A stretch of DNA of 64,000 nucleotides from contig RGVZ01000001.1 in assembly GCA_010029825.1 (NCBI GenBank), forward strand, positions 3,030 to 67,029, in the 5' to 3' direction. Position 1 is the stretch's first letter; each line of letters begins with the position of its first letter. The notes below the pieces were generated by a model. It ran no database searches and was not told the origin of the DNA. It worked only from the letters and a program-made list of their open reading frames with translations. This DNA comes from a bacterium (GTDB lineage Bacteria > Bdellovibrionota_B > Oligoflexia > Oligoflexales > RGVZ01). Both the position numbers and the translations under genes were made by a program. Shown here piece by piece: positions 1 to 64,000 of the stretch.

Positions 1-94
1 AGCGGCAATCCCCCATGTTGCATCGACGGGGGGCGCAAGTAAAGTTAAATAATTTATTTCTCCTTGAAAATCAGTCGGTTGTGACTTCCCTGGC

Positions 95-463
95 TCAGGC
101 CGATTCAAACGCTCCCGTACTCAGGAGGACCAACGTGCAGGCCTCGACCGTGTGGATGCCCGCGGACTCGAGGGATTTTGCCAGCGCCGGGTTTTCGGAT
201 CCGGGGTTGAAGATGACGCGAGACGGTTTCGCCGCGATGAACTGGTCTGTCAACCTTGTCGAGATGTCCGGCCCGACGTAGACGGTGATGGTGTGGATGC
301 CCGGCGGCAATGATTTCAGGTCCGGGACGACGGCCAGGCCTTCGATCGTCTTCTGCGCGGGATTCACCGGGACGACCTGATGATTGCGCGCCATCAGCAT
401 CTTGATCGCCTTGTTCGAGTAACGTTCTGGATTCGGGGAGGCCCCGAGCACCGCGACTTTCAT
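95..463 (-). CDS. CoA-binding domain protein (YccU/YneT-like)
   Basis: Lies within ORF 95..520(-). The in-frame ATG at 463 (MKVAVLGASPNPERYSNKA...) is preceded by GGAGGAG about 8 nt upstream. The sequence pattern is typical of small CoA-binding proteins. Confidence 0.7.
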   Translation of the reverse strand: MKVAVLGASPNPERYSNKAIKMLMARNHQVVPVNPAQKTIEGLAVVPDLKSLPPGIHTITVYVGPDISTRLTDQFIAAKPSRVIFNPGSENPALAKSLESAGIHTVEACTLVLLSTGAFESA

Positions 464-538
464 GTCCAATCTCCTCCGCGTCCAGTGAGGCCCGCGTTTG
501 TTGGCCCGGTTGACGGGCACTGTGATAATATTCCGGAG

Positions 539-1339
539 ATGATCCCCTCGTCACACATTTCCATCTTCTCGCAGAATTGTCCGGTCGATCATTCCGGGAC
601 GGCCCTGCAGATTTCGGGGTGGAAGTGCGACGAAGCCTCTCAGGCCCCAATCGTTTGCCTGCATGACATCGGTGAGTCCGCGGCCATTTACCGTGGCGCG
701 ATTGAATTGCTGGCTTTGAATGGCATCTCCGCTTTTGGTTTTGACATGCGCGGCCACGGGCGCGGTCGCCCCGGCGCCATCAGCGCGGGCTCAATCCGGA
801 CTCTCCAGCGTGACTTGTTGCAGGTAGTTGCCCTCGTCAAACACCAGGAGTCCGGCCTCGCGCCAGTGCTACTCGTGAACGGGCTGTCGGCCGTGTTGGC
901 GCTGCGCCTCGCCCTGACCTACCCGAAACTGGTTTCAGGCCTGGTCCTGGTCGATCCTCCGCATCCGGCGGCGACTGCGGTGTCGCGTTTGCGTCGTGGC
1001 GCGACGCGCTTTCTTGCCGAGGTTGTTCCCGATGTGGAACTCCCGGCGAAAGTCTTGTCGGCGAAGCGGATCCTTAAACCTCATATCGCGGCGTCCATGG
1101 CTCCTGCTGCCGCGCGTGAACTGGTCGATTCCGTGGCGTCGATTCCCGACCAGCTGGCGAAGTTGTCGGGATTTTCCATCCGTTGCCTCGTCATATCGTC
1201 GAATCCCGCGACGGAAAATCTTTGGCGCGGTGAACTGGAATCGCGCACTGGTCGCGTGGATGAGTGCGAGGTCGTTGGATCGCCAGTCGGCACTGGCAGT
1301 CTGCCGGTTCACGTCATTTCCGATTGGTTGCGTCAATGA
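539..1339 (+). CDS. alpha/beta-fold hydrolase (degenerate nucleophile elbow GLSAV)
   Basis: Lies within ORF 380..1339(+). The first ATG clear of the upstream gene is at 539. Contains 'IVCLHDIGES...FGFDMRGHGRG', typical of alpha/beta hydrolases. The stop overlaps the next start (ATGA at 1336). Confidence 0.65.
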   Translation: MIPSSHISIFSQNCPVDHSGTALQISGWKCDEASQAPIVCLHDIGESAAIYRGAIELLALNGISAFGFDMRGHGRGRPGAISAGSIRTLQRDLLQVVALVKHQESGLAPVLLVNGLSAVLALRLALTYPKLVSGLVLVDPPHPAATAVSRLRRGATRFLAEVVPDVELPAKVLSAKRILKPHIAASMAPAAARELVDSVASIPDQLAKLSGFSIRCLVISSNPATENLWRGELESRTGRVDECEVVGSPVGTGSLPVHVISDWLRQ

Positions 1340-3798
1340 ATTTCATGATCCGTTTCCGCAAACCCCGGCCCGTTCGCGATGAGGCCCTGAAATTTGAGAG
1401 CGTGAAATCCCGGGCGCGGCGGATCATGTCCCTGTACGAGGCGGCGACGGTCGCGTTGGTGTTGTTCGCGCTCGGGACCTTGTGGTTTCCCGGGCAGGAA
1501 TGGAGCAACCTGACCCGCGCCCTTGTGGTGGCGCTCCTGTTCGCGTTGGTGGGGCACGTCGCTGCGTTTCGCGCGCGCCAACTGGCCGGCGAAAACCGGG
1601 ACCTGTCCGCGCAGTGGCGCCTCTTGCGCGAGATGCTGGTGCCCGCCGTCCAGTCGCAAGATCCTGCTGACGTGATTTTGCGTCGTCGATTGAGCGCCGA
1701 CCTTGACGCGATCATGCGCCAGCGACGCGCGCGACTGGCGTTGCCCGTAGTGTTCGCGACGCTTTTGCTCGCGGTGGATCCGCCCAGTCCGTCGCGGGGT
1801 TTTGCGCAGCTGCTAAGTGGACTTTCCGTTTGGCGTCCACACGCCGAAATCACGATCCTCAAGGGTGATCCGGAGAATCCGGACGCGTCGGCCACGCCAC
1901 GCGTGGTCTCGATTTACCGTTACCGCGCTCCCGAAATCGAGTTGCTGGAAGGTAACCTGGTCGAGATCGCAGTGCGTGAGGCGGGCAGTCCGGTCATGGA
2001 GTTGCGGGACACCGCCCAGAATTTTGTGATGACAGCGAACAGTGATGGTTCCGCGTCGACCATCACTTTGACCGTGTCCCGTTCCACGGCGGTCTACTTG
2101 AACAATGACGGACGATCGATGCGCCTCGCGCGGATCAAGGTCCTTACCCTGCCCGTACCAAAAGTTTCGTTGTCCTCACCGTCTTATGCCGCGGGGGGTT
2201 CCCGCGGAGATTCCACCGCGCCTTTCGCGGACGCGTGGTTTGATGACAAGCCATTGCCACTGAGGATCGGGGTCCGGGCAGAGGCCCCGGTTGCCACGGT
2301 CAAGTTGTTGATCCGCAGCGGGAAACAGGAATCGGTGGAGAATGTCTTGAATGTTCTCTCGGATGATCGCAGGTCGATTGATACCGATTACAGCGTCACG
2401 CTGGAACCATACATCGATTCCGACCAGGCAGAGGTCACCCTGGTCGCGGTGGCGACCGACCGTGCCGTGCCGAAGCCCCTGACGGGCGCCAGCGAGCCGT
2501 TTAGGGTCCAGGTACTCAGTTCTTATGGTCGATACCGCCGCACGCTGGAAACACTGAAGCAACTCAAATCCAGCCTCGATGACGCCGCGCAGGCTGGTAA
2601 AATTTCGGCCTCCCGTTCGAGGGGCGACATGGACAAGGAAACAAAGCAGGAACTGCAGCGTTTGATGGGCCTCGCGATGCAGCAGTCAGTCGAGTCGCCA
2701 TACTTTGACGCGCTGGACCGCTCCGACCTGGCGTCGTTCCAATCCAAGGTGAATACGGGCACGAATGATGCCGAGGGCGCGCATCTTCTGGATTTGTCGG
2801 CCGAACTCGGCGAATTCCTGTTCCAGCATGAATCGATTGACCAGCGCGAGCGCGACCGGGATTTTTTCGTGGCGATGCGGACGCTCTCGCGTGTGTTGCA
2901 AGTCCCCGGACCCGGCAGGGAGGCATCAGCGGCGCGCATCTTGCCGCGACTATCGCAGTTTCTTGATGAACGGCACAAATTCTGGGCTGCCCGGGTCGAG
3001 CGCCTCGGCAAGGACATGGCGCCACCGCAGTGGCCAGGTGTGCGGGACCAGAAACCATTTCACCGTGCCGTGCGCGAAATGCATCAATCGGTCCTCGACG
3101 ACCATGTGGAAGCGACCCGGGAAACGCGCGGCAAGGAGGCTCTCGCGCGCATTGCCCGGTCTGTCGCGAAGTACCGGTCATGGATTGAGGAACTCGAGGC
3201 GAAAGAGGACGAGGTTCGCAAGCGTCGCGAGGCCGAACGCCAACGTGGGCTTGCCTCCGCTGAGAACGAATTACGCGAATTGCAGAGGCGTCAGGGCGAA
3301 ATTTCAGGAGGCCTGGATCGCGCCCAGCAAAAAAGCGCGTCTGAGATGGAAGGCAAGTGGCCCGGATTGCGCTCCAGCCAGAACAGCAACCTCAAGGGGA
3401 CAAAAGGCCTTGAAGGAAAGATCCGCGCGTTCGCCCCCGGGGCCGAAGGGCGCCTCAAGGCCGCTGTCGAGGCGATGGAGCAGACGCTGGCCAACGGCAA
3501 TACCGGCAACTTCGGGGCAGCCGAGAGCAATTCGGACATGGCCGGGCGTTTGCTTCGCCAGGCCGAGCAAGCCGCCCAGAGGTCGCGCGATTCCGGACAG
3601 GACCGCGGGCGACGACGCCGGGTGAACGGAGACAACTACTACGGACAGGCGATCACGGGCGGCGATGTCGAGATCAAACGCGAATATGAGGTCGACCGGC
3701 GTTACCGCGAGGACATCCTCGATGAGGTTTCGCGGTCACGGGCGGATGATGATGACAAGGCGCTCCTTGACCGGTATACCCGCGAGATTGTCCGCTGA
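1336..3798 (+). CDS. large membrane-anchored coiled-coil protein, function unknown (possibly DUF4175-like)
   Basis: 820-aa ORF from the ATG at 1336, translationally coupled to the hydrolase. Has N-terminal hydrophobic segments, a long Arg/Glu-rich coiled-coil C-terminal half and the tail '...ALLDRYTREIVR'. The family assignment is from memory only. Confidence 0.55.
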   Translation: MNFMIRFRKPRPVRDEALKFESVKSRARRIMSLYEAATVALVLFALGTLWFPGQEWSNLTRALVVALLFALVGHVAAFRARQLAGENRDLSAQWRLLREMLVPAVQSQDPADVILRRRLSADLDAIMRQRRARLALPVVFATLLLAVDPPSPSRGFAQLLSGLSVWRPHAEITILKGDPENPDASATPRVVSIYRYRAPEIELLEGNLVEIAVREAGSPVMELRDTAQNFVMTANSDGSASTITLTVSRSTAVYLNNDGRSMRLARIKVLTLPVPKVSLSSPSYAAGGSRGDSTAPFADAWFDDKPLPLRIGVRAEAPVATVKLLIRSGKQESVENVLNVLSDDRRSIDTDYSVTLEPYIDSDQAEVTLVAVATDRAVPKPLTGASEPFRVQVLSSYGRYRRTLETLKQLKSSLDDAAQAGKISASRSRGDMDKETKQELQRLMGLAMQQSVESPYFDALDRSDLASFQSKVNTGTNDAEGAHLLDLSAELGEFLFQHESIDQRERDRDFFVAMRTLSRVLQVPGPGREASAARILPRLSQFLDERHKFWAARVERLGKDMAPPQWPGVRDQKPFHRAVREMHQSVLDDHVEATRETRGKEALARIARSVAKYRSWIEELEAKEDEVRKRREAERQRGLASAENELRELQRRQGEISGGLDRAQQKSASEMEGKWPGLRSSQNSNLKGTKGLEGKIRAFAPGAEGRLKAAVEAMEQTLANGNTGNFGAAESNSDMAGRLLRQAEQAAQRSRDSGQDRGRRRRVNGDNYYGQAITGGDVEIKREYEVDRRYREDILDEVSRSRADDDDKALLDRYTREIVR

Positions 3799-3835
3799 AT
3801 TTTTTTTTGATTCGCGGCCGCGGGGGTGAAGTCCC

Positions 3836-4147
3836 TTGGACTTGAAGATGGTCCACGAAAAATTGATTCGCTCGATCCAGCGCTTCGCCCAGGAGGCGAT
3901 GAATGCCCGGCAGGTTGCCCGGCGCCTTGAGTCCCTGTTGCCGCTGCGCCTGAAGGAAGTCGAGCGCCGTTTCCGTGGCGAAATTCCCGTGGCCGAGGCC
4001 CAGCGCAAAGCCTTGTGCGACAAGACTTATCTTGATTTTGTCGAGGAATATTCCGCCATCCACGGTGACGCGATCACTGGCCGGGTCCAGTACGAAACCC
4101 ACATGATGCTTTTTGAGGCACGGCGCAGCCTGCGCAAACGCGTTTGA
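3836..4147 (+). CDS. hypothetical small protein
   Basis: 103-aa ORF with protein-like composition and no competing gene. The start is uncertain (TTG 3836 or ATG 3848). Confidence 0.4.
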   Translation: MDLKMVHEKLIRSIQRFAQEAMNARQVARRLESLLPLRLKEVERRFRGEIPVAEAQRKALCDKTYLDFVEEYSAIHGDAITGRVQYETHMMLFEARRSLRKRV

Positions 4148-4242
4148 ATCCGCGCTGGCCGTGTCTCTTGCCTCGACACGACGCAAACTTCCCTGTAAAA
4201 TTGACGGGTTGAAACTCTCTTCCCATCCCGCTTCCATGGGGG

Positions 4243-6258
4243 TTGTCCGTGTCTGTTTTGAACGTCTTGTTCGCGATCATCGCCATCGGCGTTTTCGGTT
4301 TCTTTGGGTACAACGTGCTCAAACTCTGGCGGTGGTTCCACATCGGCGCTGCTCCCGAGGAAGTTCGCGCGGACAAGATCGCGGACCGCGTCCACGGAGT
4401 TGTTGTCGGGGGTTTCATCCAGCCCAGGATGTTCAAGGAATTCCTTCCCGGATTGATGCACGCGATCATTTTCTGGGGTTTCGTTACAGTAACGATCGGC
4501 ACGCTCGAGACGTTGCTGCACGGGATCTATTCACCGTTCAGTTTCCAGTGGATTCTTGGCGATGGCGCCGTGTGGCGCTTATACCTGACGGCGCAAGATA
4601 TCGCGAACTTCGCGGTCGTCATCGCGATCGTCTGGGCAATCAGCCGTCGCCTGTTCTTCGCGCCGGCGCGCTTGCGGAGTCTTGGCAAGGATTCGAAGGT
4701 CGACGCCCTGGTTGTTCTTTCGTTCATCCTCGGTCTTGTGACGACATCGCTGATTTACATGGGCGGCAAGACGTTCATGTCCCTTGATGCCGGTGGTTTG
4801 CCGGGTGAGCCGCTCACGATGTCACGCATCTTCGGGGGCACCCTGGGCAACGTGTTCGGTGTCTCGACCCCGGAAGGTTGGGAAGGTTTTTCTCATGGTT
4901 TCTGGTGGTTCCACTGCGCGATCCTGTTCACGTTCACAAGTTTCATCCCGTACTCAAAGCACCAGCATTTCGTCTGGGTTTGGCCGAATATCTTCTTCCG
5001 TTCGCTGAAGCCGCGTGGCCGTTTGCGCCCGATGGAATTCAAGGATGACGCGGAATCGTTCGGCGCCGGCAAGGTCCAGGACTTTACGTGGAAACAACTT
5101 CTTGACGGGTACACCTGCGTCGAATGTGGTCGTTGCACCTCGCAGTGTCCGGCCTCCAACACCGGCAAGCCACTGGACCCACGCCTCATCATCAAACACC
5201 TGAAAACGGCGGTGACCGAGGCCGCGACCTTGCCCCAGGACAAGCAGCGTCCCCTCATCGACGGCATTGTGACGCGTGACGAACTTTGGAGCTGCACGAC
5301 TTGCGGCGCCTGCATGGAAGCCTGCCCGTTGTTTATCGAGCACATCCCGGCGATCGTCGACATGCGGCGCTACATGACATTGACCGAAGGACAATTCCCT
5401 CCGGAACTCGCCAACACGTTCAAGAATCTCGAGAACAACTTCTCGCCTTGGGCGATGAACCCGTCGACCCGCGCCGACTGGGCCAAGGGCCTCGGCGTGA
5501 CGACCATGGCCGAGAAAAAGGATGTCGAGTACCTGTTCTGGGTGGGTTGCGCGGGATCTTACGACGAACGTTACAAGAAAGTATCGCGATCGATCGTGAA
5601 GATCATGCAGTCGGCAGGCGTCAGTTTCTCGATCCTCGGCACCGAGGAAAAGTGCAATGGTGACACGGCACGGCGCCTCGGCAACGAGTACCTGGCCAAC
5701 GCGGCGATCGAGGAAAATGTCGGCACGATGAAGAAATACAACGTCAAGAAAGTGGTGACGGGATGTCCGCACTGCTTCAACACGATCAAGAACGAGTACC
5801 CGGACTTTGGCTTCCAGGCAGAGGTCGTACACCACTCGGAGTTGATCACGGATCTCGTCAAGTCCGGCAAGATCAAGCCTTCCGCAATCCCGGCGGAGGC
5901 CGCGAACCCTGAAATGACCTATCACGATTCGTGTTACCTCGGTCGCCACAACGAAGTTTACGAGAGTCCGCGTCAGGCTCTCGAGGCTGTTCCCAACGTC
6001 AAGTTGACCGAGATGCCGCGCAGCCGCGAGCAAGGATTCTGCTGCGGCGCGGGGGGCGGTCGCATGTGGATGGAGGAGCACCTCGGCACGCGCGTCAACA
6101 ATAACCGCGCCGAGGAGGCCATCAAGACCGGAGCCAAGACCGTCGCGGTCGCATGCCCGTTCTGCATGACGATGATGACCGACGGCGTGAAGGCAAACGG
6201 CAAGGCCGACGAAGTCGCGGTCAAGGACATCTCGGAGATTATCGCGGACAGCATTTGA
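4243..6258 (+). CDS. membrane-bound (Fe-S)-binding oxidoreductase, HdrD/GlpC-like with CCG domains
   Basis: Has an N-terminal multi-TM region. Contains two 4Fe-4S motifs ([24 protein letters not shown]) and two Cys-rich CCG-type regions (GCPHCF..., CCGAGGG...ACPFCMTMM). The start codon is TTG. Confidence 0.85.
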
Positions 6259-6307
6259 TCCTGTTCCGCGCCGGTATCCAATAACACTTTTGTGGAAGGA
6301 GTCACGG

Positions 6308-7738
6308 ATGACGGTCACCACAATGCGCCTTGCCCTTGTTGGCGCGCTGGCTTTGTACTCCGCGGCGGCGGACGCCAAAAGTCCCCCGCCCGGCATTCTT
6401 TACAGAAACAACCCGCAGGCAGCCGCGGACGGAGACCCTTCGTTCTTCGTCAGGAAAATGCCCAACGGGCTGGAACTGGTCATGGTCCCGTCGGCGAAGG
6501 TCCCGTTGGCGACCATCGTGATCGCTGCCAAGGCGGGCGCGATGACCGAGACGCCGGATATCAACGGCCTGACGCACCTTTGGGAACACATGTTTTTCAA
6601 GGGCAACAAGCGCCTGCCAAATCAGGAAGCCTTCATGAACCGGGTGCGCGAGCTTGGCATCATGTTCAATGGCGACACATCGTCCGAGGTTGTCCGTTAT
6701 TTCTTCACGCTGCCATCGGCGTACCTCGATGAGGGTTTGCAATTCATGAGCGACGCGATCGCGACGCCATTGTTGGAACAGAACGAACTCGAGAGAGAGC
6801 GCCGTGTCGTTCTCGACGAGTACGACCGTGACGCGTCGTCGCCATCCTTTGACCGCGACAACCTGACCCGCGTCCTCACATACGGTCCCAACGATTACCG
6901 CCGGGACGCGCTCGGGAAGAGGAAAGTCGTCGAGAGCGCGACGCGCGAGCAATTGTTGCGCATCAAGTCAGAGGTTTTCACTCCGGGGAATTGCGCCCTT
7001 CTTGTCGGTGGCGATTTTGACAAGGCGACCCTGCCGTCCCTCGTCGAGAAACATTTCGGCTCGTGGGCGAATCCCCAGGGCTGGAAACCAGTATCGCGTC
7101 CTGAGATCACGGGAATCCACAAACCGGCTGACTTTGTCATGACGCGCAAGGACGTCGAGAACGCGGACGTCCAGATCACGTTTGCCGGTCCCCGCGCCCT
7201 CATCGACCAGAAAGACACGTATCCCGCTGATTTGCTCAGTCGCATGCTGGGTCACAAGAACGGCCGGTTCTACAAGAAGTTCGTGGACTCGGGCCTGACG
7301 TTGTCGGCCGGCGCGGGATACTTCACCCAGGCTGATGCCGGCGATTTCTCGATCTTCGCCTCGATGCAGCCGTCCAGGGCAAAGGAAGTCCGGGAAATGT
7401 TGTTGAAGGAGATCGCCGAGTGGCGCCGGCCGGGCTATTTCACCCAGGAGCAATTCGAGGACGCGAAACGCGGTTTCCAGATCGAGCGCAAGTTCGAGTT
7501 GAACAAGATCTCCGAGTACACGAAATCTCTGGCCTTCTGGTGGGCAATCGCCGGCCTTGATTATTACAGCGGGTACCTTGACCGTCTTCAGGCCACACAC
7601 ATGAGTGATGTCCAGGCATTTGTTTCGCGTTGGCTGGTGAAAAAGCCTTATGTGAGCTCAATTTTCATGTCGCCGGAATCGGCAGGCAAGGTTGGCCTGG
7701 TCGACAACTCGGCAGGCCTGGCGGAGGTCCGGAAATGA
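6308..7738 (+). CDS. M16 family zinc peptidase (insulinase-like), catalytic subunit
   Basis: The ATG at 6308 follows GAAGGAG. Has a signal peptide (MTVTTMRLALVGALALYSAAADA) and the inverted zinc motif HLWEH. Confidence 0.85.
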   Translation: MTVTTMRLALVGALALYSAAADAKSPPPGILYRNNPQAAADGDPSFFVRKMPNGLELVMVPSAKVPLATIVIAAKAGAMTETPDINGLTHLWEHMFFKGNKRLPNQEAFMNRVRELGIMFNGDTSSEVVRYFFTLPSAYLDEGLQFMSDAIATPLLEQNELERERRVVLDEYDRDASSPSFDRDNLTRVLTYGPNDYRRDALGKRKVVESATREQLLRIKSEVFTPGNCALLVGGDFDKATLPSLVEKHFGSWANPQGWKPVSRPEITGIHKPADFVMTRKDVENADVQITFAGPRALIDQKDTYPADLLSRMLGHKNGRFYKKFVDSGLTLSAGAGYFTQADAGDFSIFASMQPSRAKEVREMLLKEIAEWRRPGYFTQEQFEDAKRGFQIERKFELNKISEYTKSLAFWWAIAGLDYYSGYLDRLQATHMSDVQAFVSRWLVKKPYVSSIFMSPESAGKVGLVDNSAGLAEVRK

Positions 7739-9099
7739 AAAAGACCCTGTTACTTTCTTTTCTGGTCGCGATTCAGTCCGCTACCGGCGGCGCCGCGAAT
7801 CTCGTCAAAAAAGAATCCGTAGAGGCCCAGAAGAAGGCGACGACGAAGGTGGTTCTTGACTCAGGCGTCACCGTTATCCTGCGTCGCGTGCCTGATTCCG
7901 GAATCACCAGCATCGCCGTTGGGTTTGATTCCGGTTCCGCGAACATGCCGGCTGGTCGCCGGGTTTTGGGTGACTGGGCCATGTCCGTCATGGCGCGCGC
8001 GGCGAAAGGTTTCCCGAAGGCAAAGCTCAACGCGCTGACCGAGCGCTACTCGATCGCCATGGGGTGTGATGGCGGCATCGAATTTTCAAATTGCGCGATG
8101 ACTTCTCTGAGCCCGTATTGGAGCCAGGCTTTCCCCGCCTTTGTCGCGGTGGTCAAGAATCCCACGTTCGACGCGACGGATGTGAGGATCCAGAAGGAAC
8201 GGATGGTCGCTTCCTTCCAGGCGATGTCCGAGAATCCTGGGTCCTGGTCCAACGACGTTGTCAATCGTATCTACTATCCGGCCGGTCATCCCTATCGTTT
8301 GCTGCGCGACGAGGCCCTTGGCGAACTGGGCAAACTTTCACGTGACGACGTTGTCGCGTATCACAAGTCCCTCATGGCTGGACCGCCGCCCGTGATCGTT
8401 GTGGTCTCGGACATGGAGGACAACGTGGTCCTGGCAGACATCCGCAAGTCCTTTGGCTCATGGACTGGCAAGCCTCGCGACGGACTGGTGGTCGAGAACC
8501 CGGCCTTTGACCCGGCGAATATCCTGTCGATCGAGGACCGCGACATTCCGACGGCGTACATGCGTTTCAAATTTCCCGCGATTGGCGCGGCAGGCAAGGA
8601 CAGTGTCGCGTCCCGCCTGGTCTTCGAGGTTTTCAACGAGGAACTCTGGGACGAGGTCCGCACGCGCAAGTCGCTCTCGTACGGGGTAGGCGCGGCGCAG
8701 GTCCAGATGCGCAAGGGAATCGGATCGATCTCCGTCTCGACTTCAAAGCCGCAGGAGACATTGGACGCGATCGCGAGTGTCATCCAGAAAATGAAAAGAA
8801 AAAGCTTCACGCAGGCGGAACTGGACCGGTTCAAGGTCGTTTTCAGCACCTCGTATTTTTTGACCCAGGAGACGCATGGCGGAATCGCGGGGGCTTTGCT
8901 CGGGACCTATAACTATTACGGATCGACCGATCCGCTGTATGACCTGCCGGCTGACCTGGAGCGTGTGACGATCGACGACGTGCAAAGAATCTCGCAAGAG
9001 CTGTTCAAGCAAATGCGTGTCGGGGTGGTGTACGCGAAGGCGAAATTCAATCCGGCCTGGGTGACGTCGTTCAACGACAAGATCAAATCAGCGAAGTAA
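7735..9099 (+). CDS. M16 family peptidase-like protein, non-catalytic partner (no HxxEH)
   Basis: ATGA overlap with the upstream M16 gene. Has a signal peptide (MKKTLLLSFLVAIQSA), M16-like length and pattern, and lacks the zinc motif. Confidence 0.75.
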   Translation: MKKTLLLSFLVAIQSATGGAANLVKKESVEAQKKATTKVVLDSGVTVILRRVPDSGITSIAVGFDSGSANMPAGRRVLGDWAMSVMARAAKGFPKAKLNALTERYSIAMGCDGGIEFSNCAMTSLSPYWSQAFPAFVAVVKNPTFDATDVRIQKERMVASFQAMSENPGSWSNDVVNRIYYPAGHPYRLLRDEALGELGKLSRDDVVAYHKSLMAGPPPVIVVVSDMEDNVVLADIRKSFGSWTGKPRDGLVVENPAFDPANILSIEDRDIPTAYMRFKFPAIGAAGKDSVASRLVFEVFNEELWDEVRTRKSLSYGVGAAQVQMRKGIGSISVSTSKPQETLDAIASVIQKMKRKSFTQAELDRFKVVFSTSYFLTQETHGGIAGALLGTYNYYGSTDPLYDLPADLERVTIDDVQRISQELFKQMRVGVVYAKAKFNPAWVTSFNDKIKSAK

Positions 9100-10021
9100 T
9101 CGCGGCCTTGATGTCGTCAGAGTGGACCAGGCGGGCGTCTTTGGGGATCTGACGCTTTGCCAGGCCCGCGAGAACCTTGCCCGGGCCGATCTCGACAAAG
9201 TCGGTGCAGCCAGCCGCGACCGCGGTCTCCAACGTCTGGGTCCAGAGAACGCTGTGGTCGATCTGCTCGATGAGGTGCTGGATCTGGTAGGGGTTTTCAA
9301 TCTTGCCCGTGCGGTTCGCGATGACTTTCACTGGCGAATCGCAGAGAGGCGTGTCGCGCAGCAATGGCTCCATCGCTTCCCGCGCCTTGGTCATCAAAGA
9401 GGAATGAAACGGGGCGCTGACGGGCAGCATCACGCAGCGGGCCTTGTCAGCCTCGAGAGCCTTGACGAGGTCCTCGACGGCAGCCTTGTGTCCGGCGACG
9501 ACGAGTTGTTGCGGGCTGTTGAAATTCACGACCTCGACGACGCTGCCAGGGCGGGAAATTTCCGCTGCGCGGGCTTGCAAGGCCTCCGGGGCGACGCCCA
9601 TGACCGCGGCCATGGCACCCGTACCCGCGGGAACTGCCGCCTGCATCGCCTCGCCACGACGGCGGACCAGGAACGCGGCGCGCCCGAGGGCCAATTTGCC
9701 GGCGCCGACCAGCGCCGAGTATTCTCCGAGGCTGTGCCCCGCGAACCATTGGGCCTTGAAGCCTGCCTCCTGTTCGAGGACGAGCCATGTGGCCGCGCTG
9801 ACCGTCAGGATGCAGGGTTGGGTGTTGGCCGTGAGCTTGAGTTCTTCCTCGGGACCGTCAAGGCAGAGCTTGCGGATGTTGATCTTGGCAGCATCCTCGG
9901 CTTCCTCGAAAGCAACCTTGCAACCGGGGAACTCAGAAAGCAATTGCCGCCCCATTCCGACATACTGTGACCCCTGTCCAGGGAACATCGCCAGAGTGGT
10001 AGCGGCATTGAGTTTCGACAT
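9083..10021 (-). CDS. fabD: malonyl CoA-ACP transacylase
   Basis: Contains 'MFPGQGSQYVGMG' and 'GHSLGEYSAL'. Lies 11 nt downstream of rpmF. Confidence 0.92.
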   Translation of the reverse strand: MSKLNAATTLAMFPGQGSQYVGMGRQLLSEFPGCKVAFEEAEDAAKINIRKLCLDGPEEELKLTANTQPCILTVSAATWLVLEQEAGFKAQWFAGHSLGEYSALVGAGKLALGRAAFLVRRRGEAMQAAVPAGTGAMAAVMGVAPEALQARAAEISRPGSVVEVVNFNSPQQLVVAGHKAAVEDLVKALEADKARCVMLPVSAPFHSSLMTKAREAMEPLLRDTPLCDSPVKVIANRTGKIENPYQIQHLIEQIDHSVLWTQTLETAVAAGCTDFVEIGPGKVLAGLAKRQIPKDARLVHSDDIKAAITSLI

Positions 10022-10032
10022 GGTTGGTCGAA

Positions 10033-10245
10033 TCAGGCTTCGGTGGTGAATTCAGAGTTGCTGGTCGACTGTTTCGCCGGCAACACGGACTTGCCTTTGT
10101 AGTGGCCACAGGCTTCACAGACCGAGTGCGGCTTCTTGACCTGTCCGCAGTTTGTGCAGACCGACATGCCAGCTGGCGTCAGGTGGTCGTGTGAACGGCG
10201 CATGTTGCGCTTGGAGCTGGATGTACGAAACTTTGGTGTTGGCAT
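10033..10245 (-). CDS. rpmF: 50S ribosomal protein L32
   Basis: The sequence MPTPKFRTSSSKRNMRRSHDHL...CTNCG...CEACGHYKG is a typical L32 with a zinc ribbon. Confidence 0.92.
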   Translation of the reverse strand: MPTPKFRTSSSKRNMRRSHDHLTPAGMSVCTNCGQVKKPHSVCEACGHYKGKSVLPAKQSTSNSEFTTEA

Positions 10246-10376
10246 GGGATGATACCCCTGGGTAACGGTCGCGCATCAGGCCGCGACTTATGGAACTTCA
10301 AACGGAAACGGTAAAAACCTTGAAAACCTCAAACAAGGGCCTGTCTTTTAGTCTCAAGCTCCGGTCAGGTCAATCG

Positions 10377-10832
10377 TTAACTTCGGTTACGCAGCAACCA
10401 GAACGCGAAGGCGGCCAATGCCCCGCCCACGAGCACGATCAGGGTTGTCACAAGGACGTCGCTTTCGCCCCCGGTTCGCGGGGGCCGTGGGTACCCCGGC
10501 GCCGGCCTCCGCCCATGCCCGGGATTTGGCGGTTGCAGGCGGACGCGCCTGGCTCTCGTGGGGGGGGCCGCTTTCAGGTTCATGTCCTCGGCTTTTTTCG
10601 CCCAGCGCGACCGCCGTGGGGAATCCGCAAGGAACGGCGCGGCTTCATCAGTCGCCCCAAAAATCGCATCAATATCGATGATTTCCTGTTGTACCGAGGA
10701 CCCCTCCGCGGACGCGAAATCCCCCGGAGAAAGGACACCCTGGCGCAGTTGTTCCCGGATCTCAGCCGCCGTGAACGTCCCGAGCGGCTCGCCGCGCCGG
10801 TACACCGTCCATTTTTTCGCCGCAGGTGACAT
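10377..10832 (-). CDS. GYF_2 (DUF4339)-like domain protein with C-terminal TM anchor
   Basis: The N-terminus 'KWTVYRRGEPLGTFTAAEIREQLRQGVLSPGDF' resembles GYF_2. Followed by a Pro/Arg-rich linker and a C-terminal hydrophobic helix. The overlapping + strand ORF is compositionally implausible. Confidence 0.55.
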   Translation of the reverse strand: MSPAAKKWTVYRRGEPLGTFTAAEIREQLRQGVLSPGDFASAEGSSVQQEIIDIDAIFGATDEAAPFLADSPRRSRWAKKAEDMNLKAAPPTRARRVRLQPPNPGHGRRPAPGYPRPPRTGGESDVLVTTLIVLVGGALAAFAFWLLRNRS

Positions 10833-10854
10833 GGGAAGTCCTTTGGGTTAGGTT

Positions 10855-11442
10855 ATGCAGCCTATGAAAGTATCGGTCAAGGACCTCAGAAAACCATCGT
10901 CTATCAGGATCCACGGCGACGAACCGTGGCTTGAGGCCATTCACACGTCATTTGCCCTCGAGGCGGACGACACCTGCGCGCCCGGAGTTGAGGATAAACC
11001 CCGACGACTCAAGGGAGAAATCCACCTTCACACGGATGCCGCGGGATGCGTTCGCGTCACGGGCCATATCGATTTCGAACCCCTCGTGCCATGTAGTCGC
11101 TGTGACCTGCGGATCCCCCTGGACGCCAGCCAGGACGTCGACGCCCTGTTCAAGCCGGAGCCGCGCGACGCGGACGACCGTCGCGAAATCAACTTGTCGG
11201 CCGATGACCTCGAGACCCGCTTCATTGAAGGGGGCAAAGTCGACCTCGAGGAACTCGTCAACGACGCGGTGCAGACGGCGATCCCTTTCCAGACCTGCCA
11301 GACCGAACCCGGCACGGACCGCTGCCTGTTCTGCAAGGCGGACTTGTCGGCGCCGCGCGTGTTCTCAACGGGTGGGGAAGGGGTCGACGAAGTGCCCGAC
11401 TCCCCGTTCGCGAAACTCGCGGAACTGAAGAAAAAGAAGTAG
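10855..11442 (+). CDS. yceD: YceD/DUF177 family protein (23S rRNA accumulation protein)
   Basis: Contains Cys pairs 'CSRCDLRIP' and 'CLFCKADL'. Has an acidic middle and the typical tail '[13 protein letters not shown]'. Confidence 0.8.
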
Positions 11443-11451
11443 TTTTAGCGC

Positions 11452-11480
11452 TTGTCAAGCGCCCTCTACCCAAGTAGATT
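11452..11480 (+). promoter_or_regulatory. candidate sigma-70 promoter for rpsB-tsf
   Basis: TTGTCA (11452-11457), a 17-nt spacer and TAGATT (11475-11480). This would give a leader of about 150 nt before rpsB. Confidence 0.4.
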
Positions 11481-11635
11481 CCCCCAGCTTTTCAGGGGTA
11501 TCGGCGTGGTGCCGGTCCCCGCGACGCGGACCGCCGCATCGAAGGTGTCCCTTCCGGAAGTGCCACGAATCCAGTGGAGGCCCGGCCGGGATCTTGCGGT
11601 GGTCGAGGACCAACCTTCGAAAAAAGGAACGAGTT

Positions 11636-12436
11636 ATGTCAGTTACCGTGAACATGAAAGACCTGCTCGAAGCAGGCGTCCACTACGGCCACCAGGCACG
11701 TCGTTGGAACCCGAAAATGAAGCCGTACATCTTCGGCGAGCGCAACGGCATCCACATCATCGACCTCCAGAAGACCGTCAAGCTGTTCCAGAACGCTTGC
11801 GACTTCCTTGAGAAGACCACCTCGCGCGGCGGACACGTCCTGTTCGTCGGCACCAAGCGCATGGCACGCGACCTCGTCGCGACCGAATCCCGTCGCGCTG
11901 GCATGTACTTCGTCAACCACCGCTGGCTTGGCGGCACGTTGACCAACTTCGCGACCATTCGCCAGAGCATCCACCGCTTGAAGCGCATTGAGAAGATGGC
12001 GATGGACGGCACGTTCGACAAGCTGCCGAAGAAAGAAGTTCTTGGCCTCCAAAACGAGCGCGAGAAGCTCGAGCGCAACATCGGCGGCATCAAGGACATG
12101 CCGGGCATGCCGCGCGCGATTTTCATCGTTGACGCGCACAAGGAAACGATCGCCCTCCTGGAAGCCAGGCGCCTTGGCATCCCGGTGGTCGCCATCGCCG
12201 ACACCAACGCCGACCCGCAGATGGTTGACTACGTCATCCCGGGCAACGACGACAGCATCAGCTCACTGAAAGTGTTCATCTCGACCGCCGCTGAGGCGTG
12301 CCTCGCAGGCAAGATGAAGTCGAAGGACAAGACCGAGATGGGCGACAAGATGGATGGTGTTCACGAAGGCAAGTTCTTCGATGACGCCGGCAATGCTGTC
12401 GCTGTCGAGAAGCGCAAGCCGTCCAAGAAGCACTGA
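11636..12436 (+). CDS. rpsB: 30S ribosomal protein S2
   Basis: Starts '[28 protein letters not shown]'. The ATG at 11636 follows AAAGGAA. Confidence 0.95.
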
Positions 12437-12481
12437 TTGTCGATCGATTACTGAAACGATTCATTACGGGAACGAATTCCG

Positions 12482-13384
12482 ATGAGCATTACCGCATCCC
12501 AAGTCAAGGAACTGCGCGAGAAGACTGGCGTCGGCATGATGGAGTGCAAGAAGGCACTCGAGGAAAATGCTGGCGACATGGAAAAGGCGATCCTCTGGTT
12601 GCGCGAGCGTGGAATGTCCCGCGCCGCGAAGAAGGCTGATCGCGTCGCCGCTGAAGGTCTTGTTGAAGTCTACGTCAATGACGACCACAACGCCGGTGTG
12701 GTTCTCGAGCTGAACTGCGAAACCGACTTTGTCAGCAAGAACGACGATTTCCGCAAGTTCGCTCATGACTGCGCCCTGATCGCGCTGAAGCACAACCTCA
12801 ACTCTGCCGACGACCTTTTGGCGGCGACGATGGCGTCTGGCGCTACCGTGAAAAACACCCTGACGGAAATGATCGCCAAGATCGGCGAGAACATGAACGT
12901 CCGTCGTTGTACCGTGGTCAAGGCCCCCAATGGCCTCGTCGCCGGTTACATCCACATGGGCGGCAAGATCGGTACCCTCGTGGCCCTCGAAGGCGGCACC
13001 AAAAATGACGCCCTTGTTGCCCTTGGCAAGGACGTCGCCATGCACGTCGCGGCGGCTTCGCCCCGTTACATGACCAGCGAAGAAGTGAACAAGTCCGAGC
13101 TCGAGCAGGAGCGCGAACTTGCCCGCAAGAAGCTGATCGAGGAAAAGAAGCCGGAAGCGATGATCGAGAAGATCCTCGAAGGGCAGATGAAGAAGTTCTA
13201 CAAGGAAGTCTGCCTTGTCGACCAGGCCTTCGTGAAGGATCCTGACATGAACGTCGCGACACTCGTCCAGAAACAGGGCGGCGGCGCGAAACTTGTGAAG
13301 TTCGTCCGGTTCCACCTGGGCGAGGGGATCGAGAAGAAGGAAACGGACTTCGCGGCAGAAGTCGCGGCCCAGTTGAAACAATAG
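12482..13384 (+). CDS. tsf: translation elongation factor Ts
   Basis: Starts '[28 protein letters not shown]'. Confidence 0.95.
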
Positions 13385-13404
13385 GTTGCGTGATTCATCA
13401 AAAG

Positions 13405-13436
13405 GGCAGATTCTCAGAAGGGAATCTGCCTTTTTT
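13405..13436 (+). terminator. rho-independent terminator/attenuator after tsf
   Basis: The stem GGCAGATTC (13405-13413) pairs with GAATCTGCC (13422-13430), followed by TTTTTT. Confidence 0.7.
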
Positions 13437-13454
13437 CTTGGGGGATTTACGCCT

Positions 13455-14180
13455 TTGAAATCTGAAACAAAGCCTGAATTCAAACGCATCATGCTCAAGC
13501 TGTCTGGTGAGATGCTGGGTGGCAAGCAGGGTTACGGGATTGACGGTGACGCCATCGAGGTAATCGCGCGCGAAGTCGCGATGGTTCGTGAGATGGGAAT
13601 TGAAGTCGCGATTGTCATCGGTGGTGGCAATATTTTTCGCGGCAGCATCGCGTCGAAGTGGGGCATGGACCGCGCGTCGGCGGACTACATGGGAATGCTC
13701 GCGACCGTCATCAATGGATTGGCCCTGCAGGCCATTCTCGAGAACAAGTTTCACCTGCAAACCCGCGTCATGACAGCCATCACGATGACCGAGCTCGCGG
13801 AGCCGTACATCCGTCGACGGGCGATCAAGCACCTTGAGAGCGGACGCATCGTCATATTCGCGGGCGGCACCGGCAACCCGTTGTTCACAACGGACACCGC
13901 CGCCAGCCTGCGCGCCCGTGAGATTGGCGCGGAGATCATTCTGAAGGCGACCAAGGTTGACGGCATTTACGATAGTGATCCAGCCAAGAACCCGGCAGCC
14001 AAGAAGTTCGACACGCTGACGTACCTGGATGTCATCCAGAAGAAACTGGACGTCATGGACGCCACCGCGATTACCATGTGCATGGAGGCCAGCCTGCCGA
14101 TCCATGTATTCAAGATGGGTGAAGAGGGTTGCGTGAAACGCGCTGTGTCGGGTGTCAAAATGGGAACCATTGTGCGCTGA
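13455..14180 (+). CDS. pyrH: UMP kinase
   Basis: Contains '[18 protein letters not shown]...' and 'GGGNIFRG'. A TTG start at 13455 is chosen because ORF positions upstream overlap the tsf terminator. ATG 13490 is the alternative. Confidence 0.88.
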
Positions 14181-14215
14181 GGCGCGCGAATGGCGAATAG
14201 TGAGGAAGGACTAGA

Positions 14216-14773
14216 ATGTCAGCTGATGTGATCAACCAGTGCAAACAGGCGATGGACAAGCGTATCAAGGGTTTCGAGAATGAGTTGAAGCTCGTCCGCA
14301 CGGGGCGCGCTTCCATCACCATCCTCGATCCTGTTCGTGTCGATTACTACGGGACGCCGACCCCGTTGAACCAGGTCGCGACGCTCACGACGCCAGATGC
14401 GCGGACGATCGTGATCGCTCCGTTCGAAAAACGCCTCATCCAGGATATCGAACGCTCCATCCAGATAGCGGACATTGGTGTCCAGCCGACCAACGATGGC
14501 AACGTCGTTCGCTTGCCGTTTCCCGCACTGACGGAAGAACGCCGCAAGGACATCGTGAAGAACCTCAAGAAAGTCGCCGAGGAATCGCGGGTCAGTATCC
14601 GCAACATCCGCCGCGACATCAACGAGGACATCAAGAAGAAAGAAAAGAACAAGGAAGTCAGCGAGGACGACAGCCGCAAGTTGCAGGCAGACGTCCAGAA
14701 ACTCACCGACCAGTACATCAAGTTGGTCGACGACAAGTTGGCCGCCAAAGAAAAAGAAGTGATGACGATTTGA
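14216..14773 (+). CDS. frr: ribosome recycling factor
   Basis: Contains 'MDKRIKGFENELKLVRTGRASITILD...'. Confidence 0.95.
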   Translation: MSADVINQCKQAMDKRIKGFENELKLVRTGRASITILDPVRVDYYGTPTPLNQVATLTTPDARTIVIAPFEKRLIQDIERSIQIADIGVQPTNDGNVVRLPFPALTEERRKDIVKNLKKVAEESRVSIRNIRRDINEDIKKKEKNKEVSEDDSRKLQADVQKLTDQYIKLVDDKLAAKEKEVMTI

Positions 14774-14968
14774 GAGAGGATTCTTCGGCCTGCGGCCTCA
14801 GAATGACGAGTCGGGCCCAGAGTGACGGGGAGAGGATTCTTCGGCCTGCGGCCTCAGAATGACGAGTCGGGCCCAGAGTGACGAGTCGGGCCCAGAGTGA
14901 CGAGGACGTCCCCGTCATTCTGAGCCCGAAACCCGTCATTCTGAGCCCGAAGGGCGAAGAATCCTTTC
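14774..14968. repeat. hairpin-repeat array, locus 1: two 56-bp tandem units, extra 19-bp sub-repeats and inverted copies
   Basis: 'GAGAGGA' unit starts fall at 14774 and 14830. Forward hairpin core is ATTCT-TC-GGCC-TGC-GGCC-TC-AGAAT (14780-14804). Reverse-orientation core is ATTCT-GA-GCCC-GAA-GGGC-GA-AGAAT (14938-14962). The array begins 1 nt after the frr stop. Confidence 0.85.
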
Positions 14969-14996
14969 TTCACCCCGCGCGTTTCACGCATTCAGA

Positions 14997-15518
14997 TCAG
15001 ATGTTGAACGAAGCCCCGATCGTCGCGAAGACGCTGTCCCTTTGCAGGGGCGCGTTGAACTTCCCGCCATCCGGCAGGCGCGACGCGTAACCGGTGCCAA
15101 TCAAAGCGCCGAAGTTTTCAGTCACCGGCACCACGAAATTCAGGCGACCCATGACAGTCCACCAGGCCCTCGCGTTGGCCAGCGTTGAGGTCGACTCAGC
15201 GTCGATCGTGCCACGAAGCAACGAGAGTCCGCCTGCCACCGAAAGTTTTCCGGGGATGATCTCGCGGTTGGCGTGCCAGTGGCCGCCCGCCTCGACTGCC
15301 CGGGCGTCGGGTTTGCTCAAGGAACCCTCCGAGTTCTGGTACTCGCGGATCCCCGCGGTCAGGCCGACGCTGGTTCCGGATCCGAGTGCGTATCCGGCGT
15401 CGATCGTTGTCGTCACCTGGTCTTGGCCCAGCAGTGAGACATCCAAGGTTGCGGCGACTGCCGGTGAGGCGGTTGTCGCGAGAATCGTGGCCCCGAAGAT
15501 GACATTTGCGATTTTCAT
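14997..15518 (-). CDS. small outer-membrane beta-barrel protein (OmpW/OmpA-barrel-like)
   Basis: The ATG at 15518 follows AAGGGAG. Has a signal peptide (MKIANVIFGATILATTASPAVA) and an alternating Gly/aromatic beta-strand pattern, about 173 aa in total. Confidence 0.6.
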   Translation of the reverse strand: MKIANVIFGATILATTASPAVAATLDVSLLGQDQVTTTIDAGYALGSGTSVGLTAGIREYQNSEGSLSKPDARAVEAGGHWHANREIIPGKLSVAGGLSLLRGTIDAESTSTLANARAWWTVMGRLNFVVPVTENFGALIGTGYASRLPDGGKFNAPLQRDSVFATIGASFNI

Positions 15519-15553
15519 GTGAACTCCCTTCTTTGTGTTACGTTTGAATATGT

Positions 15554-16588
15554 TCAAGGAAAAATAGCGTGACAAGCAATTCGCGCGAAGTGGATGCCGC
15601 CTCCCGCGCCCATGGCCGCACCAGCCGCTGTGCCCCAAGGTCCGCCCTTCGAGCCTTGAGCGGCCCCGTAAGCTGCCACACCGGCAGCCACCATTGGCAC
15701 GCAGTTGTCGAAATCAGACACCATTCCTGAGCCTTTAGCCGAGACGGCGATTGAGTTTGCCGTGTTCATGAGAGCTTTCTCCATGGCTGGCAACGGGTTC
15801 AGATCGGACAGGTCGGGAAGTTTCGGCATTTCGATTCTGGGCGGTTTCCAGCCACCCCAGGCCTCGAAGGAGACATTCGCTTGCGACAGTCTCGTACGCA
15901 GGCGCAGGTCCGTGTCGAGAGGCATGGCAAGGTTCATTTTCGCGTCATGGGTGGTGCCCAGATGGATGCCCACGGCCTTTTTGCCAATGGCCACCACGGA
16001 TCCACTCATGCCTTTGATCGTGTCGGCAGTGTACTCGATCAGTTGGTGCGACTTGTTGATCTGTGCGGCACCGAAACTCGTGGTGACGGGTTGACCAACA
16101 CCCCCGGTGCCGACGACCCGGACTTCCACGAGGGATTCACCGGATTTCGGAACCCCAGCGGAGATTTCGTAGTGGCTGTCAAATGGCACGGATGTGATCA
16201 GGCCGACGACATCTGTGGATTCGTCAATGAACGAGATCGTCGCGATGCGGGATTCTTTTCCGGCATTGGTGACAAAACGCGCGTCGATCAACTTCTCAAA
16301 TGCGGAATTAACGCAATGGGCCGTCGTCAGGACGCGGTCAGTGTCGTAAAGGAAGCCGTTGCAGGACGGGCCGCCAGGAATCTGGACCAGGCCGGTCGCT
16401 TGCATGTCAAAATCGTCTGCCTTGAATACGCGTTGATCTTCTCCGACGATCGATGCTTGTTGCGCCCCGGTTCCCCGGAGACAGGCGGTCATTGTCATCG
16501 GGATCATCAGGGTCATCAGCAGTTTCGTCAACGGAGCCCATCCCCGGTGTCGACATGCCCGAACGATCACTGTTTTCTTGCCAACCAT
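15554..16588 (-). CDS. trypsin-like (S1 family) serine protease lipoprotein with Gly/Ala-rich glycine-zipper C-terminus
   Basis: The ATG at 16588 follows GAGAGGTG. Has a lipobox-like 'MTMTAC'. His motif 'VLTTAHCV', Asp candidate 'STDVVGL' and Ser motif 'KGMSGSVV' are present. The tail reads 'VAAGVAAYGAAQGSKGGPWGTAAGAAMGAGGG'. Confidence 0.72.
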   Translation of the reverse strand: MVGKKTVIVRACRHRGWAPLTKLLMTLMIPMTMTACLRGTGAQQASIVGEDQRVFKADDFDMQATGLVQIPGGPSCNGFLYDTDRVLTTAHCVNSAFEKLIDARFVTNAGKESRIATISFIDESTDVVGLITSVPFDSHYEISAGVPKSGESLVEVRVVGTGGVGQPVTTSFGAAQINKSHQLIEYTADTIKGMSGSVVAIGKKAVGIHLGTTHDAKMNLAMPLDTDLRLRTRLSQANVSFEAWGGWKPPRIEMPKLPDLSDLNPLPAMEKALMNTANSIAVSAKGSGMVSDFDNCVPMVAAGVAAYGAAQGSKGGPWGTAAGAAMGAGGGIHFARIACHAIFP

Positions 16589-16636
16589 TCTGCACCTCTC
16601 TTTGTTAAGCCCGTTCAATTGGGCGCAGATGCGTAT

Positions 16637-16653
16637 GAGCAACCGGCGTGCCG
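16637..16653 (-). promoter_or_regulatory. sigma-54 (-24/-12) promoter upstream of the protease gene
   Basis: The minus strand reads cGGCACGccggTTGCTc, with GG-N10-GC spacing exact. The -12 element lies about 50 nt upstream of ATG 16588. Confidence 0.6.
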
Positions 16654-16791
16654 CGGACGAGCTTGCCAAAGAGAATATTTAGTTAAGTGATTTCAGTATG
16701 TTGGCTTGATTGACGTCTGAAGTGCCGGGGTCCTGGTCGATCGCTGGACCGGGGTCTGGCCGCCCGTGGCCCGAAGATGCGGCCAAGGGAA

Positions 16792-16947
16792 GAGAGGATC
16801 CTTCCTCTTCGCTGCGCTCAGAGTCAGGATGACGGGGGAGAAGATCCTTCGCTCCGCTCAGGATGACGGGGCTCAGGATGACGGGGGAGAGGATCCTTCC
16901 TCTTCGCTGCGCTCAGAGTCAGGATGACGGGGCTCAGGATGACGGGG
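16792..16947. repeat. hairpin-repeat array, locus 2 (about 95-bp unit duplicated, three full hairpin cores)
   Basis: 'GAGAGGATCCTTCCTCTTCGCTGCGCTCAGAGTCAGGATGACGGGG' occurs at 16792 and 16887. The variant 'GAGAAGATCCTTCGCTCCGCTCAGGATGACGGGG' is at 16838, and 'CTCAGGATGACGGGG' appears twice. The array ends exactly at the stop codon of the sigma-54 activator. Confidence 0.85.
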
Positions 16948-18117
16948 TCAGAGTTCCTGAGCCGGGGCGTTCAGCGGGGCGAGGCCGCGCTTCTTGATGC
17001 GCTCGACCAGGGTCGTGCGGTTGAGCCCCAGTAATTTCGCCGCCTGGTTCTTGTTGTGTCCCGTGCGTTCGAGGGCCTGCAGGATCATTGAGTTCTCGAG
17101 GTCCTCAATGAACTTGATAAGGTCAATCCCTTCCCTCGGGAGCTCGCCAAAGCTTGCCGGTACGACCGGCTTTGGGGCCTCGACCGGGCGAACGGCGAGC
17201 GGCATCGTCGCGTTGGACACCACTTGCGGGATCACGCAGGCGGGCGCGGCATGGTTCAATTCGGGGGGCAGGTCGTCGCGCGAAATTTCGCCGCCGCCTT
17301 TCAGGACGACCAGGCGCTCGATCATGTTCTGCAACTGGCGGACGTTGCCAGGCCATTCGAAAGCGCACAGCACCTGCATGGCTTCTTCGCCGAGGCTCGA
17401 GAATGTCTCGCAACCGTGCATGCGATTGGAGAGGTCGAGGAAATGATCGACCAGTTCCGGAATGTCCTCATTGCGCTCGCGCAGGGCCGGCAGGGTCACC
17501 GGGAGGACGTTCAGCCGGTAGAACAGGTCAAGCCGGAATGTCCCGGCCTTGACGGCCCTCTCAAGGTCGATATTGGTGGCGGCGACAATGCGGATGTCGG
17601 CGTCGCGGCTCTCGTTGCCACCCAGCGGGGTGAACTTCTTCTCTTGCAGGACACGGAGGAGCTTCGCCTGGAGCGCCAGTGGCATGTCGCCGATCTCGTC
17701 CAGGAACAGCGTTCCGCCTGAGGCCGCGTCAAAACGCCCAAGGCGCCGACGGTCGGCGCCTGTGAAGGCGCCCCTCTCGTGACCGAACAATTCGGACTCC
17801 AGGAGGTTCTCCGGGATCGCCGAGCAGTTGATTGCAATAAAGGGATGGCTGGAACGGGGCGAAAGCCGGTGAATGGCCGACGCGATGAGTTCCTTGCCAG
17901 TGCCCGACTCCCCGGAGATCAAGACGGCGCTTTCTGAATGGGCGATCTTGGCCACGGTCTCAAGGGCCTTGAGCATGGCCGGACTGCGTCCAATGATCTC
18001 GGGGAAGAGGGTTTCCCAGTCCCCTGTTTGAAGTCCTGGTCGGCCCTTGCCCCGGAAGAGCATGGACTGGGCGCGGGAAGAATCCTCTCCTGGGCGTCGA
18101 ATCTCAGGGGTATTCAT
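16948..18117 (-). CDS. sigma-54-dependent transcriptional activator (bEBP) lacking an N-terminal sensory domain
   Basis: Has Walker A 'GESGTGKE', 'ESELFGHERGAFTGA' and a C-terminal Fis-type HTH 'QAAKLLGLNRTTLVERIKK'. Only about 55 aa precede the AAA+ core. The ORF can extend by at most 18 codons, to 18171. Confidence 0.9.
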   Translation of the reverse strand: MNTPEIRRPGEDSSRAQSMLFRGKGRPGLQTGDWETLFPEIIGRSPAMLKALETVAKIAHSESAVLISGESGTGKELIASAIHRLSPRSSHPFIAINCSAIPENLLESELFGHERGAFTGADRRRLGRFDAASGGTLFLDEIGDMPLALQAKLLRVLQEKKFTPLGGNESRDADIRIVAATNIDLERAVKAGTFRLDLFYRLNVLPVTLPALRERNEDIPELVDHFLDLSNRMHGCETFSSLGEEAMQVLCAFEWPGNVRQLQNMIERLVVLKGGGEISRDDLPPELNHAAPACVIPQVVSNATMPLAVRPVEAPKPVVPASFGELPREGIDLIKFIEDLENSMILQALERTGHNKNQAAKLLGLNRTTLVERIKKRGLAPLNAPAQEL

Positions 18118-18186
18118 AGGATGAAACGGCCTCCAAAAAAGGGCGTAACTATCTGACCCCGCCCGATGCAAGGATCACCGGCGACT

Positions 18187-18300
18187 CCGGCAAATTCCCT
18201 GGTGACCCGGCGGCCCAAGCCCCATCTGATCTCTGTGTTGTTCGCGTAAATACAGAATAACAAAATTTGCCGGCCCCGTGCAAACTTCGCCCGGCAAATT
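18187..18300. promoter_or_regulatory. 10-bp repeated motif CCGGCAAATT (two direct copies and one inverted) in a divergent intergenic region
   Basis: CCGGCAAATT lies at 18187-18196 and 18291-18300. Its reverse complement AATTTGCCGG lies at 18264-18273. The last two form a perfect 10-bp inverted repeat with a 17-nt spacer. Confidence 0.35.
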
Positions 18301-18386
18301 CTTCCACCTCAAGGGTTTCACGGATTTTGTCCCTGTGCTGGAACAGGGGCAAGACTTCATGATATGACAAGCGAAAACGGGGTTTG

Positions 18387-19508
18387 ATGGTGAAAGTTGC
18401 ATTTGTCCATGACTGGCTGGTGACTTGCCGTGGCGGCGAAAAAGTGCTTGAGGCTTTGTTGCCCCTTTTTCCGGACGCGCCGGTCTTCACCCTCTTCTAC
18501 GATCCGGCCGCGATGCCGGAAAGCATTCGCTCAAGAAACGTTTTTTTTCCTGCCGGCCTGAACCGTCTGCGCCCTTTGCGAAAGGCGTTGCTTCCGTTCT
18601 TGCCAGCAGCGATCGAGTCGCTGCCGCTGTTTGAATTCGACTTGTTGATCAGCACATCTTCTTGTGTCGCGAAAGGAGCTCTGCCAGGACCTCTCGCGAG
18701 TCACTTGTGTTACATCCACTCGCCGATGCGTTACGTCTGGGACCAACGCGACGAGTATGTTGATCGCCTGCCGCGCATTCCAGGATTGAGGACAGTGATC
18801 AACCGTTTGTCCGCGGACCTTCGCCAGTGGGATGTTGTGTCCGCGAAACGGGTCGACCAATTTGTCGCCAACTCCAGATTCGTCCAGCAACGTGTACGTC
18901 GTTTCTACGGCCGCGACGCGGCGGTGGTTTATCCACCAGTCGATGTGGAGCGGTTCGTGAAGCAGGCTCAGGGGCGTCGTTACCAAACTGGTGCCAGGCA
19001 GGGCGATTACTATCTCGTGGCGGGCGCGGCGGTCTCCTACAAGAGGTTTGACTTGGCGGTGGACGCTTGCCGCAAGCTCGGGCGCAAACTGGTGATCGCA
19101 GGAGACGGTCCTGAATGGCAATCGTTGCGAAAACGCGCTGGCGCCGGTGTTGAATTTGTCCGCAGGCCCGATGACGCAACCTGGGAATCGTTGATGGGAG
19201 GCGCTCGCGCGCTTCTATTCCCGGGCGTCGAGGATTTTGGCATCACCGGAGTCGAGGCCCTGGCGGCAGGAACGCCAGTGATCGCCCAACGCGCGGGCGG
19301 GGCGTTGGATTTCATTGAGGAAGGATCCAGCGGCCTTTACTTTGATCGTCCGGAAGTCGACGATGTGGTCACCGCGATCAAGGGTTTCGAGGCGACCTTC
19401 GAGGTCCGCCCGGAGGTTCTGGAGTCACAGGCACGGAAATTCTCGACGGCCTCCTTCCAGAATGCGATGAAACAGGAAATTGACCAGTTGATGCGAAGCC
19501 GGCCATGA
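18387..19508 (+). CDS. glycosyltransferase family 4 (GT-B fold)
   Basis: Contains 'VKVAFVHDWLVTCRGGEKVLEALLPLFPDAPVFTL' and the C-terminal 'EDFGITGVEALAAGTPVIA'. Confidence 0.85.
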   Translation: MVKVAFVHDWLVTCRGGEKVLEALLPLFPDAPVFTLFYDPAAMPESIRSRNVFFPAGLNRLRPLRKALLPFLPAAIESLPLFEFDLLISTSSCVAKGALPGPLASHLCYIHSPMRYVWDQRDEYVDRLPRIPGLRTVINRLSADLRQWDVVSAKRVDQFVANSRFVQQRVRRFYGRDAAVVYPPVDVERFVKQAQGRRYQTGARQGDYYLVAGAAVSYKRFDLAVDACRKLGRKLVIAGDGPEWQSLRKRAGAGVEFVRRPDDATWESLMGGARALLFPGVEDFGITGVEALAAGTPVIAQRAGGALDFIEEGSSGLYFDRPEVDDVVTAIKGFEATFEVRPEVLESQARKFSTASFQNAMKQEIDQLMRSRP

Positions 19509-20863
19509 ACCAGAAGCAAAAACAACTCGTCCGGATCGTCAGGTTGACTTTCGACATGGCCGCCGTGGTCATGGCGTGGATTGCGGCCTACCAATTGAGA
19601 TTTGCCCTGATCGAAACGCCCAAAGGTGTTCCGCCGTTCGGTTTGTATTTGAAGCTGGTGCCGTTCATTGTGGTGATCTGGGCAGCCATTTTTTTCGCCA
19701 GTGGTTTTTACCGGCGTTCGCAAGCGCGCCGTTCCGCGGTGCTGGAGGCCCTCGACATCATCCCTTCATGTGGGCTGGCAACGCTGGCTCTCGTGGCGTT
19801 TACCTACTTCTACGAGGAATATCGTTATTCGCGGATCGTGATGATCATGTTCGCGGCATTGCAGCCGGTGTTCCTGATCACGGCGCGGTCCGCGATGCGA
19901 AAGTTGTTCCGGTGGTACCGCCGCAAGAGTCCGGCGCGCAATGTTTTGCTGGTCACGACCAAGGGCCTGGAGCGGCAGGCAATCGCCGCCACGGATGAGA
20001 TGGACCTGGTGCGGTCGCGGGTGGTGGGGACGGTTTTCGTGGATGAGGCCGCTCCGGCGGACTGGTTGGAACTGGTGGCACGCATGGAAGTTCACGCGAT
20101 GATCGTGGCCTTGCCGTACCGGTTGTTGGGGGTCCTCGAGGACCAGCTCGCGGGCATTGCCGACCAGGTACCGGACATCCGTATCATTCCTGACATGAGC
20201 CGGTTCACGCGGTTTGCCTCGGGGATAGCGCTGGTGGACGGGCGGCCTGTGATCAGCATCAACGAATCGCCGTTGGCAGGCATGGGACGGTTGATCAAGC
20301 GCTCGGTCGATATCCTCGGGGCTCTGGTGGGGTTGGTCTTGTTTGCCCCGGTGATGGCTGTCATCGCGATCCTCGTTCCATTGTCCTCGCCTGGGCCGGT
20401 CCTGTACCGGCAAGAACGGATGGGACTTGACGGGAATAGCTTCTGGATCCTGAAATTCCGGTCAATGCCGGTTGATGCCGAGAGGAAGACGGGCGCCGTC
20501 TGGGCGAAGCCAACCGACAACCGGGCGACTTGGCTGGGGCGCCTGCTGCGTGGTAGCAGTCTGGATGAGCTGCCTCAGTTCTGGAACGTCCTCCGCGGTG
20601 ATATGAGCTTGGTCGGGCCAAGGCCGGAACGTCCCGTATTTGTTGATCAATTCAGGCGTGAGATCCCCGGGTACATGTTGCGGCACAAGGTTAAGGCCGG
20701 AATTACCGGGTGGGCCCAGGTGAATGGCTGGCGGGGCGACACGAGCCTGGAAAAGCGCATCGAATGCGACCTGTTTTACATCCAGAACTGGAGTGTCTGG
20801 CTGGACCTGAGGATCATTTTCCTTACTGTTTTCAGGGGCTTCCTGAGCAAAAACGCCTACTGA
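19505..20863 (+). CDS. polyprenyl glycosylphosphotransferase (WcaJ/WbaP-like sugar transferase)
   Basis: ATGA overlap with the GT4 gene. Has N-terminal TM segments. Bac_transf motifs 'SLDELPQFWNVLRGDMSLVGPRPERP' and 'GITGWAQVNG' are present. Confidence 0.9.
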   Translation: MNQKQKQLVRIVRLTFDMAAVVMAWIAAYQLRFALIETPKGVPPFGLYLKLVPFIVVIWAAIFFASGFYRRSQARRSAVLEALDIIPSCGLATLALVAFTYFYEEYRYSRIVMIMFAALQPVFLITARSAMRKLFRWYRRKSPARNVLLVTTKGLERQAIAATDEMDLVRSRVVGTVFVDEAAPADWLELVARMEVHAMIVALPYRLLGVLEDQLAGIADQVPDIRIIPDMSRFTRFASGIALVDGRPVISINESPLAGMGRLIKRSVDILGALVGLVLFAPVMAVIAILVPLSSPGPVLYRQERMGLDGNSFWILKFRSMPVDAERKTGAVWAKPTDNRATWLGRLLRGSSLDELPQFWNVLRGDMSLVGPRPERPVFVDQFRREIPGYMLRHKVKAGITGWAQVNGWRGDTSLEKRIECDLFYIQNWSVWLDLRIIFLTVFRGFLSKNAY

Positions 20864-20875
20864 ATCAATTTTAAT

Positions 20876-20900
20876 GATTCTATGTAATTCTAATAGAATC
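20876..20900 (+). terminator. AT-rich hairpin after the sugar transferase gene (possible terminator)
   Basis: GATTCTAT (20876-20883) pairs with ATAGAATC (20893-20900) around a 9-nt loop. There is no clear T-tract. Confidence 0.3.
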
Positions 20901-20902
20901 TG

Positions 20903-20930
20903 TTGACTTATTAAAAACAATATTATAACT
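20903..20930 (+). promoter_or_regulatory. candidate sigma-70 promoter in the AT-rich gap
   Basis: TTGACT lies at 20903-20908, followed 15-16 nt later by TATAAC/ATAACT (20924-20930). Confidence 0.35.
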
Positions 20931-21024
20931 TAACTATTGTCAGGGGTCAGTCTACTTGGTGGCTGACTCCCGACGATCAGGCTGTTTTCTGCTGTCGCTG
21001 TTGTTTTTTGCTGAAGCTGTCGTT

Positions 21025-21606
21025 GTGAGGTTGCCTGTGCTGAGTACCCGTGTCTCGATCCGACTCGCCTTTGTCGCGTTCCTGCTCACGTCCTGCGGAA
21101 TGCCGACCAATGAAAAAAGTGTGAAGAACTTTGTCCTGTCTTGCATGAACTGCGACAGCAGCCTGCATGATGGTTTCAGCCGGATTGTGCACCAATACAA
21201 CTCCGAGGCCGGGTTTGAGGCGTTGCAGTACACCACCAATTCCGAGGACGCGAACAGTCCGGTCTATCTGACCCAGGGGCTTAACATGCGCGAGGGCAAA
21301 GTGGGGTGGGGGCAATGGCTGTCCGAGACCGAGGAGCGTCGCAGTTACTTGCCGCAGCCGAAGGCCCTTCGCACGGTCAGTTATTCGATGCGCCTTGAAC
21401 TCGACAAGGACTTCATGCAGACGCGGATCAATTCCATCCGCGAGAGTGACAAGACGGATGTTCGCAAGCTGTTCTATCACGAGACCGGCCATGGACTGCA
21501 GATGGCGCATCATCCGGATCCGGGCAACGTGATGTACTTCGATATCAGTGGGGACAAGGACTTCAACTTGTACTTCAACGATGTTCGCGCGTTTTTTGGC
21601 AAGTAG
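21025..21606 (+). CDS. matrixin-like (metzincin) zinc metalloprotease lipoprotein
   Basis: 'HETGHGLQMAHHPDPGNVMYF' aligns with the MMP motif HExGHxLGLxHSxDPxALMxP. The lipobox is 'FLLTSC'. The start is ambiguous (GTG 21025, TTG 21031 or GTG 21037). Confidence 0.68.
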   Translation: MRLPVLSTRVSIRLAFVAFLLTSCGMPTNEKSVKNFVLSCMNCDSSLHDGFSRIVHQYNSEAGFEALQYTTNSEDANSPVYLTQGLNMREGKVGWGQWLSETEERRSYLPQPKALRTVSYSMRLELDKDFMQTRINSIRESDKTDVRKLFYHETGHGLQMAHHPDPGNVMYFDISGDKDFNLYFNDVRAFFGK

Positions 21607-21609
21607 CGT

Positions 21610-21757
21610 GGGAGAGGATCCTTCGCCTTCGGCTCAGGATGACGGGGGGAGAGGATCCTTCGCCTTCGGCTCAGGATGACGGGGGGAGAGGATCCTTCCC
21701 CTTCGGCTCAGGATGACGGGGGGAGAGGATCCTTCGCCTTCGGCTCAGGATGACGGT
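21610..21757. repeat. hairpin-repeat array, locus 3: four 37-bp tandem units
   Basis: 'GAGAGGATCCTTCGCCTTCGGCTCAGGATGACGGGGG' starts at 21612, 21649, 21686 and 21723 (period 37). The hairpin core is ATCCT-TC-GCC-TTC-GGC-TC-AGGAT, e.g. 21618-21640. It is followed by a GACGGTTGATGT doublet. Confidence 0.9.
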
Positions 21758-21790
21758 TGATGTGACGGTTGATGTTTGCCTGGAGTTCAG

Positions 21791-23242
21791 ATGATGTTGT
21801 TGAAACAAAAAAAAGCCGGCGCCGCGCGCGTATTGATCCTCGTGGCCCTGGCCACGGTCAACCCGGCCTGCGGAAGTTCCGGCGGGGCAGGCAGTCCGCC
21901 CGCGGACACGGTCAATGATAACCAGGCCATCCAGCCCGTGGTGGAAGTCCCGGTGATGCGATCCATCCCGGCTTCGCACGGGATTTCGATGCAGCTCTTG
22001 TCAGAGCGGGCTGATCGCATCAATCCGAAACTTGTATACGCCTTTCAGGGCAAGGGCACAGCGTTGACCTGGGATATCGGTGTGACAAGAGCCGCTTACG
22101 AGCGGATCCCGATGTTGCGCGGTGAGGCCAACGCACAGGGCATGGCTGCCGGTGATGTGGTCTTGACCGGGAACAGCAGCGGGTCTGTCCTGGCCGCGTG
22201 GTTCAGTTGTCGCGGGATCACCGCGGATTCCATCAAAGGCGCGGAAACAATCATGAGCGGATTTCCCGCGCAGCTGGTGAAAGAAGACCCCGCCGCGAAA
22301 TTCCAGGAAGTCCTGGGCGCCATCAACAGTGGCAAGGAGTTCGGTTCGCCGACATCAGACATCTTGCCCCTTGTGGACGCGATCGTCGGGAATGGCGCAT
22401 GTGTTCCGCGCTTGCCGACTGTAATCCTGGCGTCAAACCAGGACATCAATGACAACCGCCGCTGGCTCTTCACGGAGGGACGGCGCTCGCGCAGTTTCGA
22501 CATAACGGATTTCTCGTATTCGCAGCGTACGGGTGATTTCAGCCTTGAGAAGGAAAAAGTCGGAAAGATCTGCACCTACTTCGCTGACCCGGTGATGTTC
22601 CGCTATTTGTCTGAAAACATGACCGGGGAAGAAAGGCTGTGCGACATTCGCGTCATGGAAAACGCGGATGACATGAGGACAGCGGTTCTGGCCAGCATCT
22701 CCGAGCCGACCTATTTCGTGCCGGTCGAGGAGAAGGCCGAATCAAAGCTCGTGCGTTTCGACGCGCCCGGGGCCATCAAGAGTCACCGGTTTTACAATGG
22801 TGGTTTCTCGATGCCGGGCATCGTCCAGGACATCAAGCGCCTTTTCCCGGCGGCACGTGCCATGGGGACGGGGCGTTGGACTTACAACCAGGCCGAGGTT
22901 GCCGTCATGTACAGCTGGTACGACGTCAACTTGAATAGCCTTCAGGAACAATCGCGCTGGTGGATGGACCTTGAGCCGGTACCTACCGACACCCAGCGTT
23001 CAAGGTTGCTGGCGCGTCCGGCAGGTTTACAAGGGGCCGATCTCGCCGCGCGTTACCAGGAAGAGATCAACCTTGGGTACCAGCGGGCAACGGCCTGCCT
23101 GCAGCCCGGTAAAGCCTGCCTGTCGCCGCGGACGTCGATCTTCGGGCGCGACCCGAACAAGCCGGCGTTCACGAGACCTGCCGGGCAACCCGGCGGTGCC
23201 GAGATCCCAACCCGTCAGGGGCTGGACATGTTCCTTCAATAA
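21791..23242 (+). CDS. patatin-like phospholipase-domain lipoprotein (Asn at the expected catalytic Asp)
   Basis: The ATG at 21791 follows TGGAG. The lipobox is 'TVNPAC'. Motifs present are 'FQGKGTAL' (oxyanion-like), 'GNSSG' (GxSxG), 'ASISEP' (ASxxxP) and 'YNGGF' in place of DGG. Confidence 0.6.
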   Translation: MMLLKQKKAGAARVLILVALATVNPACGSSGGAGSPPADTVNDNQAIQPVVEVPVMRSIPASHGISMQLLSERADRINPKLVYAFQGKGTALTWDIGVTRAAYERIPMLRGEANAQGMAAGDVVLTGNSSGSVLAAWFSCRGITADSIKGAETIMSGFPAQLVKEDPAAKFQEVLGAINSGKEFGSPTSDILPLVDAIVGNGACVPRLPTVILASNQDINDNRRWLFTEGRRSRSFDITDFSYSQRTGDFSLEKEKVGKICTYFADPVMFRYLSENMTGEERLCDIRVMENADDMRTAVLASISEPTYFVPVEEKAESKLVRFDAPGAIKSHRFYNGGFSMPGIVQDIKRLFPAARAMGTGRWTYNQAEVAVMYSWYDVNLNSLQEQSRWWMDLEPVPTDTQRSRLLARPAGLQGADLAARYQEEINLGYQRATACLQPGKACLSPRTSIFGRDPNKPAFTRPAGQPGGAEIPTRQGLDMFLQ

Positions 23243-23257
23243 GGCTGGTCCATGATT

Positions 23258-23283
23258 GCCCCCCGGAAACGGGGGCTTTTTTT
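23258..23283. terminator. rho-independent terminator between convergent genes
   Basis: GCCCCC-cggaaac-GGGGGC (23258-23276) is followed by TTTTTTT (23277-23283). Confidence 0.75.
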
Positions 23284-24541
23284 ATGGGCAGTAGTGATGG
23301 CTGAATTTTTGTTCCAGCCACGCGCAGGGGTTGGCGCGAAGCTGGGGCGGGCCATACGGGGAAGTCGCCTCATAGGTGAAGCACCAGCCGGCAGATCGCT
23401 GGACCATGAAAACGCTGTGATCTGAAGTCGTCAGGATGCAACCTGGTCGTATCGCGTGATCAGGATCCTCCCGCAGCCCGTGATCAGCGAGCATTTTCCC
23501 CCAACATTCAACGCACATGTCATCGACGAATACGCCCGCGTCAAAGGGACGGGGTGGGGCCATATTCGCCGAGTCCGCCGAGTCCGCCGCGTGACAAGTC
23601 TCCACCCAAAGTTTGGCGGTGCCGCAATCCGTTGGCGCGCAGTCGCTGTGTTTCATGTTGATCAGGATACCGCCTGGCCGCAGGTCCATCGCGGAAACTG
23701 GCTTGTCGGAATTGTCCGCCAGGAATTGACGAGCGGCCGGACCACAGACGGATTCGTCCGACGTCCGCGCGAATTCGACTTTCTGAAGGCGCAGGTCAGC
23801 CAGAAGGTCGCCCGCGGCGGCCTGCGCGGTGCCATGGCAATTCGGCATCCCGAAGGTGATTCGCGCGGAGGACTGGTTGCCAGTCATTTCAATGACGAAA
23901 GGGTTGTTCCACGCGAGGTTTGTGTTGGATGGATCCTTGACCTTGTGGATGCGCTGGATGCCGGGATGGCAGAACCTCGAGGTGGCCCGGTTTCCGGAAT
24001 TCATTCCATTGGCATCAAGGGGACAGGCCTGACGTACAAAACAACCGTCGGGATCCATGGCTGTCAGGTCTGAACAATCCGGTGACTGCATTTCGGAAAC
24101 CGAATCAGAGATCAGTTGACGCGCCTGCGCCACGTCCGGGAACGCGCGGCACCGTGTCGTCATGTCCTGGCCGTAGCGAACGACAAGTCCCGTGGTCAGG
24201 CGCTCGAGGCAGGCCGTATTTTTGTCGTCGCCTTCAGCGAAATCCCGCGGCCAGTTCTGCCTGACGCGATTTTCGACGAGCAGGTGCCAGCGCTTGGCGA
24301 TGGTCTGGTCTTCGACGCATCGACCGAGATTTTTTATGGAGTCGGCCAAGGCGGCGCGGTCTTCACCGTAGTAATCGAACTTGCAGGCTTGCCTGAGGGC
24401 GTCAGACGTTTCCAGTGACCAGAGATCTGCCGCGGAGCGGCCGGGGTCAGAGGTCGTCCGGCAGCCGGCCAGGGTTGTCACAGAGGCGACAACGATGGCT
24501 GCCGGAACGACCAAGGTTCTTGCGCGGTCAGTAAGCCGCAT
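23282..24541 (-). CDS. Cys-rich lipoprotein, function unknown (possible papain-fold Cys/His hydrolase)
   Basis: The ATG at 24541 overlaps the ald 3' end by 14 nt. The lipobox is 'TLAGC'. The protein contains more than 20 cysteines, with 'PNCHGTAQ' and '[16 protein letters not shown]' as a candidate Cys/His pair. Confidence 0.55.
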
Positions 24542-25628
24542 GCGGGATGTTGAGCGCGTCTGCAACGGCCTTGTGCGTCAATTTGCCATTGAAGCTGTTG
24601 AGCCCTTTGCGCAGCGGTTCGGATTCATCGAGCGCACGGGCGAGGCCCTTGTTGGCCAGTTCGAGCGCGTATTTTATCGTGACGTTGGTCAAGGCGTAGG
24701 TTGAGGTCTTCGGCACATCGCCCGGGATGTTGGTGACGCCGTAGTGGAGGACGCCTTCTTCCTTGAACACCGGATCATCGTGCGTGGTCGGACGGATGGT
24801 CTCAACGCAACCGCCCTGGTCAATCGCGACGTCAACGATGGCGGAATCCGGTTCCATCGTGCGGACCATCTCACGGCTGACGAGGCACGGTGCCTTCGCG
24901 CCGGTGATGAGTACCGCGCCGACGAGGAGATCGGATTCACGCACGGCTTTCGCGATGTTCTCCGGGTTGGACATCAAGGTTTGGACGTTGTTGCCGAAGA
25001 TGTCGTCAAGGTACGCGAGACGGGCCGGATTGACGTCCAGCATCGTGACTTGCGCGCCAAGACCGATGGCCATCTTCGCCGAGTTGATGCCCACCACGCC
25101 GCCACCGATGATCGCGACGCGACCGCGAGCGACTCCCGGCACGCCGCCAAGCAGCAGGCCTTTTCCACCGTTGTGCTTCTGCAGGCACTGGGCGCCGACC
25201 TGAACAGCCATGCGGCCGGCGACTTCACTCATCGGAGTGAGGAGCGGCAGCGAACCGTTGGCGAGCTCGATGGTTTCATAGGCGATCGCGGTGACTTTGC
25301 GTTCGAGGAGCGCTTTGGCAAGTTCCGGAACTGCGGCAAGGTGAAGGTACGTGTAAAGGATCTGGCCCGCGCGCATGCGGGAATATTCTTCCGGGATCGG
25401 TTCCTTCACTTTCATGATCATCTCGGCTTCGTCCCAAACTTGTTTGGCCGCGTTGATGATGGTCGCGCCCGCGGCCACGTAACGCGCGTCAGGAATTCCC
25501 GCGCCGAGGCCCGCGCCTTTCTCAATGATCACTTTGTGGCCGGCGGCGACGAGCACCTCGACACCACCAGGGACGACTGCAACACGATTCTCGCGATTCT
25601 TGATTTCCTTTGGAATTCCGATCAGCAT
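24528..25628 (-). CDS. ald: alanine dehydrogenase
   Basis: Contains '[23 protein letters not shown]' and the NAD fold '[14 protein letters not shown]'. Confidence 0.93.
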
Positions 25629-25661
25629 TTGTAGTCCTTTTTGACTGGTCCGATTGGCGAA

Positions 25662-26313
25662 CTATAGCACCAGAGGGCACACGACGCTAAGGCCATCGAA
25701 GGCCAGACGTATGTTGGGCGGCAGGGTGGCCGACACAGTCTGGAAATCGATTTCGTGGCCGAGATGCGTTATAATACCCTGTTTTGCTTGTATTTTTTTG
25801 ATTAGATCCACTGTTTCGGGCAGGCTGCTATGGGTCGGATGGGTTTCCATCCGGAGGCCACTGGCGACTCTTGAATGGAACTCCGGGGGTGATCTCGTGG
25901 ATGTTCATCCGCGGTTTTGTGCCGTGGTACCCGGTATTCTGGAACGCGTAGGAGAATCGCGTCCTCAAGTCGTCGAGATGTTCCCTGGTGGCATGAACTG
26001 AGATCGGCTCACGGGAACGGAAGAAGAAGGCGCGCAGGTCATCGAATCCATGGCAGTGGTCCGAGTGCGTGTGCGTGTAGATCACATGCTCGATGTTGTG
26101 GACTTTTTCGCGGACCATCTGCAGGCGGAATTCCGTCGCTGTGTCAAAAACAACATGCTGACCCCCGGGAAAGGTCAGCATGATCGAGGCCCGCGTGCGC
26201 TGGTTTCTTGGGTCACCCGACGTGCAAACCGGGCAGTCACAAGCGATGACGGGACAACCAGGGGAGCTGCCACTGCCGAGGATGGTGACCTTAATGCCTT
26301 GATCTGGCGTCAT
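25662..26313 (-). pseudogene. MBL-fold metallo-hydrolase (PhnP-like), disrupted by frameshift and apparent internal deletion
   Basis: The N-part 25828..26313 reads 'KVTILGSGSSPGCPVIACDCPVC...YTHTHSDHCHGFDDL'. The C-part 25662..25850, in another frame, reads 'HPTHSSLPETVDLIKK...IITHLGHEIDF...RLAFDGL'. The two ORFs overlap by 23 nt. About 55-60 aa of central conserved region seem to be missing. Confidence 0.6.
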
Positions 26314-27835
26314 GCGAGACGTCTCCCGGAACCGCGTCCGTAAAGCAACTTTCAAAATACGCGTTCAACTGTCCCATCGCCCGCGGGATGGACCTGGCCG
26401 CGGTCTGGGCAAAGAGACGCATTTTCTCCAGCTTGTAGAAAGCCTCTGCCCGGCGGTACTCATACTGGCGCCAGAAATTCTCTGGATCGTTCAGGGTTGT
26501 TCCTGGCAGCAGTACAACCTCGGTGCCGGTCGAACCAGGCGCTTCACTGGTCATTTGTTGGAGCAAATTCTCGCGGGTCGCGTAATCAAGCGCGGCCTCG
26601 ACGTCGCGGGCCTTGGCGGACGGATTGCGCGAAGCACACGACGCGATCAGGAAGTCGCGCGACAAGCCGTACGCCGCGCCGTGAAAACCGGATTTCCCGA
26701 ATTCATCCGCGCAACAATCAAACACTCCGCGGGCCAGCGCGGTGTCCGGGAACTGGACTTCAATCATGAACCGGTGCGTATGAAAATCACGCGGATGGAA
26801 GACCATGATCGCGGCCGCCGGCAATCCGTCACGTCCGGCGCGTCCGGTCTCTTGCACATATTGTTCAAGGTTCTGCGGGAGTCCGGCGTGGATCACCGTC
26901 CGGATATCGCGCTTGTCGATCCCCATGCCGAAGGCGCTGGTGGCGATCATGCATCCGACACGCCCTGCCAGGAAGTCATCCTGTTGCCGGGATCGGGACG
27001 CGCCATCAAGACCGGCATGGTACAGACCCGAGCGCACATCGCGTCGTCGCAGGGCCGAATGCAGGGTATCAGCGATTTTTCGCGTGGGGGCGTAGACAAG
27101 GGTGCTGCCGGCCGTGACCCGGCGCTCGATGGCATCCAGTGTGCGTGGCAATTGATCCTTGAACGAGGCGACTTGTTCAACCGCGTGCGTGATGTTTTCG
27201 CGAGCCGTTTTATTGACGAAAATTTGAGGCGCGCGCAGGCCGAGGTTGCGGATCATGTCCGCCCGCACGCCAGGAGTGGCTGTGGCCGTCAGGGCCAGAC
27301 GCACGGCGCCAGGGAAAGATTCCATGAATGCGCCGATCTGACGGTATTCGGGGCGGAAGTTGAAACCCCATTGGCTGGTACAATGGGCCTCGTCCACGGC
27401 AACCAGGAAGACTTCCCGGGTGGCTGCGAGGCGTTCCCGGAAAGTCGCGTTCGCGAGGCGTTCGGGAGAGATGAATGCCAGGGTTGCCGTCCCGGATTCA
27501 ATTTTTTGCCACTGTCCGGACCGGTCGTCCATCGATTGCAGGCGGTCAAAAACAGCGCACTGAAGGCCACGTGCCTCCAGACGGGTTGCCTGGTCGCGCA
27601 TCAGGGCAATAAGGGGCGAGACAACCAGCACGACCCTGCGGATGGTCGCGGGTCTGGCCCGTTCCAGGGCCGCTGGAAGTCCGAAACAAAGGGTCTTGCC
27701 ACTGCCGGTGGGTGAAACGGCAAGGCAGTCCCGCCCGGCGTCTATCGCGTCCAGGACGAGGTTTTGAAAGTCATGAAGTTCATCGAAGCCAAAGACGGAT
27801 TTCGCCGTCAGGCCGCGTTCAATTGTTGTTTGCAT
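26291..27835 (-). CDS. RecQ-family ATP-dependent DNA helicase (short form, no obvious HRDC)
   Basis: Contains 'SPTGSGKTLCF', 'VAVDEAHCTSQWGFNFRPEY' and 'GMGIDKRDIRTVIH'. Confidence 0.88.
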   Translation of the reverse strand: MQTTIERGLTAKSVFGFDELHDFQNLVLDAIDAGRDCLAVSPTGSGKTLCFGLPAALERARPATIRRVVLVVSPLIALMRDQATRLEARGLQCAVFDRLQSMDDRSGQWQKIESGTATLAFISPERLANATFRERLAATREVFLVAVDEAHCTSQWGFNFRPEYRQIGAFMESFPGAVRLALTATATPGVRADMIRNLGLRAPQIFVNKTARENITHAVEQVASFKDQLPRTLDAIERRVTAGSTLVYAPTRKIADTLHSALRRRDVRSGLYHAGLDGASRSRQQDDFLAGRVGCMIATSAFGMGIDKRDIRTVIHAGLPQNLEQYVQETGRAGRDGLPAAAIMVFHPRDFHTHRFMIEVQFPDTALARGVFDCCADEFGKSGFHGAAYGLSRDFLIASCASRNPSAKARDVEAALDYATRENLLQQMTSEAPGSTGTEVVLLPGTTLNDPENFWRQYEYRRAEAFYKLEKMRLFAQTAARSIPRAMGQLNAYFESCFTDAVPGDVSHDARSRH

Positions 27836-27900
27836 GTCAGGAAGGTTTTACTTGATTTGACGGTCGCCGCGACAGGGTTTTGTTGGGTATGATTGAAGAC

Positions 27901-29142
27901 ATGGAATTTGTTGTTCAAAAATACGGCGGCACGTCTGTCGGGTCGTTGGACCGGATCAGGCAGGTGGCGGACCATGTGGCCTCGACGCGGGCCCAGGGCG
28001 TCAACGTGGTGGTCGTGGTCAGCGCGATGGGTGAACAGACCGATGACCTGATCGCCATGGCAAAGGAACTGAGTCCCAATCCTCCGCGGCGTGAAGTCGA
28101 CATGCTGTTGACGGCTGGAGAGCGCGTGACGATGGCGCTGCTCAGCATTGCCTTGCACGAACGTGGTCTGAAGTCCGTCTCATTGACGGGATCGCAAAGC
28201 GGGATCCTGACCGACGAGAACCACGGTAATGCCCGGATCGAGAAAATCCTCGGTGACCGGATCCGCCACGCTCTCTCCGACGGAGCGATCGTCATTGTCG
28301 CCGGTTTCCAGGGCGTCAGCCCCAAGACCAAGGAAGTGACCACGCTGGGGCGGGGAGGCTCGGACCTGAGCGCCGTTGCCCTGGCGTCAGTGCTGGGGGC
28401 CAGCCGCTGCGAGCTTTACAAGGACGTCGATGGTGTTTTCACCGCGGACCCGCGCATCGTACCCGGCGCGCGCAAGATCGCGGCGATGCCCTGGTACGCC
28501 ATGTCGGAGTTGGCGTGGGCGGGGGCCGGAGTGCTTCACGCGAGGGCCGCGCACGTCGCGTCCCGGTTCGGACTGGCCGTTGAGATCCGGTCCAGTTTCA
28601 AGCCGCAGGTCCGCGGCACGATCGTTGAACCCTCTACCGAGTTGGATGTAGCCATGTCGACGGACAAGAACGGAATGGAGCACGCCCTTGTGCATGCGAT
28701 CACCTGCAAACAGCACATGTGCTTTCTGGAGGTGGACACGGGAACCGCCGAGGGCGACGCGACAGGCAACTTGCATGCGGGGATACTCGAATCCCTGTGG
28801 CACCATGGTGAGGCGCCTGTCATCAACCAGCAATCCTCCGGCACGATGCGTTTCATGGTCACGGTGAAAACTGCCGGGGTGATCCAGAGCGAGCTGTCCG
28901 CTGGACGGATGGGTAGCGTGCCAAAGTCCACGAAAATTTCCCTGCCCGGCACGGCCGCCATTGGCGTTGTGGGCAACGGTTTCCTGCAGAGTCCTGAAAC
29001 CGTGGCGAAGGCCATGGCAGCCGCCCGCAAGGCAGGAACGCCCGTTTTCTGGGATGTCCGCAATCAAGTCCTCACGATCGGCGTCAAAGACGAGGATTCG
29101 GGCGCGGTCGTCAGGGCACTTCATGACGCGCTGATCGGATGA
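27901..29142 (+). CDS. lysC: aspartate kinase
   Basis: Contains '[19 protein letters not shown]', 'VVVVSAMG' and C-terminal ACT-like regions. Earlier starts at 27880 or 27889 are possible. Confidence 0.9.
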
Positions 29143-29166
29143 TACCAATCAGCGCCCAGCAGAAGA

Positions 29167-30054
29167 TCAATCAATTGATTTGGACAGGCTGATACCGACG
29201 GTCGTCGCCGAGGCGTCCTGTACGGTCATCTGTCCCAGGTTCAATCCAACATGCCAACTGCCCGCGTTCAGCATGGCCGTGGCTGTACTGCGGACGACGA
29301 GTCCAAAACCGTTTTGCATTTTCGTGTTGAAACCACTGTCGGAGGTCATGTCCGAATCGCCGACCATGCCCGCGACGTACGCGGCTCCGGCGTCAACTTC
29401 CCCGCGCAGGGAAAACCGGCTACCGCCAAATAATGTATAGCCGACTCCGGCAAGTCCACCGTAAACATTCGCGCTGAAATTCTGGACATCAACGCCGCGA
29501 GATTCTTGTCCGAGGTAATCGCGCAACACATAAGGCTGGGAAATTTCCCCGGATACGTTTGAAAACATCGCGCGCCCGGTCAGTTCCAAGTCTTTCCAGC
29601 TGCGTACAATCCAGGCCCCGGTCGTTTCCGTGCCAGCGGCGCCGGAACCGACGGAGAAGCTGGCCGTTGCGACGCTCACATCGACCATTTTCCGGCCCTT
29701 GTTGCGCTTGATGGTATAGAGATCCTCGATGGAGGCTGGATCCGTCACGTTGTTGAGAAGCGAAACCCTCTCATCCCCGTCGATCTCCGAGTAAGCTTTG
29801 TCGATCACGACAATGCGACGGGGTCCTGACATCTTGGTGATCCGGCCGAACGCGACCAGGCGGTCGTCACTCGTGAAGAGGCCGACGCGATCTCCCGTGA
29901 TCAGCTCCTTTGACGCTACGATGCACGCGCTGCGCGAGGCGTTGCAACTTTCAAGGTTTGCCGCGAGGCTTTTTTCCGCGGCGATGGCAACAACAGAGAC
30001 CATGACGATTGAGAACGCTTTGCCTCGAATCGATGATGTCGCTGCACGGAACAT
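29167..30054 (-). CDS. secreted hypothetical protein, probable beta-barrel C-terminal half
   Basis: Has a signal-like N-terminus (AFSIVMVSVVAIAAEKSLA) and a Gly/Ser/aromatic alternating C-terminal half. Confidence 0.5.
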   Translation of the reverse strand: MFRAATSSIRGKAFSIVMVSVVAIAAEKSLAANLESCNASRSACIVASKELITGDRVGLFTSDDRLVAFGRITKMSGPRRIVVIDKAYSEIDGDERVSLLNNVTDPASIEDLYTIKRNKGRKMVDVSVATASFSVGSGAAGTETTGAWIVRSWKDLELTGRAMFSNVSGEISQPYVLRDYLGQESRGVDVQNFSANVYGGLAGVGYTLFGGSRFSLRGEVDAGAAYVAGMVGDSDMTSDSGFNTKMQNGFGLVVRSTATAMLNAGSWHVGLNLGQMTVQDASATTVGISLSKSID

Positions 30055-30323
30055 GACGGGTGCCTCCCCTCTGGAAACCGGTCCAGCTCGTTTGATGCAA
30101 GGAAGGGGCCGCCTTTCCGGGCTGGAAAGTTTAATTATTACGGCGATTTACAGCATGGTTGGCGTGGGGGCTGTCAAGATTTTGATCAATGGTTCCGGCA
30201 CGTTGACGGTTTCGTTCGGGCCTAAATTTGCGGCATCGGGCGCTGCTCTGTGCTAGCCTCATCGGCTTGAACCGAATGGAATTCTTTTCGGGAGCCTTCA
30301 GGGCGCGTGCTGGGGAGAGGTCG

Positions 30324-30779
30324 ATGGACAATCGCGTGGCATCGCAAACGGAAACGGGCTTGGACCAGTCGGCTGACAAGCCGGCCGGACAAAGTCCAAG
30401 ACCTCGCCTTGTCTGGATCGCAGGAGTCCTCGTGGCGGTTCTTGCGGCGATCTACGCAGGCCGTTACCTGGTGGGTCAATTCGCCGGGCGGCACGCGGAA
30501 CAGGCCCAACCCGGAGACGAGTTTCTCATCGACAGTTTTGAGGATGGCACTTTTCGCCAGATCCAGTTCGGCGATTACCCCCAAATCCTGGTCGAGGACA
30601 ACGAAGGCAAAATAAACGCCTACGCATGCTCGGACGGTTGTCCGCCCCTTGATCAGGAGCCAGATCTTTACGTGAATCGTCAGGTGCGCGTTTTTTTGCG
30701 CAACCAGTCCACACCAGGAAACGATGATCCCTCGGAATCGGGAATCAAGGTTGTTGTCCGGGTTGAGTTATTGCCTTGA
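30324..30779 (+). CDS. membrane-anchored hypothetical protein
   Basis: The ATG at 30324 follows GGGGAGAGG. Has a single TM segment (LVWIAGVLVAVLAAIYAG). No motif was recognised. Confidence 0.45.
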   Translation: MDNRVASQTETGLDQSADKPAGQSPRPRLVWIAGVLVAVLAAIYAGRYLVGQFAGRHAEQAQPGDEFLIDSFEDGTFRQIQFGDYPQILVEDNEGKINAYACSDGCPPLDQEPDLYVNRQVRVFLRNQSTPGNDDPSESGIKVVVRVELLP

Positions 30780-31299
30780 GCACTTCAGCCGCCTCGACAG
30801 CCTTGACGTTCTGGGTCAGGATTCCCTGATAGATCTGCCAGGCACGGAGCCAAGCCAGCCTTTGCCTGGTGCGCGGCAGCCGGCCAAGCCAGTCAGGTAG
30901 CGTCGCGAGTCGTAGCGGTCGATCCGGGTCACCCGGAATTAGCGATGCCGGGACGAGTTCCCGGGGTTGCAAGGCATAGAGTGTGATGCTGGGGGTGACG
31001 CTGACTGTGATGTTTTCACCGCGATCCCCGATTGTTTCCCGGTCCTCACCATGATCGAGCATCACGATGTCCGCGAAATCCTGGCAGACCTCGTAACCCG
31101 CGCGTTCCATGTCAAAGCCAAGGCGATCACGGACCATCTCAGCGATTTGGGGGACGATCGGACTGAGGGGAGCAACCTTCAAATGAAGTCCGGCCCATGG
31201 GCTGGCATCCGAGGGAAACATCCACACGCCGTTGCCACCGTCCATCGGGACCAGGACTACAGCGCGATCCGTTTTGCAATTAACGATCATGTGGGCCAA
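30745..31299 (-). CDS. hypothetical protein immediately downstream of the mglA-like gene
   Basis: 184-aa ORF starting 6 nt after the mglA-like stop. No roadblock/MglB or TPR signature was recognised. Confidence 0.5.
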   Translation of the reverse strand: MAHMIVNCKTDRAVVLVPMDGGNGVWMFPSDASPWAGLHLKVAPLSPIVPQIAEMVRDRLGFDMERAGYEVCQDFADIVMLDHGEDRETIGDRGENITVSVTPSITLYALQPRELVPASLIPGDPDRPLRLATLPDWLGRLPRTRQRLAWLRAWQIYQGILTQNVKAVEAAEVLKAITQPGQQP

Positions 31300-31305
31300 A
31301 CCCCG

Positions 31306-31887
31306 TCAAATGGACAGCGTCTTGATGATTTGCTTGGCAACCGACTGCAAGGTCTCGAGGGTTCCAACCGAGCGGGTCGCGACGGCTTCGTGGTCTGGAA
31401 ATCCGCCCGAATTCAATTCTTCACGCAGGACCTCGACGGGCATGATCTGGTCCATGTCGCGTTTGTTGTACTGGATGACGCGCGGCACGTCGCTGATGCT
31501 GTAGCCGTGTTCGCCGAGGAGGCGGCGGACGTGGGACATGGATTCAAGATTGTCCGCCATGGCTTCGATCCTTGAATCCGCGACGAAGACAAACGCGTCG
31601 AGCCCCTTCATGAGGGTATGCTGCAGCGTCTCATAGAGCGTGTGCACGGGCATCGTGTACAGGTGGAGCTTTACGTGGAAGTCCTTGATCTTCCCGAGAC
31701 TGACGGGGAGGAAATCAAAGAACGGCGTCGGTCCCGCGTTGCCTGACATGTCGATCATTCCGGCCTTCATCTCGCTGGCCGTGCTGGAGTAGATCGATTT
31801 CAAATTCAGGGTCTTTCCGGCCGACTGGGGGCCGAAATACAGCACCTTGCAGTGGATCTCACGTGTCTCGAAATTGGTGAAAGCCAT
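31306..31887 (-). CDS. mglA: MglA-like Ras-superfamily small GTPase
   Basis: Colinear with Myxococcus MglA over its full length. Matching regions include 'REIHCKVLYFGPQSAGKT', 'FFDFLPVSLG', 'HLYTMPVH', 'VFVADS' and 'QYNKRD'. Confidence 0.85.
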   Translation of the reverse strand: MAFTNFETREIHCKVLYFGPQSAGKTLNLKSIYSSTASEMKAGMIDMSGNAGPTPFFDFLPVSLGKIKDFHVKLHLYTMPVHTLYETLQHTLMKGLDAFVFVADSRIEAMADNLESMSHVRRLLGEHGYSISDVPRVIQYNKRDMDQIMPVEVLREELNSGGFPDHEAVATRSVGTLETLQSVAKQIIKTLSI

Positions 31888-31893
31888 AGGTGC

Positions 31894-33528
31894 TCAGTCG
31901 ATGTCCTTGATCCTGACATCTTCCACTTTTCCGGAAAAAATTTCTACAACGTCGCGTGTCATCTGGTGGTTCAGCGCGTTGGCGCGCATGGCCTCATGGC
32001 GTTCGCGAGTCTCGCGGTCGTTTTTCTGGGCGAGAGACTCCGGGGCCCTGAGGGCCTCGTCAGCCGCGTCGGCCTTTTCAATCACGATACGGCCGGTGAA
32101 TCCGAACAACTCGGAGAAAGATTGCTTGAGCCGGGCCTGTTCGTCCTTGTTCAACAAGCAGCGCCCGTATGAGGATTCCTGTACCGTGAGGGAGATGACT
32201 TCCTTGCTGTACACGTGCGGGTGAGCATCTTCAAGTTTGCCGGCCTGCAGGGGACGATGTTTGCGCCACATGGCAACGAGGTCAGCCCATGTTTCAGGAA
32301 ATGCGGGCGTTTGGGTCGGTACGGGAGACGGCTGCACGTTTGTGGTCGCGGCTACCACCGGCTGCGCGGAAGGCGCCATGTTGCGTAATTGTTGGATGTC
32401 CGGCAGTCCGGGATCAAGGCACCACTCGAGCGCGTTGTTTTCCAGAATGCAGCGGTCAAGGACGCTTCCGTCCATGTCCTGGCGACAGCGGATCAGCGTC
32501 CTGAAAATACGGTTGAGGTCAAATGGAGCCGCTGATTTGCCCAGCGTCTCCAACTCCGCGAGTTCGCCAGGGTCCAGATCCAGCTGCGAGACTTCGAGGG
32601 CATCGCGGCCAAGGTCTCGCAGGACGAAGGCGTGGCGTGCGAGTTGCGCGACATCCTCGATCACCGTTGAGAGGTCCGTGCCGGTTTGCTCGATCCTGTC
32701 GATCGTAGACATGACCAGTCGCGCGTCCCTGGCGACCATGGCGCGGAGAAGCGCGGTCACCAGTTCCCGCGGTGCCTGCGCGGTGATGCTCTCGCACAGC
32801 GCCGCGGTCAATTTGCCATTGCCGATGACGATGGCTTGGTCCAGCAGCGTCAGGGCGTCACGCATGGAGCCGCGAGCTTCGCGGGCCACAGGACGCAAGG
32901 CGCCAGGCTCATACTGGATTCCCTCCTGACGCAGGATTTCCTCGAGGCGTGAGATGATTGTCCTGGTCGTCATCTTCTGCAGCAGGAAAACCTGGCAGCG
33001 GGAGAGGATTGTTTGTGGAATTTTCTGGAGCTCGGTCGTAGCAAACAGGAAGACAACGTGCGCCGGTGGTTCCTCAAGCGTCTTGAGGAGGGCATTGAAA
33101 GCGCTTTGCGAGAGCATGTGCACTTCATCGATCAGGTAGATCTTGAACTTCGATCGCTGAGGCACATAACCGATGGAGTCGCGAAGAACCCGGACATCAT
33201 CGACGCTGGTGTTCGACGCGCCATCGATCTCCAGGACGTCCTCGTGATGGCCTTCGGTGATCGCGCGGCAGCTCTCGCAAGTGCCGCATGGCGTCGAGGT
33301 CGGGCCTGACTCACAATTTAGGGCTTTGGCGTAAAGACGGGCTGTGGTCGTCTTGCCGATTCCCCGGACCCCGGAAAAGATGACGGCTTGTGGCGTCCGG
33401 CCCATCTGGATGGCGTTGGCAAGGGCCTTGGCCGTGGTTTCCTGACCGACGAGCTGGTCGAATGTCTGAGGGCGGTATTTCCTAGCCAGCGGTTGGTGTG
33501 TTGCCGGTTGCGTCACGAAAAACCTCAA
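31894..33528 (-). CDS. dnaX: DNA polymerase III subunit gamma/tau
   Basis: Contains 'ARKYRPQTFDQLVGQE', 'GVRGIGKTT', a zinc module 'CESGPTSTPCGTCESC' and 'IDEVHMLS'. The start is TTG 33528 or GTG 33516. Confidence 0.92.
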   Translation of the reverse strand: MRFFVTQPATHQPLARKYRPQTFDQLVGQETTAKALANAIQMGRTPQAVIFSGVRGIGKTTTARLYAKALNCESGPTSTPCGTCESCRAITEGHHEDVLEIDGASNTSVDDVRVLRDSIGYVPQRSKFKIYLIDEVHMLSQSAFNALLKTLEEPPAHVVFLFATTELQKIPQTILSRCQVFLLQKMTTRTIISRLEEILRQEGIQYEPGALRPVAREARGSMRDALTLLDQAIVIGNGKLTAALCESITAQAPRELVTALLRAMVARDARLVMSTIDRIEQTGTDLSTVIEDVAQLARHAFVLRDLGRDALEVSQLDLDPGELAELETLGKSAAPFDLNRIFRTLIRCRQDMDGSVLDRCILENNALEWCLDPGLPDIQQLRNMAPSAQPVVAATTNVQPSPVPTQTPAFPETWADLVAMWRKHRPLQAGKLEDAHPHVYSKEVISLTVQESSYGRCLLNKDEQARLKQSFSELFGFTGRIVIEKADAADEALRAPESLAQKNDRETRERHEAMRANALNHQMTRDVVEIFSGKVEDVRIKDID

Positions 33529-33544
33529 TGAACCTCAATAAATA

Positions 33545-33670
<126 letters not shown>

Positions 33671-33682
33671 GCTCCTGAGCTA

Positions 33683-36418
33683 CTACGAAACCGCCTTGGC
33701 CGGCAAGGGCTTAGCCTTCTTCCATACATCAAACCAGACAACGCACATGGTCGCCAGGAAGGTCGAGGACCAGGTGGCGGCCACAACACCAATGGCCATG
33801 GCCATGGCGAAGTTCCAGATGCTGCCCGAGGCAAAGACAATAATTCCAACCAGGGACAGCAGCGTACAAACGGACGTGTTGATGGACCGGCCCAAGGTTT
33901 CATTGATCGCGTTGTTGACGTTGTCGCGCAGGCTACGCCGCGGATGGAGTTCCAGGTTCTCACGGATACGGTCGTAAATCACGACCGTGTCGTTGACCGT
34001 GTAGCCCGCGACGGTCAGAAGGGCCGCGATCGAGGTCAAGTCAAAGGAAATCCGGGCAAGCACGTAGAATCCTACGACGAGCAGGATATCCATGATCATC
34101 TTGACAACCGAGCCGGGCGCAAAGCGGATATCGAAGCGCAGCATGATGTACAGGACGATGCCGATCAGGGCGTACAAAAGGGATACGGCCCCTTGCGTGC
34201 GAAGTTCCTTGCCCACCTGGGGGCCGACATAGTCGACGCGCAGGATCTCGGGGGTGGCGCTGCTCAAGTCAGACAACAGGTTGGCCTTGAACTTGTCGGT
34301 CCGGGAGTCGACGCTGATGGTCCGTTCCGAGGCCATGTTGTTCGCCTGGGCGCCCGACGCCTTGGACTCATCCCGGTCAAAGCGCAGCAAGTATTGCTGT
34401 TTACCGCCGCCAAGGGCCTGGATCGTCACGTCATTGATTCCGGCCTTGCGTGCCGCGTCGTCAAGCTGGGCTGAAGTCACAGCCTGCGCGAACTTCACCT
34501 CAACTTCGGTGCCACCAGCGAAATCGACGGCCCAATTCATGCCTTTCGCGGACCAGGTCATCAAAGAGAGAACGACAATCACGGTCGTGAGACCAATTGC
34601 CACCGGCGCCTTGCCGAGAAAGTTGAAGTTAAGCGGTTTGTGCTCCTTGTGCTCCGTTGATCCGCCAAGCCACACACGGATGTCTTTCTCTGTTTTGCAA
34701 CGCGCGATGATCCAGTCGAACATGAGCCGCGAGCAATACAGCGAGGTGAAGAGGGACACGATCAGACCGAGGAGCAGCGTGATCGCGAATCCGCGGATCG
34801 GGCCGGACGAGTTCGTTTGCAAGAGAACCGTGGCTGCGATCAACGAAGTCGCGTTGGAGTCAACGATGGTCCAGAAGACGCGCTGGAATCCAAGATCGAG
34901 GGCCTTGCGGCCCGTCTTGCCTTCGCGAAGTTCCTGGCGGATGCGCTCGTTGATCAGGACGTTGGCGTCAACGGCCATGCCGAGGGTCAGGATGAAGCCC
35001 GCGATTCCCGGCAGCGAGAGCGAGAAGTTGAACATCGCCATCAAGGCCAGCAGGAAAACGCCGTTGAGCAACAAGGCGAGCGACGCGATCAGTCCCGGGC
35101 GATGGTAGTAGAAAAGCAGGAAGCCGAAAACGAACAGGAGTCCGGCTATAGTCGAGCGGATTCCCTGACTGGCCAGTTCAGGCCCAAGGCTGGCGCCGAC
35201 CTGGCGCTCTTCAAGGACCTTGATCGTCGCAGGCAGCGCGCCTGATTTCAAAATCAGGGACAGCTGGTTGGCTTCTTCCACGATCTTGTCGTAGGCCTGG
35301 CCGCTGCCGAGGGTGATCTGGGCGCTGCCACCCGAGATTTTCTGCTGGATGACGGGTGCTGACTGGACCACGTCATCCAGGACGATCGCCATGCGACGTT
35401 TGACGTTGGCTCCTGTGATGTTCTCGAACCGTTTCCCTCCGGGTCCTGTGAACTGCATGGACACAACGGGGCGTTGGTCAAGCTGGGAGTTGTCGACGGT
35501 CACGAACGCGTCGAGCACGTCCTCACCGGTGAGTTCTGTGGCAGCCTTTACAACGTAAGTGCGGTAACGGGTCTTGTTCCCGGTGAGGGTTTCCTCACTG
35601 AACAGCAACTCGCGGTCTGCCGGAATCAATGGCTTCGCGACAGTGTTGATGGCGTCACGGTTCTCAGACACAAGGGCGTAGCCTGACATGTCCCGTTCCG
35701 CGATGACGCCTTCGGGCAACTTGCCGGTCATCGAGTTGAAGCCGGTAAAGTCGTCATCCACAATTTTGAACTTCAGCTGCGCCGTTCGGCCGAGAAATTC
35801 TTTCGCCTTCTCTGGATCCTTGAAACCGGGGAGCTGGACCAGAACTGAATTATCAGCACGGCGGCTGATAAGGGGTTCGGAAACACCCCACTTGTCGACG
35901 CGGGAACGGACCACGCGCTCGGCTTGATCAATGGCCGCGGCTTTGATGTCCCTGATCCGGTCTTCATTGAAAGCAAATTCAATTGTGGTTCCGTTGACCG
36001 GGCCGTCTTGCTTCAGGCCCCGGAAGGACTCCGTAAAGGCGGACTTGAATTTTTCCATGTCCGTTCCATCGGCCATCTCGATGTGAAGGCGCGCCCGTCC
36101 CTTGGAGACGTAGCTGGTCTGGACCATCATCCCTTTTTCCTTGGCCCAGTCAGGCAGCTCGGTACCGATCCGGCCAAGTTTGTTCTCCACGGCTTCGGTC
36201 GTATCGACACCGAGGACAAGCTGAACGCCGCCCTGCAGGTCAAGACCGAGGTTCACATAAGCAGCCGGCAGCCATTTCGGAAGCTTGGCTTTTACTGCCG
36301 CAGGATCGTTGCGCACCTCAGGCGGCAACGAGAAGTAGACGATGGACGGGACGCCGGCAAGGATGCCAAGCGCTGTCAGGACACTGACGAAGATCAACCG
36401 GAAACGCATCTGGTTCAT
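33683..36418 (-). CDS. secDF: protein translocase subunit SecDF (fused)
   Basis: 911 aa. Has a SecD-like periplasmic domain and 6 TM segments, followed by a SecF-like repeat ('...YDRIRENL...'). Confidence 0.92.
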   Translation of the reverse strand: MNQMRFRLIFVSVLTALGILAGVPSIVYFSLPPEVRNDPAAVKAKLPKWLPAAYVNLGLDLQGGVQLVLGVDTTEAVENKLGRIGTELPDWAKEKGMMVQTSYVSKGRARLHIEMADGTDMEKFKSAFTESFRGLKQDGPVNGTTIEFAFNEDRIRDIKAAAIDQAERVVRSRVDKWGVSEPLISRRADNSVLVQLPGFKDPEKAKEFLGRTAQLKFKIVDDDFTGFNSMTGKLPEGVIAERDMSGYALVSENRDAINTVAKPLIPADRELLFSEETLTGNKTRYRTYVVKAATELTGEDVLDAFVTVDNSQLDQRPVVSMQFTGPGGKRFENITGANVKRRMAIVLDDVVQSAPVIQQKISGGSAQITLGSGQAYDKIVEEANQLSLILKSGALPATIKVLEERQVGASLGPELASQGIRSTIAGLLFVFGFLLFYYHRPGLIASLALLLNGVFLLALMAMFNFSLSLPGIAGFILTLGMAVDANVLINERIRQELREGKTGRKALDLGFQRVFWTIVDSNATSLIAATVLLQTNSSGPIRGFAITLLLGLIVSLFTSLYCSRLMFDWIIARCKTEKDIRVWLGGSTEHKEHKPLNFNFLGKAPVAIGLTTVIVVLSLMTWSAKGMNWAVDFAGGTEVEVKFAQAVTSAQLDDAARKAGINDVTIQALGGGKQQYLLRFDRDESKASGAQANNMASERTISVDSRTDKFKANLLSDLSSATPEILRVDYVGPQVGKELRTQGAVSLLYALIGIVLYIMLRFDIRFAPGSVVKMIMDILLVVGFYVLARISFDLTSIAALLTVAGYTVNDTVVIYDRIRENLELHPRRSLRDNVNNAINETLGRSINTSVCTLLSLVGIIVFASGSIWNFAMAMAIGVVAATWSSTFLATMCVVWFDVWKKAKPLPAKAVS

Positions 36419-36543
36419 TGGTCAGGCAACTCCTCAATTCCTCTTTCCGCACGGTCTGTTTCGAACAATTAGGCAGGACAATAGCAGACATCCGCGGCCG
36501 GACGCTACGGCACTTGAAGGACCCGGAATAAAAAAGAATCCTC

Positions 36544-36579
36544 AAAAAACAAATCGCCCCGGCTTTTGGCCAGGGCGAT
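36544..36579 (-). terminator. rho-independent terminator after the small secreted protein gene
   Basis: On the minus strand the stem ATCGCCC pairs with GGGCGAT (36553-36559 and 36573-36579), followed by TTGTTTTTT. Confidence 0.65.
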
Positions 36580-36602
36580 CGTCTGGATTACCGGTTGGCG
36601 AA

Positions 36603-36893
36603 TTACTTGTGCTCGCCGCCAGCGTGAGCAGCGCCGTCCATTGTGCCGTGAGCAGCGTCGTCCATTGCGCCGTGGGCAGCAGCTTCAGCGGCTTCTTTCT
36701 TGGCACCCTTCTTGGCAGCCTTCTTGGCAGCCTTCTTGGCAGCCTTCTTGGCCTTCTTCGGAGCTTCGGTGGTGGTTTCGGTGGTGGTTTCGGTGTGAGA
36801 AACCGGAGCTTCAGCAGCCGGAGCAGCAGCTTCGTTTGCGAAAGCCGGAGCAGAGAGACCGATCAGAGCAGCAGCGAGAATAACCTTTTTCAT
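36603..36893 (-). CDS. small secreted repeat protein (Thr/Glu, Lys/Ala and His-containing repeats)
   Basis: The ATG at 36893 follows AAGGAG. Has a signal peptide (MKKVILAAALIGLSAPAFA). The mature part reads 'TETTTETTTE', '(AKKA)n' and 'AAHGAMDDAAHGTMDGAAHAGGEHK'. Confidence 0.65.
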   Translation of the reverse strand: MKKVILAAALIGLSAPAFANEAAAPAAEAPVSHTETTTETTTEAPKKAKKAAKKAAKKAAKKGAKKEAAEAAAHGAMDDAAHGTMDGAAHAGGEHK

Positions 36894-37066
36894 GACATCA
36901 CTCCTTGACTTGATTTTCGCCGCCACATCAAACGTTCCCGAACACCGGGGGGCAGACATAGGCAGCAAATCGTTGAAATAACCTTTTATGACTTAACCAA
37001 GATCCGTAAAAACCGTCAATAGGCGGAAACTGCCCGCCTTCTCATCACCCCGGGTAAATCTTGTCG

Positions 37067-37094
37067 TTGCCTGTGCCGACAATTCTGCTATGGT
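37067..37094 (+). promoter_or_regulatory. candidate promoter for tRNA-Ser
   Basis: TTGCCT (37067-37072), a 16-nt spacer and TATGGT (37089-37094), about 20 nt upstream of the tRNA 5' end. Confidence 0.3.
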
Positions 37095-37113
37095 CTGCGG
37101 CTCGTGTTCCCAC

Positions 37114-37203
37114 GGAGAGATGGCCGAGTGGTTGAAGGCGCACGCCTGGAACGCGTGTAGGGTGTAACAGCCCTCGTGGGTTCGAATCCCACTCTCTCCG
37201 CCA
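37114..37203 (+). tRNA. tRNA-Ser (anticodon GGA), CCA encoded
   Basis: Cloverleaf read by hand. The acceptor GGAGAGA pairs with TCTCTCC. The anticodon stem is CACGC/GCGTG with loop CTGGAAC. Has a long variable arm (AGGG...CCCT) and a T-arm GTGGG-TTCGAAT-CCCAC. Confidence 0.9.
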
Positions 37204-37212
37204 CCCCAACCG

Positions 37213-37987
37213 CTAACGGCGCCGGGAACCCGACTCAAGTGAGTCGATCCGGCGCCGGTTTTTTTTGCTTATTTCCGTGTGGGGATTTTGCGCGTGCTGC
37301 TTTAAATATCCCGGCAGCGCGACGGTATCTTCGCCGTGCGCCAGTGCCTTTGCCTCCAAAAGAGCCGCTCTCAGGGTGCTGGCCCTGTTGTCGTTCACGG
37401 TCACTTTTTTCCGCAAATAGCGAGCCCAGTAAAATTCTTGAAAAGGTTGGTCGAGGTCCTCGAAACATCCTTCCTCGCGCAAGAGCCAGGCAAGGCTGCG
37501 GTGGCGGTCATCCTTCAGGTCCCGTAGCCTGAGCGGCAAGTCCGCCGGCTGGATAGGTTTGTCGGCGGAATCGTACAGCCACACCCAGTTGCGTTCCCTC
37601 ATGATGCGCCAGAACTCTTCCTCCCCCGATGACGACAGGTCGGCCAGGACCTTGGCTGGGGCCTTGGCCTCCATGATCCCGCGTGACGCGAGGTCCAGGA
37701 GCGCCCATGACACGTGATGTCCATCGACCAGGTGCAGTTTTCCCCCGGGGCCGTGCACGACGGAAACGGGATGGTCCTCAAGATATTCTCGCCGTTCGAG
37801 AGCCGTCATCTGTTCTGCGGATCCTGGATTCGGCGAGTCCGATCGATTGTTGGCTGGGAAGCACTGAGCCTAGGTCCATCCATGTCGAGCGCGGCGCGGC
37901 GCGGCTCGCGACTGGGATGGACGCGATCGCGCAGACCATCAAAATGCGGCGGAATCGATCCCGCCATCCTGTCTGGATTTGGCCCAT
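37213..37987 (-). pseudogene. ParB-like nuclease domain protein (ParBc_2-like), interrupted by a frameshift
   Basis: ORF 37778..37987 carries a signal peptide plus 'VLPSQQSIGLAESRIRR' (cf. the L-R-P-T-Q-x-x-x-G motif). ORF 37213..37809, in another frame, continues 'ALERREYLEDHPVSVVHGPGGKLHLVDGHHVSWAL...FWRIM...DDRHRSLAWLLR...FQEFYWARYLR'. A stop (TAG) lies 20 codons upstream of the ATG in the main frame. Confidence 0.55.
37217..37266 (+). terminator. rho-independent terminator after tRNA-Ser
   Basis: The outer stem CGGCGCCGG (37217-37225) pairs with CCGGCGCCG (37249-37257). An inner stem CGACTCA/TGAGTCG is present, and T8 follows. Confidence 0.7.
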
Positions 37988-38145
37988 GGGAGCCTCCCCG
38001 GTGGTTACCTTTTGAAGATGCTAGCGGAAACGCCACATCTATTGGAACTCTCAATTGAATCAGGTCGCGCCGGGGCGTGCCCTCCAAGGCCCGAACTTGG
38101 TAAGATGGAAGGACCCTCAGCCCCCTCAACCAAGGACCTGACGTC

Positions 38146-40050
38146 ATGCGCAAAACCAGCTTCTTGACCAAAGTTTCGGTGTTCTCGATCGCGATCCCGG
38201 TCGCTGTGTTCGCGGTCACGGCCGGGTGCAAGACCCGTTCCCAGGTCGCCTCAGAGAAAGCGATCCGCGTTCATCCGGTCCTCGGTTCCCTGCGCGCAAG
38301 TTGCGCTGGAGGAAGCTGTCACGGGGTCGTGTCCAAGGCAATCCTGACTCGTTGGCAGAAGAGCACAAAGGTCGTCTACGACTGTCTCAGGACGAACGGG
38401 GCCAAGGAGGAGTCGCTACTGGCTGGCGGCAATGCCGACAAGCTGGCCGAGTGCCTCGAGGACTTTCCCCAGGGCGCGGGATTGTTCAGGACATACTACC
38501 AGTCGAAGGACTTTGAAGGATTGTTGCGCAAAGCCAAGCGGTCAGATGACGACATTGGTTACCTGCAAAGCATGGTGATGCCGAACCCTCAAAGCGCGAC
38601 TCAGGCACAGCTCGCTTATGCCAGCGATGAAGCGAAGCTGTGGCAAAACATTTTGTGGTTCGCCTCCGAAGACGCGGTGACAGCGATCGACAAATTACCG
38701 GAAGAGTCTGTGAACGCGAAGACTTGCAAGTCTGACCGGATTTCAAGGTCTCTTGTCTCCCATGTGACAGAGAAATCATCAAATCCATTCGCCAACTGGT
38801 GGTCCCGCAAGAATCTGGAGAACCAGTTGGCGATGTTTGCCTGTCCGGATCAGCGCCGTGGCGCCTACAACCCGGAGGCGGATTGTTTCAAGGGTGCGTC
38901 CAACGTCACGGGCATCGCCGCCCCGCAGCCAGGCGGCGAAGGCGAGGCGCCGTTTCGCATCGTCGCCCTGCGCGAACTCCCGGCCAACACATATTATTGG
39001 ATGCGTGTCTCACCTGACGGCCGGTTTGTGGGTAACGGCAGCTCAGAAGACATGGACCCTGAGGGGAACGGTTTTGAGGCCTTCGTGGATGACCTTGCCG
39101 CCGCGAATCGCAGGGTCATCGTCCGGGCGAAGTACGATCCAGGTTTCACGCCGGACAATGAATGGTTCCTGTTCCAGGGCGCCAACGGGGACCACGCGCA
39201 GGCCGCGTTCTGTCGCATGAGTGTCCTTTCGCGCATGAACAAGATCGAGCCGATGCCGCCCGCGTGCCTCGGGCCGACGGAGAGAGACGGGAGTCACATC
39301 CACCTTTACCAGAGCATCGGGGCTGACCCGGAGGGTGGACCGTACGTGATCGCGCAAGGCGGCTGGGAAAACGACAATGGCGGCAACTCGGCAAGTGGAG
39401 GACGCCTCGTTTTCAATGCGGACCCTATCGTCAAGCAAGGCAAGAACAACCTGAACGTCTTCGTGTTTGATGGAGCCGGATCCGGTTTGGCGGATAGCCT
39501 CGTCTTCAATAACGAAGGCGACTGGGTTGTTTCCCCGACGACGCGCCTTGTCGTCGGGCGGTACGGTCAGGGGTCATCCGAGCAGCACGGCTACAGGATC
39601 CACATGCTGAATGTGCAACCGGACACCGGGAAGAAGGCCGGGTTCTCGGTCTCGCACAAGGTTGTCGGGGAGATTTGCAATGTCGATCCGGCGACCCGCA
39701 AGCCGCAGTTCAGGGGTGGAAAGGTCCAGATCTCCCTGGACGACCGTTTCCTCGCGACCCATCGTTATACCGGTACGGAAGAAGCCTCACTGGAGAAGGC
39801 CTCGTCGGATATTATGCTCTACGACACGCTCACGGGAAATTCGATGCAGGTCACGAACATGCCAACGGGCATGTACGCACTGTACCCGTCGTGGCGTTCG
39901 GACGGTTGGATCTATTTCCTCGTGCGTGACCGTCGTACCAACGCGGGCAAGGATTTCGTGGCGGCGACCAACGCGGCCTGGTGGCTGTCGCGGCAGCCCG
40001 GGTCCAACACGAACATCGTCGATGACAACGAATTCGAAGGGGGAGAGTGA
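38146..40050 (+). CDS. lipoprotein with N-terminal cytochrome-like CX4CH segment and TolB-like beta-propeller-like C-terminal part
   Basis: The lipobox is 'AVTAGC'. Contains 'HPVLGSLRASCAGGSCHG' and 'MVMPNP'. The C-terminal region has 'SPDGRF', 'WRSDGWIYF' type repeats. Confidence 0.6.
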   Translation: MRKTSFLTKVSVFSIAIPVAVFAVTAGCKTRSQVASEKAIRVHPVLGSLRASCAGGSCHGVVSKAILTRWQKSTKVVYDCLRTNGAKEESLLAGGNADKLAECLEDFPQGAGLFRTYYQSKDFEGLLRKAKRSDDDIGYLQSMVMPNPQSATQAQLAYASDEAKLWQNILWFASEDAVTAIDKLPEESVNAKTCKSDRISRSLVSHVTEKSSNPFANWWSRKNLENQLAMFACPDQRRGAYNPEADCFKGASNVTGIAAPQPGGEGEAPFRIVALRELPANTYYWMRVSPDGRFVGNGSSEDMDPEGNGFEAFVDDLAAANRRVIVRAKYDPGFTPDNEWFLFQGANGDHAQAAFCRMSVLSRMNKIEPMPPACLGPTERDGSHIHLYQSIGADPEGGPYVIAQGGWENDNGGNSASGGRLVFNADPIVKQGKNNLNVFVFDGAGSGLADSLVFNNEGDWVVSPTTRLVVGRYGQGSSEQHGYRIHMLNVQPDTGKKAGFSVSHKVVGEICNVDPATRKPQFRGGKVQISLDDRFLATHRYTGTEEASLEKASSDIMLYDTLTGNSMQVTNMPTGMYALYPSWRSDGWIYFLVRDRRTNAGKDFVAATNAAWWLSRQPGSNTNIVDDNEFEGGE

Positions 40051-41528
40051 GCGTGAATATTGCCCGGCGCGTGATTTGGCTCGCTCTCATTTTGACAGTT
40101 GTCCCGATGGCAGGTTGCAAGACCCGCTCTGCCGTGTCCTCGCAAGTTCGCGGTGCCGGATTGGCCCGCCCTGACGCGGCGACCCTCGCCCTGTTCGATA
40201 ATTATTGCTCGGGTTGCCACGCGGCATACGCCGGCGGTGGCGATCAGGCGTGGGCGTCGATCCGGCGGGACGCCGCGGAAATCAGCGTGCGACTTGACTG
40301 GGATCATGCCGACAAGGACCAGATGATGCCGCCGCCCGACGCGGAGCAGCACGCGCGGCTGGCCGCGGCGCCCGGCGACCGCGAAAAGATGCGTAATGCT
40401 GTCAAGGGCGCGCGTTCGGGTGGTCTGGCGACGGAGTTGCCTCTGGACCGGATCCGTTTGCAGCCCGGGTTCAGGATCGCGGTCTGGGCGAAGGCGCCGG
40501 GGGCGCGTTCGATGACCATGGGCGATGACGGCACGGTGTATGTCGGGACTGGAGGCCTCGGTGGCCGCCACAAGAAAGTGTACGCGATCAAGGACGCGGA
40601 TGGGGACGGCACTGGTGAGTCCGTCACGATCGTCCGTGATTTTGAGAAGACGGATCCTGATGACGAATTGCTGGTGCCCAACGGCGTCGCGTTCAAGGAC
40701 GGGGCTCTTTACGTCGGGATGATCAACCGGATATTCCGGTTTGACAACATTGGCGCGAACTACAACCGCAATCCGCGACCTGAAGTCGAAGCTGTGCGGT
40801 TTCCAGACGTGATGCATCACGGATGGAAGTTCATCGCGTTCGGCCCGGATGGGCGGCTTTACGTTCCGGTTGGGGCCGAGGGCAACATGACCGAGGACCC
40901 GGAGCATTTCGCTCTGATTTACCGTTTGAGCGAGGACATGACCTCAAAGGAAGTTTTCGCGAAGGGCGTACGGAATACCGTCGGATTCGACTGGCATCCG
41001 GTGACTGGAGAAATGTGGTTTACGGACAACGGGCGTGACAACCTGGTGATCGACGCGCGCGGTTCCGACGATGTTCCCCCAGATGAACTGAACCGCGCGC
41101 CGCGCGCCGGCCTCAATTTCGGGCATCCATTCTGCCACGGTGGCTACATCCAGGATCCAGATCCGGCTTACTCCAAGTGGGGAAAGTGCAGCGACGCGGT
41201 TCCCCCGGTGCAAAAACTCGGTCCGCACGTGGCAGCCCTGGGGATGCGTTTCTACACGGGCCAGAGTTTTCCACAGGAATTCCGCAACCAGGTTTTCATC
41301 GCCGAGCACGGGTCGTGGAACCGCTCCCAGCGCATCGGGTACCGCGTGACTCTGGTCCGTCTGGACGGCAACCAAGCGATTTCTTACGAGGATTTTGCTA
41401 CCGGATGGCTAGGCGAGGACGGCAACCGGTGGGGGCGTCCCGTCGACGTCCTGGTCGCTCCCGACGGGGCACTGCTGGTTTCGGATGATTTGGCCGGCGT
41501 GATTTACCGGATCACCTACCAGCCCTGA
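40047..41528 (+). CDS. PQQ-dependent sugar (glucose/sorbosone) dehydrogenase-like lipoprotein with N-terminal c-type haem motif
   Basis: The GTG at 40047 overlaps the upstream stop; GTG 40053 follows GGGGGAGAG. The lipobox is 'PMAGC'. Contains 'NYCSGCHAAY' (CXXCH) with 'QMMPPP', and GSDH-like 'HGWKFIAFGPDGRLYVPVG', 'NTVGFDWHP', 'GRPVDVLVAPDGALLVSDD'. Confidence 0.78.
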   Translation: MSVNIARRVIWLALILTVVPMAGCKTRSAVSSQVRGAGLARPDAATLALFDNYCSGCHAAYAGGGDQAWASIRRDAAEISVRLDWDHADKDQMMPPPDAEQHARLAAAPGDREKMRNAVKGARSGGLATELPLDRIRLQPGFRIAVWAKAPGARSMTMGDDGTVYVGTGGLGGRHKKVYAIKDADGDGTGESVTIVRDFEKTDPDDELLVPNGVAFKDGALYVGMINRIFRFDNIGANYNRNPRPEVEAVRFPDVMHHGWKFIAFGPDGRLYVPVGAEGNMTEDPEHFALIYRLSEDMTSKEVFAKGVRNTVGFDWHPVTGEMWFTDNGRDNLVIDARGSDDVPPDELNRAPRAGLNFGHPFCHGGYIQDPDPAYSKWGKCSDAVPPVQKLGPHVAALGMRFYTGQSFPQEFRNQVFIAEHGSWNRSQRIGYRVTLVRLDGNQAISYEDFATGWLGEDGNRWGRPVDVLVAPDGALLVSDDLAGVIYRITYQP

Positions 41529-41592
41529 GCGATTTTAGTTGAAAAACGCTGTTCGAGACGTAGAACCATCGGGCTCTCAAAAGGAGGACCCG

Positions 41593-42813
41593 ATGGATTT
41601 CCGGCCCGAAGTTTTCACGCCGTCTTACTGGATGGATGTTCCCGCTATCGAGGGGCAGATGACCCGGCCGCGCGATGGCGGAGGAATTCTGGTCATCGGT
41701 TCGGGCCTCTCTGGCGTGAGTTCGGCATACTGGCTGAAAGAAGTCGGCTTTGAAGATGTGACGATGGTGGACTTCGCCCTGCCCCATGCCGCCACGTTCC
41801 GTAACTGCGGGCATATCCTGTACGGGACGGTGGAGTCCATGCAGGCGCTGGTCGCGTTGCACGGTCGCGAAACAGCAAGGGAGATCTGGGAATTTTCCAT
41901 CGGCATCTGTCACGAGGTCCGGGAGACCGTGCGGCGCCTCCGGTTGGACGCGGACTACGAGCAGTCCGGGTACCTGGTCATCGCGATTGACGAGACCGAG
42001 GACAAGGAAATCCACGAATCGATCGAGTTGCTGCGCGGTATGGGTTTCCAGAGCGATTATGTCGAGCCGGGGAAATTGCGCCAACTGGGATTCAAGAATG
42101 TGCGCGGCGCGCGTTACGAGGCAGGATCGGCGCAGGCGCATCCGATGAAGTTCCGCAATGGTGTGCTGAAGCATTGCGTCGACCATGGAGTCGATTATCA
42201 CAGCGGCGTGCGTGTGACGTCGGTTGAGGAAGAGGGTGACCACGTCCTGGTCAACACGGAGCAGTGGGGCCAGTTGCGTTATGACGCGGTCGTCATCGCG
42301 GCCAACGCCTACAGTCCTTTGTTGTCGCGGTACTTCGAGGAACGCCGCCTCGTGGAGCCGTTCCGTGGGCAGATCATCACCTCAAAGCCCCTCAAGCATG
42401 AATTCAAGGTCAAGCATCCGCACAGTTTCGACCATGGCTACGAATACGCCCTGGTCACCACGGACAACCGGTTGATGATCGGCGGATGGCGCAATAACAC
42501 TCCCGGTGGCGAGGTCGGCACCTACGATATCGACCCGAACAAGTTCGTTGAGCAAGGGCTGAAGGACTTTGTCGAGGAACACTACGAGATCAAAGAGAAG
42601 ATCGAGTGGGAATACTCCTGGGCAGGGATCATGGCCACGTCCAAGACAGGATTTCCTTTCATCGGGCCGACCACCAGTCCGCGGATCTTCACTTGCTCGG
42701 GTTACACGGGGCACGGGTTCTCGTGGGCGCACGGCAGCGCGAAGTTGCTGGCGGATGTCATGGCGGGGAACCAGGTCCCCGCCGTCGCGAAATACTTCAA
42801 TCCGAAACTGTGA
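41593..42813 (+). CDS. FAD-dependent oxidoreductase (DAO family)
   Basis: The ATG at 41593 follows AGGAGG. The dinucleotide fold 'ILVIGSGLSGVSSAYWL' is present. Confidence 0.85.
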   Translation: MDFRPEVFTPSYWMDVPAIEGQMTRPRDGGGILVIGSGLSGVSSAYWLKEVGFEDVTMVDFALPHAATFRNCGHILYGTVESMQALVALHGRETAREIWEFSIGICHEVRETVRRLRLDADYEQSGYLVIAIDETEDKEIHESIELLRGMGFQSDYVEPGKLRQLGFKNVRGARYEAGSAQAHPMKFRNGVLKHCVDHGVDYHSGVRVTSVEEEGDHVLVNTEQWGQLRYDAVVIAANAYSPLLSRYFEERRLVEPFRGQIITSKPLKHEFKVKHPHSFDHGYEYALVTTDNRLMIGGWRNNTPGGEVGTYDIDPNKFVEQGLKDFVEEHYEIKEKIEWEYSWAGIMATSKTGFPFIGPTTSPRIFTCSGYTGHGFSWAHGSAKLLADVMAGNQVPAVAKYFNPKL

Positions 42814-42828
42814 TCCCCCGGGGGGCTC

Positions 42829-44010
42829 TCAGAACTTCAGGAGCAGCTTGAGCTGCGCCGTGGTGCCAGACAGGTTGTAATTGTTCGTGGCACCAACAGT
42901 GCGCTCTTGCTCAAAATCGATGCGAACCGGGATTTTCCAGGTCGAGTAGAAGTCGAGCCTCACCCCCGTTGCCATCGATTTGCGGGTGACTTTCTCTTTG
43001 GTCACCTCGTTGTCGATCTTTTCCTTGCTGTCGTTGTCGTAGCCATAAGTTGCCGTCAGGCCGACCGGCACGAGCCAACTGCCGAAAACGCCAAGACCGA
43101 AGGCAGCGCGGGCGAATCCGTAGTTGCGCATGCCGTCGCGTTCGACGTCGACTTCCGTGCCGTCAGACGCGGATTTCTTGCCCTTTTGAACCATCTGGCC
43201 GCTGGTGTTTTGCAAAGACAGGGTCAGCCCGCGGAACGGTAGCAGGTCGAGATTGAATTGCACGCCCGCCTCGGTGACGCCACGGCCGGTGGTGCGCATG
43301 GTGTCTGGCGTGTCTTTGTACTTGCCCGTGGGCAGCGTCATGCCAAGCCCGATTGAGGATTGCACGGATCCGCTGGGGATCAGGGCGTAAAGGAAACCGA
43401 CTCGCGTGTCGCCCAGACCGGTTTCTCCGTCCGCGTAGGCGGTTTCAGCGGCATCCACAATCGCGGCGTCAACTCCGGATTGGATCAAGGTCATGATCGG
43501 CAGGCCGGTAGTCGGATCCAGGGCCGCGCCGGATGTGATGGCGGCGCTGCAGACGGCCGTACTGGGGCAAGCCCCGAGGGCCTGCAGAACGGCAGCCTTC
43601 TGGGCGACTTGAGCGGCAACAGCCGTGTCATAAGCCGTCTGGTAAGTTGTCGTAGCACGGAGGTCATCGACCGAGCGGAGTTTCACGGTCTGATTGGTGT
43701 ATTTGAGCGCGTATAACTGTAACGAGAGGCGGTTGGTCAGGCCCAGCTCGAACGCGGCTCCGTTGGCAGAGGTCGAGATGTCATATGGGATCGAACTCTT
43801 GTTCCCATCCGCGTCGTATTGGGCGTCGGCAGAGCGTTTGACCTGAATCGCGCGGACCTGGACCACGCCCGCGGGCAACGTTTTACCGGCAGGTTCGGTT
43901 GAGTACCACCCTGTCTCGTTTCCCTCAGCGAGGGCCACCGGCGCGGCTCCCCACGCCAGTAACGATATGGCTGCCAACGATGGCAGCAAAAATCGGATGC
44001 GAGTTTTCAT
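42829..44010 (-). CDS. outer-membrane beta-barrel protein (transporter-like)
   Basis: The ATG at 44010 leads into a signal peptide (MKTRIRFLLPSLAAISLLAWGAAPVALA). The protein ends in '...LKLLLKF' (C-terminal Phe). Confidence 0.68.
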   Translation of the reverse strand: MKTRIRFLLPSLAAISLLAWGAAPVALAEGNETGWYSTEPAGKTLPAGVVQVRAIQVKRSADAQYDADGNKSSIPYDISTSANGAAFELGLTNRLSLQLYALKYTNQTVKLRSVDDLRATTTYQTAYDTAVAAQVAQKAAVLQALGACPSTAVCSAAITSGAALDPTTGLPIMTLIQSGVDAAIVDAAETAYADGETGLGDTRVGFLYALIPSGSVQSSIGLGMTLPTGKYKDTPDTMRTTGRGVTEAGVQFNLDLLPFRGLTLSLQNTSGQMVQKGKKSASDGTEVDVERDGMRNYGFARAAFGLGVFGSWLVPVGLTATYGYDNDSKEKIDNEVTKEKVTRKSMATGVRLDFYSTWKIPVRIDFEQERTVGATNNYNLSGTTAQLKLLLKF

Positions 44011-44090
44011 GGGTTTACCCCCCTTTTTAGTGAGGACCCGAGGGGTCCGGTGGCGCGTTCTCGCCATCCAAAAAGGGTCGACGTAATTGG

Positions 44091-44894
44091 TTAAAACTTT
44101 AGGGTGAAAATGGCGATCGTTGTCGCCACAGCGAATCGATAGACCATGAACCAGAAGAACCCGTTATTCCTGACAAATTTCATCATGAAGGATATGGCGA
44201 GGCAGCCCGAGGCGAAGGACACCAGAGTGCCCACGTACAGAATCGGGTCCGACACGTAATTCAGGATGTCGCGCAATTCCAGCAGCGCGGCGCCGAACAT
44301 CGCGGGTGTGCCAAGCAGGAAAGAAAATCTCGCGGCATCGGGTCTGGCGAATCCCAGGAAACGGCCGGCGATGATCGTCGAGCCACTACGTGACACTCCG
44401 GGAATGAGAGAGCAAGCCTGTCCGATGCCGATCAAGATGCCGTCTTTGATGGTCAGTTGATCGAGGCTACGTGTGGCCGGGCGGGTCTTGTCTGACCACC
44501 ACAAAAGCACGCCCACCAACGCGAGGGGGACGATGACGATGACGGGATGATGAAGTTTTTCCTCGATGATCTTGTGGAATTTCAGTCCGATGAAGCCCGC
44601 CGGAATCGATCCGAGGACAAGGGCAGGCAGCAGGACATCCGAGCCAAAAGACCTGGTACCCGTCGTGATCCGGCGGACGGTCGCGCGTCCCATGGCCAGC
44701 CAGTCCTGATAGAAATAGGCGAGTACGGCAAGCACCGTACCTACGTGCAGCGCGACGTTGAGGGCTAGTGGCAGCGGGTGTCCCGACATTAGCTCTGATA
44801 CGAAGATCAAGTGGGCAGAGCTCGAGACCGGCAATAGTTCGGTGATGCCTTGGACGAGCCCGAGGACAACTCCAACGATCAGGTCCTGGTTCAT
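44091..44894 (-). CDS. uppP: undecaprenyl-diphosphate phosphatase
   Basis: Contains 'GVVLGLVQGITELLPVSSSAHL' and 'PGVSRSGSTI'. Confidence 0.92.
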   Translation of the reverse strand: MNQDLIVGVVLGLVQGITELLPVSSSAHLIFVSELMSGHPLPLALNVALHVGTVLAVLAYFYQDWLAMGRATVRRITTGTRSFGSDVLLPALVLGSIPAGFIGLKFHKIIEEKLHHPVIVIVPLALVGVLLWWSDKTRPATRSLDQLTIKDGILIGIGQACSLIPGVSRSGSTIIAGRFLGFARPDAARFSFLLGTPAMFGAALLELRDILNYVSDPILYVGTLVSFASGCLAISFMMKFVRNNGFFWFMVYRFAVATTIAIFTLKF

Positions 44895-44991
44895 TCGTCC
44901 TCCGCGTTGCTTTTTTCACGTCTTGACTGGATGTTTGACTGGAATCTTAATATGAATGGCATTGTGAGTCGAGGTCGCACGAGGAGGTTCC

Positions 44992-45255
44992 GTGTCCCAG
45001 GTTATCGTTACCAATGATGTGTTGCGCGGAAAGCGCGAGGAATCAAGGCGTCAGGAGCACAAGATCGACCGTGAGTCGGTATTTGCCCAGTGGCGCAGAA
45101 GCGACATCACCACGCGTCGTGATCCGGTCGCGGCATTGATCGGCGTGGCAGCCATTCCCGTTGTCGCTTTCTGGTCGTTCGTGGCGGGTTGTCTGACTTT
45201 CTCGTTTACCGTGATGCTCGGCGTGTTCAAGGTCCTCGGGAAATTGTTTCGCTGA
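44992..45255 (+). CDS. small membrane protein, hypothetical
   Basis: 87-aa ORF with a GTG start after GAGGAGG. Has a basic N-terminus and two hydrophobic segments. Confidence 0.45.
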   Translation: MSQVIVTNDVLRGKREESRRQEHKIDRESVFAQWRRSDITTRRDPVAALIGVAAIPVVAFWSFVAGCLTFSFTVMLGVFKVLGKLFR

Positions 45256-45311
45256 ACATTCTTTCCAGAACTGACGACACTTGCGTCGGAGCGCTGGTGA
45301 TGAAAATAAGA

Positions 45312-45334
45312 AGGGCGGCCTCCTTGGCCGCCCT
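45312..45334. terminator. GC-rich hairpin between convergent genes
   Basis: AGGGCGGCC (45312-45320) pairs with GGCCGCCCT (45326-45334). T-rich sequence lies on both flanks. Confidence 0.55.
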
Positions 45335-45347
45335 CTGATTTTCAGGA

Positions 45348-45983
45348 TTAGCCCTTCGGCTTTTCCGGGGCAACAACAAAGTTTTTTCGGATCAGGGCGA
45401 TCATGCCCGCGATTTCCTCTTTGGTGGGCTTGCCCCAGCTGTGGTGGATCAGCTCGCCCTTCTGGTTCAGGATCAGGAAGTTGTAGGCGTCATCTTTCAG
45501 TCCCCACTCCTTGACCAGGTGCTTTGTGAAATCCTTCGCGTAAGTCGTGTTCGGGAAACGTTTTTGCTTGGCCGACAATCTTATCTCGATCAGAAAATTC
45601 GGGATGTTGGTGGCTTTCATGTTGACGATGGCGGATGAGTGTACTTGATCCCCTGGAAATTTTTCGGCATCCAGCAGGTTTGCCAGTTCCTCGCCGTCTT
45701 CCTGGGCGTCAGGGTCAACGTAAAACAAGAGATGGATGCGTCCGAGGTAGTCCTTGTAGTCCCAGGGGGTTCCGTCAAGTTTTCCGCCATTTTCACCGTC
45801 CAGCCGGGCGTCGGGCGGCAATGACCCGACTTTCCACAAGATCATCGCGTCCCCGGCGAACGCGGTTGCGCCTGGCAGGAGGAAGCAGGCCATCGTGACA
45901 GGCAACAGTAAACAGGACAGGAAGACAGAAAATCGCGAGGTCATACGCGTGCTCGCTCGGCAGGTCGCGGGCCTGGGCTCCAT
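45348..45983 (-). CDS. YtfJ-family (thioredoxin-like) periplasmic protein
   Basis: The ATG at 45983 follows AAAGGAG. Has a signal sequence. 'LLFYVDPDA...AEKFPGDQVHSSAIVNM...LILNQKGELIHHSWGKPTKEEIAGMIALI' is colinear with E. coli YtfJ as recalled. Confidence 0.65.
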   Translation of the reverse strand: MEPRPATCRASTRMTSRFSVFLSCLLLPVTMACFLLPGATAFAGDAMILWKVGSLPPDARLDGENGGKLDGTPWDYKDYLGRIHLLFYVDPDAQEDGEELANLLDAEKFPGDQVHSSAIVNMKATNIPNFLIEIRLSAKQKRFPNTTYAKDFTKHLVKEWGLKDDAYNFLILNQKGELIHHSWGKPTKEEIAGMIALIRKNFVVAPEKPKG

Positions 45984-46212
45984 CGGATGACTCCTTTGAT
46001 AGGGTTTATTCCAGTTTCCCAGAGCCGCAGCCAAGAATCCAGACGGCGAAATTGTCGAATTGACAAATCCTCTCGCGATCCCCTGCCTTAGCGGGCTGTT
46101 CAAAAATACGACATGGGCTGTGCAACCCGCCAAAAAACCCTACGATTTAAGATGTTGATGGAATGCTGCCGATTCCCTAAGAAGGACCTGTTGGTCCTTC
46201 GGGAGAAGCAAG

Positions 46213-47403
46213 TTGAAGAGCAAGAATGGCGACAAGGTCATGGCAAAACCGATGGTGAAGGGCGCTTCGTTGCAGGCGCGTCATGAAGCTGCGTCGCACG
46301 AATCTGACTCGATTTCCACCGGACGCGGGGAAGTTCCGAAAGGAACTGCGGCTCTGGAAGCATTGCTGGAGTCGGTTTCCGGCTCGAAACTCCTGATTTG
46401 CATTCGCGGGTATCCGGACCCCGACAACATCGGGTCATCTCTGGCATTGCAATGGCTCGCGCGCCAGTACGGCATTGATTCGAGGATCGTCCATTTCGAG
46501 GAAATCTCTCACCACGAGAACCGTGCCCTCGTAAAAAAGCTCGATATCGAACTCGACGAATGGCACGAAGGGTTTGATTGCTCCAAGTTTGACTACTATG
46601 CCGTTACCGACTCCCAGACTGCGGAATTGCCGATCAAGTTGCCTGGTAGTTGCCAGTTGCTGGCTTTTGTCGATCATCACAAGCCCCTGGGCAATATCCA
46701 GGGCCGTTTTGTCGACATCCGGGAGAACTCGGGATCGACCTCCGCCATCTTTGCCGAATACCTCGTGGAAAGTTCCCATCGTTTCGAGGGATCCTCCCCT
46801 GAGATCACCAAAATCGCGACGGCCCTGATGCACGGGATTCGTTCCGATACGGACAACTTCGTCAACGCGACGATGATCGATTACCGGGCGAGCGAGTTCC
46901 TGTCCAACTTCGTCGACAAGGACTTGCTGGCGCTGATCTCGCGTCAATCGATTCCGGCGAAGACTATGGATCTCACTCAGATCGCCCTCCAGAGAAAAGA
47001 CATCCGCGGGACGTTCATGTTCTCTGGTGTGGGATTTGTCCGCGATGAGGACCGGGACGGCATCGGTCAATGTGCCGATTACCTGCTCCACCGCGAAGGC
47101 ATCGAGACCGTGATTGTCTACGGTGTCGTTGGCAATGAGTACATCGACGGATCCTTGCGCACCAAGTCACACACCCTTGATCCGGACAAGTGGTTGAAGG
47201 ACGTTTTCGGCCAGGACAAGGACGGTAACTATTACGGTGGCGGGCGGAAGGACAAAGGCGGTTTCCAGATCCCGCTGGGTTTTTTCGCCAGTTGCTCGGA
47301 CAAGGAACTCCTCTGGATCCTGATCAAGAAAACCATCGACGAGCTCTTCTACGACAAGATCGGCGTCGAGGGTAAATCCTCCCTGGACGGTGAAGGGGCC
47401 TGA
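46213..47403 (+). CDS. DHH-family phosphoesterase (NrnA-like)
   Basis: Contains 'DPDNIGSS', 'FVDHHKP', 'GSTSAIFAEY', 'GIRSDTDNF' and 'YGGGRKDKGG'. The start is uncertain (TTG 46213 or ATG 46240). Confidence 0.8.
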   Translation: MKSKNGDKVMAKPMVKGASLQARHEAASHESDSISTGRGEVPKGTAALEALLESVSGSKLLICIRGYPDPDNIGSSLALQWLARQYGIDSRIVHFEEISHHENRALVKKLDIELDEWHEGFDCSKFDYYAVTDSQTAELPIKLPGSCQLLAFVDHHKPLGNIQGRFVDIRENSGSTSAIFAEYLVESSHRFEGSSPEITKIATALMHGIRSDTDNFVNATMIDYRASEFLSNFVDKDLLALISRQSIPAKTMDLTQIALQRKDIRGTFMFSGVGFVRDEDRDGIGQCADYLLHREGIETVIVYGVVGNEYIDGSLRTKSHTLDPDKWLKDVFGQDKDGNYYGGGRKDKGGFQIPLGFFASCSDKELLWILIKKTIDELFYDKIGVEGKSSLDGEGA

Positions 47404-47406
47404 GAT

Positions 47407-47736
47407 TCAGCCCCTGCGGTCCTTGACTTGAGCCTCGATCCATTCCAGAAACGCCTGGCTGCCACCGTTCATTGGCACCGAGACGATGCAGGGGTTTTCA
47501 TAGGGGTGACGCGCTGCCACGAACGATATCAGGTCGTTCAAGGATTCTTCCGTCGTTTTCAGGATCAATACGGACTCCTTGTCCTCGCGGACCTGGCCTT
47601 CCCATTCGTAGACAGAAGTCATACCTGGTATGACGTTGCCGCAAGCGGCCAGACCGGCCTTGACGCAGCTGTGTGCCAGCTTGAGACCTGTTTCGGTATC
47701 CGGTGTTGTCACATAGACCAGGCACTTCGTTTTCAT
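47407..47736 (-). CDS. cutA: divalent-cation tolerance protein CutA
   Basis: Contains 'VYVTTPDTETGLKLA...ACGNVIPGMTSVYEWEG...YENPCIVSVP'. Confidence 0.88.
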   Translation of the reverse strand: MKTKCLVYVTTPDTETGLKLAHSCVKAGLAACGNVIPGMTSVYEWEGQVREDKESVLILKTTEESLNDLISFVAARHPYENPCIVSVPMNGGSQAFLEWIEAQVKDRRG

Positions 47737-48209
47737 GGTTCGGATTTCTCCTCGAGAAGAATGGTCACGGGTCCATCATTGCAAAGTTCGATATCCATGT
47801 CGGCCCCGAATTCCCCTGTTCCGACATGGACGCCCCGCGCGCGCAGGCAGGATACGAAATGCTCGTAAAGTCGCATGGCGTCTTCGGGTTTCGCGGCGTC
47901 GATGAAGCTGGGGCGGCGTCCACGTGATGTGTCCGCGAACAGGGTGAACTGGCTGACTGCGAGGATGTCACCTGAGGCTTGCGCGATATCGAGGTTCATC
48001 TTCCCCTGGGCGTCAGAAAATACGCGCAGGCCGCAAATTTTCTCTGCCAGTCGGGCCGCGATCTCCGGTGTGTCGCCGTGCCCGATCCCGACCAGTAAAA
48101 GCAGCCCACGGTCAATCCTGGCTTTTTCCACTCTTTTTGCAGTTTGCCCGGGCGTGTGGTGTTTTACCGACACCGAGGCCCGGGAGACCCGCTGCAACAC
48201 GATCCTCAA
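47733..48209 (-). CDS. dtd: D-aminoacyl-tRNA deacylase
   Basis: Contains 'MRIVLQRVSRASVSV', 'LLLVGIGHGD' and 'SQFTLFADTSRGRRPSF'. Overlaps the cutA start by 4 nt. Confidence 0.92.
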   Translation of the reverse strand: MRIVLQRVSRASVSVKHHTPGQTAKRVEKARIDRGLLLLVGIGHGDTPEIAARLAEKICGLRVFSDAQGKMNLDIAQASGDILAVSQFTLFADTSRGRRPSFIDAAKPEDAMRLYEHFVSCLRARGVHVGTGEFGADMDIELCNDGPVTILLEEKSEP

Positions 48210-48314
48210 GTTGACGTCCCCCCAATTTCAACGTTTTCCCTAAAAGTTTCGGGTTTAAAGCCGATGAAACCCGTCAGTATGGCGCGCGGCGCGCCAGCAA
48301 GAGGGAGTTTTATC

Positions 48315-48808
48315 ATGAGCGACCAGGATCGCGATGGATTCTTGAAGGGCATCAGGTCCTTGTTGCGCGCGCTGGGTGAGAACCCTGACCGCGAGGGTCT
48401 TCTGAAGACCCCGGACCGTTTTTTGCGCAGCCTCGAGTTTTTGACTTCGGGCTACCGCGCCGATGTTGTGAGCATCACGTCCTGCCGTTTTTCGGGCGCT
48501 GCCATGTTGGATACATTCCGAATGGCAAGGTCATCGGGCTTTCGAAGATCCCGCGAATCGTTGATGCGTTCGCGCGGCGATTGCAGGTCCAGGAACGGTT
48601 GACCAACGAGATATCCGAGGCCCTGCAATCACATCTGGCGCCGCATGGTGTCGGCGTCGTGATTGAGGCGTATCATTTTTGCATGATGATGCGAGGGGTG
48701 GAGAAGCAGAACTCATATACCATGACGAGTTCGATGCTGGGCGCGTTTCAGGACATGTCCACCCGCCACGAGTTCCTGACTTTGCTGCAAAGTCACCGGA
48801 GCCGCTGA
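48315..48808 (+). pseudogene. folE: GTP cyclohydrolase I, disrupted (internal deletion of about 70 nt causing a frameshift)
   Basis: From ATG 48315 (after AGAGGGAG) the N-part reads '[31 protein letters not shown]'. From about 48464 the conserved remainder runs in another frame: '[46 protein letters not shown]...HFCMMMRGV'. About 24 aa normally lying between these blocks are absent. Confidence 0.7.
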
Positions 48809-48821
48809 TTCCCGCCTCTCC

Positions 48822-49511
48822 ATGGCGGGTGGGACGGAGACCAGGAAGATGGCTGCTCGACACGTCTACACCTACGTCGACCCGGTTCGCGAGCGCGACA
48901 TGGAGGAGGCTTGCCGGGTTCTGGCCAACGACGGAGTGATTGCCCTGCCAACCGAGACGAGCTGGTGCCTTGTCTGCGACGCGGACAGCCCGAAGGCCCT
49001 CGAGCGTATCCGCCGGCTGAAACCGGGTCACCCGAAGGAGCGTCCGTTCAGCCTCATGTGTGGCTCGATCTCCTCGGCTGCCCACGTCGTCAACATCGAT
49101 AATGTCGTCTATCCCTTGCTGAAGAAAGTGCTGCCGGGCCCGTATACGGTCATTCTGGAGCGCAACCGCAGTTTGCCGCGCCTGATCCACGATAACCGTC
49201 GTGAGGTGGGAATCAGGATCCCCCGCGCGGCTCTTGTGAGGGCACTGTTGGAACGTTACGGGCGGGTTCTCGCGGCGGCAACGGTTCCGCAAGTTCAGTT
49301 GAAATCCAACGGGTTTGACGAATTGCACCTGCCGCGGTTCGGCCATGAGATCATGGACGCCATCGGTCATGGGCTTGATTTAATCCTCGATCTGGGCGAT
49401 GAGGTTCCGGGAGTCGAGACCACGATTGTTGACTGCACGAGTGGCGTGCCGTCCGTGGTGCGCGAAGGCGCCGGAGACACGGCGCCATTCACCGGGGTCG
49501 CTCACAGGTGA
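48822..49511 (+). CDS. tsaC: L-threonylcarbamoyladenylate synthase (YrdC/TsaC family)
   Basis: Contains 'GVIALPTETSWCLVCDA', 'RIRRLK...ERPFSLMC' and 'LPGPYTVIL'. Confidence 0.85.
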   Translation: MAGGTETRKMAARHVYTYVDPVRERDMEEACRVLANDGVIALPTETSWCLVCDADSPKALERIRRLKPGHPKERPFSLMCGSISSAAHVVNIDNVVYPLLKKVLPGPYTVILERNRSLPRLIHDNRREVGIRIPRAALVRALLERYGRVLAAATVPQVQLKSNGFDELHLPRFGHEIMDAIGHGLDLILDLGDEVPGVETTIVDCTSGVPSVVREGAGDTAPFTGVAHR

Positions 49512-50173
49512 TAGTCAGGATCATTGACGCCGGGACCATGGAATATGGCGAGGCCTGGGAATTCCAGAAGCGCCTCCACGGACGCGCGGTTGCCTCAAAT
49601 TCAGAGGCCTTCTTGATGATGGTCGAGCATCCGCCGGTCATCACCCTGGGCAAGAACGCAAGCGAGCGTTTTTTGCTGTCCGGCGAAGCCTGGCTGAAAA
49701 ATATGGGTGTTGGCATCTACCGGTCAGACCGTGGGGGCGAGGCGACTGCCCACAACCCGGGTCAATTGGTCGCCTATCCGATCATCCCGCTGCAGGCCTT
49801 TGGTCTCGGTGCGCGCGCATACGTGCATCAATTGGAATCGTCGGTGATCAATACCCTCTTGGCCTTCAACGTTCCGTCGGGCAGGGATCCTGTGCATCCG
49901 GGTGTCTGGGTTGGCAACGACAAGATCTGCGCGATCGGCACGCGGATCAAGGACCGCGCGACGATGCATGGAATCGCGTTGAACGTCCGGAACGACCTTG
50001 GAATCTTCGGGTTGATCGTCCCGTGCGGAATCTCGGGACGCGGTGTTACCAGCTTGGCGCAACTCCTCGGCACCGGGCCGGAGATGCGCGAAGTCAAGGA
50101 TGAATTCGTCCAGCGCTTCGCGGACGTTTTCAGTTGCCGTCTGGACTTTTCCCCGGTTCCTCTCGCCGATTGA
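49508..50173 (+). CDS. lipB: octanoyltransferase
   Basis: Contains 'HPPVITLGKNA', 'RSDRGGEATAHNPGQLVAYPI' and 'KICAIGTRI'. The GTG start overlaps the tsaC stop. Confidence 0.9.
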   Translation: MIVRIIDAGTMEYGEAWEFQKRLHGRAVASNSEAFLMMVEHPPVITLGKNASERFLLSGEAWLKNMGVGIYRSDRGGEATAHNPGQLVAYPIIPLQAFGLGARAYVHQLESSVINTLLAFNVPSGRDPVHPGVWVGNDKICAIGTRIKDRATMHGIALNVRNDLGIFGLIVPCGISGRGVTSLAQLLGTGPEMREVKDEFVQRFADVFSCRLDFSPVPLAD

Positions 50174-51548
50174 GTTTCGCGTACCCGTGCAGGTAGGCGA
50201 AGGCTGTCGTCAGCTGGTAGTCAGAGCGCATGGGTTCCGGCCACTGGTCAATCCACTGCGCGAGGCCCTGCGCTTTCGCGATGTCACTCAGGTCGTGGCT
50301 CTCAATGTGGCGCTCGAGATCTGATTCCTTGCGAGGGCCCTCGGTCTTCTCCGGTTTTTCAATTTTTTCAGTTTTCTCGGACTTGGATTTCCCTGCGGCA
50401 TCCTCCCCGGGCCTGGCAGGTACCACGATATCCGGCGCGATGCCCTTCGCCTGGATGGAGCGATCCTTGGGGGTGTAATAACGGGCGATGGTCAGTTTGA
50501 GCGCGGATCCATCGGGCAACGGAAGGATCGTCTGGACAGACCCTTTGCCGAACGTCGTGGTTCCCATGATGAGCGCGCGCTCATGGTCCTGCAGGGCTCC
50601 GGCCACGATCTCTGACGCGCTCGCGGAGCCGCCATTGACGAGGACGACCACGGGAAAGCCCGTGTACGTGTTCCGCTTGTGCGCGAATTCGCGTTCGACC
50701 CGGTCCTTGTCGCGTCCCATGGTCGTCACAATCAGTCCGCTCTCGATGAACAAATCAACAACCTGAACGGCCTGGTCGAGAAGGCCTCCCGGGTTATCGC
50801 GCAAATCCAGCACGAGTCCGGAAATTCCGGTTTTGGATGCCAGGTCCTTGAGCATGGCGGAGAGTTCGTCACCGGTTCCCTCCTGGAAACTCGATATTCG
50901 AACATACTCGAATTTGGGCCCCAGACTCTGGCGCCGGACTGATTTTACCCGGATGATCTCGCGAACCAGTTCGAATGTGACGGGCTCCGCGACGTTCTGG
51001 CGCCGGATCTTCAGTTTCAGTTTCGATCCCGGATCGCCGCGCATACGATCGACGGCGTCATCATTTTTCAGGTTCGTAACCACGTGACCGTTGATCTCGA
51101 TGATCTCGTCTCCCGACCTGACGCCGGCCCGCGCCGCGGGAGTGTCCTCGATTGGCGAGACGACAATCAGTTTTCCTTTCTCCTGCGATACGATGACACC
51201 GACACCGCCAAATTTTCCCTGCGTGTCGATGGTCAATTGCTCATAGGCCTTCGCCGGCATGTGCATCGTATGCGGATCGAGCTGGTCCACCATCCCCTTG
51301 AAAGCGCCCTGGACAAGGGCTGGTTCCTTGACCTTGCTTTCGTCGACGTACATCGTCTCCAGGTAGTGGAGCCCGCGCGCCAGGGTTTCCAGGGATTTGT
51401 ACCTGGCATCCGAGGCAATTTCCGCGGCGGTCTGGGAGGCGAGGGCAACGGACCCGGTGAGGGCGGCTCCATGAATCGCGATCAAGCACGTGATGAAGCA
51501 TGAAGGGATCGCGGTACGGATGCGGCTGGATCTGCCTTGAATCGACAT
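50130..51548 (-). CDS. ctpA: carboxy-terminal processing protease (S41)
   Basis: Has a PDZ domain ('SPIEDTPAARAGVRSGDEIIEINGH'), plus 'LVLDLRDNPGGLL' and 'VVLVNGGSASASEIVAGAL'. Confidence 0.9.
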   Translation of the reverse strand: MSIQGRSSRIRTAIPSCFITCLIAIHGAALTGSVALASQTAAEIASDARYKSLETLARGLHYLETMYVDESKVKEPALVQGAFKGMVDQLDPHTMHMPAKAYEQLTIDTQGKFGGVGVIVSQEKGKLIVVSPIEDTPAARAGVRSGDEIIEINGHVVTNLKNDDAVDRMRGDPGSKLKLKIRRQNVAEPVTFELVREIIRVKSVRRQSLGPKFEYVRISSFQEGTGDELSAMLKDLASKTGISGLVLDLRDNPGGLLDQAVQVVDLFIESGLIVTTMGRDKDRVEREFAHKRNTYTGFPVVVLVNGGSASASEIVAGALQDHERALIMGTTTFGKGSVQTILPLPDGSALKLTIARYYTPKDRSIQAKGIAPDIVVPARPGEDAAGKSKSEKTEKIEKPEKTEGPRKESDLERHIESHDLSDIAKAQGLAQWIDQWPEPMRSDYQLTTAFAYLHGYAKLNRREEPGKSPDGN

Positions 51549-51551
51549 GAA

Positions 51552-52370
51552 TCAACTCCTGGACGCGGCTGCGGCGGATTTCGCGATCATACGTTTCATT
51601 TTCGAGATTCGCCGGGAATCCTCTTCCGTCAACGCCTCGTTCTTCTCAAAACTCTCTACCGTGTTTTTTGCCTCTTTGATCCGCCTTTCCTTCACCAGGA
51701 TCCTGACCATGGACTCCACAGGCTCCGGGCAACGGACGCACGCGGCTTTCGCCGTCTCGAGCTTGTCAAGGGCGAGACGTGAACGGTGAGTTGTCTCGTA
51801 GATCCTCGCCATCTTCATCAAGGTCATGAAGTTGGTCGGGTTTTCCTCGAGGGCTTTGCTGTACCAACGTTCTGCCCGGACCGAGTCTCCTGAGAGCTCA
51901 GAGATCAGGCCCAGGTTGTGGTAGAGACGTTCGCGGTACACATAGGATTTGGCCGCGTCTGATGCCAGGGCGTCTTTCAACAAGCCGGTGGCCTTGGCGA
52001 ACTGTTGGGCCTGAATCAGGGCGGAACTGAGGTTCAAGACGTAGGTCATGTTGCCGGGCTGGATTTGCCGTGCTTTTTCCAGGGATTCGATGGCCTTTTT
52101 CGTGTTGCGAAGCGCCAATTGGACCAGTCCGTGGAGGTTAAGGACCTCTGGGTCATCGGGGGTCTCGGCGAGGAGCGCCCGGACTTCCTTGAGCGCCTGC
52201 GTCGCCTGGCCGCTGTCGAGCGAGTTGATGACAATTTGCTTCTTGGTCTCTTGGGTGCTGGCGGACGAAGATTTGTCGGTTTCGAGGGTTTGGCAGCTGG
52301 ACAGGTGACTTGCAATATAAGCCAATAAAATCATGTACTTGATCGCACACATGAGGCGAAATGAAGCCAT
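51552..52370 (-). CDS. TPR-repeat lipoprotein (PilF/PilW-like)
   Basis: The ATG at 52370 follows AAAGGAG. The lipobox is 'SHLSSC'. TPR-like repeats follow. The stop lies 3 nt before the ctpA start. Confidence 0.72.
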   Translation of the reverse strand: MASFRLMCAIKYMILLAYIASHLSSCQTLETDKSSSASTQETKKQIVINSLDSGQATQALKEVRALLAETPDDPEVLNLHGLVQLALRNTKKAIESLEKARQIQPGNMTYVLNLSSALIQAQQFAKATGLLKDALASDAAKSYVYRERLYHNLGLISELSGDSVRAERWYSKALEENPTNFMTLMKMARIYETTHRSRLALDKLETAKAACVRCPEPVESMVRILVKERRIKEAKNTVESFEKNEALTEEDSRRISKMKRMIAKSAAAASRS

Positions 52371-52529
52371 GCCCGGGTCTCCTTTCGTTCCCGGGCCAAC
52401 CCGGCCGGGGATATTGACTTGCCGATGCTCCAGCGGGGTGGCATTCATTAATGCAGCCACAACACGAACACGGGCCCTGATCAACAGGCGATCGAGGATC
52501 TTGGGCGTGATCATAACACGGATCCGGTG

Positions 52530-53480
52530 ATGAGCGACCAGACGAATTCTGCGAAGGCAACAGCCACCCAGCCAGACCTGGGCATGCTCCGCAAAGAACT
52601 TGGCGATAAATTGAAAGAGGCCCGCGAAAAGGCCGGAATGACCCACGACGCGATCGCCCAGGTAACCCGGATCACACGGACTTATGTCGTCGCGCTGGAG
52701 ACCGGTGACTTTGACCGGCTCCCGGGTGCCGTGTTCGGTCGCGGATTCGTGCGCAGCATCGCGCGAGTGCTCGACATGGATGCCGACGCGTTGTCCGGTT
52801 TGTACTCGAAGTGCTGGTCCTCGTCGGATCTGGAGACCACGGTAAAAGCTCCTGTCGCCGAGGGCGCGATCTCGCGCAAGATGGCCGGTCGACGCAGCAT
52901 TGCTTCTGAGATCGGAGCGATGTTGAAAGGCAGCCCCGCCCTGAAGTTCAAGATTACCGGCGCGAAATCTGTCGCCCTGCTTGTGGCGGTTCCGTTGGTG
53001 GTGCTGGCAACAGCCTCGATCACTGTCGGGATCAAGCGGGTCGGCAAGCGGGCGGCAAAGCCGGTCGAGAAGCCAGTGGAGGCTGTTGTCGAACAGGCGG
53101 CGCCAGTCCCGGCGGAACAGCCTGAGGCGTTGGCCGCCGCGAAGCCCGCGAGCGACGAACCTGCCGTTGAGATTCAAAGCGAGAAGGCAAATTTCGAACA
53201 CGTCCTCGAGCTCGTGGTGATCGAGCCGGTCAAGATCAAGCTGACCTCCGACTCGAATCAAGCCGTCATCAAGCAGCTCAAGCCAGACGCTTACCGTTTC
53301 ACATTTGCCGACCGCGCTGAGTTGACGATTTACGACGCGGCCGCCGTGGAGCTTGCCTTCAATGGCCGCAGTCTCGGATCCCTTGGAGCCAAAGGCCGGA
53401 TCCGCAAGCTCATTTTCCAGTCAGGGGCTCCGGAGTCCGCGATGAATGGCGCGGTTGGGAAAACTGAAAAGAAACTTTGA
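52530..53480 (+). CDS. rodZ: RodZ-like cytoskeleton protein (HTH, TM and DUF4115)
   Basis: Contains 'LKEAREKAGMTHDAIAQVTRITRTYVVALETGDFDRLPGAVFGRGFVRS'. Has a single TM segment and a C-terminal beta-domain. Confidence 0.8.
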   Translation: MSDQTNSAKATATQPDLGMLRKELGDKLKEAREKAGMTHDAIAQVTRITRTYVVALETGDFDRLPGAVFGRGFVRSIARVLDMDADALSGLYSKCWSSSDLETTVKAPVAEGAISRKMAGRRSIASEIGAMLKGSPALKFKITGAKSVALLVAVPLVVLATASITVGIKRVGKRAAKPVEKPVEAVVEQAAPVPAEQPEALAAAKPASDEPAVEIQSEKANFEHVLELVVIEPVKIKLTSDSNQAVIKQLKPDAYRFTFADRAELTIYDAAAVELAFNGRSLGSLGAKGRIRKLIFQSGAPESAMNGAVGKTEKKL

Positions 53481-53752
53481 TTCGGCTGCTCAATCCGGGT
53501 CATCTTTTTCGGGGCAGTTCCCCCTGATTCAAGTCGGATCGATTTGTGCCGATTCTCATCTTGCAAGTCGTTCGCGGCTTGCGCGAGATGCGATGCCGGA
53601 ACAGGTTGGTTATCGGCCTGCACGGAGATGGAACGGATGCTGACTCTCGCAGTCAGATCCTGGATGAGCGCCGGCCAAGGATTGGCCCGATTGCCAAGAG
53701 GGCAGTCGAAGGGGTCTCCAGACCGCAAGCATCCCGAAAGTGAAATGCCGCG

Positions 53753-54613
53753 ATGACACTACAGACGATTGTTGAAATCCCAGCCCTCGACGCATTCCGC
53801 CTCAGTCTTTTCTCGGCGGGGCGCAAGCTTGCCTTTGTTCCCACCATGGGAGCGCTCCACGAAGGTCACGTCTCCCTGGTCCGGCAAGCAAAGCAGCATG
53901 CCGACGCCGTGATCTGCAGTATCTTCGTCAACCCGTCCCAATTCGGGCCGGGCGAGGATTTCAACCGTTATCCGCGGACGTTGACAGAAGATGTGGCCAA
54001 ACTGGCGACAGCCGGGTGCGATGCCGTTTTCCTGCCGAATGTGGCCACAATGTATCCAGAAAAATTTCAGACCTGGGTCCGCAATGAGGCGCTGGAGAAT
54101 GACTTGTGCGGCGCCGCGCGCCCCGGACATTTCCGTGGTGTGCTGACCGTTGTCTTGAAACTTCTCAACATCGTGCGCCCGGAATTCGCCCTGTTTGGCA
54201 AGAAGGACTATCAGCAGTGGCGCCTGATCGAGAAGATGGCGCTCGACTTGAATCTGCCGGTGAGAATCATCGGAGGCGAGACAGTCCGTGAGCCGGACGG
54301 ACTCGCCATGAGCAGCCGGAACCGTTATCTCAAGCCAGAAGAGCGCCCCGTGGCCGCGGTGATCTCGAAGGGACTCAGGGCTGCCGTCGAGAAGTACAAG
54401 TCAGGCGAGAGGAACCCGAAAGCGTTGATCGAACTTGTGGCACGGGAGATTTCCGGTCATCCGGCGATCAAGATCGAGTACCTGACCATCCGCGACCAGC
54501 TGTCCCTGGCGGAGTTTCCGGGGGTCATGACGGGTCCGGCGGTAATTCTTGTGGCCGCCAGGTTGGGAGACCTGCGATTGATTGATAACATGGAACTCGA
54601 TCCTTCTGTCTGA
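53753..54613 (+). CDS. panC: pantoate--beta-alanine ligase
   Basis: Contains 'FVPTMGALHEGHVSLV', 'SIFVNPSQFGPGEDFNRYPRT' and 'FGKKDYQQ'. Confidence 0.92.
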   Translation: MTLQTIVEIPALDAFRLSLFSAGRKLAFVPTMGALHEGHVSLVRQAKQHADAVICSIFVNPSQFGPGEDFNRYPRTLTEDVAKLATAGCDAVFLPNVATMYPEKFQTWVRNEALENDLCGAARPGHFRGVLTVVLKLLNIVRPEFALFGKKDYQQWRLIEKMALDLNLPVRIIGGETVREPDGLAMSSRNRYLKPEERPVAAVISKGLRAAVEKYKSGERNPKALIELVAREISGHPAIKIEYLTIRDQLSLAEFPGVMTGPAVILVAARLGDLRLIDNMELDPSV

Positions 54614-54621
54614 TCAACCTT

Positions 54622-57201
54622 TTGGGTTTTGTTGGTTCCATGGTCCCTCTCTTGACAGCAATTCAGTGGCTGCGGCTTTTCGGATGGGTCCGCCTTCCAA
54701 TCCGTTGGTGGGTGCAGGCCAAGACGTTGCCCAAGGATCCGCTCAAAGAGGCGGGCATTGATCCCTCGAGGCCAGTCTGTTTCGTCACTGCGACGGGTTC
54801 CCTGAGCGACCTGATCGTGATTGACGAGCAGTGCCGCAGGCTGGGCCTGCCGCGCCCCCGTTACCCTGCATCCGCGCTGCGTGACGGCCCGGTGCCGCGC
54901 GCTGGCGCGGTGCACATGTTCCTGAGCAGCTTGAGGTTGTTTCAGGCGGACCGTGAAAGCCGCAAGGAGATCCTCCACCCCCTGACCCGCATGGTCGAGA
55001 GCGCGCGGACCAATCCGGGGTTCAATGTCCAGCTGGTTCCGGTTTCTGTTTTCTGGGGTCGCAATCCCGGAAAGAGTGAGCAGAGCATCATGAAGCTCCT
55101 CTTCTTTGACGACGAACATGCGGGCGTGATCCAGAAGTTCTTCATTGTGCTGGTCCAGGGACGCAACGTCCTTGTCCAGTTCGGAAAGCCGATCAACCTG
55201 CAGGAGCAGGTGGCTTCAGGTGAGTCCTCCGACCAGGTGGCGCGAAAACTTTCACGCGTCATGCGCGTGTACTTCAAGACGCAGCGTTTCCTGTCTGTCG
55301 GTCCAGACCTCACCGAAAAACCGCGTGTCATTGAGACGATCGTACGCACGAGGCCGGTGCGCGCCCTGATTGAGGACGAAGCGCGCCGATCCGGCAAGCC
55401 GGTCGCCAAGGTGGAGCAAGAAGCCCGGCGTTACGCGTTTGAGATCGCCGCGGATCCTTCGTATCCCTTTGTCCGGGCGGCCGAGATCACGCTGAAATAC
55501 TTGTGGCAAAAAATGTTCACGGGGCTCGTGATCCGCGGAATCGACAGGGTTCGCGAAATCGGATCCAATCACGAAGTGATCTACATGCCGAGCCACCGCA
55601 GCCACATCGATTACCTGTTGCTGGGGCAGTCGTTGTATTCCGAGGGCTACGTCGTTCCCCACACCGCGGCCGGGATCAACTTGAACTTCTGGCCGGTCGG
55701 CGGAATCCTGCGAAAAATCGGCGCGTTTTACATACGCCGGACCTTCAGCGGGAACAAATTGTACGCCGCGGTTTTCAGTGAGTACGTCCATCACCTTGTC
55801 ACGAGCGGTTTTCCTGTCAAATTTTTCCCCGAAGGTGGACGCAGCCGGACCGGGAAGTTGTTGCCACCAAAGACTGGTTTCCTGTCCATGGTCGTCCAGA
55901 GTTACCTGAGGAACTCTGATCGTCCCATAGCCCTGGTCCCGATTTTTCTGGGGTATGACCGGGTCTGGGAGGTCAAGACGTATGTCAAGGAGGCGCGCGG
56001 TGAGAAAAAGCGCGCGGAGTCCATCGGGCAACTTCTGGGCGCCATCGGTGACCTTCGCAGGACGTTTGGTTCCGCTTACGTATCGTGCGGTGAGCCGATT
56101 GAGCTGGGTGATTTCCTGGCGACACGGCGTCCCGGTTGGAAGCGCGAGGTGAGCCAGTCGGATTCGCGTCCGGCGTGGGTCAATCCGGTGACGCAGGAGG
56201 TTGCCTTCGAGATCATGAACCGCATCAACGCGGCCGCGATCCTGGGACCCGTGTCTCTCGTCGCGACCGCGTTGCTGGCGGTCCCGAATCGCGCGCTCGC
56301 GGAGGACCAGCTTTGCGAGTTGCTGGATGCCTTGCTCCGCATCCAGCGGATGGCTCCCTTCAGCCAGTCAGTTTCGATCCCGGAAATGGATGGCAGGGCG
56401 GCGATTGTCGCGGCAGAACGGGTCGAGGCATGCCGCAGGTTGAATTTTCCGGGCGGTGACGTCATTTATGGTGACGAGGAGGACGCCAAAGCTCTCTCCT
56501 ACTACAACAACATGACCGCGCACCTGTTCCTGATACCGGCCATAGTCGCTCGCGTTTTCCAACATTGCGACCAGATGACGGCAGCTGACGTTGTCGACGC
56601 GGTGGCCGGTACCGTGCCATTCATCCGCAATGAGTTTTTTCTTGGAATCGATGATGGCGCCGTTCCCGCGTACGCGTCTTCGGTACTGAACGCGATGGTT
56701 GCGGCAGGGTTTGTGGAAGTACCGGGACAACGGGTCGCTGGACAGATTGCTCCCGATGAAATTGTATGCCGGCCGGGATTGTCGTCGAACCGGTTGCTTT
56801 GGCTTCAGGCGCTGTCCCGTGTTTGCGCCGGCGCGCTTGACCGGGTCGGGGTCGGGCTGGCGATGCTTGGCGCGTCCGGTGTTCCACGCGCCTTGAAGCG
56901 ACAGGAATTTGAGTCGGCCTTTGCCGCGACCGGTCGACGCCTGGACGCGTTGCGGGGCTCGGAAGTCACGGGTGCGTTCGACGCGCCTCAATTGCGGTCT
57001 TTTTTGGACGTCTTGCTCAAGCGCGGCCTGGCTGAATTGCAGGAGGTCCAGGCCGACGCGTTCAATCCTGATGACAGCGCCACGGAGTCAGCGACTGTTC
57101 AGCAGATCGTCGGCCTGCCTGCGTTGAAACGTGTGGCGCCGTTGCCACGCTTGTTGCTTGGGACTGACATGTCGCAGAGCATCGGCCGAAGCCCGGTCTG
57201 A
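54622..57201 (+). CDS. plsB: glycerol-3-phosphate 1-O-acyltransferase
   Basis: Colinear with E. coli PlsB. Shared regions include 'YMPSHRSHIDYLLL' (HX4D), 'AAGINLNFWPVGGILRKIGAFYIRRTF' and 'FFPEGGRSRTGKLLPPKTG'. The start is TTG 54622 or ATG 54640. Confidence 0.92.
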   Translation: MGFVGSMVPLLTAIQWLRLFGWVRLPIRWWVQAKTLPKDPLKEAGIDPSRPVCFVTATGSLSDLIVIDEQCRRLGLPRPRYPASALRDGPVPRAGAVHMFLSSLRLFQADRESRKEILHPLTRMVESARTNPGFNVQLVPVSVFWGRNPGKSEQSIMKLLFFDDEHAGVIQKFFIVLVQGRNVLVQFGKPINLQEQVASGESSDQVARKLSRVMRVYFKTQRFLSVGPDLTEKPRVIETIVRTRPVRALIEDEARRSGKPVAKVEQEARRYAFEIAADPSYPFVRAAEITLKYLWQKMFTGLVIRGIDRVREIGSNHEVIYMPSHRSHIDYLLLGQSLYSEGYVVPHTAAGINLNFWPVGGILRKIGAFYIRRTFSGNKLYAAVFSEYVHHLVTSGFPVKFFPEGGRSRTGKLLPPKTGFLSMVVQSYLRNSDRPIALVPIFLGYDRVWEVKTYVKEARGEKKRAESIGQLLGAIGDLRRTFGSAYVSCGEPIELGDFLATRRPGWKREVSQSDSRPAWVNPVTQEVAFEIMNRINAAAILGPVSLVATALLAVPNRALAEDQLCELLDALLRIQRMAPFSQSVSIPEMDGRAAIVAAERVEACRRLNFPGGDVIYGDEEDAKALSYYNNMTAHLFLIPAIVARVFQHCDQMTAADVVDAVAGTVPFIRNEFFLGIDDGAVPAYASSVLNAMVAAGFVEVPGQRVAGQIAPDEIVCRPGLSSNRLLWLQALSRVCAGALDRVGVGLAMLGASGVPRALKRQEFESAFAATGRRLDALRGSEVTGAFDAPQLRSFLDVLLKRGLAELQEVQADAFNPDDSATESATVQQIVGLPALKRVAPLPRLLLGTDMSQSIGRSPV

Positions 57202-57214
57202 GGAGGTCCTGTCC

Positions 57215-58507
57215 ATGTCAAAGCCGCCGCATCGTTTCTGGGACGAGGACGAAAACTCGGAGTCGTTTGAGAAGTTCTCAAAGATCCGCAAGCGCGAAAA
57301 AGGAAAATCACGCGCGGGAGACCTCGCGACCCGGTTTGAGATACCCGAGAAGGAGTGGGAGTCGCAGTCCGTCGAGGGGGCTTTCGCGGCGCGCGTTGTT
57401 GAGGTCCACAAGCGATACGCGTTCGTATCCCCCGAGGCGGAACGTGGCCAGGTCAAAACCAATGATGTTTGGCTGGCGACCATCGCGCGCCGTCATCTGA
57501 CGGCACGCCGGGAGCAACGCAATTTCGTGTGCGTTGGTGACCGTGTTCTGTGCCGTCCCGCGCGCGAGGATGAGTTGGCCTCAACGTCCGAGCTCCCACA
57601 ATGTCTTGTTGAGGCGCTCGCGCCACGCGCCACTCGGCTGGCGCGACGTGATCCGATGACTCCGGAGCGCGAACATATCCTTTGCAGCAACGTCGACCAG
57701 TTGGCCGTGGTGGCCAGTTTTCGCAAGCCGCTGGTCAAGTGGGGGTTGATCGACCGTTACCTGGTCCTCGCTGAGAGCGAGGGGATCAAACCCCTGATCA
57801 TCTTGAACAAGCGCGATCTCCTCGATGACGAGGCAGGGGAGCTGGAGCGGTCCGAGGCCGCGGAAATTGCCCGGGAGGGCAATGACGGGGCCAGTGAGGC
57901 CAAAGTCGCGGGGTCGGCGGGAGGTGGCAGGGACCTGCGATCGTTCCGGCGGAAGTGCGAGGACCGTATCGCGCTCTACCGCTCCCTTGGTTACGAGGTT
58001 TTCACCATGCAGGCCAACATGAAAGGGGTGGCCAGGGACCCGGAAGTCAAACGGCTGGCCGCGGCTCTGAAAGGGAAAATCACTGCATTTTCTGGACATT
58101 CCGGGGTTGGCAAGTCATCGATCGTGAACCTGTACAAGCCCGAACTCGTCCAGGCTGTCGAGCCGGACGAGGATATTTTCTACAAAGGGCGGCACACGAC
58201 ATCCTATGCCAGTTTCTTGAAACTGGGTTCCGGCGGGTACGTCATTGATACCCCCGGCGTCCGGAGTTTCCTCATCCGAGAGGACTCACCGATTCACCTG
58301 ACCCACTGCTTTGTTGAGATGCGCCCGATCCTTGGCAAGTGCGCGTTCCGGGAGTGCCGTCATGTTGATGAGCCCGATTGTCAGGTGCGGGCGGCAGTTG
58401 AGTCTGGAAAAATCACCCGGTGGCGGTATAAGTCTTATCTGGGCCTTTTGCTGGGCACGACCGGCAGGCAGGGGCGGACAAGGGATCTCGAAGTCGAGGA
58501 ACCTTGA
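57215..58507 (+). CDS. rsgA: ribosome small-subunit-dependent GTPase A
   Basis: The ATG at 57215 follows AGGAGG. Contains 'NVDQLAVV', 'LNKRDL', 'GHSGVGKSS', 'GRHTTS', 'DTPGVRSF' and the zinc motif 'CAFRECRHVDEPDC'. The N-terminus is extended and acidic/basic. Confidence 0.88.
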   Translation: MSKPPHRFWDEDENSESFEKFSKIRKREKGKSRAGDLATRFEIPEKEWESQSVEGAFAARVVEVHKRYAFVSPEAERGQVKTNDVWLATIARRHLTARREQRNFVCVGDRVLCRPAREDELASTSELPQCLVEALAPRATRLARRDPMTPEREHILCSNVDQLAVVASFRKPLVKWGLIDRYLVLAESEGIKPLIILNKRDLLDDEAGELERSEAAEIAREGNDGASEAKVAGSAGGGRDLRSFRRKCEDRIALYRSLGYEVFTMQANMKGVARDPEVKRLAAALKGKITAFSGHSGVGKSSIVNLYKPELVQAVEPDEDIFYKGRHTTSYASFLKLGSGGYVIDTPGVRSFLIREDSPIHLTHCFVEMRPILGKCAFRECRHVDEPDCQVRAAVESGKITRWRYKSYLGLLLGTTGRQGRTRDLEVEEP

Positions 58508-58546
58508 TCCAGCCGGACCGGAACAAACCGCATTCGGGGATTCAAC

Positions 58547-59707
58547 ATGTCCTATTCCTTTGAAGAATCTGAGGAGCTCAGCCTCCTTCGCCAGACCGTG
58601 CGCAAGTTTGCCGAGAGCGAAATCGCTCCGCGCGCCCACGAACTTGATGAGACAGAGACTTTCTCGACCGACTTGACCCGCAAGATGGGTGAGCTGGGCC
58701 TTTTCGGGACGATTGTGTCATCGAAATACGGTGGCCATGGCATGGATTACCTGTCGTACATCGTGGCGGTCGAGGAGCTCGCGAGGGTTGACGGTTCCCA
58801 GGCGGCCACGATCGCGGCTCACAACAGCCTCGGTGCCGGTCCGTTGTATTACTACGGGACGGAAGAGCAAAAGAAGAAGTACCTGCCATCGCTGTGCGAT
58901 GGTTCATCCCTTTGGGGATTTGGCCTGACGGAGCCGGAAGCCGGCAGCGACGCGCAGAGCAGCAAAACCACAGCGGTTTTTGACGAGACAACGAAAGAGT
59001 GGGTCATCAACGGCAGCAAGATCTGGATTACGAACAGCGCTTCCGACATGACGGTGGGGCTCACGGTTCAGGCCGTGACCGGTCGTCGCCCTGACGGGCG
59101 CGCGGAATTGAGCTGCTTGATTGTGCCCGCCGATGCCAATGGTCTGACCCGACGCGCCATGAAGGGCAAGATGATGTGGCGCGCGTCCAATACGGGCGAG
59201 CTCTATTTCGACAACGTGCGTGTCCCCGCTGACGCGCTGCTCGGAAAGCGCGGCGATGGATTCAGGATCATGATGGAGACCCTCGACGGCGGCCGGTTGT
59301 CGATTGGCGCGATGGGACTTGGCCTTGCGAAGGGCGCTCTCGCGATGACAGTCAAGTACGCGAACGAGCGGAAAACCTTTGGCACTCCGATCGCGAAGCA
59401 CCAGGCGGTCGCGTTCAAGCTGGCTGAAATGGCGACGCGCATCGAGGCGGCGGAAGGCTTGCTGTACAAGGCTTGCTGGCTTCGCCAGAACAACAGGCCG
59501 TTTGCCAAGGTTGCCGCCATGGCGAAACTGTACTGCTCTGAAGTGGCAGAGTTCGCGGCGCGTGAGGGGCAGCAAACTTTTGGCGGGTATGGCCTCATGA
59601 AGGAATACCCGATCGAGAGGTTCTATCGCGACGCGGCCTTGTTGCGTATCGGCGAGGGAACGAGCGAAATCCAGCGCCTCGTCATCTCGAGGTACATCGG
59701 TTGTTGA
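58547..59707 (+). CDS. acyl-CoA dehydrogenase
   Basis: Contains 'GLTEPEAGSDA', 'KIWITN' and 'YRDAALLRIGEGTSEIQRLVISR'. Confidence 0.92.
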   Translation: MSYSFEESEELSLLRQTVRKFAESEIAPRAHELDETETFSTDLTRKMGELGLFGTIVSSKYGGHGMDYLSYIVAVEELARVDGSQAATIAAHNSLGAGPLYYYGTEEQKKKYLPSLCDGSSLWGFGLTEPEAGSDAQSSKTTAVFDETTKEWVINGSKIWITNSASDMTVGLTVQAVTGRRPDGRAELSCLIVPADANGLTRRAMKGKMMWRASNTGELYFDNVRVPADALLGKRGDGFRIMMETLDGGRLSIGAMGLGLAKGALAMTVKYANERKTFGTPIAKHQAVAFKLAEMATRIEAAEGLLYKACWLRQNNRPFAKVAAMAKLYCSEVAEFAAREGQQTFGGYGLMKEYPIERFYRDAALLRIGEGTSEIQRLVISRYIGC

Positions 59708-60666
59708 GACTGGCCCGCACGACACTGCTTGCCGGAGCACTGACGGCTTGCGTCACGGGCCTTTTGAGCACGGGTTATGACGACCGAACCTTGATCGTCC
59801 ATACGTTGAACCTGTTCAACCAGAAGTCCCCGGCGAACGGACTGAAGACCTCATGGAACGGTGACTGGATCTTCCGCCGTGATCGCCTCGAGCTCGTGGA
59901 CCGGTATTTCAGGATCCACAGGGCTGACGTGGTCCTGCTCCAGCAGTCGATGCAAAAGGCCGTCAGCGAGGTGGAGTGGGACAAATCGATCCTGTCGGCG
60001 GGAGCGTTCAGCGATTTCGACTGGCGCCTGGAGCCAGTGGCGGAACATGCGGACACCAGTGAGACGGAATCAATGGTCGTCGCCGCGGCCTCAGTCCTTC
60101 GATTGAAGCAGCGCCAGTCCGGTGAGTCGCCGACACTCTGGCTGGTTGGTCCAGACGGTTTCCTGCAGGTCGCCGCGGTTGAATCCAGTGGACAGCCGGT
60201 CGCGGTTTTCAACCTTCAGATGCCTTCACGAATTGAACGGGACCCGATCTGGTTCTCTTTCATCTCGGAGAGAGTCCGTGAGTGGACAAAGGCACTCGGT
60301 ATCTGCTCAAAAAGGGTGATCATCGCCGGCTACATACCTGCCGACGTGGAGGTCAGGAGTTTCGCGGATTTTCTTGACGATTTGTCTTTGAAGGACTCGT
60401 CGAACGGGATGTGTGATGTCGCCCTGAAGTGTCAGACCGCGAACCCGGCCAATGAGATATTCCGACTGGCGACAGGAGGAAGCGTCGGTTCCCAGGCGGA
60501 TCGCATCCTGGTCCCCAAATCCGCGATTGTTTACTCGTCAACCCGCACCCACGATGAGCCGTCGGAAGCCCCGCCCTACGAGAAAGCCATGGGATTTGGC
60601 CAGTTGTGGCCGTCAATCCGTGGCGGATGGGAATCATCCATCCGCCTCGCAGGTTGCGGTCACTGA
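59701..60666 (+). CDS. endonuclease/exonuclease/phosphatase (EEP)-like lipoprotein
   Basis: The TTG start overlaps the upstream stop. The lipobox is 'ALTAC'. 'LIVHTLNLFN' and 'ADVVLLQQ' are EEP-like. The call is weak. Confidence 0.55.
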   Translation: MLRLARTTLLAGALTACVTGLLSTGYDDRTLIVHTLNLFNQKSPANGLKTSWNGDWIFRRDRLELVDRYFRIHRADVVLLQQSMQKAVSEVEWDKSILSAGAFSDFDWRLEPVAEHADTSETESMVVAAASVLRLKQRQSGESPTLWLVGPDGFLQVAAVESSGQPVAVFNLQMPSRIERDPIWFSFISERVREWTKALGICSKRVIIAGYIPADVEVRSFADFLDDLSLKDSSNGMCDVALKCQTANPANEIFRLATGGSVGSQADRILVPKSAIVYSSTRTHDEPSEAPPYEKAMGFGQLWPSIRGGWESSIRLAGCGH

Positions 60667-60698
60667 CTGCGAACGAAAGATTCCCGTGTTGTAACGGG

Positions 60699-61340
60699 TC
60701 AGAAACTGTACATGAGCCCGATCGAGGTTTCGTCACCCTGCAGCCTTGTCGTCGCCAGACCCCGCCAACGGTCCAGTCGTGCCACCATCAACCAGCTGCC
60801 CGCAGGCTTGATGGCCAGCATGGCAACTGCCGCGGCTCCAAACTCGGCCGGATATTCCGGGTCTCTTCTGACCGGAAGCGTGGCTTCAACCGCGGGCAGC
60901 AGGTATTGAAGTTTTCCCCCGGCGAAAAAATACAGAGGGTGATAAATGCGCCACCCTTTCAAGGACTCGTACCCAAACGTCAGGATTGACAGTTGTCGCG
61001 GTTCGTCATCGGCAATGAACTTGCGCCTGAGTGACTTGAAACCCGCGTGTGCCCCCAGCAGCCATCCGGTGGACAGGCGGTAACGGTATGAGACCTGAGG
61101 TTGGACGGTCCCGGGTTCGAGATGCCGGGATGTCTTGTCTACCGGGCTGTTGGACGTGAGCTCCAGTCCCCAGTACGCCTCCTCAAACGGGTTCTCAAGG
61201 TTGGTTGCGCCAAGTTCTTGACGCTGGGCGCGAGCGACCGGCGCGATGCAGGTGCCAAGGAAAAGCAATGCGAAAATGCCCGTGAAAATTTCAGGGATCA
61301 GGTGATTGAACGCCGCATAAGAACAGGTTTTTTTGCTCAT
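60699..61340 (-). CDS. outer-membrane beta-barrel-like hypothetical protein
   Basis: Has a signal or anchor segment ('IFTGIFALLFLGTCIAPVARA'). The protein ends in '...IGLMYSF'. Confidence 0.5.
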   Translation of the reverse strand: MSKKTCSYAAFNHLIPEIFTGIFALLFLGTCIAPVARAQRQELGATNLENPFEEAYWGLELTSNSPVDKTSRHLEPGTVQPQVSYRYRLSTGWLLGAHAGFKSLRRKFIADDEPRQLSILTFGYESLKGWRIYHPLYFFAGGKLQYLLPAVEATLPVRRDPEYPAEFGAAAVAMLAIKPAGSWLMVARLDRWRGLATTRLQGDETSIGLMYSF

Positions 61341-61439
61341 CTTCTGACGTTGCCACAAATGTCCCGCAGTTTCAAACGCCCTGCTGATTGCGTTAAATTA
61401 GAAGAGGATCAGTGTGAGTGCTTGCCATCATGGTGGTGC

Positions 61440-62219
61440 ATGACCGGGAAAGAAAACATTTCCAGGATATCCGCGCCGGATCGCATTGAGCGTCTGCTCG
61501 CCAAGGCATGCGAGGCGAAACTCGGGGCGATGCTGCGCCTCAACGAGGCCGACACGATCGCTGTGCGGGGCGTCATGACAGAGACGGTTACGATCGAAGG
61601 CGCCCGCGCCATCAAAATAAGTGGCTTGTCCACAAAAGGGGTCCAGTACTTGTCGGCTGCCTCGCATTGCATCGTCGAGCTGGTCCTGATGAACGCCAAA
61701 GTCGCGTTCGCGGCGATCGTCGTCAGGTTTTTCGGTGACGCGATATTCCTCTCTGTTCCGCAGGAACTGGTCAACATCGAACGCCGGAAAAACGCGCGTT
61801 ATCCGGTCCCGCCGAACCAGGCGGCCTTCATCAAGTTCTCGGGATGGATTCCCAAGTCAACCGACCCGGTAGCGCCTCCATGTGTTTTCGGATTCGAGAC
61901 GTTTAACGGTTGGATCCGCGTCAGTGACTTGAGCTTTGGCGGGCTCAGCGCGCAGATGCTGGTTCCCGGTCCGGTCGGGCAACTTGAGCGTGGATATGAG
62001 GACCACACCGCCACGTTGCACTTGCCATCGCAGGAACCGGCGAAGGTCCATTGCGCGATCCGGTGGACCAAGCGCATTTCCGACTGGAGCATGTCAAACC
62101 CAGTGAACAAGTACACGCGCATCTTCCGGCTGGGAGTCGAGTTCGTCTCCCCTGACCAGAAGTTCACGACAATCGTGCATCAGGCAATCCGCGAATTCTC
62201 GACAGCTGGCGCTGTCTAA
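61440..62219 (+). CDS. PilZ-domain (c-di-GMP-binding) protein
   Basis: Contains 'ERRKNARY' (RxxxR) followed by 'VSDLSFGGLS' (DxSxxG). An N-terminal YcgR-like beta-domain is plausible. The ATG at 61440 is chosen as the first start clear of the divergent gene. Confidence 0.72.
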   Translation: MTGKENISRISAPDRIERLLAKACEAKLGAMLRLNEADTIAVRGVMTETVTIEGARAIKISGLSTKGVQYLSAASHCIVELVLMNAKVAFAAIVVRFFGDAIFLSVPQELVNIERRKNARYPVPPNQAAFIKFSGWIPKSTDPVAPPCVFGFETFNGWIRVSDLSFGGLSAQMLVPGPVGQLERGYEDHTATLHLPSQEPAKVHCAIRWTKRISDWSMSNPVNKYTRIFRLGVEFVSPDQKFTTIVHQAIREFSTAGAV

Positions 62220-62235
62220 CTGGGGGGCGGGATCA

Positions 62236-63138
62236 ATGGCTGGAATCATTGGGAAGCTTGGCAAGACCTGGCGGGTTGTGTTGGTCACGGCAGTTGTCAT
62301 GGGTTCCCCGGCCGTGTCCAGTTGCGCGACGGTAAAGGGGTGGTTTGACGGTGACGGAAAAAAAGATGACACCACGGACGAAGTCAAGCCCGTGGCATCC
62401 GCGTCCGTCCCGCAAGCCCCGCGTGCCAAGCCTGCCGTTGATCCGGACGAAGTCGCTGATTTACAGCTCAAGATGACACGTCTCATGGCCCGGACGGAAG
62501 AACTTGAGGAGAAATTCTCGCGCCAGCAGGAAAGGCTTCAGATCATCGAGCGCGGACTCACTCTGGGCATTGTCCCCGATGAGCTTCAACCTGCGGGCAA
62601 GGGAAAATCCCCGGCTGCGGTTCCCGCCGCAAAGAAAACCTCGCGCGTCGAGGCCGATGAGGAAAACGAGAAAACAGCGGCTGTCGCGAAGCCGGAACCC
62701 AAGGCCGCAGTTGGTGATCCGGTCAGGGAAGAGGGGATTCCGGCCGCGATACGGGAAGAGTTCAACAAGGATTTCGCTGCCGCGCACGAGGACTTCCGCG
62801 CTGGCAGGTTCGGCAAGGCGATCGTCGCATTCTCGGAGATCGGCAAGAAATATGATCCCGCGCTGACTTCCGGCGTTCACCAGTTCTGGATCGCGAGAAG
62901 TTGGGCGGGTTTGAAGGAACTGCAGACGGCGCGACAATTGTTCAACGAGTTCGTCGTCTCTTTTCCGGCGAGTCCGTGGGCCCCGCGGGCGAAACTGGAG
63001 CTGGCGCGGGTTGAGTCTGCCCTGGGATTGAAGGAAACGGCCATCAAGCGCCTCCGTGGAGTGATTTCCGAATACCCGCTGGAGGACGTCGCGGAAATGG
63101 CCAAGTCGGAAGTTGAAAGGATGTCCAGGACGTTATGA
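62236..63138 (+). CDS. YbgF/CpoB-like lipoprotein (coiled coil and TPR)
   Basis: The lipobox is 'AVSSC'. Has a coiled coil 'LQLKMTRLMARTEELEEKF' and C-terminal TPR-like 'FRAGRFGKAIVAFSEI...WAPRAKLELA'. Confidence 0.68.
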   Translation: MAGIIGKLGKTWRVVLVTAVVMGSPAVSSCATVKGWFDGDGKKDDTTDEVKPVASASVPQAPRAKPAVDPDEVADLQLKMTRLMARTEELEEKFSRQQERLQIIERGLTLGIVPDELQPAGKGKSPAAVPAAKKTSRVEADEENEKTAAVAKPEPKAAVGDPVREEGIPAAIREEFNKDFAAAHEDFRAGRFGKAIVAFSEIGKKYDPALTSGVHQFWIARSWAGLKELQTARQLFNEFVVSFPASPWAPRAKLELARVESALGLKETAIKRLRGVISEYPLEDVAEMAKSEVERMSRTL

Positions 63139-64000
63139 GGTGGGCGCGTTCCATCGCCGCTGTTGTCGCATCCGTGGCAGGCTTGTCCTGCCTCGGGGCC
63201 GCGCCGCCACGGACAAATGATTTCGCGGGGGCACCGCCCGTGCCAGGAACGCGCCGCGTCCTCGCCGCCGGCGAGGCTCCCGACACGTACACGGTCCAAC
63301 GCGGGGACACCCTGTTTGACATCTGTGACCAGCTGCTGGGCGAGGGGGCATACTGGCCAAAACTTTGGTCACTCAATCCCGAGATCAAAAACCCGCATTT
63401 TGTATTTCCCGGGATGAAAATCCGGTTTTATCCAGGCGATCCGGAAATTCCCCCGTACTTGCTGGTGTCGACAGAGGACGAGGCCCTTCCGGTCGATACG
63501 GGGCCGGTCGCGCCGGAGGATCTCGTCATCAAGTCCCCTGTGTCGAAGGGACGGGATGATGACCGTCCGTTTGATCTTGTCGATTCCAAGGACATACCCA
63601 TACCCGAGGACATCGCACGCGAAATCCTGGTCAGCGGCAAGATATTCCGCCGGTCCGACGTGGTTGTCGACCTGCCCGGATTCATTGTCGAGAATGAGGC
63701 CGACCCGGAAGGTTATGTGTTCTCAGGCAGCGAGGGTCGCATCCTCGTTGACGATTCCGCGGAGATTCTTCTTGAGGAGTCTGGATCCCTGACGCCGGGA
63801 AACATCTACACCATCGTGAGGCCGATCGGTGAGGTGTACGACGAGAGCGAGAATGGCAACGATCGCTTCGTTGGCCATCGTTACGACTTTGTCGGTCACG
63901 TTCGTGTCGTACACGGGAACGAGTCCGGACTTTACCGCGGGATCATGGTCGACTCGCGACTGCCTCCTGAGGCCGAGGACATCATCGTGCCTTTTGTCGC
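63135..64000 (+). CDS. LysM-domain secreted protein (partial, runs off the window end)
   Basis: ATGA overlap with the upstream stop. Hand translation is open to position 64000. Has a signal peptide and LysM 'YTVQRGDTLFDICDQLLGEGAYWPKLWSLNPEIKNPHFVFPGMKIRF'. Confidence 0.75.
   Translation, partial: MRWARSIAAVVASVAGLSCLGAAPPRTNDFAGAPPVPGTRRVLAAGEAPDTYTVQRGDTLFDICDQLLGEGAYWPKLWSLNPEIKNPHFVFPGMKIRFYPGDPEIPPYLLVSTEDEALPVDTGPVAPEDLVIKSPVSKGRDDDRPFDLVDSKDIPIPEDIAREILVSGKIFRRSDVVVDLPGFIVENEADPEGYVFSGSEGRILVDDSAEILLEESGSLTPGNIYTIVRPIGEVYDESENGNDRFVGHRYDFVGHVRVVHGNESGLYRGIMVDSRLPPEAEDIIVPFV

Follow-up and report, generated by a model that had tools for sequence, protein, structure and literature searches.

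The window, a stretch of 64,000 nucleotides, carries three arrays of a short repeat, at 14774-14968 (locus 1), 16792-16947 (locus 2) and 21610-21757 (locus 3), each lying 0-5 nt from a stop codon: that of frr (14773/14774), that of a sigma-54 activator (bEBP) gene (16947/16948) and that of a small Matrixin-like ORF (21606/21610). These arrays and their abutment on stop codons had been noticed in a sequence-only reading, which counted about 10 units and none in the other 57 kb, and the count holds. Run unfiltered over the whole window, a covariance model returns 10 full units (3+3+4; E 3e-16 to 3e-9) and two half units, and its sole off-array match at E<1 is a weak one without the hairpin (37801-37827, E=0.058). 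The core TCAGRATGACG occurs exactly 13 times in the window, always within the arrays; with one mismatch it is matched 15 times against 2.8 expected, a number reached by 0 of 100 shuffles. The layouts described in that reading (a 56-bp tandem plus inverted copies, a 95-bp duplication and four 37-bp units) were all recovered by a repeat search and TRF. The arrays match no Rfam family, and no canonical terminator was found in the three intergenic regions that bear them.

Locus 1 lies between convergent genes, directly behind the frr stop codon (TGA, 14771-14773). Its plus-strand part consists of the full unit F1 (14774-14810; GAGAGG-ATTCT-TC-GGCC-TGC-GGCC-TC-AGAAT-GACGAG; 44 bits, E 7e-11), a degenerate 3' half unit with a 19-nt period (TCGGGCCCAGAGTGACGGG, 14811-14829), the full unit F2, with the same sequence as F1 and forming the 56-bp tandem (14830-14866), and two further 19-nt degenerate half units (GAGTCGGGCCCAGAGTGAC, 14867-14904). 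On the minus strand follow a solo half unit (14910-14930), which reads CCCCGTCATTCTGAGCCCGAA on the plus strand and comprises the CGTC tag, the first arm and the loop, and a full unit (14931-14968; 47 bits), which reads CCCGTC-ATTCT-GA-GCCC-GAA-GGGC-GA-AGAAT-CC on the plus strand. The inverted arms are 38-39 nt long and 87% complementary, and the reversed unit forms with F1 and F2 a composite palindrome of about 200 nt between the convergent genes (MFE -123.5 kcal/mol, z -10.5).

All units of locus 2 lie on the plus strand. The nested unit U1 (16792-16837), ATCCT-TC-[CTCT-TC-GC-TGC-GC-TC-AGAG]-TC-AGGAT, has two internal loops in series. It is followed by the minimal unit U2 (16838-16871; GAGAAG-ATCCT-TC-GC-TCC-GC-TC-AGGAT-GACGGGG; 39 bits), whose core on the other strand is GCGGAGC, by a solo 3' half unit (CTCAGGATGACGGGG, 16872-16886), by the second copy of U1 that results from the 95-bp duplication (16887-16932), and by another solo 3' half unit (16933-16947). 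The latter directly adjoins the stop codon of the sigma-54 activator gene, which is encoded on the minus strand and ends in TCA as read on the plus strand (16948-16950). The CGTC strand of the whole array is the mRNA sense of this gene. An isolated exact 5' half on the minus strand (18077-18089; GAGAGGATTCTTC, 15/16 to GGAGAGGATCCTTCCC), located 14-26 nt upstream of the activator gene start as called in the relative L001, is probably a relic half unit.

Locus 3 comprises four head-to-tail 37-nt units on the plus strand (21610-21757), GGGAGAGG-ATCCT-TC-GCC-TTC-GGC-TC-AGGAT-GACGGG, scoring 57-62 bits, the third of which has GCC changed to CCC. The array begins 3 nt past the stop codon of the Matrixin-like ORF, which ends at 21606, and is followed by a 12-nt duplication (TGACGGTTGATG x2, 21751-21775, plus strand) that re-uses the TGACGG end of the last unit. 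From the end of the array to the next ATG (21791) there are 33 nt, and the ORF just downstream of the array (483-488 aa) has no Pfam match and no toxin-like character.

The repeat unit is an imperfect palindrome of 28-46 nt, in which a 5-bp outer stem leads through a 2x2 TC/TC internal loop to a variable inner stem closed by a triloop; it has no U-tract. The strand on which it had been written is not the informative one, since it is the complement that shows the CGTC tag, tandem G·A pairs and a GNA triloop, its core reading 5'-CCGTC, AT(Y)CT, GA, 2-5 G/C pairs, GNA, pairs, GA, AG(R)AT, CC-3'. On this CGTC strand, C-GNA-G is found in 22 of the 26 distinct triloops of the lineage, and the most frequent cores are GCGAAGC and GCGCAGC. 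The CGTC strand forms the hairpin in 4/4 units and the other strand in 2/4, and in the three units that take the hairpin on either strand its fold is better by about 1.5 kcal/mol. A count of G·T wobbles, made to tell the active strand, gives 10 vs 5 and does not clearly favour one of the two.

This hairpin is backed by covariation and not by folding energy. As RNA, single units reach -7 to -14.5 kcal/mol, no better than shuffles (z -1.3 to +1.1), so that the folding check proposed with the earlier reading lends them no support. The exchange of ATCCT/AGGAT for ATTCT/AGAAT and the differing self-complementary inner stems are present in the window as described there; even though the window alone provides few independent compensatory events, the wider data strongly confirm them. 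When both arm triplets of the outer stem were left free, they were Watson-Crick complementary in 270 of 295 matches, with seven triplet types (CCT/AGG 125, TCT/AGA 118, CCC/GGG 12, TCC/GGA 8, and others), and the Y/R position in genome matches is C-G in 80, T-A in 77, T-G in one and C-A in none. Inner stems, 163 distinct sequences in all, have a mean of 2.29 nested pairs, versus 0.41 in shuffled ones. Among 148 cross-phylum copies, 99.2% of cells are paired (89.7% shuffled), and the covariation score is 0.232 (0.092 shuffled, reached by 0/500 shuffles). Over hundreds of copies, compensatory change maintains the hairpin. Hardly any variation is seen in its unpaired tag, 2x2 internal loop and triloop, although for the tag and the internal loop this is partly imposed by the search, because the pattern used to collect most copies was itself fixed at the conserved positions.

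The family extends beyond this genome: about 15 phyla have its core, which is present in at least 118 genome stretches, megabase contigs included, and contigs of the lineage, 574 kb in all, yielded 114 repeat clusters. Half units are frequent, as are nested forms, and among solo halves those made of tag plus arm are in excess (70:26 and 98:38). The arrays change in unit number and order between near-identical relatives, with orthologous arrays differing in about 30 of 33 comparisons of contigs that are 95-100% identical, and with differences in unit variants too. At locus 1, the relative L001 has three copies of the 19-nt degenerate half and L003 shows a third layout; locus 2 exists in three states in three relatives, the second U1 copy being missing in L001 and L180; and locus 3 of L001 has two units. 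Short-read contigs end within all three arrays, and in lake metagenomes the depth of array words is 10-20x that of the flanks. The sole metatranscriptome yields tiny contigs.

Copies of the element directly follow stop codons, in gaps between genes that converge or run in the same direction. In the lineage, 31 contexts are convergent, 23 co-directional and five divergent, with a median of 24 nt from the stop codon to the core of the nearest unit. In most genomes, the mRNA (non-template) strand is the one that reads CGTC: by crude longest-ORF gene calls, CGTC-sense units prevail 17:6 in co-directional contexts of the lineage, and 40 to 7 among units at most 60 nt past the stop codon of an ORF with 200 aa or more in other phyla. 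An example with RefSeq annotation, from Granulicella tundricola, agrees in position and orientation. In this window, the usual CGTC-sense rule is obeyed by locus 2 only, the unit nearest each convergent gene at locus 1, and locus 3 relative to its upstream gene, having the reversed (minority) orientation. A second bias competes with that of transcription, as the GGAT sequence falls on the strand richer in G in 42 of the 55 clusters from the lineage (42:13) and 61:38 in other genomes, with local GC skew in 5-15-kb loci a rough proxy only for replication direction; it points to a DNA-level or replication-linked process.

The best explanation overall, and in our view a fairly likely one, is that of a CGTC-tagged REP variant whose hairpin probably works where the upstream transcript ends. 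REP elements serve in mRNA 3'-end protection, termination and protein binding, and the proposal is modelled on these roles. The CGTC-strand hairpin would be stabilised by tandem sheared G·A pairs, which we take the flanking 5'-Y-GA-R steps to fit, and by the C-GNA-G triloop (the GCGNAGC "mini-hairpin"); if so, d(CCGTCATCCTGAGCGAAGCGAAGGATCC) should be more stable than its complement in UV melting. Placed at the transcript end, the hairpin may block 3'-to-5' exonucleases as E. coli REPs do, even though single units, being thermodynamically weak, would make a poor block. It could also end or pause transcription where the canonical terminator is missing or, within 15 nt of the stop codon, interfere with terminating ribosomes; REPs reportedly affect translation at distances of about 15 nt or less. 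We infer these functions as terminator, stabiliser or protein site from the statistics of position and orientation and from the absence of canonical terminators. Slipped-strand mispairing at the hairpins, or unequal recombination there, would make arrays and half units grow and shrink. To reach new sites, the element would need a trans-acting enzyme, and no RAYT is linked: none lies within the window, as had been noted before, nor in 574 kb of the same lineage, where one Y1 transposase (L050) has its own terminal repeats, unrelated to the units.

The hypervariable arrays, the half units and nested forms, the weak single hairpins and the presence of both orientations in this window would also suit a selfish or neutral repeat without host function, whose insertions behind stop codons are merely tolerated and whose arrays are slippage-driven VNTRs, and CGTC REPs themselves are not known to have a function. 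We regard this as unlikely, since a near-invariant tag, GA/GA loop and GNA loop over about 15 phyla call for purifying selection or a conserved recognition partner, and tolerance alone leaves the 40:7 stop-side bias and the depletion of divergent regions unexplained.

Alternatively, the element may work as DNA, a single-stranded mini-hairpin or cruciform bound or processed by a conserved replication, repair or nucleoid protein (e.g., primase, topoisomerase or HUH nuclease), the transcription-related orientation being secondary to exposure of the non-template strand. In favour, the GCGNAGC motif with its GNA loop makes extraordinarily stable DNA and is found at primase-dependent origins (PMC13037366), unit orientation follows GC skew, the excess of tag-plus-arm halves suggests strand-specific DNA processing, and an invariant pan-bacterial core suggests a universal partner. 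However, it is the weaker GGAT strand, rather than the one with the mini-hairpin, that the skew, which only roughly tracks replication direction, places on the lagging-strand template, no candidate protein was found, and tight stop-codon placement with gene-relative orientation is more simply explained at the transcript level, so that we consider this possibility quite doubtful.

A structured small RNA encoded by the tandem arrays, such as a ToxI-like repeat antitoxin or a riboregulator of the downstream gene, as four direct repeats just upstream of an ORF at locus 3 might suggest, is already disfavoured and very improbable for a unit that recurs in many phyla, in both orientations, at hundreds of unrelated loci, with free copy-number variation between relatives, no Rfam match and no toxin-like neighbour. 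Finally, despite the contig breaks, the excess depth and the unit numbers that differ between assemblies, it is hardly credible that the arrays are assembly artefacts, as independent assemblies of different samples (L001, L003, L180) have the repeat at the same three loci, relatives vary in unit variants and the family reaches megabase contigs; doubt is limited to the exact copy number per array.

Among known systems, Rho-independent terminators share with the CGTC-tagged REP variant proposed here a G+C-rich hairpin directly past the stop codon of genes with no other terminator in evidence; contrary to them, the unit lacks a T/U tract behind its stem, whichever way it is read, and its stems are short and interrupted. 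GCGNAGC mini-hairpin DNA (GCGNNAGC; Hirao and colleagues) is extraordinarily stable, with a Tm of 70-76 C, and is known from oligonucleotides, a few phage or plasmid origins and primase-dependent origins (review PMC13037366). The commonest CGTC-strand cores are exactly GCGAAGC, GCGCAGC, GCGTAGC and GCGGAGC, and longer stems retain the C-GNA-G closure; whereas that is a structural motif, here we have a repeat family, with the mini-hairpin predicted from sequence.

Like the REP, BIME and REPIN elements of E. coli and Pseudomonas, the units are imperfect palindromes of the 20-40 nt kind, multi-copy, in places clustered, and located at gene 3' ends. Again as in those elements, an inverted pair can form a single long hairpin, which is the case at locus 1, and it is only there that the earlier likening to BIMEs stands, since loci 2 and 3 are head-to-tail, as most arrays are, and BIMEs alternate; the REP part of that assignment stands throughout. 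In contrast, the tag is CGTC rather than GTAG, RAYT linkage is missing, and the core is cross-phylum rather than species- or genus-specific.

Judged by sequence, the arrays are a REP-type element, being short imperfect palindromes, multi-copy, extragenic, at gene 3' ends and with no RAYT nearby, and a little-described variant of the CGTC-tagged REP superfamily, which includes Neisseria dRS3 and Rickettsia RPE-4/RPE-6 and is reported (Di Nocera, De Gregorio & Rocco 2013, BMC Genomics 14:522) to lie near ORF 3' ends without a dedicated transposase. The unit sequence is absent from the text and supplements of that paper; the search described there discarded palindromes with more than one mismatch. 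Classical perfect-stem CGTC REPs (e.g., GATTCCCGC...GCGGGAATGAC) are present in the same fetched loci. Both kinds have an unpaired CGTC tag at one end, A-T and T-A as first two stem pairs, a short unpaired tail starting with CC, sub-families with alternative complementary stem residues, multiple intergenic copies close to where ORFs end, with flanking genes that mostly converge or are co-directional, and no associated transposase gene. The variant differs in the conserved 2x2 GA/GA (TC/TC) internal loop, a tandem G·A mismatch that breaks its stem, in a loop of 3 nt (GNA; C-GNA-G, core GCGNAGC) instead of 4-5, in a CCT instead of a CCA tail, in its common head-to-tail arrays, solo half units and nested units, where HT dimers were reported as negligible and grouped elements as rare, and in a distribution far wider than the five phyla reported.

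Three arrays of hairpin-forming repeats are located at 14774-14968 (locus 1), 16792-16947 (locus 2) and 21610-21757 (locus 3), and direct reading of the sequence finds them exactly where the sequence-only reading had placed them. Each array begins 0-5 nt from a stop codon, and the neighbouring genes are the ones first named, frr, which closes a tsf-pyrH-frr row, for locus 1, and the gene of a sigma-54 enhancer-binding protein for locus 2. Repeat finders also recover the organisation originally described for each locus: 56-nt tandem copies plus inverted arms of 38-39 nt with 87% complementarity at locus 1, a 95-nt duplication with 15-nt sub-repeats at locus 2, and four 37-nt units at locus 3. 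The small ORF adjoining locus 3 has a Matrixin match below threshold, and only 33 nt separate the end of this array from the next start codon. Locus 3 probably sits between cistrons, and can be likened to the REPs that occur inside E. coli operons.

A covariance model built from 18 units of related loci, and run unfiltered on all 64 kb, matches 10 full units (E 3e-16 to 3e-9), in agreement with the initial estimate of about ten units and none in the other 57 kb, together with two 15-nt half units. The sole match below E=1 outside the arrays (37801-37827, E=0.058) was judged to be due to chance, since it lacks a hairpin and sits at a stop/start overlap. The 3' core TCAGRATGACG has 13 exact copies in the 64-kb window, all of them within the arrays, and 15 matches if one mismatch is allowed, against 2.8 expected by chance.

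Two smaller traces of the unit are found nearby. At 18077-18089, on the minus strand, there is an exact 5' half, GAGAGGATTCTTC (15/16 to GGAGAGGATCCTTCCC), with no 3' partner; the chance probability of such an exact 13-mer is about 0.004. It lies 14-26 nt upstream of the sigma-54 activator start called in the near-identical relative L001, or alternatively within a longer ORF (16948-18171), and is probably a relic half unit in a 5' leader. At 21751-21775, a 12-nt direct duplication (TGACGGTTGATG, twice), also present in L001, begins within the final unit of locus 3 and so repeats its TGACGG end. A small 121-aa ORF (36603-36968, minus strand), whose N-terminus is signal-like and whose product has AKKA/TTE peptide repeats, explains the tandem repeats of 12 and 24 nt at 36623-36795, and the Rfam matches in the window consist of the bacterial small SRP RNA (33558-33654, minus strand, 61.9 bits) and one tRNA gene (37114-37200, plus strand), both outside the arrays. 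The cmscan comparison suggested along with the sequence-only reading matched no Rfam family at the arrays at the gathering threshold, and nothing meaningful on 14700-21900 at E<=10.

Regarding the structure of the unit, we call the strand written GAGAGG-ATCCT-TC...AGGAT-GACGGGG the + reading or GGAT strand, and its complement, which carries the tag, the CGTC strand. On the CGTC strand the unit takes the form CCGTC-AT(Y)CT-GA-stem-GNA-stem-GA-AG(R)AT-CC, with a length of 28-46 nt, and the hairpin is the minimum free energy structure in 4/4 units. Folding had been proposed as a check, and single units folded as RNA reach -7 to -14.5 kcal/mol (z -1.3 to +1.1), which is no better than shuffled sequences, so the structure rests on covariation instead. 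The compensatory stem changes noticed within the window extend to copies across phyla. At the Y/R positions of the arms, the genome matches comprise 80 C-G, 77 T-A and one T-G combination, and no C-A; when both three-base arm segments are left free, 270/295 matches are perfectly complementary, with seven triplet pairs; and 163 distinct versions of the inner region are self-complementary, with an average of 2.29 nested pairs from the ends vs 0.41 after shuffling. These unconstrained counts weigh more than the alignment of 148 distinct cross-phylum copies, which was fitted to the model, and in which 99.2% of cells pair vs 89.7% in shuffles, double changes occur at four pairs, and the covariation score is 0.232 vs 0.092, a value reached by 0/500 shuffles, while slid controls collapse. 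The unit is a hairpin with conserved pairing and invariant unpaired positions. The CGTC strand takes this hairpin in every unit folded, and where both strands form it, in three units, the CGTC strand has the advantage by about 1.5 kcal/mol; a G·T vs C·A test for the active strand gives 10 vs 5, which is not significant. In addition, the whole array of locus 1 can fold as one long composite hairpin (-123.5 kcal/mol, z -10.5).

The family is not confined to the uncultured freshwater bacterium from which the window comes. A degenerate unit pattern retrieved 29 stretches from viral contigs and at least 118 from species-representative genomes (185,579-species set), with megabase contigs included among the genome records. 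Among the matches listed are Acidobacteriota, Verrucomicrobiota, Gemmatimonadota, Omnitrophota, Patescibacteria including Gracilibacteria, Bacillota, Melainabacteria, Bacteroidota, Chloroflexota, Campylobacterota, Bdellovibrionota, Desulfobacterota, Binatota, Fibrobacterota, and several classes of Pseudomonadota. In collections of cultured organisms the family is rare, with one plasmid match, on the megaplasmid of Granulicella tundricola, and GenBank phages gave no family match. A metagenome scan using the flanks of the window's own lineage (GAGAGG...GGGG) recovered 73 loci, summing 574 kb with a GC content of about 0.58 and coming mostly from few samples; these contigs, chosen for carrying the repeat, hold 114 clusters, and the window itself has 3 loci with 10 units. 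In lake metagenomes, word depth in the arrays of short-read contigs is 10-20x that of the flanks, and Logan contigs stop inside all three arrays, which indicates that the repeat is multi-copy in the community. Sequences of relatives likewise end in the array of locus 3. The only lake metatranscriptome with the region, kept as contigs, has three tiny contigs on the arrays, which may come from any copy and thus carry no 3'-end information.

Comparison with close relatives reveals a rapid turnover of the arrays, with the window's unit numbers taken as assembled, as the read-based check of copy number ends inside the arrays. Locus 2, whose components are a nested unit (U1), a minimal unit (U2) and the solo 15-nt half, appears in three states: [U2][half] in its 96%-identical orthologue L180, one of the 73 metagenome loci, [U1][half][U2][half] in L001, and [U1][U2][half][U1][half] in the window. 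Locus 1 has three layouts among relatives, and locus 3 has four units in the window vs two in L001. More generally, about 30/33 orthologous array comparisons between contigs of 95-100% identity differ, some of them in unit variants or order and not in number alone, and no empty-site allele was found among these 33. Two sets of orthologues are illustrative. L197 (1732-1851) and L215, with flanks 98-99.5% identical, have arrays of 119 nt vs more than 527 nt, as a composite unit of about 62 nt, consisting of a unit and a GC-rich spacer hairpin, is single in one and expanded in the other. Among the orthologous arrays of L172, L209 and L218, two of equal length differ only by GTA/GCA loop variants swapped between neighbours, a pattern suggestive of exchange between units, or of conversion, rather than simple slippage. 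As for the solo halves, those with the tag and the first arm outnumber the other kind by 70:26 in other phyla and 98:38 in the lineage.

The position of the units relative to genes is also biased, according to statistics for which genes were called crudely as longest ORFs. In other phyla, 47 units are found at most 60 nt behind the stop codon of an ORF with 200 aa or more; 40 of them are CGTC-sense, that is, with the tag strand as the mRNA strand, and 7 are reverse, several of the latter being the second member of an inverted pair. A Granulicella case with RefSeq annotation agrees with this orientation. Within the lineage, the contexts are convergent (31), co-directional (23) or divergent (5), with a median of 24 nt from the stop codon to the core of the nearest unit, and the co-directional ones are CGTC-sense by 17:6. 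In the window, the rule is kept at locus 2 only, locus 3 being reversed and the proximal units of locus 1 being reversed for both convergent genes. A second bias, independent of the first and competing with it, concerns GC skew: the GGAT strand falls on the G-rich strand in 42/55 clusters of the lineage (L154-L226) and 61/99 elsewhere (L036-L153). In a cross-tabulation, the two biases add up where genes are on the C-rich strand (20:1) and cancel out where they are on the G-rich strand (15:20). GC skew in the window (1-64000) is positive in every 4-kb bin, from 0.011 to 0.088, so all of it belongs to a single replichore, in which the + strand is leading-like.

The sequence-only reading had stated that the window lacks a RAYT (TnpA-REP transposase), and this is confirmed. 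Moreover, motif scan and tblastn find no RAYT flanked by units in the 1.8 Mb of fetched loci. The sole RAYT/TIRYT-like Y1 transposase gene in these loci is that of Acidobacteriales bacterium 59-55 (L050, 3768-4277; Pfam Y1_Tnp, E 2.5e-7), which lies about 540 nt from one family unit and is not flanked by the family. It has its own inverted hairpin repeats on its flanks (GGGCACGG...CCGTGCC and CCTCAGGGGCTAAAGCCCC), unrelated to the family, so the gene is not linked to the units.

In summary, the units stand behind stop codons with biased orientations, their arrays turn over rapidly, and no RAYT is linked to them. By analogy with other REPs, the hairpin of the tag strand probably acts at the 3' end of the transcript, through exonuclease protection, pausing or termination, and, where it lies within 15 nt of the stop codon, it could also interfere with terminating ribosomes. 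The arrays would change via slippage or unequal exchange, and the dispersal of units would need a trans-acting factor.

Two main rivals have to be weighed against this action on the transcript, namely that the family is a functionless selfish repeat, or that the mini-hairpin plays its role at the DNA level. Concerning the latter, the loop of the CGTC strand is C-GNA-G in 22/26 distinct triloops of the lineage, and GCGAAGC and GCGCAGC are the commonest cores among genome matches. These cores fit GCGNAGC, the 'mini-hairpin DNA' motif, which is formed by GNA loops only and has a Tm of 70-76 C (PMC13037366). The non-Watson-Crick features of the family match a DNA motif of known extraordinary stability. 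Other readings do not survive the anatomy of the unit. An intrinsic terminator is rejected as the hairpin is followed by CCTCTC or GACGGGG tails with no T/U run, and no canonical terminator-like site exists in the arrays or their three intergenic regions; a CRISPR array is rejected as units abut with 0-6 nt between them and the Rfam CRISPR models miss the arrays; and ToxI-like and MITE readings are likewise rejected on anatomy.

A broader reading, which we consider improbable, is that of a pan-bacterial mobile or recruited mini-hairpin, present in about 15 phyla plus viral contigs, which one conserved putative single-strand nucleic-acid enzyme or factor would recognize by its invariant unpaired positions. 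The positions recognized could be the CCGTC tag, the tandem G·A pairs, the CTG step, and the C-GNA-G loop. If true, this would be the first REP family whose partner is common to the bacterial domain, and would offer a handle on the spread of transposase-less CGTC REPs; both orientation biases, relative to transcription and to GC skew, and the excess of solo halves with tag plus first arm would then be footprints of an enzyme acting on single-stranded DNA.

Taken within the window alone, this is an ordinary REP-type cluster; its core is unusually widespread, and the family deserves moderate interest. REP elements are normally confined to one species or genus and spread in association with a cognate RAYT. 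By contrast, the core of about 28 nt described here turns up in Acidobacteriota, Verrucomicrobiota, Patescibacteria, Bacillota, Campylobacterota, Chloroflexota and others without a transposase linked to it. If a common binding partner constrains this core, it would provide an experimental route to what CGTC-type REPs do and how they move, and candidate cultivable carriers exist, namely Granulicella tundricola MP5ACTX9, Tunturiibacter gelidiferens X5P2 and Chryseosolibacter histidini. On the practical side, the arrays break short-read assemblies and vary from strain to strain like VNTRs, and give rise to spurious ORFs in databases.

Regarding its place among known elements, the first interpretation as a REP/BIME-like element stands in kind, since the unit is an extragenic, imperfect palindrome that forms a stem-loop at gene 3' ends, as REPs, which measure 20-40 nt, generally do, and fails as to BIMEs, in which oppositely oriented REPs alternate regularly with conserved spacers: both orientations occur only at locus 1, where regular alternation is missing. 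More precisely, it is a REP of the CGTC superfamily, in a variant whose sequence is absent from the text and supplements of the paper describing that superfamily (Di Nocera 2013, BMC Genomics 14:522). Full-text literature searches for the unit, in both orientations, returned unrelated primers only, and no REP descriptions in Acidobacteria or Verrucomicrobia came up in a dedicated search.

Di Nocera 2013 defines the superfamily, with four families described, by an unpaired CGTC (or TGTC/CCTC) motif at one end, an uninterrupted stem of 8-9 bp whose first pairs are 'almost invariably' A-T and T-A, a loop of 4-5 nt and a short unpaired tail with consensus CCA; the elements are found between convergent or co-directional genes, no farther than about 20 bp from the 3' ends of ORFs, form mostly head-to-head dimers with negligible head-to-tail ones, and have no transposase associated with them. 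The family shares the tag, as all full units of the window end in GACG on the + reading (GAC is invariant and the next G is present in 133/150 cross-phylum copies, partly imposed by the search pattern), as well as the AT...AT stem opening, found in every unit. In the tail, CC is invariant (GG on the + reading), and the base after it is T in the window (CCTCTC) and differs among copies elsewhere. Contrary to the described families, the stem consists of 5 bp, a conserved 2x2 internal loop and then 2-5 bp, and it reaches 9-12 positions only by counting the GA/GA pairs. This internal loop, TC/TC on the + reading and GA/GA on the CGTC strand, is present in 270/344 matches with complementary arms, and the search of Di Nocera 2013 dropped palindromes with more than one mismatch. 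The terminal loop is a triloop, TNC on the + reading and GNA on the CGTC strand; head-to-tail arrays, solo halves and nested units with two internal loops in series, such as U1 of locus 2, are common; and clusters in the lineage are tandem-only (51), mixed (37) or single (26), with loci 2 and 3 purely head-to-tail and the tags of locus 1 pointing inward. Classical perfect-stem CGTC REPs are present in the same fetched loci, as is an ATTGC/GCAAT variant. In some copies of the comparison loci, namely L109 (1822-1852) and, with GATTCTGGC...GCCAGAATGAC, L142, L076 and L109, Watson-Crick GA/TC or GG/CC replaces TC/TC and gives a perfect palindrome, and these copies look like intermediates between the TC/TC variant and the classical perfect-stem CGTC REPs.

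Follow-up and report, generated by a model that had tools for sequence, protein, structure and literature searches.

A protease cassette with a probable sigma-54 promoter beside a conserved sensor-less activator in the Oligoflexia

On the chromosome of an uncultured bacterium, placed in the Oligoflexales (Bdellovibrionota) by its SecDF relatives, a two-gene cassette, encoding a protease of predicted trypsin fold and a small orphan protein behind a very probable sigma-54 promoter, lies next to the gene for a short sigma-54 activator (bEBP) that has no sensor domain. The reading that we favour, and regard as somewhat probable, is that the cassette with its promoter was inserted beside an old short activator, which drives it through an upstream palindrome. 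It has been proposed (Francke et al., 2011; PMC3162934) that sigma-54 acts as a general controller of the exterior of bacterial cells, and the locus fits this theme within the Bdellovibrionota, for which (class Oligoflexia) we found no description of a sigma-54 regulon in the literature. It would be a fairly ordinary, though tidy, instance of sigma-54 control of envelope proteins, in keeping with known principles of sigma-54 regulation even with three of its components uncharacterised: the activator family, the glycine-rich tail of the protease and the orphan small protein. The locus offers a concrete unit open to testing, in which candidates for enhancer, bend and promoter are defined, and its synteny shows a way in which a clade-specific envelope cassette attaches to an old conserved activator. 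The features discussed below all fall within the window, the whole 64-kb stretch of DNA that was analysed:

18264..18300, minus strand: palindrome AATTTGCCGG-N17-CCGGCAAATT, overlapping the probable sigma-70 promoter of the activator; third half-site at 18187..18196
18254..18300, minus strand: probable sigma-70 promoter of the activator gene (TTGCAC, 18 nt, TGT-TATTCT extended -10), from sequence
16948..18117, minus strand: short sigma-54 activator (bEBP), 389 aa, from Pfam and orthologue alignments
16792..16947, no strand assigned: REP-like repeat cluster (CCCGTCATCCTGAGC...GCGAAG..GGATCC), directly after the activator stop codon
16767..16785, minus strand: 19-bp palindrome TGGCCGCATCTTCGGGCCA (TGGC-N11-GCCA), candidate upstream activating sequence
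16678..16696, minus strand: AT-rich box CTGAAATCACTTAACTAAA between palindrome and promoter, from conserved columns
16638..16653, minus strand: very probable sigma-54 -24/-12 promoter CGGCACGCCGGTTGCT, from motif scan and conservation; predicted transcription start near 16627
16606..16627, minus strand: predicted stem-loop GCGCCC...GGGC at the predicted mRNA 5' end (RNAalifold)
15554..16588, minus strand: predicted lipoprotein serine protease of trypsin fold (PA clan), 344 aa, from Pfam and the 1P3C alignment
14997..15518, minus strand: orphan protein, predicted to be secreted, 173 aa, from alignments
14774..14970, no strand assigned: long REP-like palindromes in the interval where the small-protein gene and frr converge

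The activator is the only bEBP within the window. It comprises a 40-residue N-terminal tail devoid of domains, an AAA+ sigma-54 interaction domain (Pfam Sigma54_activat, PF00158, residues 41-207, 7.6e-73), a lid (AAA_lid_14, residues 213-292), a variable linker and a Fis-type HTH (HTH_8, residues 337-376). The motifs GESGTGKE, GAFTGA, ESELFGH and FLDEIGD are present, and by its Walker A, Walker B and GAFTGA loop the protein is recognisable as a bEBP. The short architecture is conserved in 24 aligned members of the family, across which the motifs of the sigma-54 interaction domain (GESGTGKE, FLDEIGD, GAFTGA) are invariant. The first-pass annotation had described the activator as sensor-less, with an ORF unable to pass 18171, and had suggested HMM searches of its N-terminus. 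These points are borne out: the longest ORF starts at the TTG at 18171, gene calls in orthologues favour the MNTPEI start, which a conserved GGAGG some 12 nt before it supports as well, and residues 1-40, before the AAA+ core, gave no Pfam match, whether the whole protein was scanned or the tail alone at E<=10. Having no N-terminal signal-recognition domain, the protein classifies on its sequence as a sensor-less (group Ic) bEBP; it reached no equivalog cutoff in NCBIfam. There is no RpoN box within the 64-kb window, and strong purifying selection on GAFTGA suggests that rpoN is present in the genome.

Group Ic, in the classification of Francke et al. (2011; PMC3162934), holds bEBPs without a signal-recognition domain, among them PspF, HrpR/HrpS and LafK, and like these the activator consists of an AAA+ domain and a C-terminal HTH_8, without receiver, GAF, PAS or V4R domain. 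An identification as PspF was rejected: the TIGR02974 score is 298 bits against a cutoff of 443.55, with 42% identity, the PspA-docking Trp56 is replaced by Ser (Ser or Ala in the family), and the divergent operon is GT4/WcaJ, not psp. Unlike PspF, which has about 6 residues before its AAA+ core, the activator carries a conserved tail of 40. The earlier proposal that the protein is intrinsically active and controlled by an anti-activator is an analogy only; its companion observation that no anti-activator candidate is visible nearby stands, with no pspA-, hrpV- or hrpR-like gene among the larger window ORFs scanned, and no FleN/flhG (MinD-like) gene among the ORFs scanned either. The best solved relative is FleQ (297 bits, residues 36-380 against FleQ 143-483), and the AAA+ and HTH regions are like those of FleQ/FlrA (Pseudomonas aeruginosa FleQ, PDB 8P53, 5EXX). 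Unlike FleQ, however, the activator has no N-terminal FleQ/REC-like domain, and its conserved neighbours are GT4/WcaJ and frr instead of flagellar genes, of which the window contains none. Its Pro, Ser and Ala align to FleQ Arg144, Arg185 and Asn186, which we take to be c-di-GMP contacts. The missing domain, these replacements and the lack of a FleN-like partner among the ORFs scanned led us to reject FleQ/FlrA as an identity.

The activator family is large and spread across the Oligoflexia (56-100% identity, 380-425 aa), its HTH is nearly invariant, and the short architecture is common to at least 120 of the homologues listed (354-463 aa). Some members are named 'flagellar transcriptional regulator A' by JGI. 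In every context examined the gene lies between the glycosyltransferase (GT4)/WcaJ operon and frr-pyrH-tsf-rpsB. Orthologues at 56-84% identity occupy this same slot, most of them without the protease; the order GT4-WcaJ, bEBP, frr, in most cases without the cassette, is found in L104-L109, L112 and contigs of P0031 and P0087. Slot cargo varies by lineage and may be nothing, an amidase, a 729-aa protein, or a 422-aa protein with a PDZ protein. Wherever the DNA allowed looking, most orthologue loci had no sigma-54 site nearby, and loci with other genes after the activator (such as L108) had none. Since the slot orthologues are mostly without protease or sigma-54 site, the activator predates the cassette and must have other targets, and because it is older and far better conserved (96% and 89% identity to relatives, versus 78-81% and 59% for the protease) its main targets are to be expected elsewhere. 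With most slot orthologues lacking the protease, the three genes can be called a self-contained module, as had been proposed, only in part. In the intergenic region between activator and GT4, the best-conserved block is the promoter and palindrome at 18254..18300 (six loci aligned), which presumably works as a promoter or operator.

The near-consensus sigma-54 site with GG-N10-GC spacing that had been reported upstream of the protease gene was recovered at its exact coordinates, cGGCACGccggTTGCTc being found at 16653..16637 on the minus strand, and it is conserved in four lineages. Within it, GGCACGCCGGTTGCT (16652..16638) is the sole exact GGCAC-N5-TTGCW in 64 kb. The element has one mismatch to the 16-mer consensus, and no other site in the window comes within one mismatch with GG and GC intact. 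It lies between genes and points towards the protease gene, whose ATG at 16588 lies 51 nt downstream of the promoter GC. Taken alone, this count is not beyond chance (one GGCAC-N5-TTGCW against 0.32 expected, with at least one in 28 of 100 shuffles). Across four diverged orthologous loci, 12 of the 16 promoter columns are invariant, compared with 23% for the flank upstream; L002, L003 and L004, which are more distant, have TGGCAC. Because the element is conserved across orthologous loci, it is very probably a genuine sigma-54 promoter. A search of the intergenic DNA upstream of the protease gave no sigma-70-like promoter.

The palindrome at 16767..16785 has its centre about 125 nt upstream of the -24 GG and about 150 nt upstream of the predicted start. 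The pattern TGGCYnnAnnTTnnnGCCA is invariant in the window, L001, L002 and L003, these four independent sequences being the whole of its support, and occurs exactly once in the window. Among 112 fetched loci it is present in every cassette locus that is long enough (L004 is too short), and the extra match is coding, inside the unrelated secDF locus L099. In L002 an insertion of three unrelated genes lies between activator and palindrome, and everything from the palindrome through the small-protein gene has stayed together; this identifies the palindrome as the limit of a functional unit on its upstream side. The palindrome is presumably bound by the activator; it could also be what is left of a terminator, or be recognised by a different factor. 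The AT-rich box has 1-3 mismatches to the IHF consensus, an approximate judgement made by eye, and is a possible DNA-bending (IHF/HU-like) site. In the predicted stem-loop, 13 pairs include 2 with compensatory changes (RNAalifold on four sequences, a weak signal), and the outer pairs could reach the GAGAGG ribosome-binding site. In its GG/GC spacing, near-consensus sequence, upstream palindrome, AT-rich box and adjoining activator gene the arrangement is like canonical sigma-54 promoters (glnAp2, nifH, pspA). It differs from these in that TGGC-N11-GCCA is not a known UAS, the IHF match is approximate and the whole is known from sequence.

The gene models of activator, protease and small protein agree with the ORFs and coordinates first assigned to them, and the trypsin-like nature of the protease is supported by its sequence. 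Trypsin_2 is matched at 31.4 bits against a Pfam cutoff of 27.6, Trypsin is also matched, and the triad His91/Asp126/Ser195 is invariant in aligned homologues. Like V8/glutamyl-endopeptidase-like S1 proteases, it has a His motif (TTAHCV) and a Ser motif (GMSGS) that align to the catalytic residues of glutamyl endopeptidase 1P3C; the similarity is very weak (E=2e-3 to PDB, 31 bits in Pfam) and, unlike those enzymes, the protein combines a predicted lipoprotein signal with a C-terminal extension of about 100 aa. Four homologues have the lipobox MTAC, MTAC, LSAC and MTAC with Cys36 invariant, a pattern that identifies the protease as a putative lipoprotein. The extension ends in a nearly invariant glycine-rich helical tail with Cys296 and Cys339, and no part of the protein is better conserved than its last 50 residues. 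The tail matched no known Pfam family, Bacteriocin_IIc being the sole, non-significant match (E=0.77). In the AF2 model pLDDT is 70-82 for the C-terminal helices only; because it is below 50 over the protease domain, the chymotrypsin fold is left to the sequence evidence. The modelled helical hairpin of the tail would fit a membrane anchor and an oligomerisation zipper equally well.

The gene that follows had been labelled a small OMP. Conservation in relatives (73-97% identity) shows that the gene itself is real; the OMP label has behind it a signal peptide and a beta pattern only. The signal peptide ends AVA|AT, the protein has no Cys, a beta-moment scan shows beta-amphipathic segments along the mature part, and the C-terminus ATIGASFNI alternates hydrophobic residues, with Ile instead of Phe as the last. 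It had no match in Pfam, NCBIfam or PDB and fell in its own cluster only among 1.84 billion cluster representatives. The AF2 model (pLDDT 30) is unusable. Possibly the protein is a small 8-stranded outer-membrane barrel like OmpX, OmpW or OmpA.

The cassette reads palindrome, AT-rich box, -24/-12 promoter, protease gene, small-protein gene. The two genes, already proposed as a unit, are separated by a 35-nt spacer and keep their order in four lineages, and both families are tiny and co-occur. The first-pass annotation had further made conservation of the three-gene order in relatives a check on its proposal, and the order is kept: activator and cassette adjoin in L001, L003 and L111, as in the window, and lie within 4.5 kb of each other in L002. 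REP-like elements stand at both borders. Copies of the cluster at 16792..16947 occupy the equivalent position in L001, L003 and L111, and this cluster may act as a terminator or insulator and be prone to recombination; the palindromic element at 14774..14970 recurs at the equivalent position in L001, L002 and L003, where it probably terminates transcription from both sides and delimits the cassette at its other end. On this comparative evidence the cassette is a clade-restricted insertion in a slot of variable content, bounded on one side by frr and on the other by the 3' end of the activator gene.

In the favoured reading, the activator gene would be expressed from its own sigma-70-type promoter, and activator hexamers would bind the candidate enhancer at 16767..16785. 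With the candidate AT-rich box bending the intervening DNA, bound activator would loop to the closed sigma-54 complex and open it using ATP, and the two-gene operon would be read into a lipid-anchored protease with a glycine-zipper-like tail and an orphan beta-rich protein. The adjacency of the two genes is what points to the neighbouring activator as the driver of the protease promoter. Since the activator has no sensor domain, input would act on its amount, for which the operator-like palindrome overlapping its promoter offers a route, or through a trans partner not encoded nearby. On this view a regulon with its core elsewhere in the genome would have recruited the cassette only recently. 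A bolder extension, which we consider speculative and improbable, is that the short activators form an Oligoflexia-wide class of sensor-less bEBPs in which the 40-residue tail or an unlinked partner gives control unlike that of PspA/PspF, HrpV/HrpS or FleN/FleQ, and that one freshwater clade placed under its activator an orphan surface system, made up of a lipoprotein protease whose tail is a glycine zipper and of a novel small barrel, which might serve predation or envelope remodelling.

The promoter may also be genuine and be driven by another bEBP elsewhere in the genome, the neighbour being a regulator of housekeeping type, with flagellar or envelope polysaccharide genes, for instance, as its targets; the cassette could have come to lie beside it by chance, the slot being prone to recombination. 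We think this unlikely, while giving it serious weight. The many activator orthologues without a cassette, the changing slot cargo, the three genes that intervene in L002 and the REP-like repeats at the cassette borders all speak for it, as does the difference between the cassette palindrome and that in the activator's own promoter region; against them stand the retention of the cassette beside the activator or less than 4.5 kb from it in all four lineages that have it, and the neighbour's position as sole bEBP in 64 kb. Enhancer-dependent promoters also commonly adjoin their activator gene.

It is very unlikely that GGCAC-N5-TTGCT is no sigma-54 promoter at all, kept as some other operator or RNA element while transcription of the operon starts at a sigma-70 promoter or runs on from the activator gene. 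The shuffles show that a single match in 64 kb can readily arise by chance, but the conserved positions are those of the sigma-54 consensus, to which the distant loci come closer still, the palindrome and AT-rich box lie at canonical distances, the intergenic region showed no sigma-70-like promoter, and in L002 the element is retained where no co-directional gene lies upstream. Least credible of all is a toxin or bacteriocin-like module in which the protease's C-terminal peptide is released as a membrane-active product, with the small protein as immunity or export partner. The strong conservation of those 50 residues, a composition that recalls class II bacteriocins and the lone Bacteriocin_IIc match suggested it; that match is far below significance, no double-glycine leader, ABC exporter or immunity-type membrane protein is found nearby, the hairpin suits an anchor or zipper just as well, and the tail is fused to a predicted lipoprotein protease whose catalytic triad is intact.

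The short activator is an ancient, Oligoflexia-wide bEBP, and the cassette beside it, comprising a palindrome, an AT-rich box, a -24/-12 promoter, a protease gene and a small-protein gene, is a young, rare, lineage-specific envelope insertion. The first-pass annotation had described a sensor-less bEBP, a sigma-54 promoter and a protease gene with a small gene behind it, and this observation is confirmed. The further idea that these elements make up a self-contained module is not borne out, as the cassette has been inserted next to a far more widespread regulator. Sensor-less bEBPs are a known class and sigma-54 is generally linked with the cell exterior, and the activator with its envelope cassette matches both (PMC3162934); searches of the literature turned up no work on sigma-54 in Oligoflexia. 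The features concerned are as follows.

10855..14773, plus strand: housekeeping cluster yceD, rpsB, tsf, pyrH, frr
14774..14970: REP-like copies, as long palindromes, from the small-protein gene to frr
14997..15518, minus strand: small-protein gene (173 aa)
15554..16588, minus strand: protease gene (344 aa)
16606-16627: stem-loop where the protease mRNA is predicted to start
16653..16638, minus strand: sigma-54 -24/-12 element, CGGCACGCCGGTTGCT
16696..16678, minus strand: conserved AT-rich box, about 30-45 nt upstream of the -24/-12 element
16785..16767, minus strand: palindrome TGGCYnnAnnTTnnnGCCA
16792..16947: REP-like cluster directly after the activator stop codon
16948..18117, minus strand: activator gene (389 aa)
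18384-21606: genes for a GT4 glycosyltransferase, a WcaJ-type undecaprenyl-phosphate glucose phosphotransferase and a protein of about 200 aa
21633..21755: third REP-like cluster
33558-33654, minus strand: small SRP RNA
33683-36418, minus strand: fused SecDF (911 aa)
37114-37200, plus strand: one tRNA gene

The activator and cassette occupy the minus strand downstream of the yceD-rpsB-tsf-pyrH-frr cluster, with even GC content throughout. The SecDF of the window is 95% identical to that of one uncultured MAG, 85-87% identical to those of MAGs labelled Oligoflexales, Pseudobacteriovorax or, once, Pseudomonadota only, and about 47-57% identical to those of other Oligoflexales/Bdellovibrionota, and the window is therefore Oligoflexales chromosome. 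Beyond the third REP-like cluster lie two large open reading frames that match no Pfam or NCBIfam model (21776-23242, plus strand, 488 aa; 23282-24565, minus strand, 427 aa); at the position of the former, two of the loci carrying an activator orthologue, L104 and L106, encode unannotated proteins of 482 and 477 aa.

The activator carries the GESGTGKE, ESELFGH and GAFTGA motifs, the only protein in the window to do so, and matches Sigma54_activat (residues 41-207, 7.6e-73), AAA_lid_14 and HTH_8 in Pfam. Nothing in Pfam matches the sequence before residue 41, even when the first 43 residues are searched alone at E<=10. Translation from MNTPEI agrees with the start called in one relative, and five diverged loci conserve a GGAGG ahead of it. 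The protein falls below every NCBIfam equivalog cutoff, the PspF model giving 298 bits where 443.55 are required, and no RpoN box was found in the 64-kb window. The closest solved relative is the AAA+/HTH region of FleQ (297 bits, residues 36-380), with structures of ZraR, NifA, NtrC and PspF scoring lower. A FleQ-like c-di-GMP site was rejected, since FleQ Arg144, Arg185 and Asn186, which contact c-di-GMP, are replaced by Pro, Ser and Ala. Docking of PspA through a conserved tryptophan was rejected likewise, as Trp56 of E. coli PspF, a protein 42% identical to the activator, is here a serine. An 'LFRG' in the N-terminal tail recalls the LFRS motif of FleQ, but the two do not fall at aligned positions, and the family as a whole does not conserve 'LFRG'.

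Searching 5.8 billion proteins with the activator returned thousands of matches; the best 120 are 354-463 aa long, with 55-100% identity and 73-100% query coverage (mostly >=88%), and none of these 120 has an N-terminal Pfam domain. An alignment of 24 members shows a tail of 35-45 residues with a loose motif, M..s..R...d..aqs.LL followed by W...FPEIIGRS, then a variable linker, and lastly an HTH and C-terminus with almost no variation (NKNQAAKLLGLNRTTLVERIKKR.L.PLN.PskEL). Genomic neighbourhoods were compared for members at 84%, 76%, 59%, 64%, 59% (an Oligoflexus sp. MAG) and 57% identity. In all of them the GT4 glycosyltransferase and WcaJ-type sugar transferase genes diverge from the activator, the WcaJ assignment being above its curated cutoff (437 against 410.75 bits), and in most the protein of about 200 aa, weakly matrixin-like in the window and in L112, joins them. 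On its other side the activator converges with frr-pyrH-tsf-rpsB-yceD or with inserted cargo. In L104, L106 and L112 the gap from activator to frr is only 1 to 41 nt and there is no protease; other lineages carry in this slot an amidase, a 729-aa protein, or a 422-aa protein plus a PDZ protein. The conserved slot was revealed by protein-cluster look-ups; a scan of species-representative genomes with the activator returned only generic bEBPs of <=54% identity and was uninformative on synteny.

The distribution of the cassette is far narrower. In the same 5.8-billion-protein database the protease falls in only four clusters (100, 81, 59 and 58% identity) and the small protein in four (97, 87, 74 and 73%). 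Scanning genomes and metagenomes with the protease alignment yielded only an already-known relative and one 98%-identical contig, and a profile search with the small protein across 1.84 billion representatives returned its own cluster only. The order is the same in every case: protease, 35-nt spacer, small protein, and frr converging on them. In the window and in the cassette loci L001, L111 and L003 the activator lies immediately upstream, L003 being a contig that starts with the activator's final codons, QEL-stop. In the cassette locus L002, three opposite-strand genes (2539-5652), for a glyoxal-oxidase-like protein of 1037 aa and two small products without annotation, stand between activator and cassette. 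The activators of L001 and L002 are 96% and 89% identical to that of the window, against only 78-81% and 59% for the proteases.

The cassette promoter is very probably functional, judging from its conservation in orthologous loci. It is the sole exact GGCAC-N5-TTGCW in the window (0.32 expected) and the sole site there that retains GG and GC with at most one mismatch to the consensus. In the alignment of orthologous upstream regions 12 of its 16 columns are invariant, against 23% of those upstream, and only base 1, one position of the core and two of the spacer vary; the element reads TGGCAC in L002, L003 and the further cassette locus L004. The palindrome is invariant in four of four independent loci, including L002 despite its different upstream gene. 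It has a single exact match in the window, and among 112 fetched loci it is present in all cassette loci that span the position (L004 is too short), the only other match being within L099, an unrelated secDF locus. The palindrome is centred about 125 nt from the -24 GG, where an enhancer usually lies. The activator may plausibly regulate the cassette; the support for this is their adjacency and this four-sequence footprint. In four aligned sequences the stem-loop at the predicted mRNA 5' end has two compensatory pairs, which gives it weak support; pairing of its outer bases could mask the ribosome-binding site GAGAGG. The intergenic spaces yielded neither a sigma-70-like promoter nor an intrinsic terminator.

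Neither the window nor those orthologous loci for which DNA was available showed a sigma-54 promoter for the divergent GT4/WcaJ operon. The best-conserved block between activator and GT4 genes (TTGCAC, 18 nt, TGT-TATTCT; 18254-18300) is better read, on the activator strand, as a sigma-70 extended -10 promoter belonging to the activator gene itself. A palindrome, AATTTGCCGG-N17-CCGGCAAATT (18264..18300), overlaps the block, with a third half-site downstream at 18187-18196, and could be an operator controlling activator level; the arrangement suggests that the activator is expressed by sigma-70 under an operator, and thus that its amount is what is controlled. A scan of L104-L109 DNA found no sigma-54 site outside coding sequence, nor did L108 have one downstream of its activator; the matches inside genes were a conserved one in fabD and, in L107, one in a peptidase M16 gene. 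In the window the fabD-like gene contains the match TGGGGCGGCAATTGCT (9939-9954, minus strand), which recurs in five related loci and, being inside coding sequence, is most simply explained by conservation of the protein.

The protease scores just above the cutoff for Pfam Trypsin_2, and alignment with the glutamyl endopeptidase 1P3C matches both its His (TTAHCV) and its Ser (GMSGS) motif. All homologues retain His91, Asp126, Ser195 and the lipobox Cys36. The most conserved part is the last ~50 residues, a glycine-rich tail (NCVPMVAAGVAAYGAA.GSKGGPWG.AAGAA.GAGGG.HFA.IAC.A.FP; residues ~295-344, 15554-15700) with two invariant cysteines, nearly identical between homologues only 58% identical overall. 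It matches no known family, its sole Pfam match, Bacteriocin_IIc, being non-significant (E=0.77) and rejected as compositional. With only 4-5 sequences in the alignments, structure models of the protease (mean pLDDT 39) and the small protein (pLDDT 30) are not good enough for fold searching, and the tail is the sole protease part modelled confidently, as helices (pLDDT 70-82). The small protein begins with a signal peptide, lacks cysteine, contains many beta-amphipathic segments and ends in an alternating hydrophobic stretch, so that its earlier designation as an 'OMP' is a reasonable guess; with no homologues beyond its own clusters and no usable model, it is a guess and not a finding.

The REP-like elements, with the core GTCATYCTGAG...GCGAAGRATCC, occur 13 times in the window, where 0.8 copies would be expected. 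The family recurs in L001, L002, L003, L104 and L111, with elements at the same two cassette borders in relatives, where they probably act as terminators, and REP-like elements also mark the point at which the three genes of L002 were inserted.
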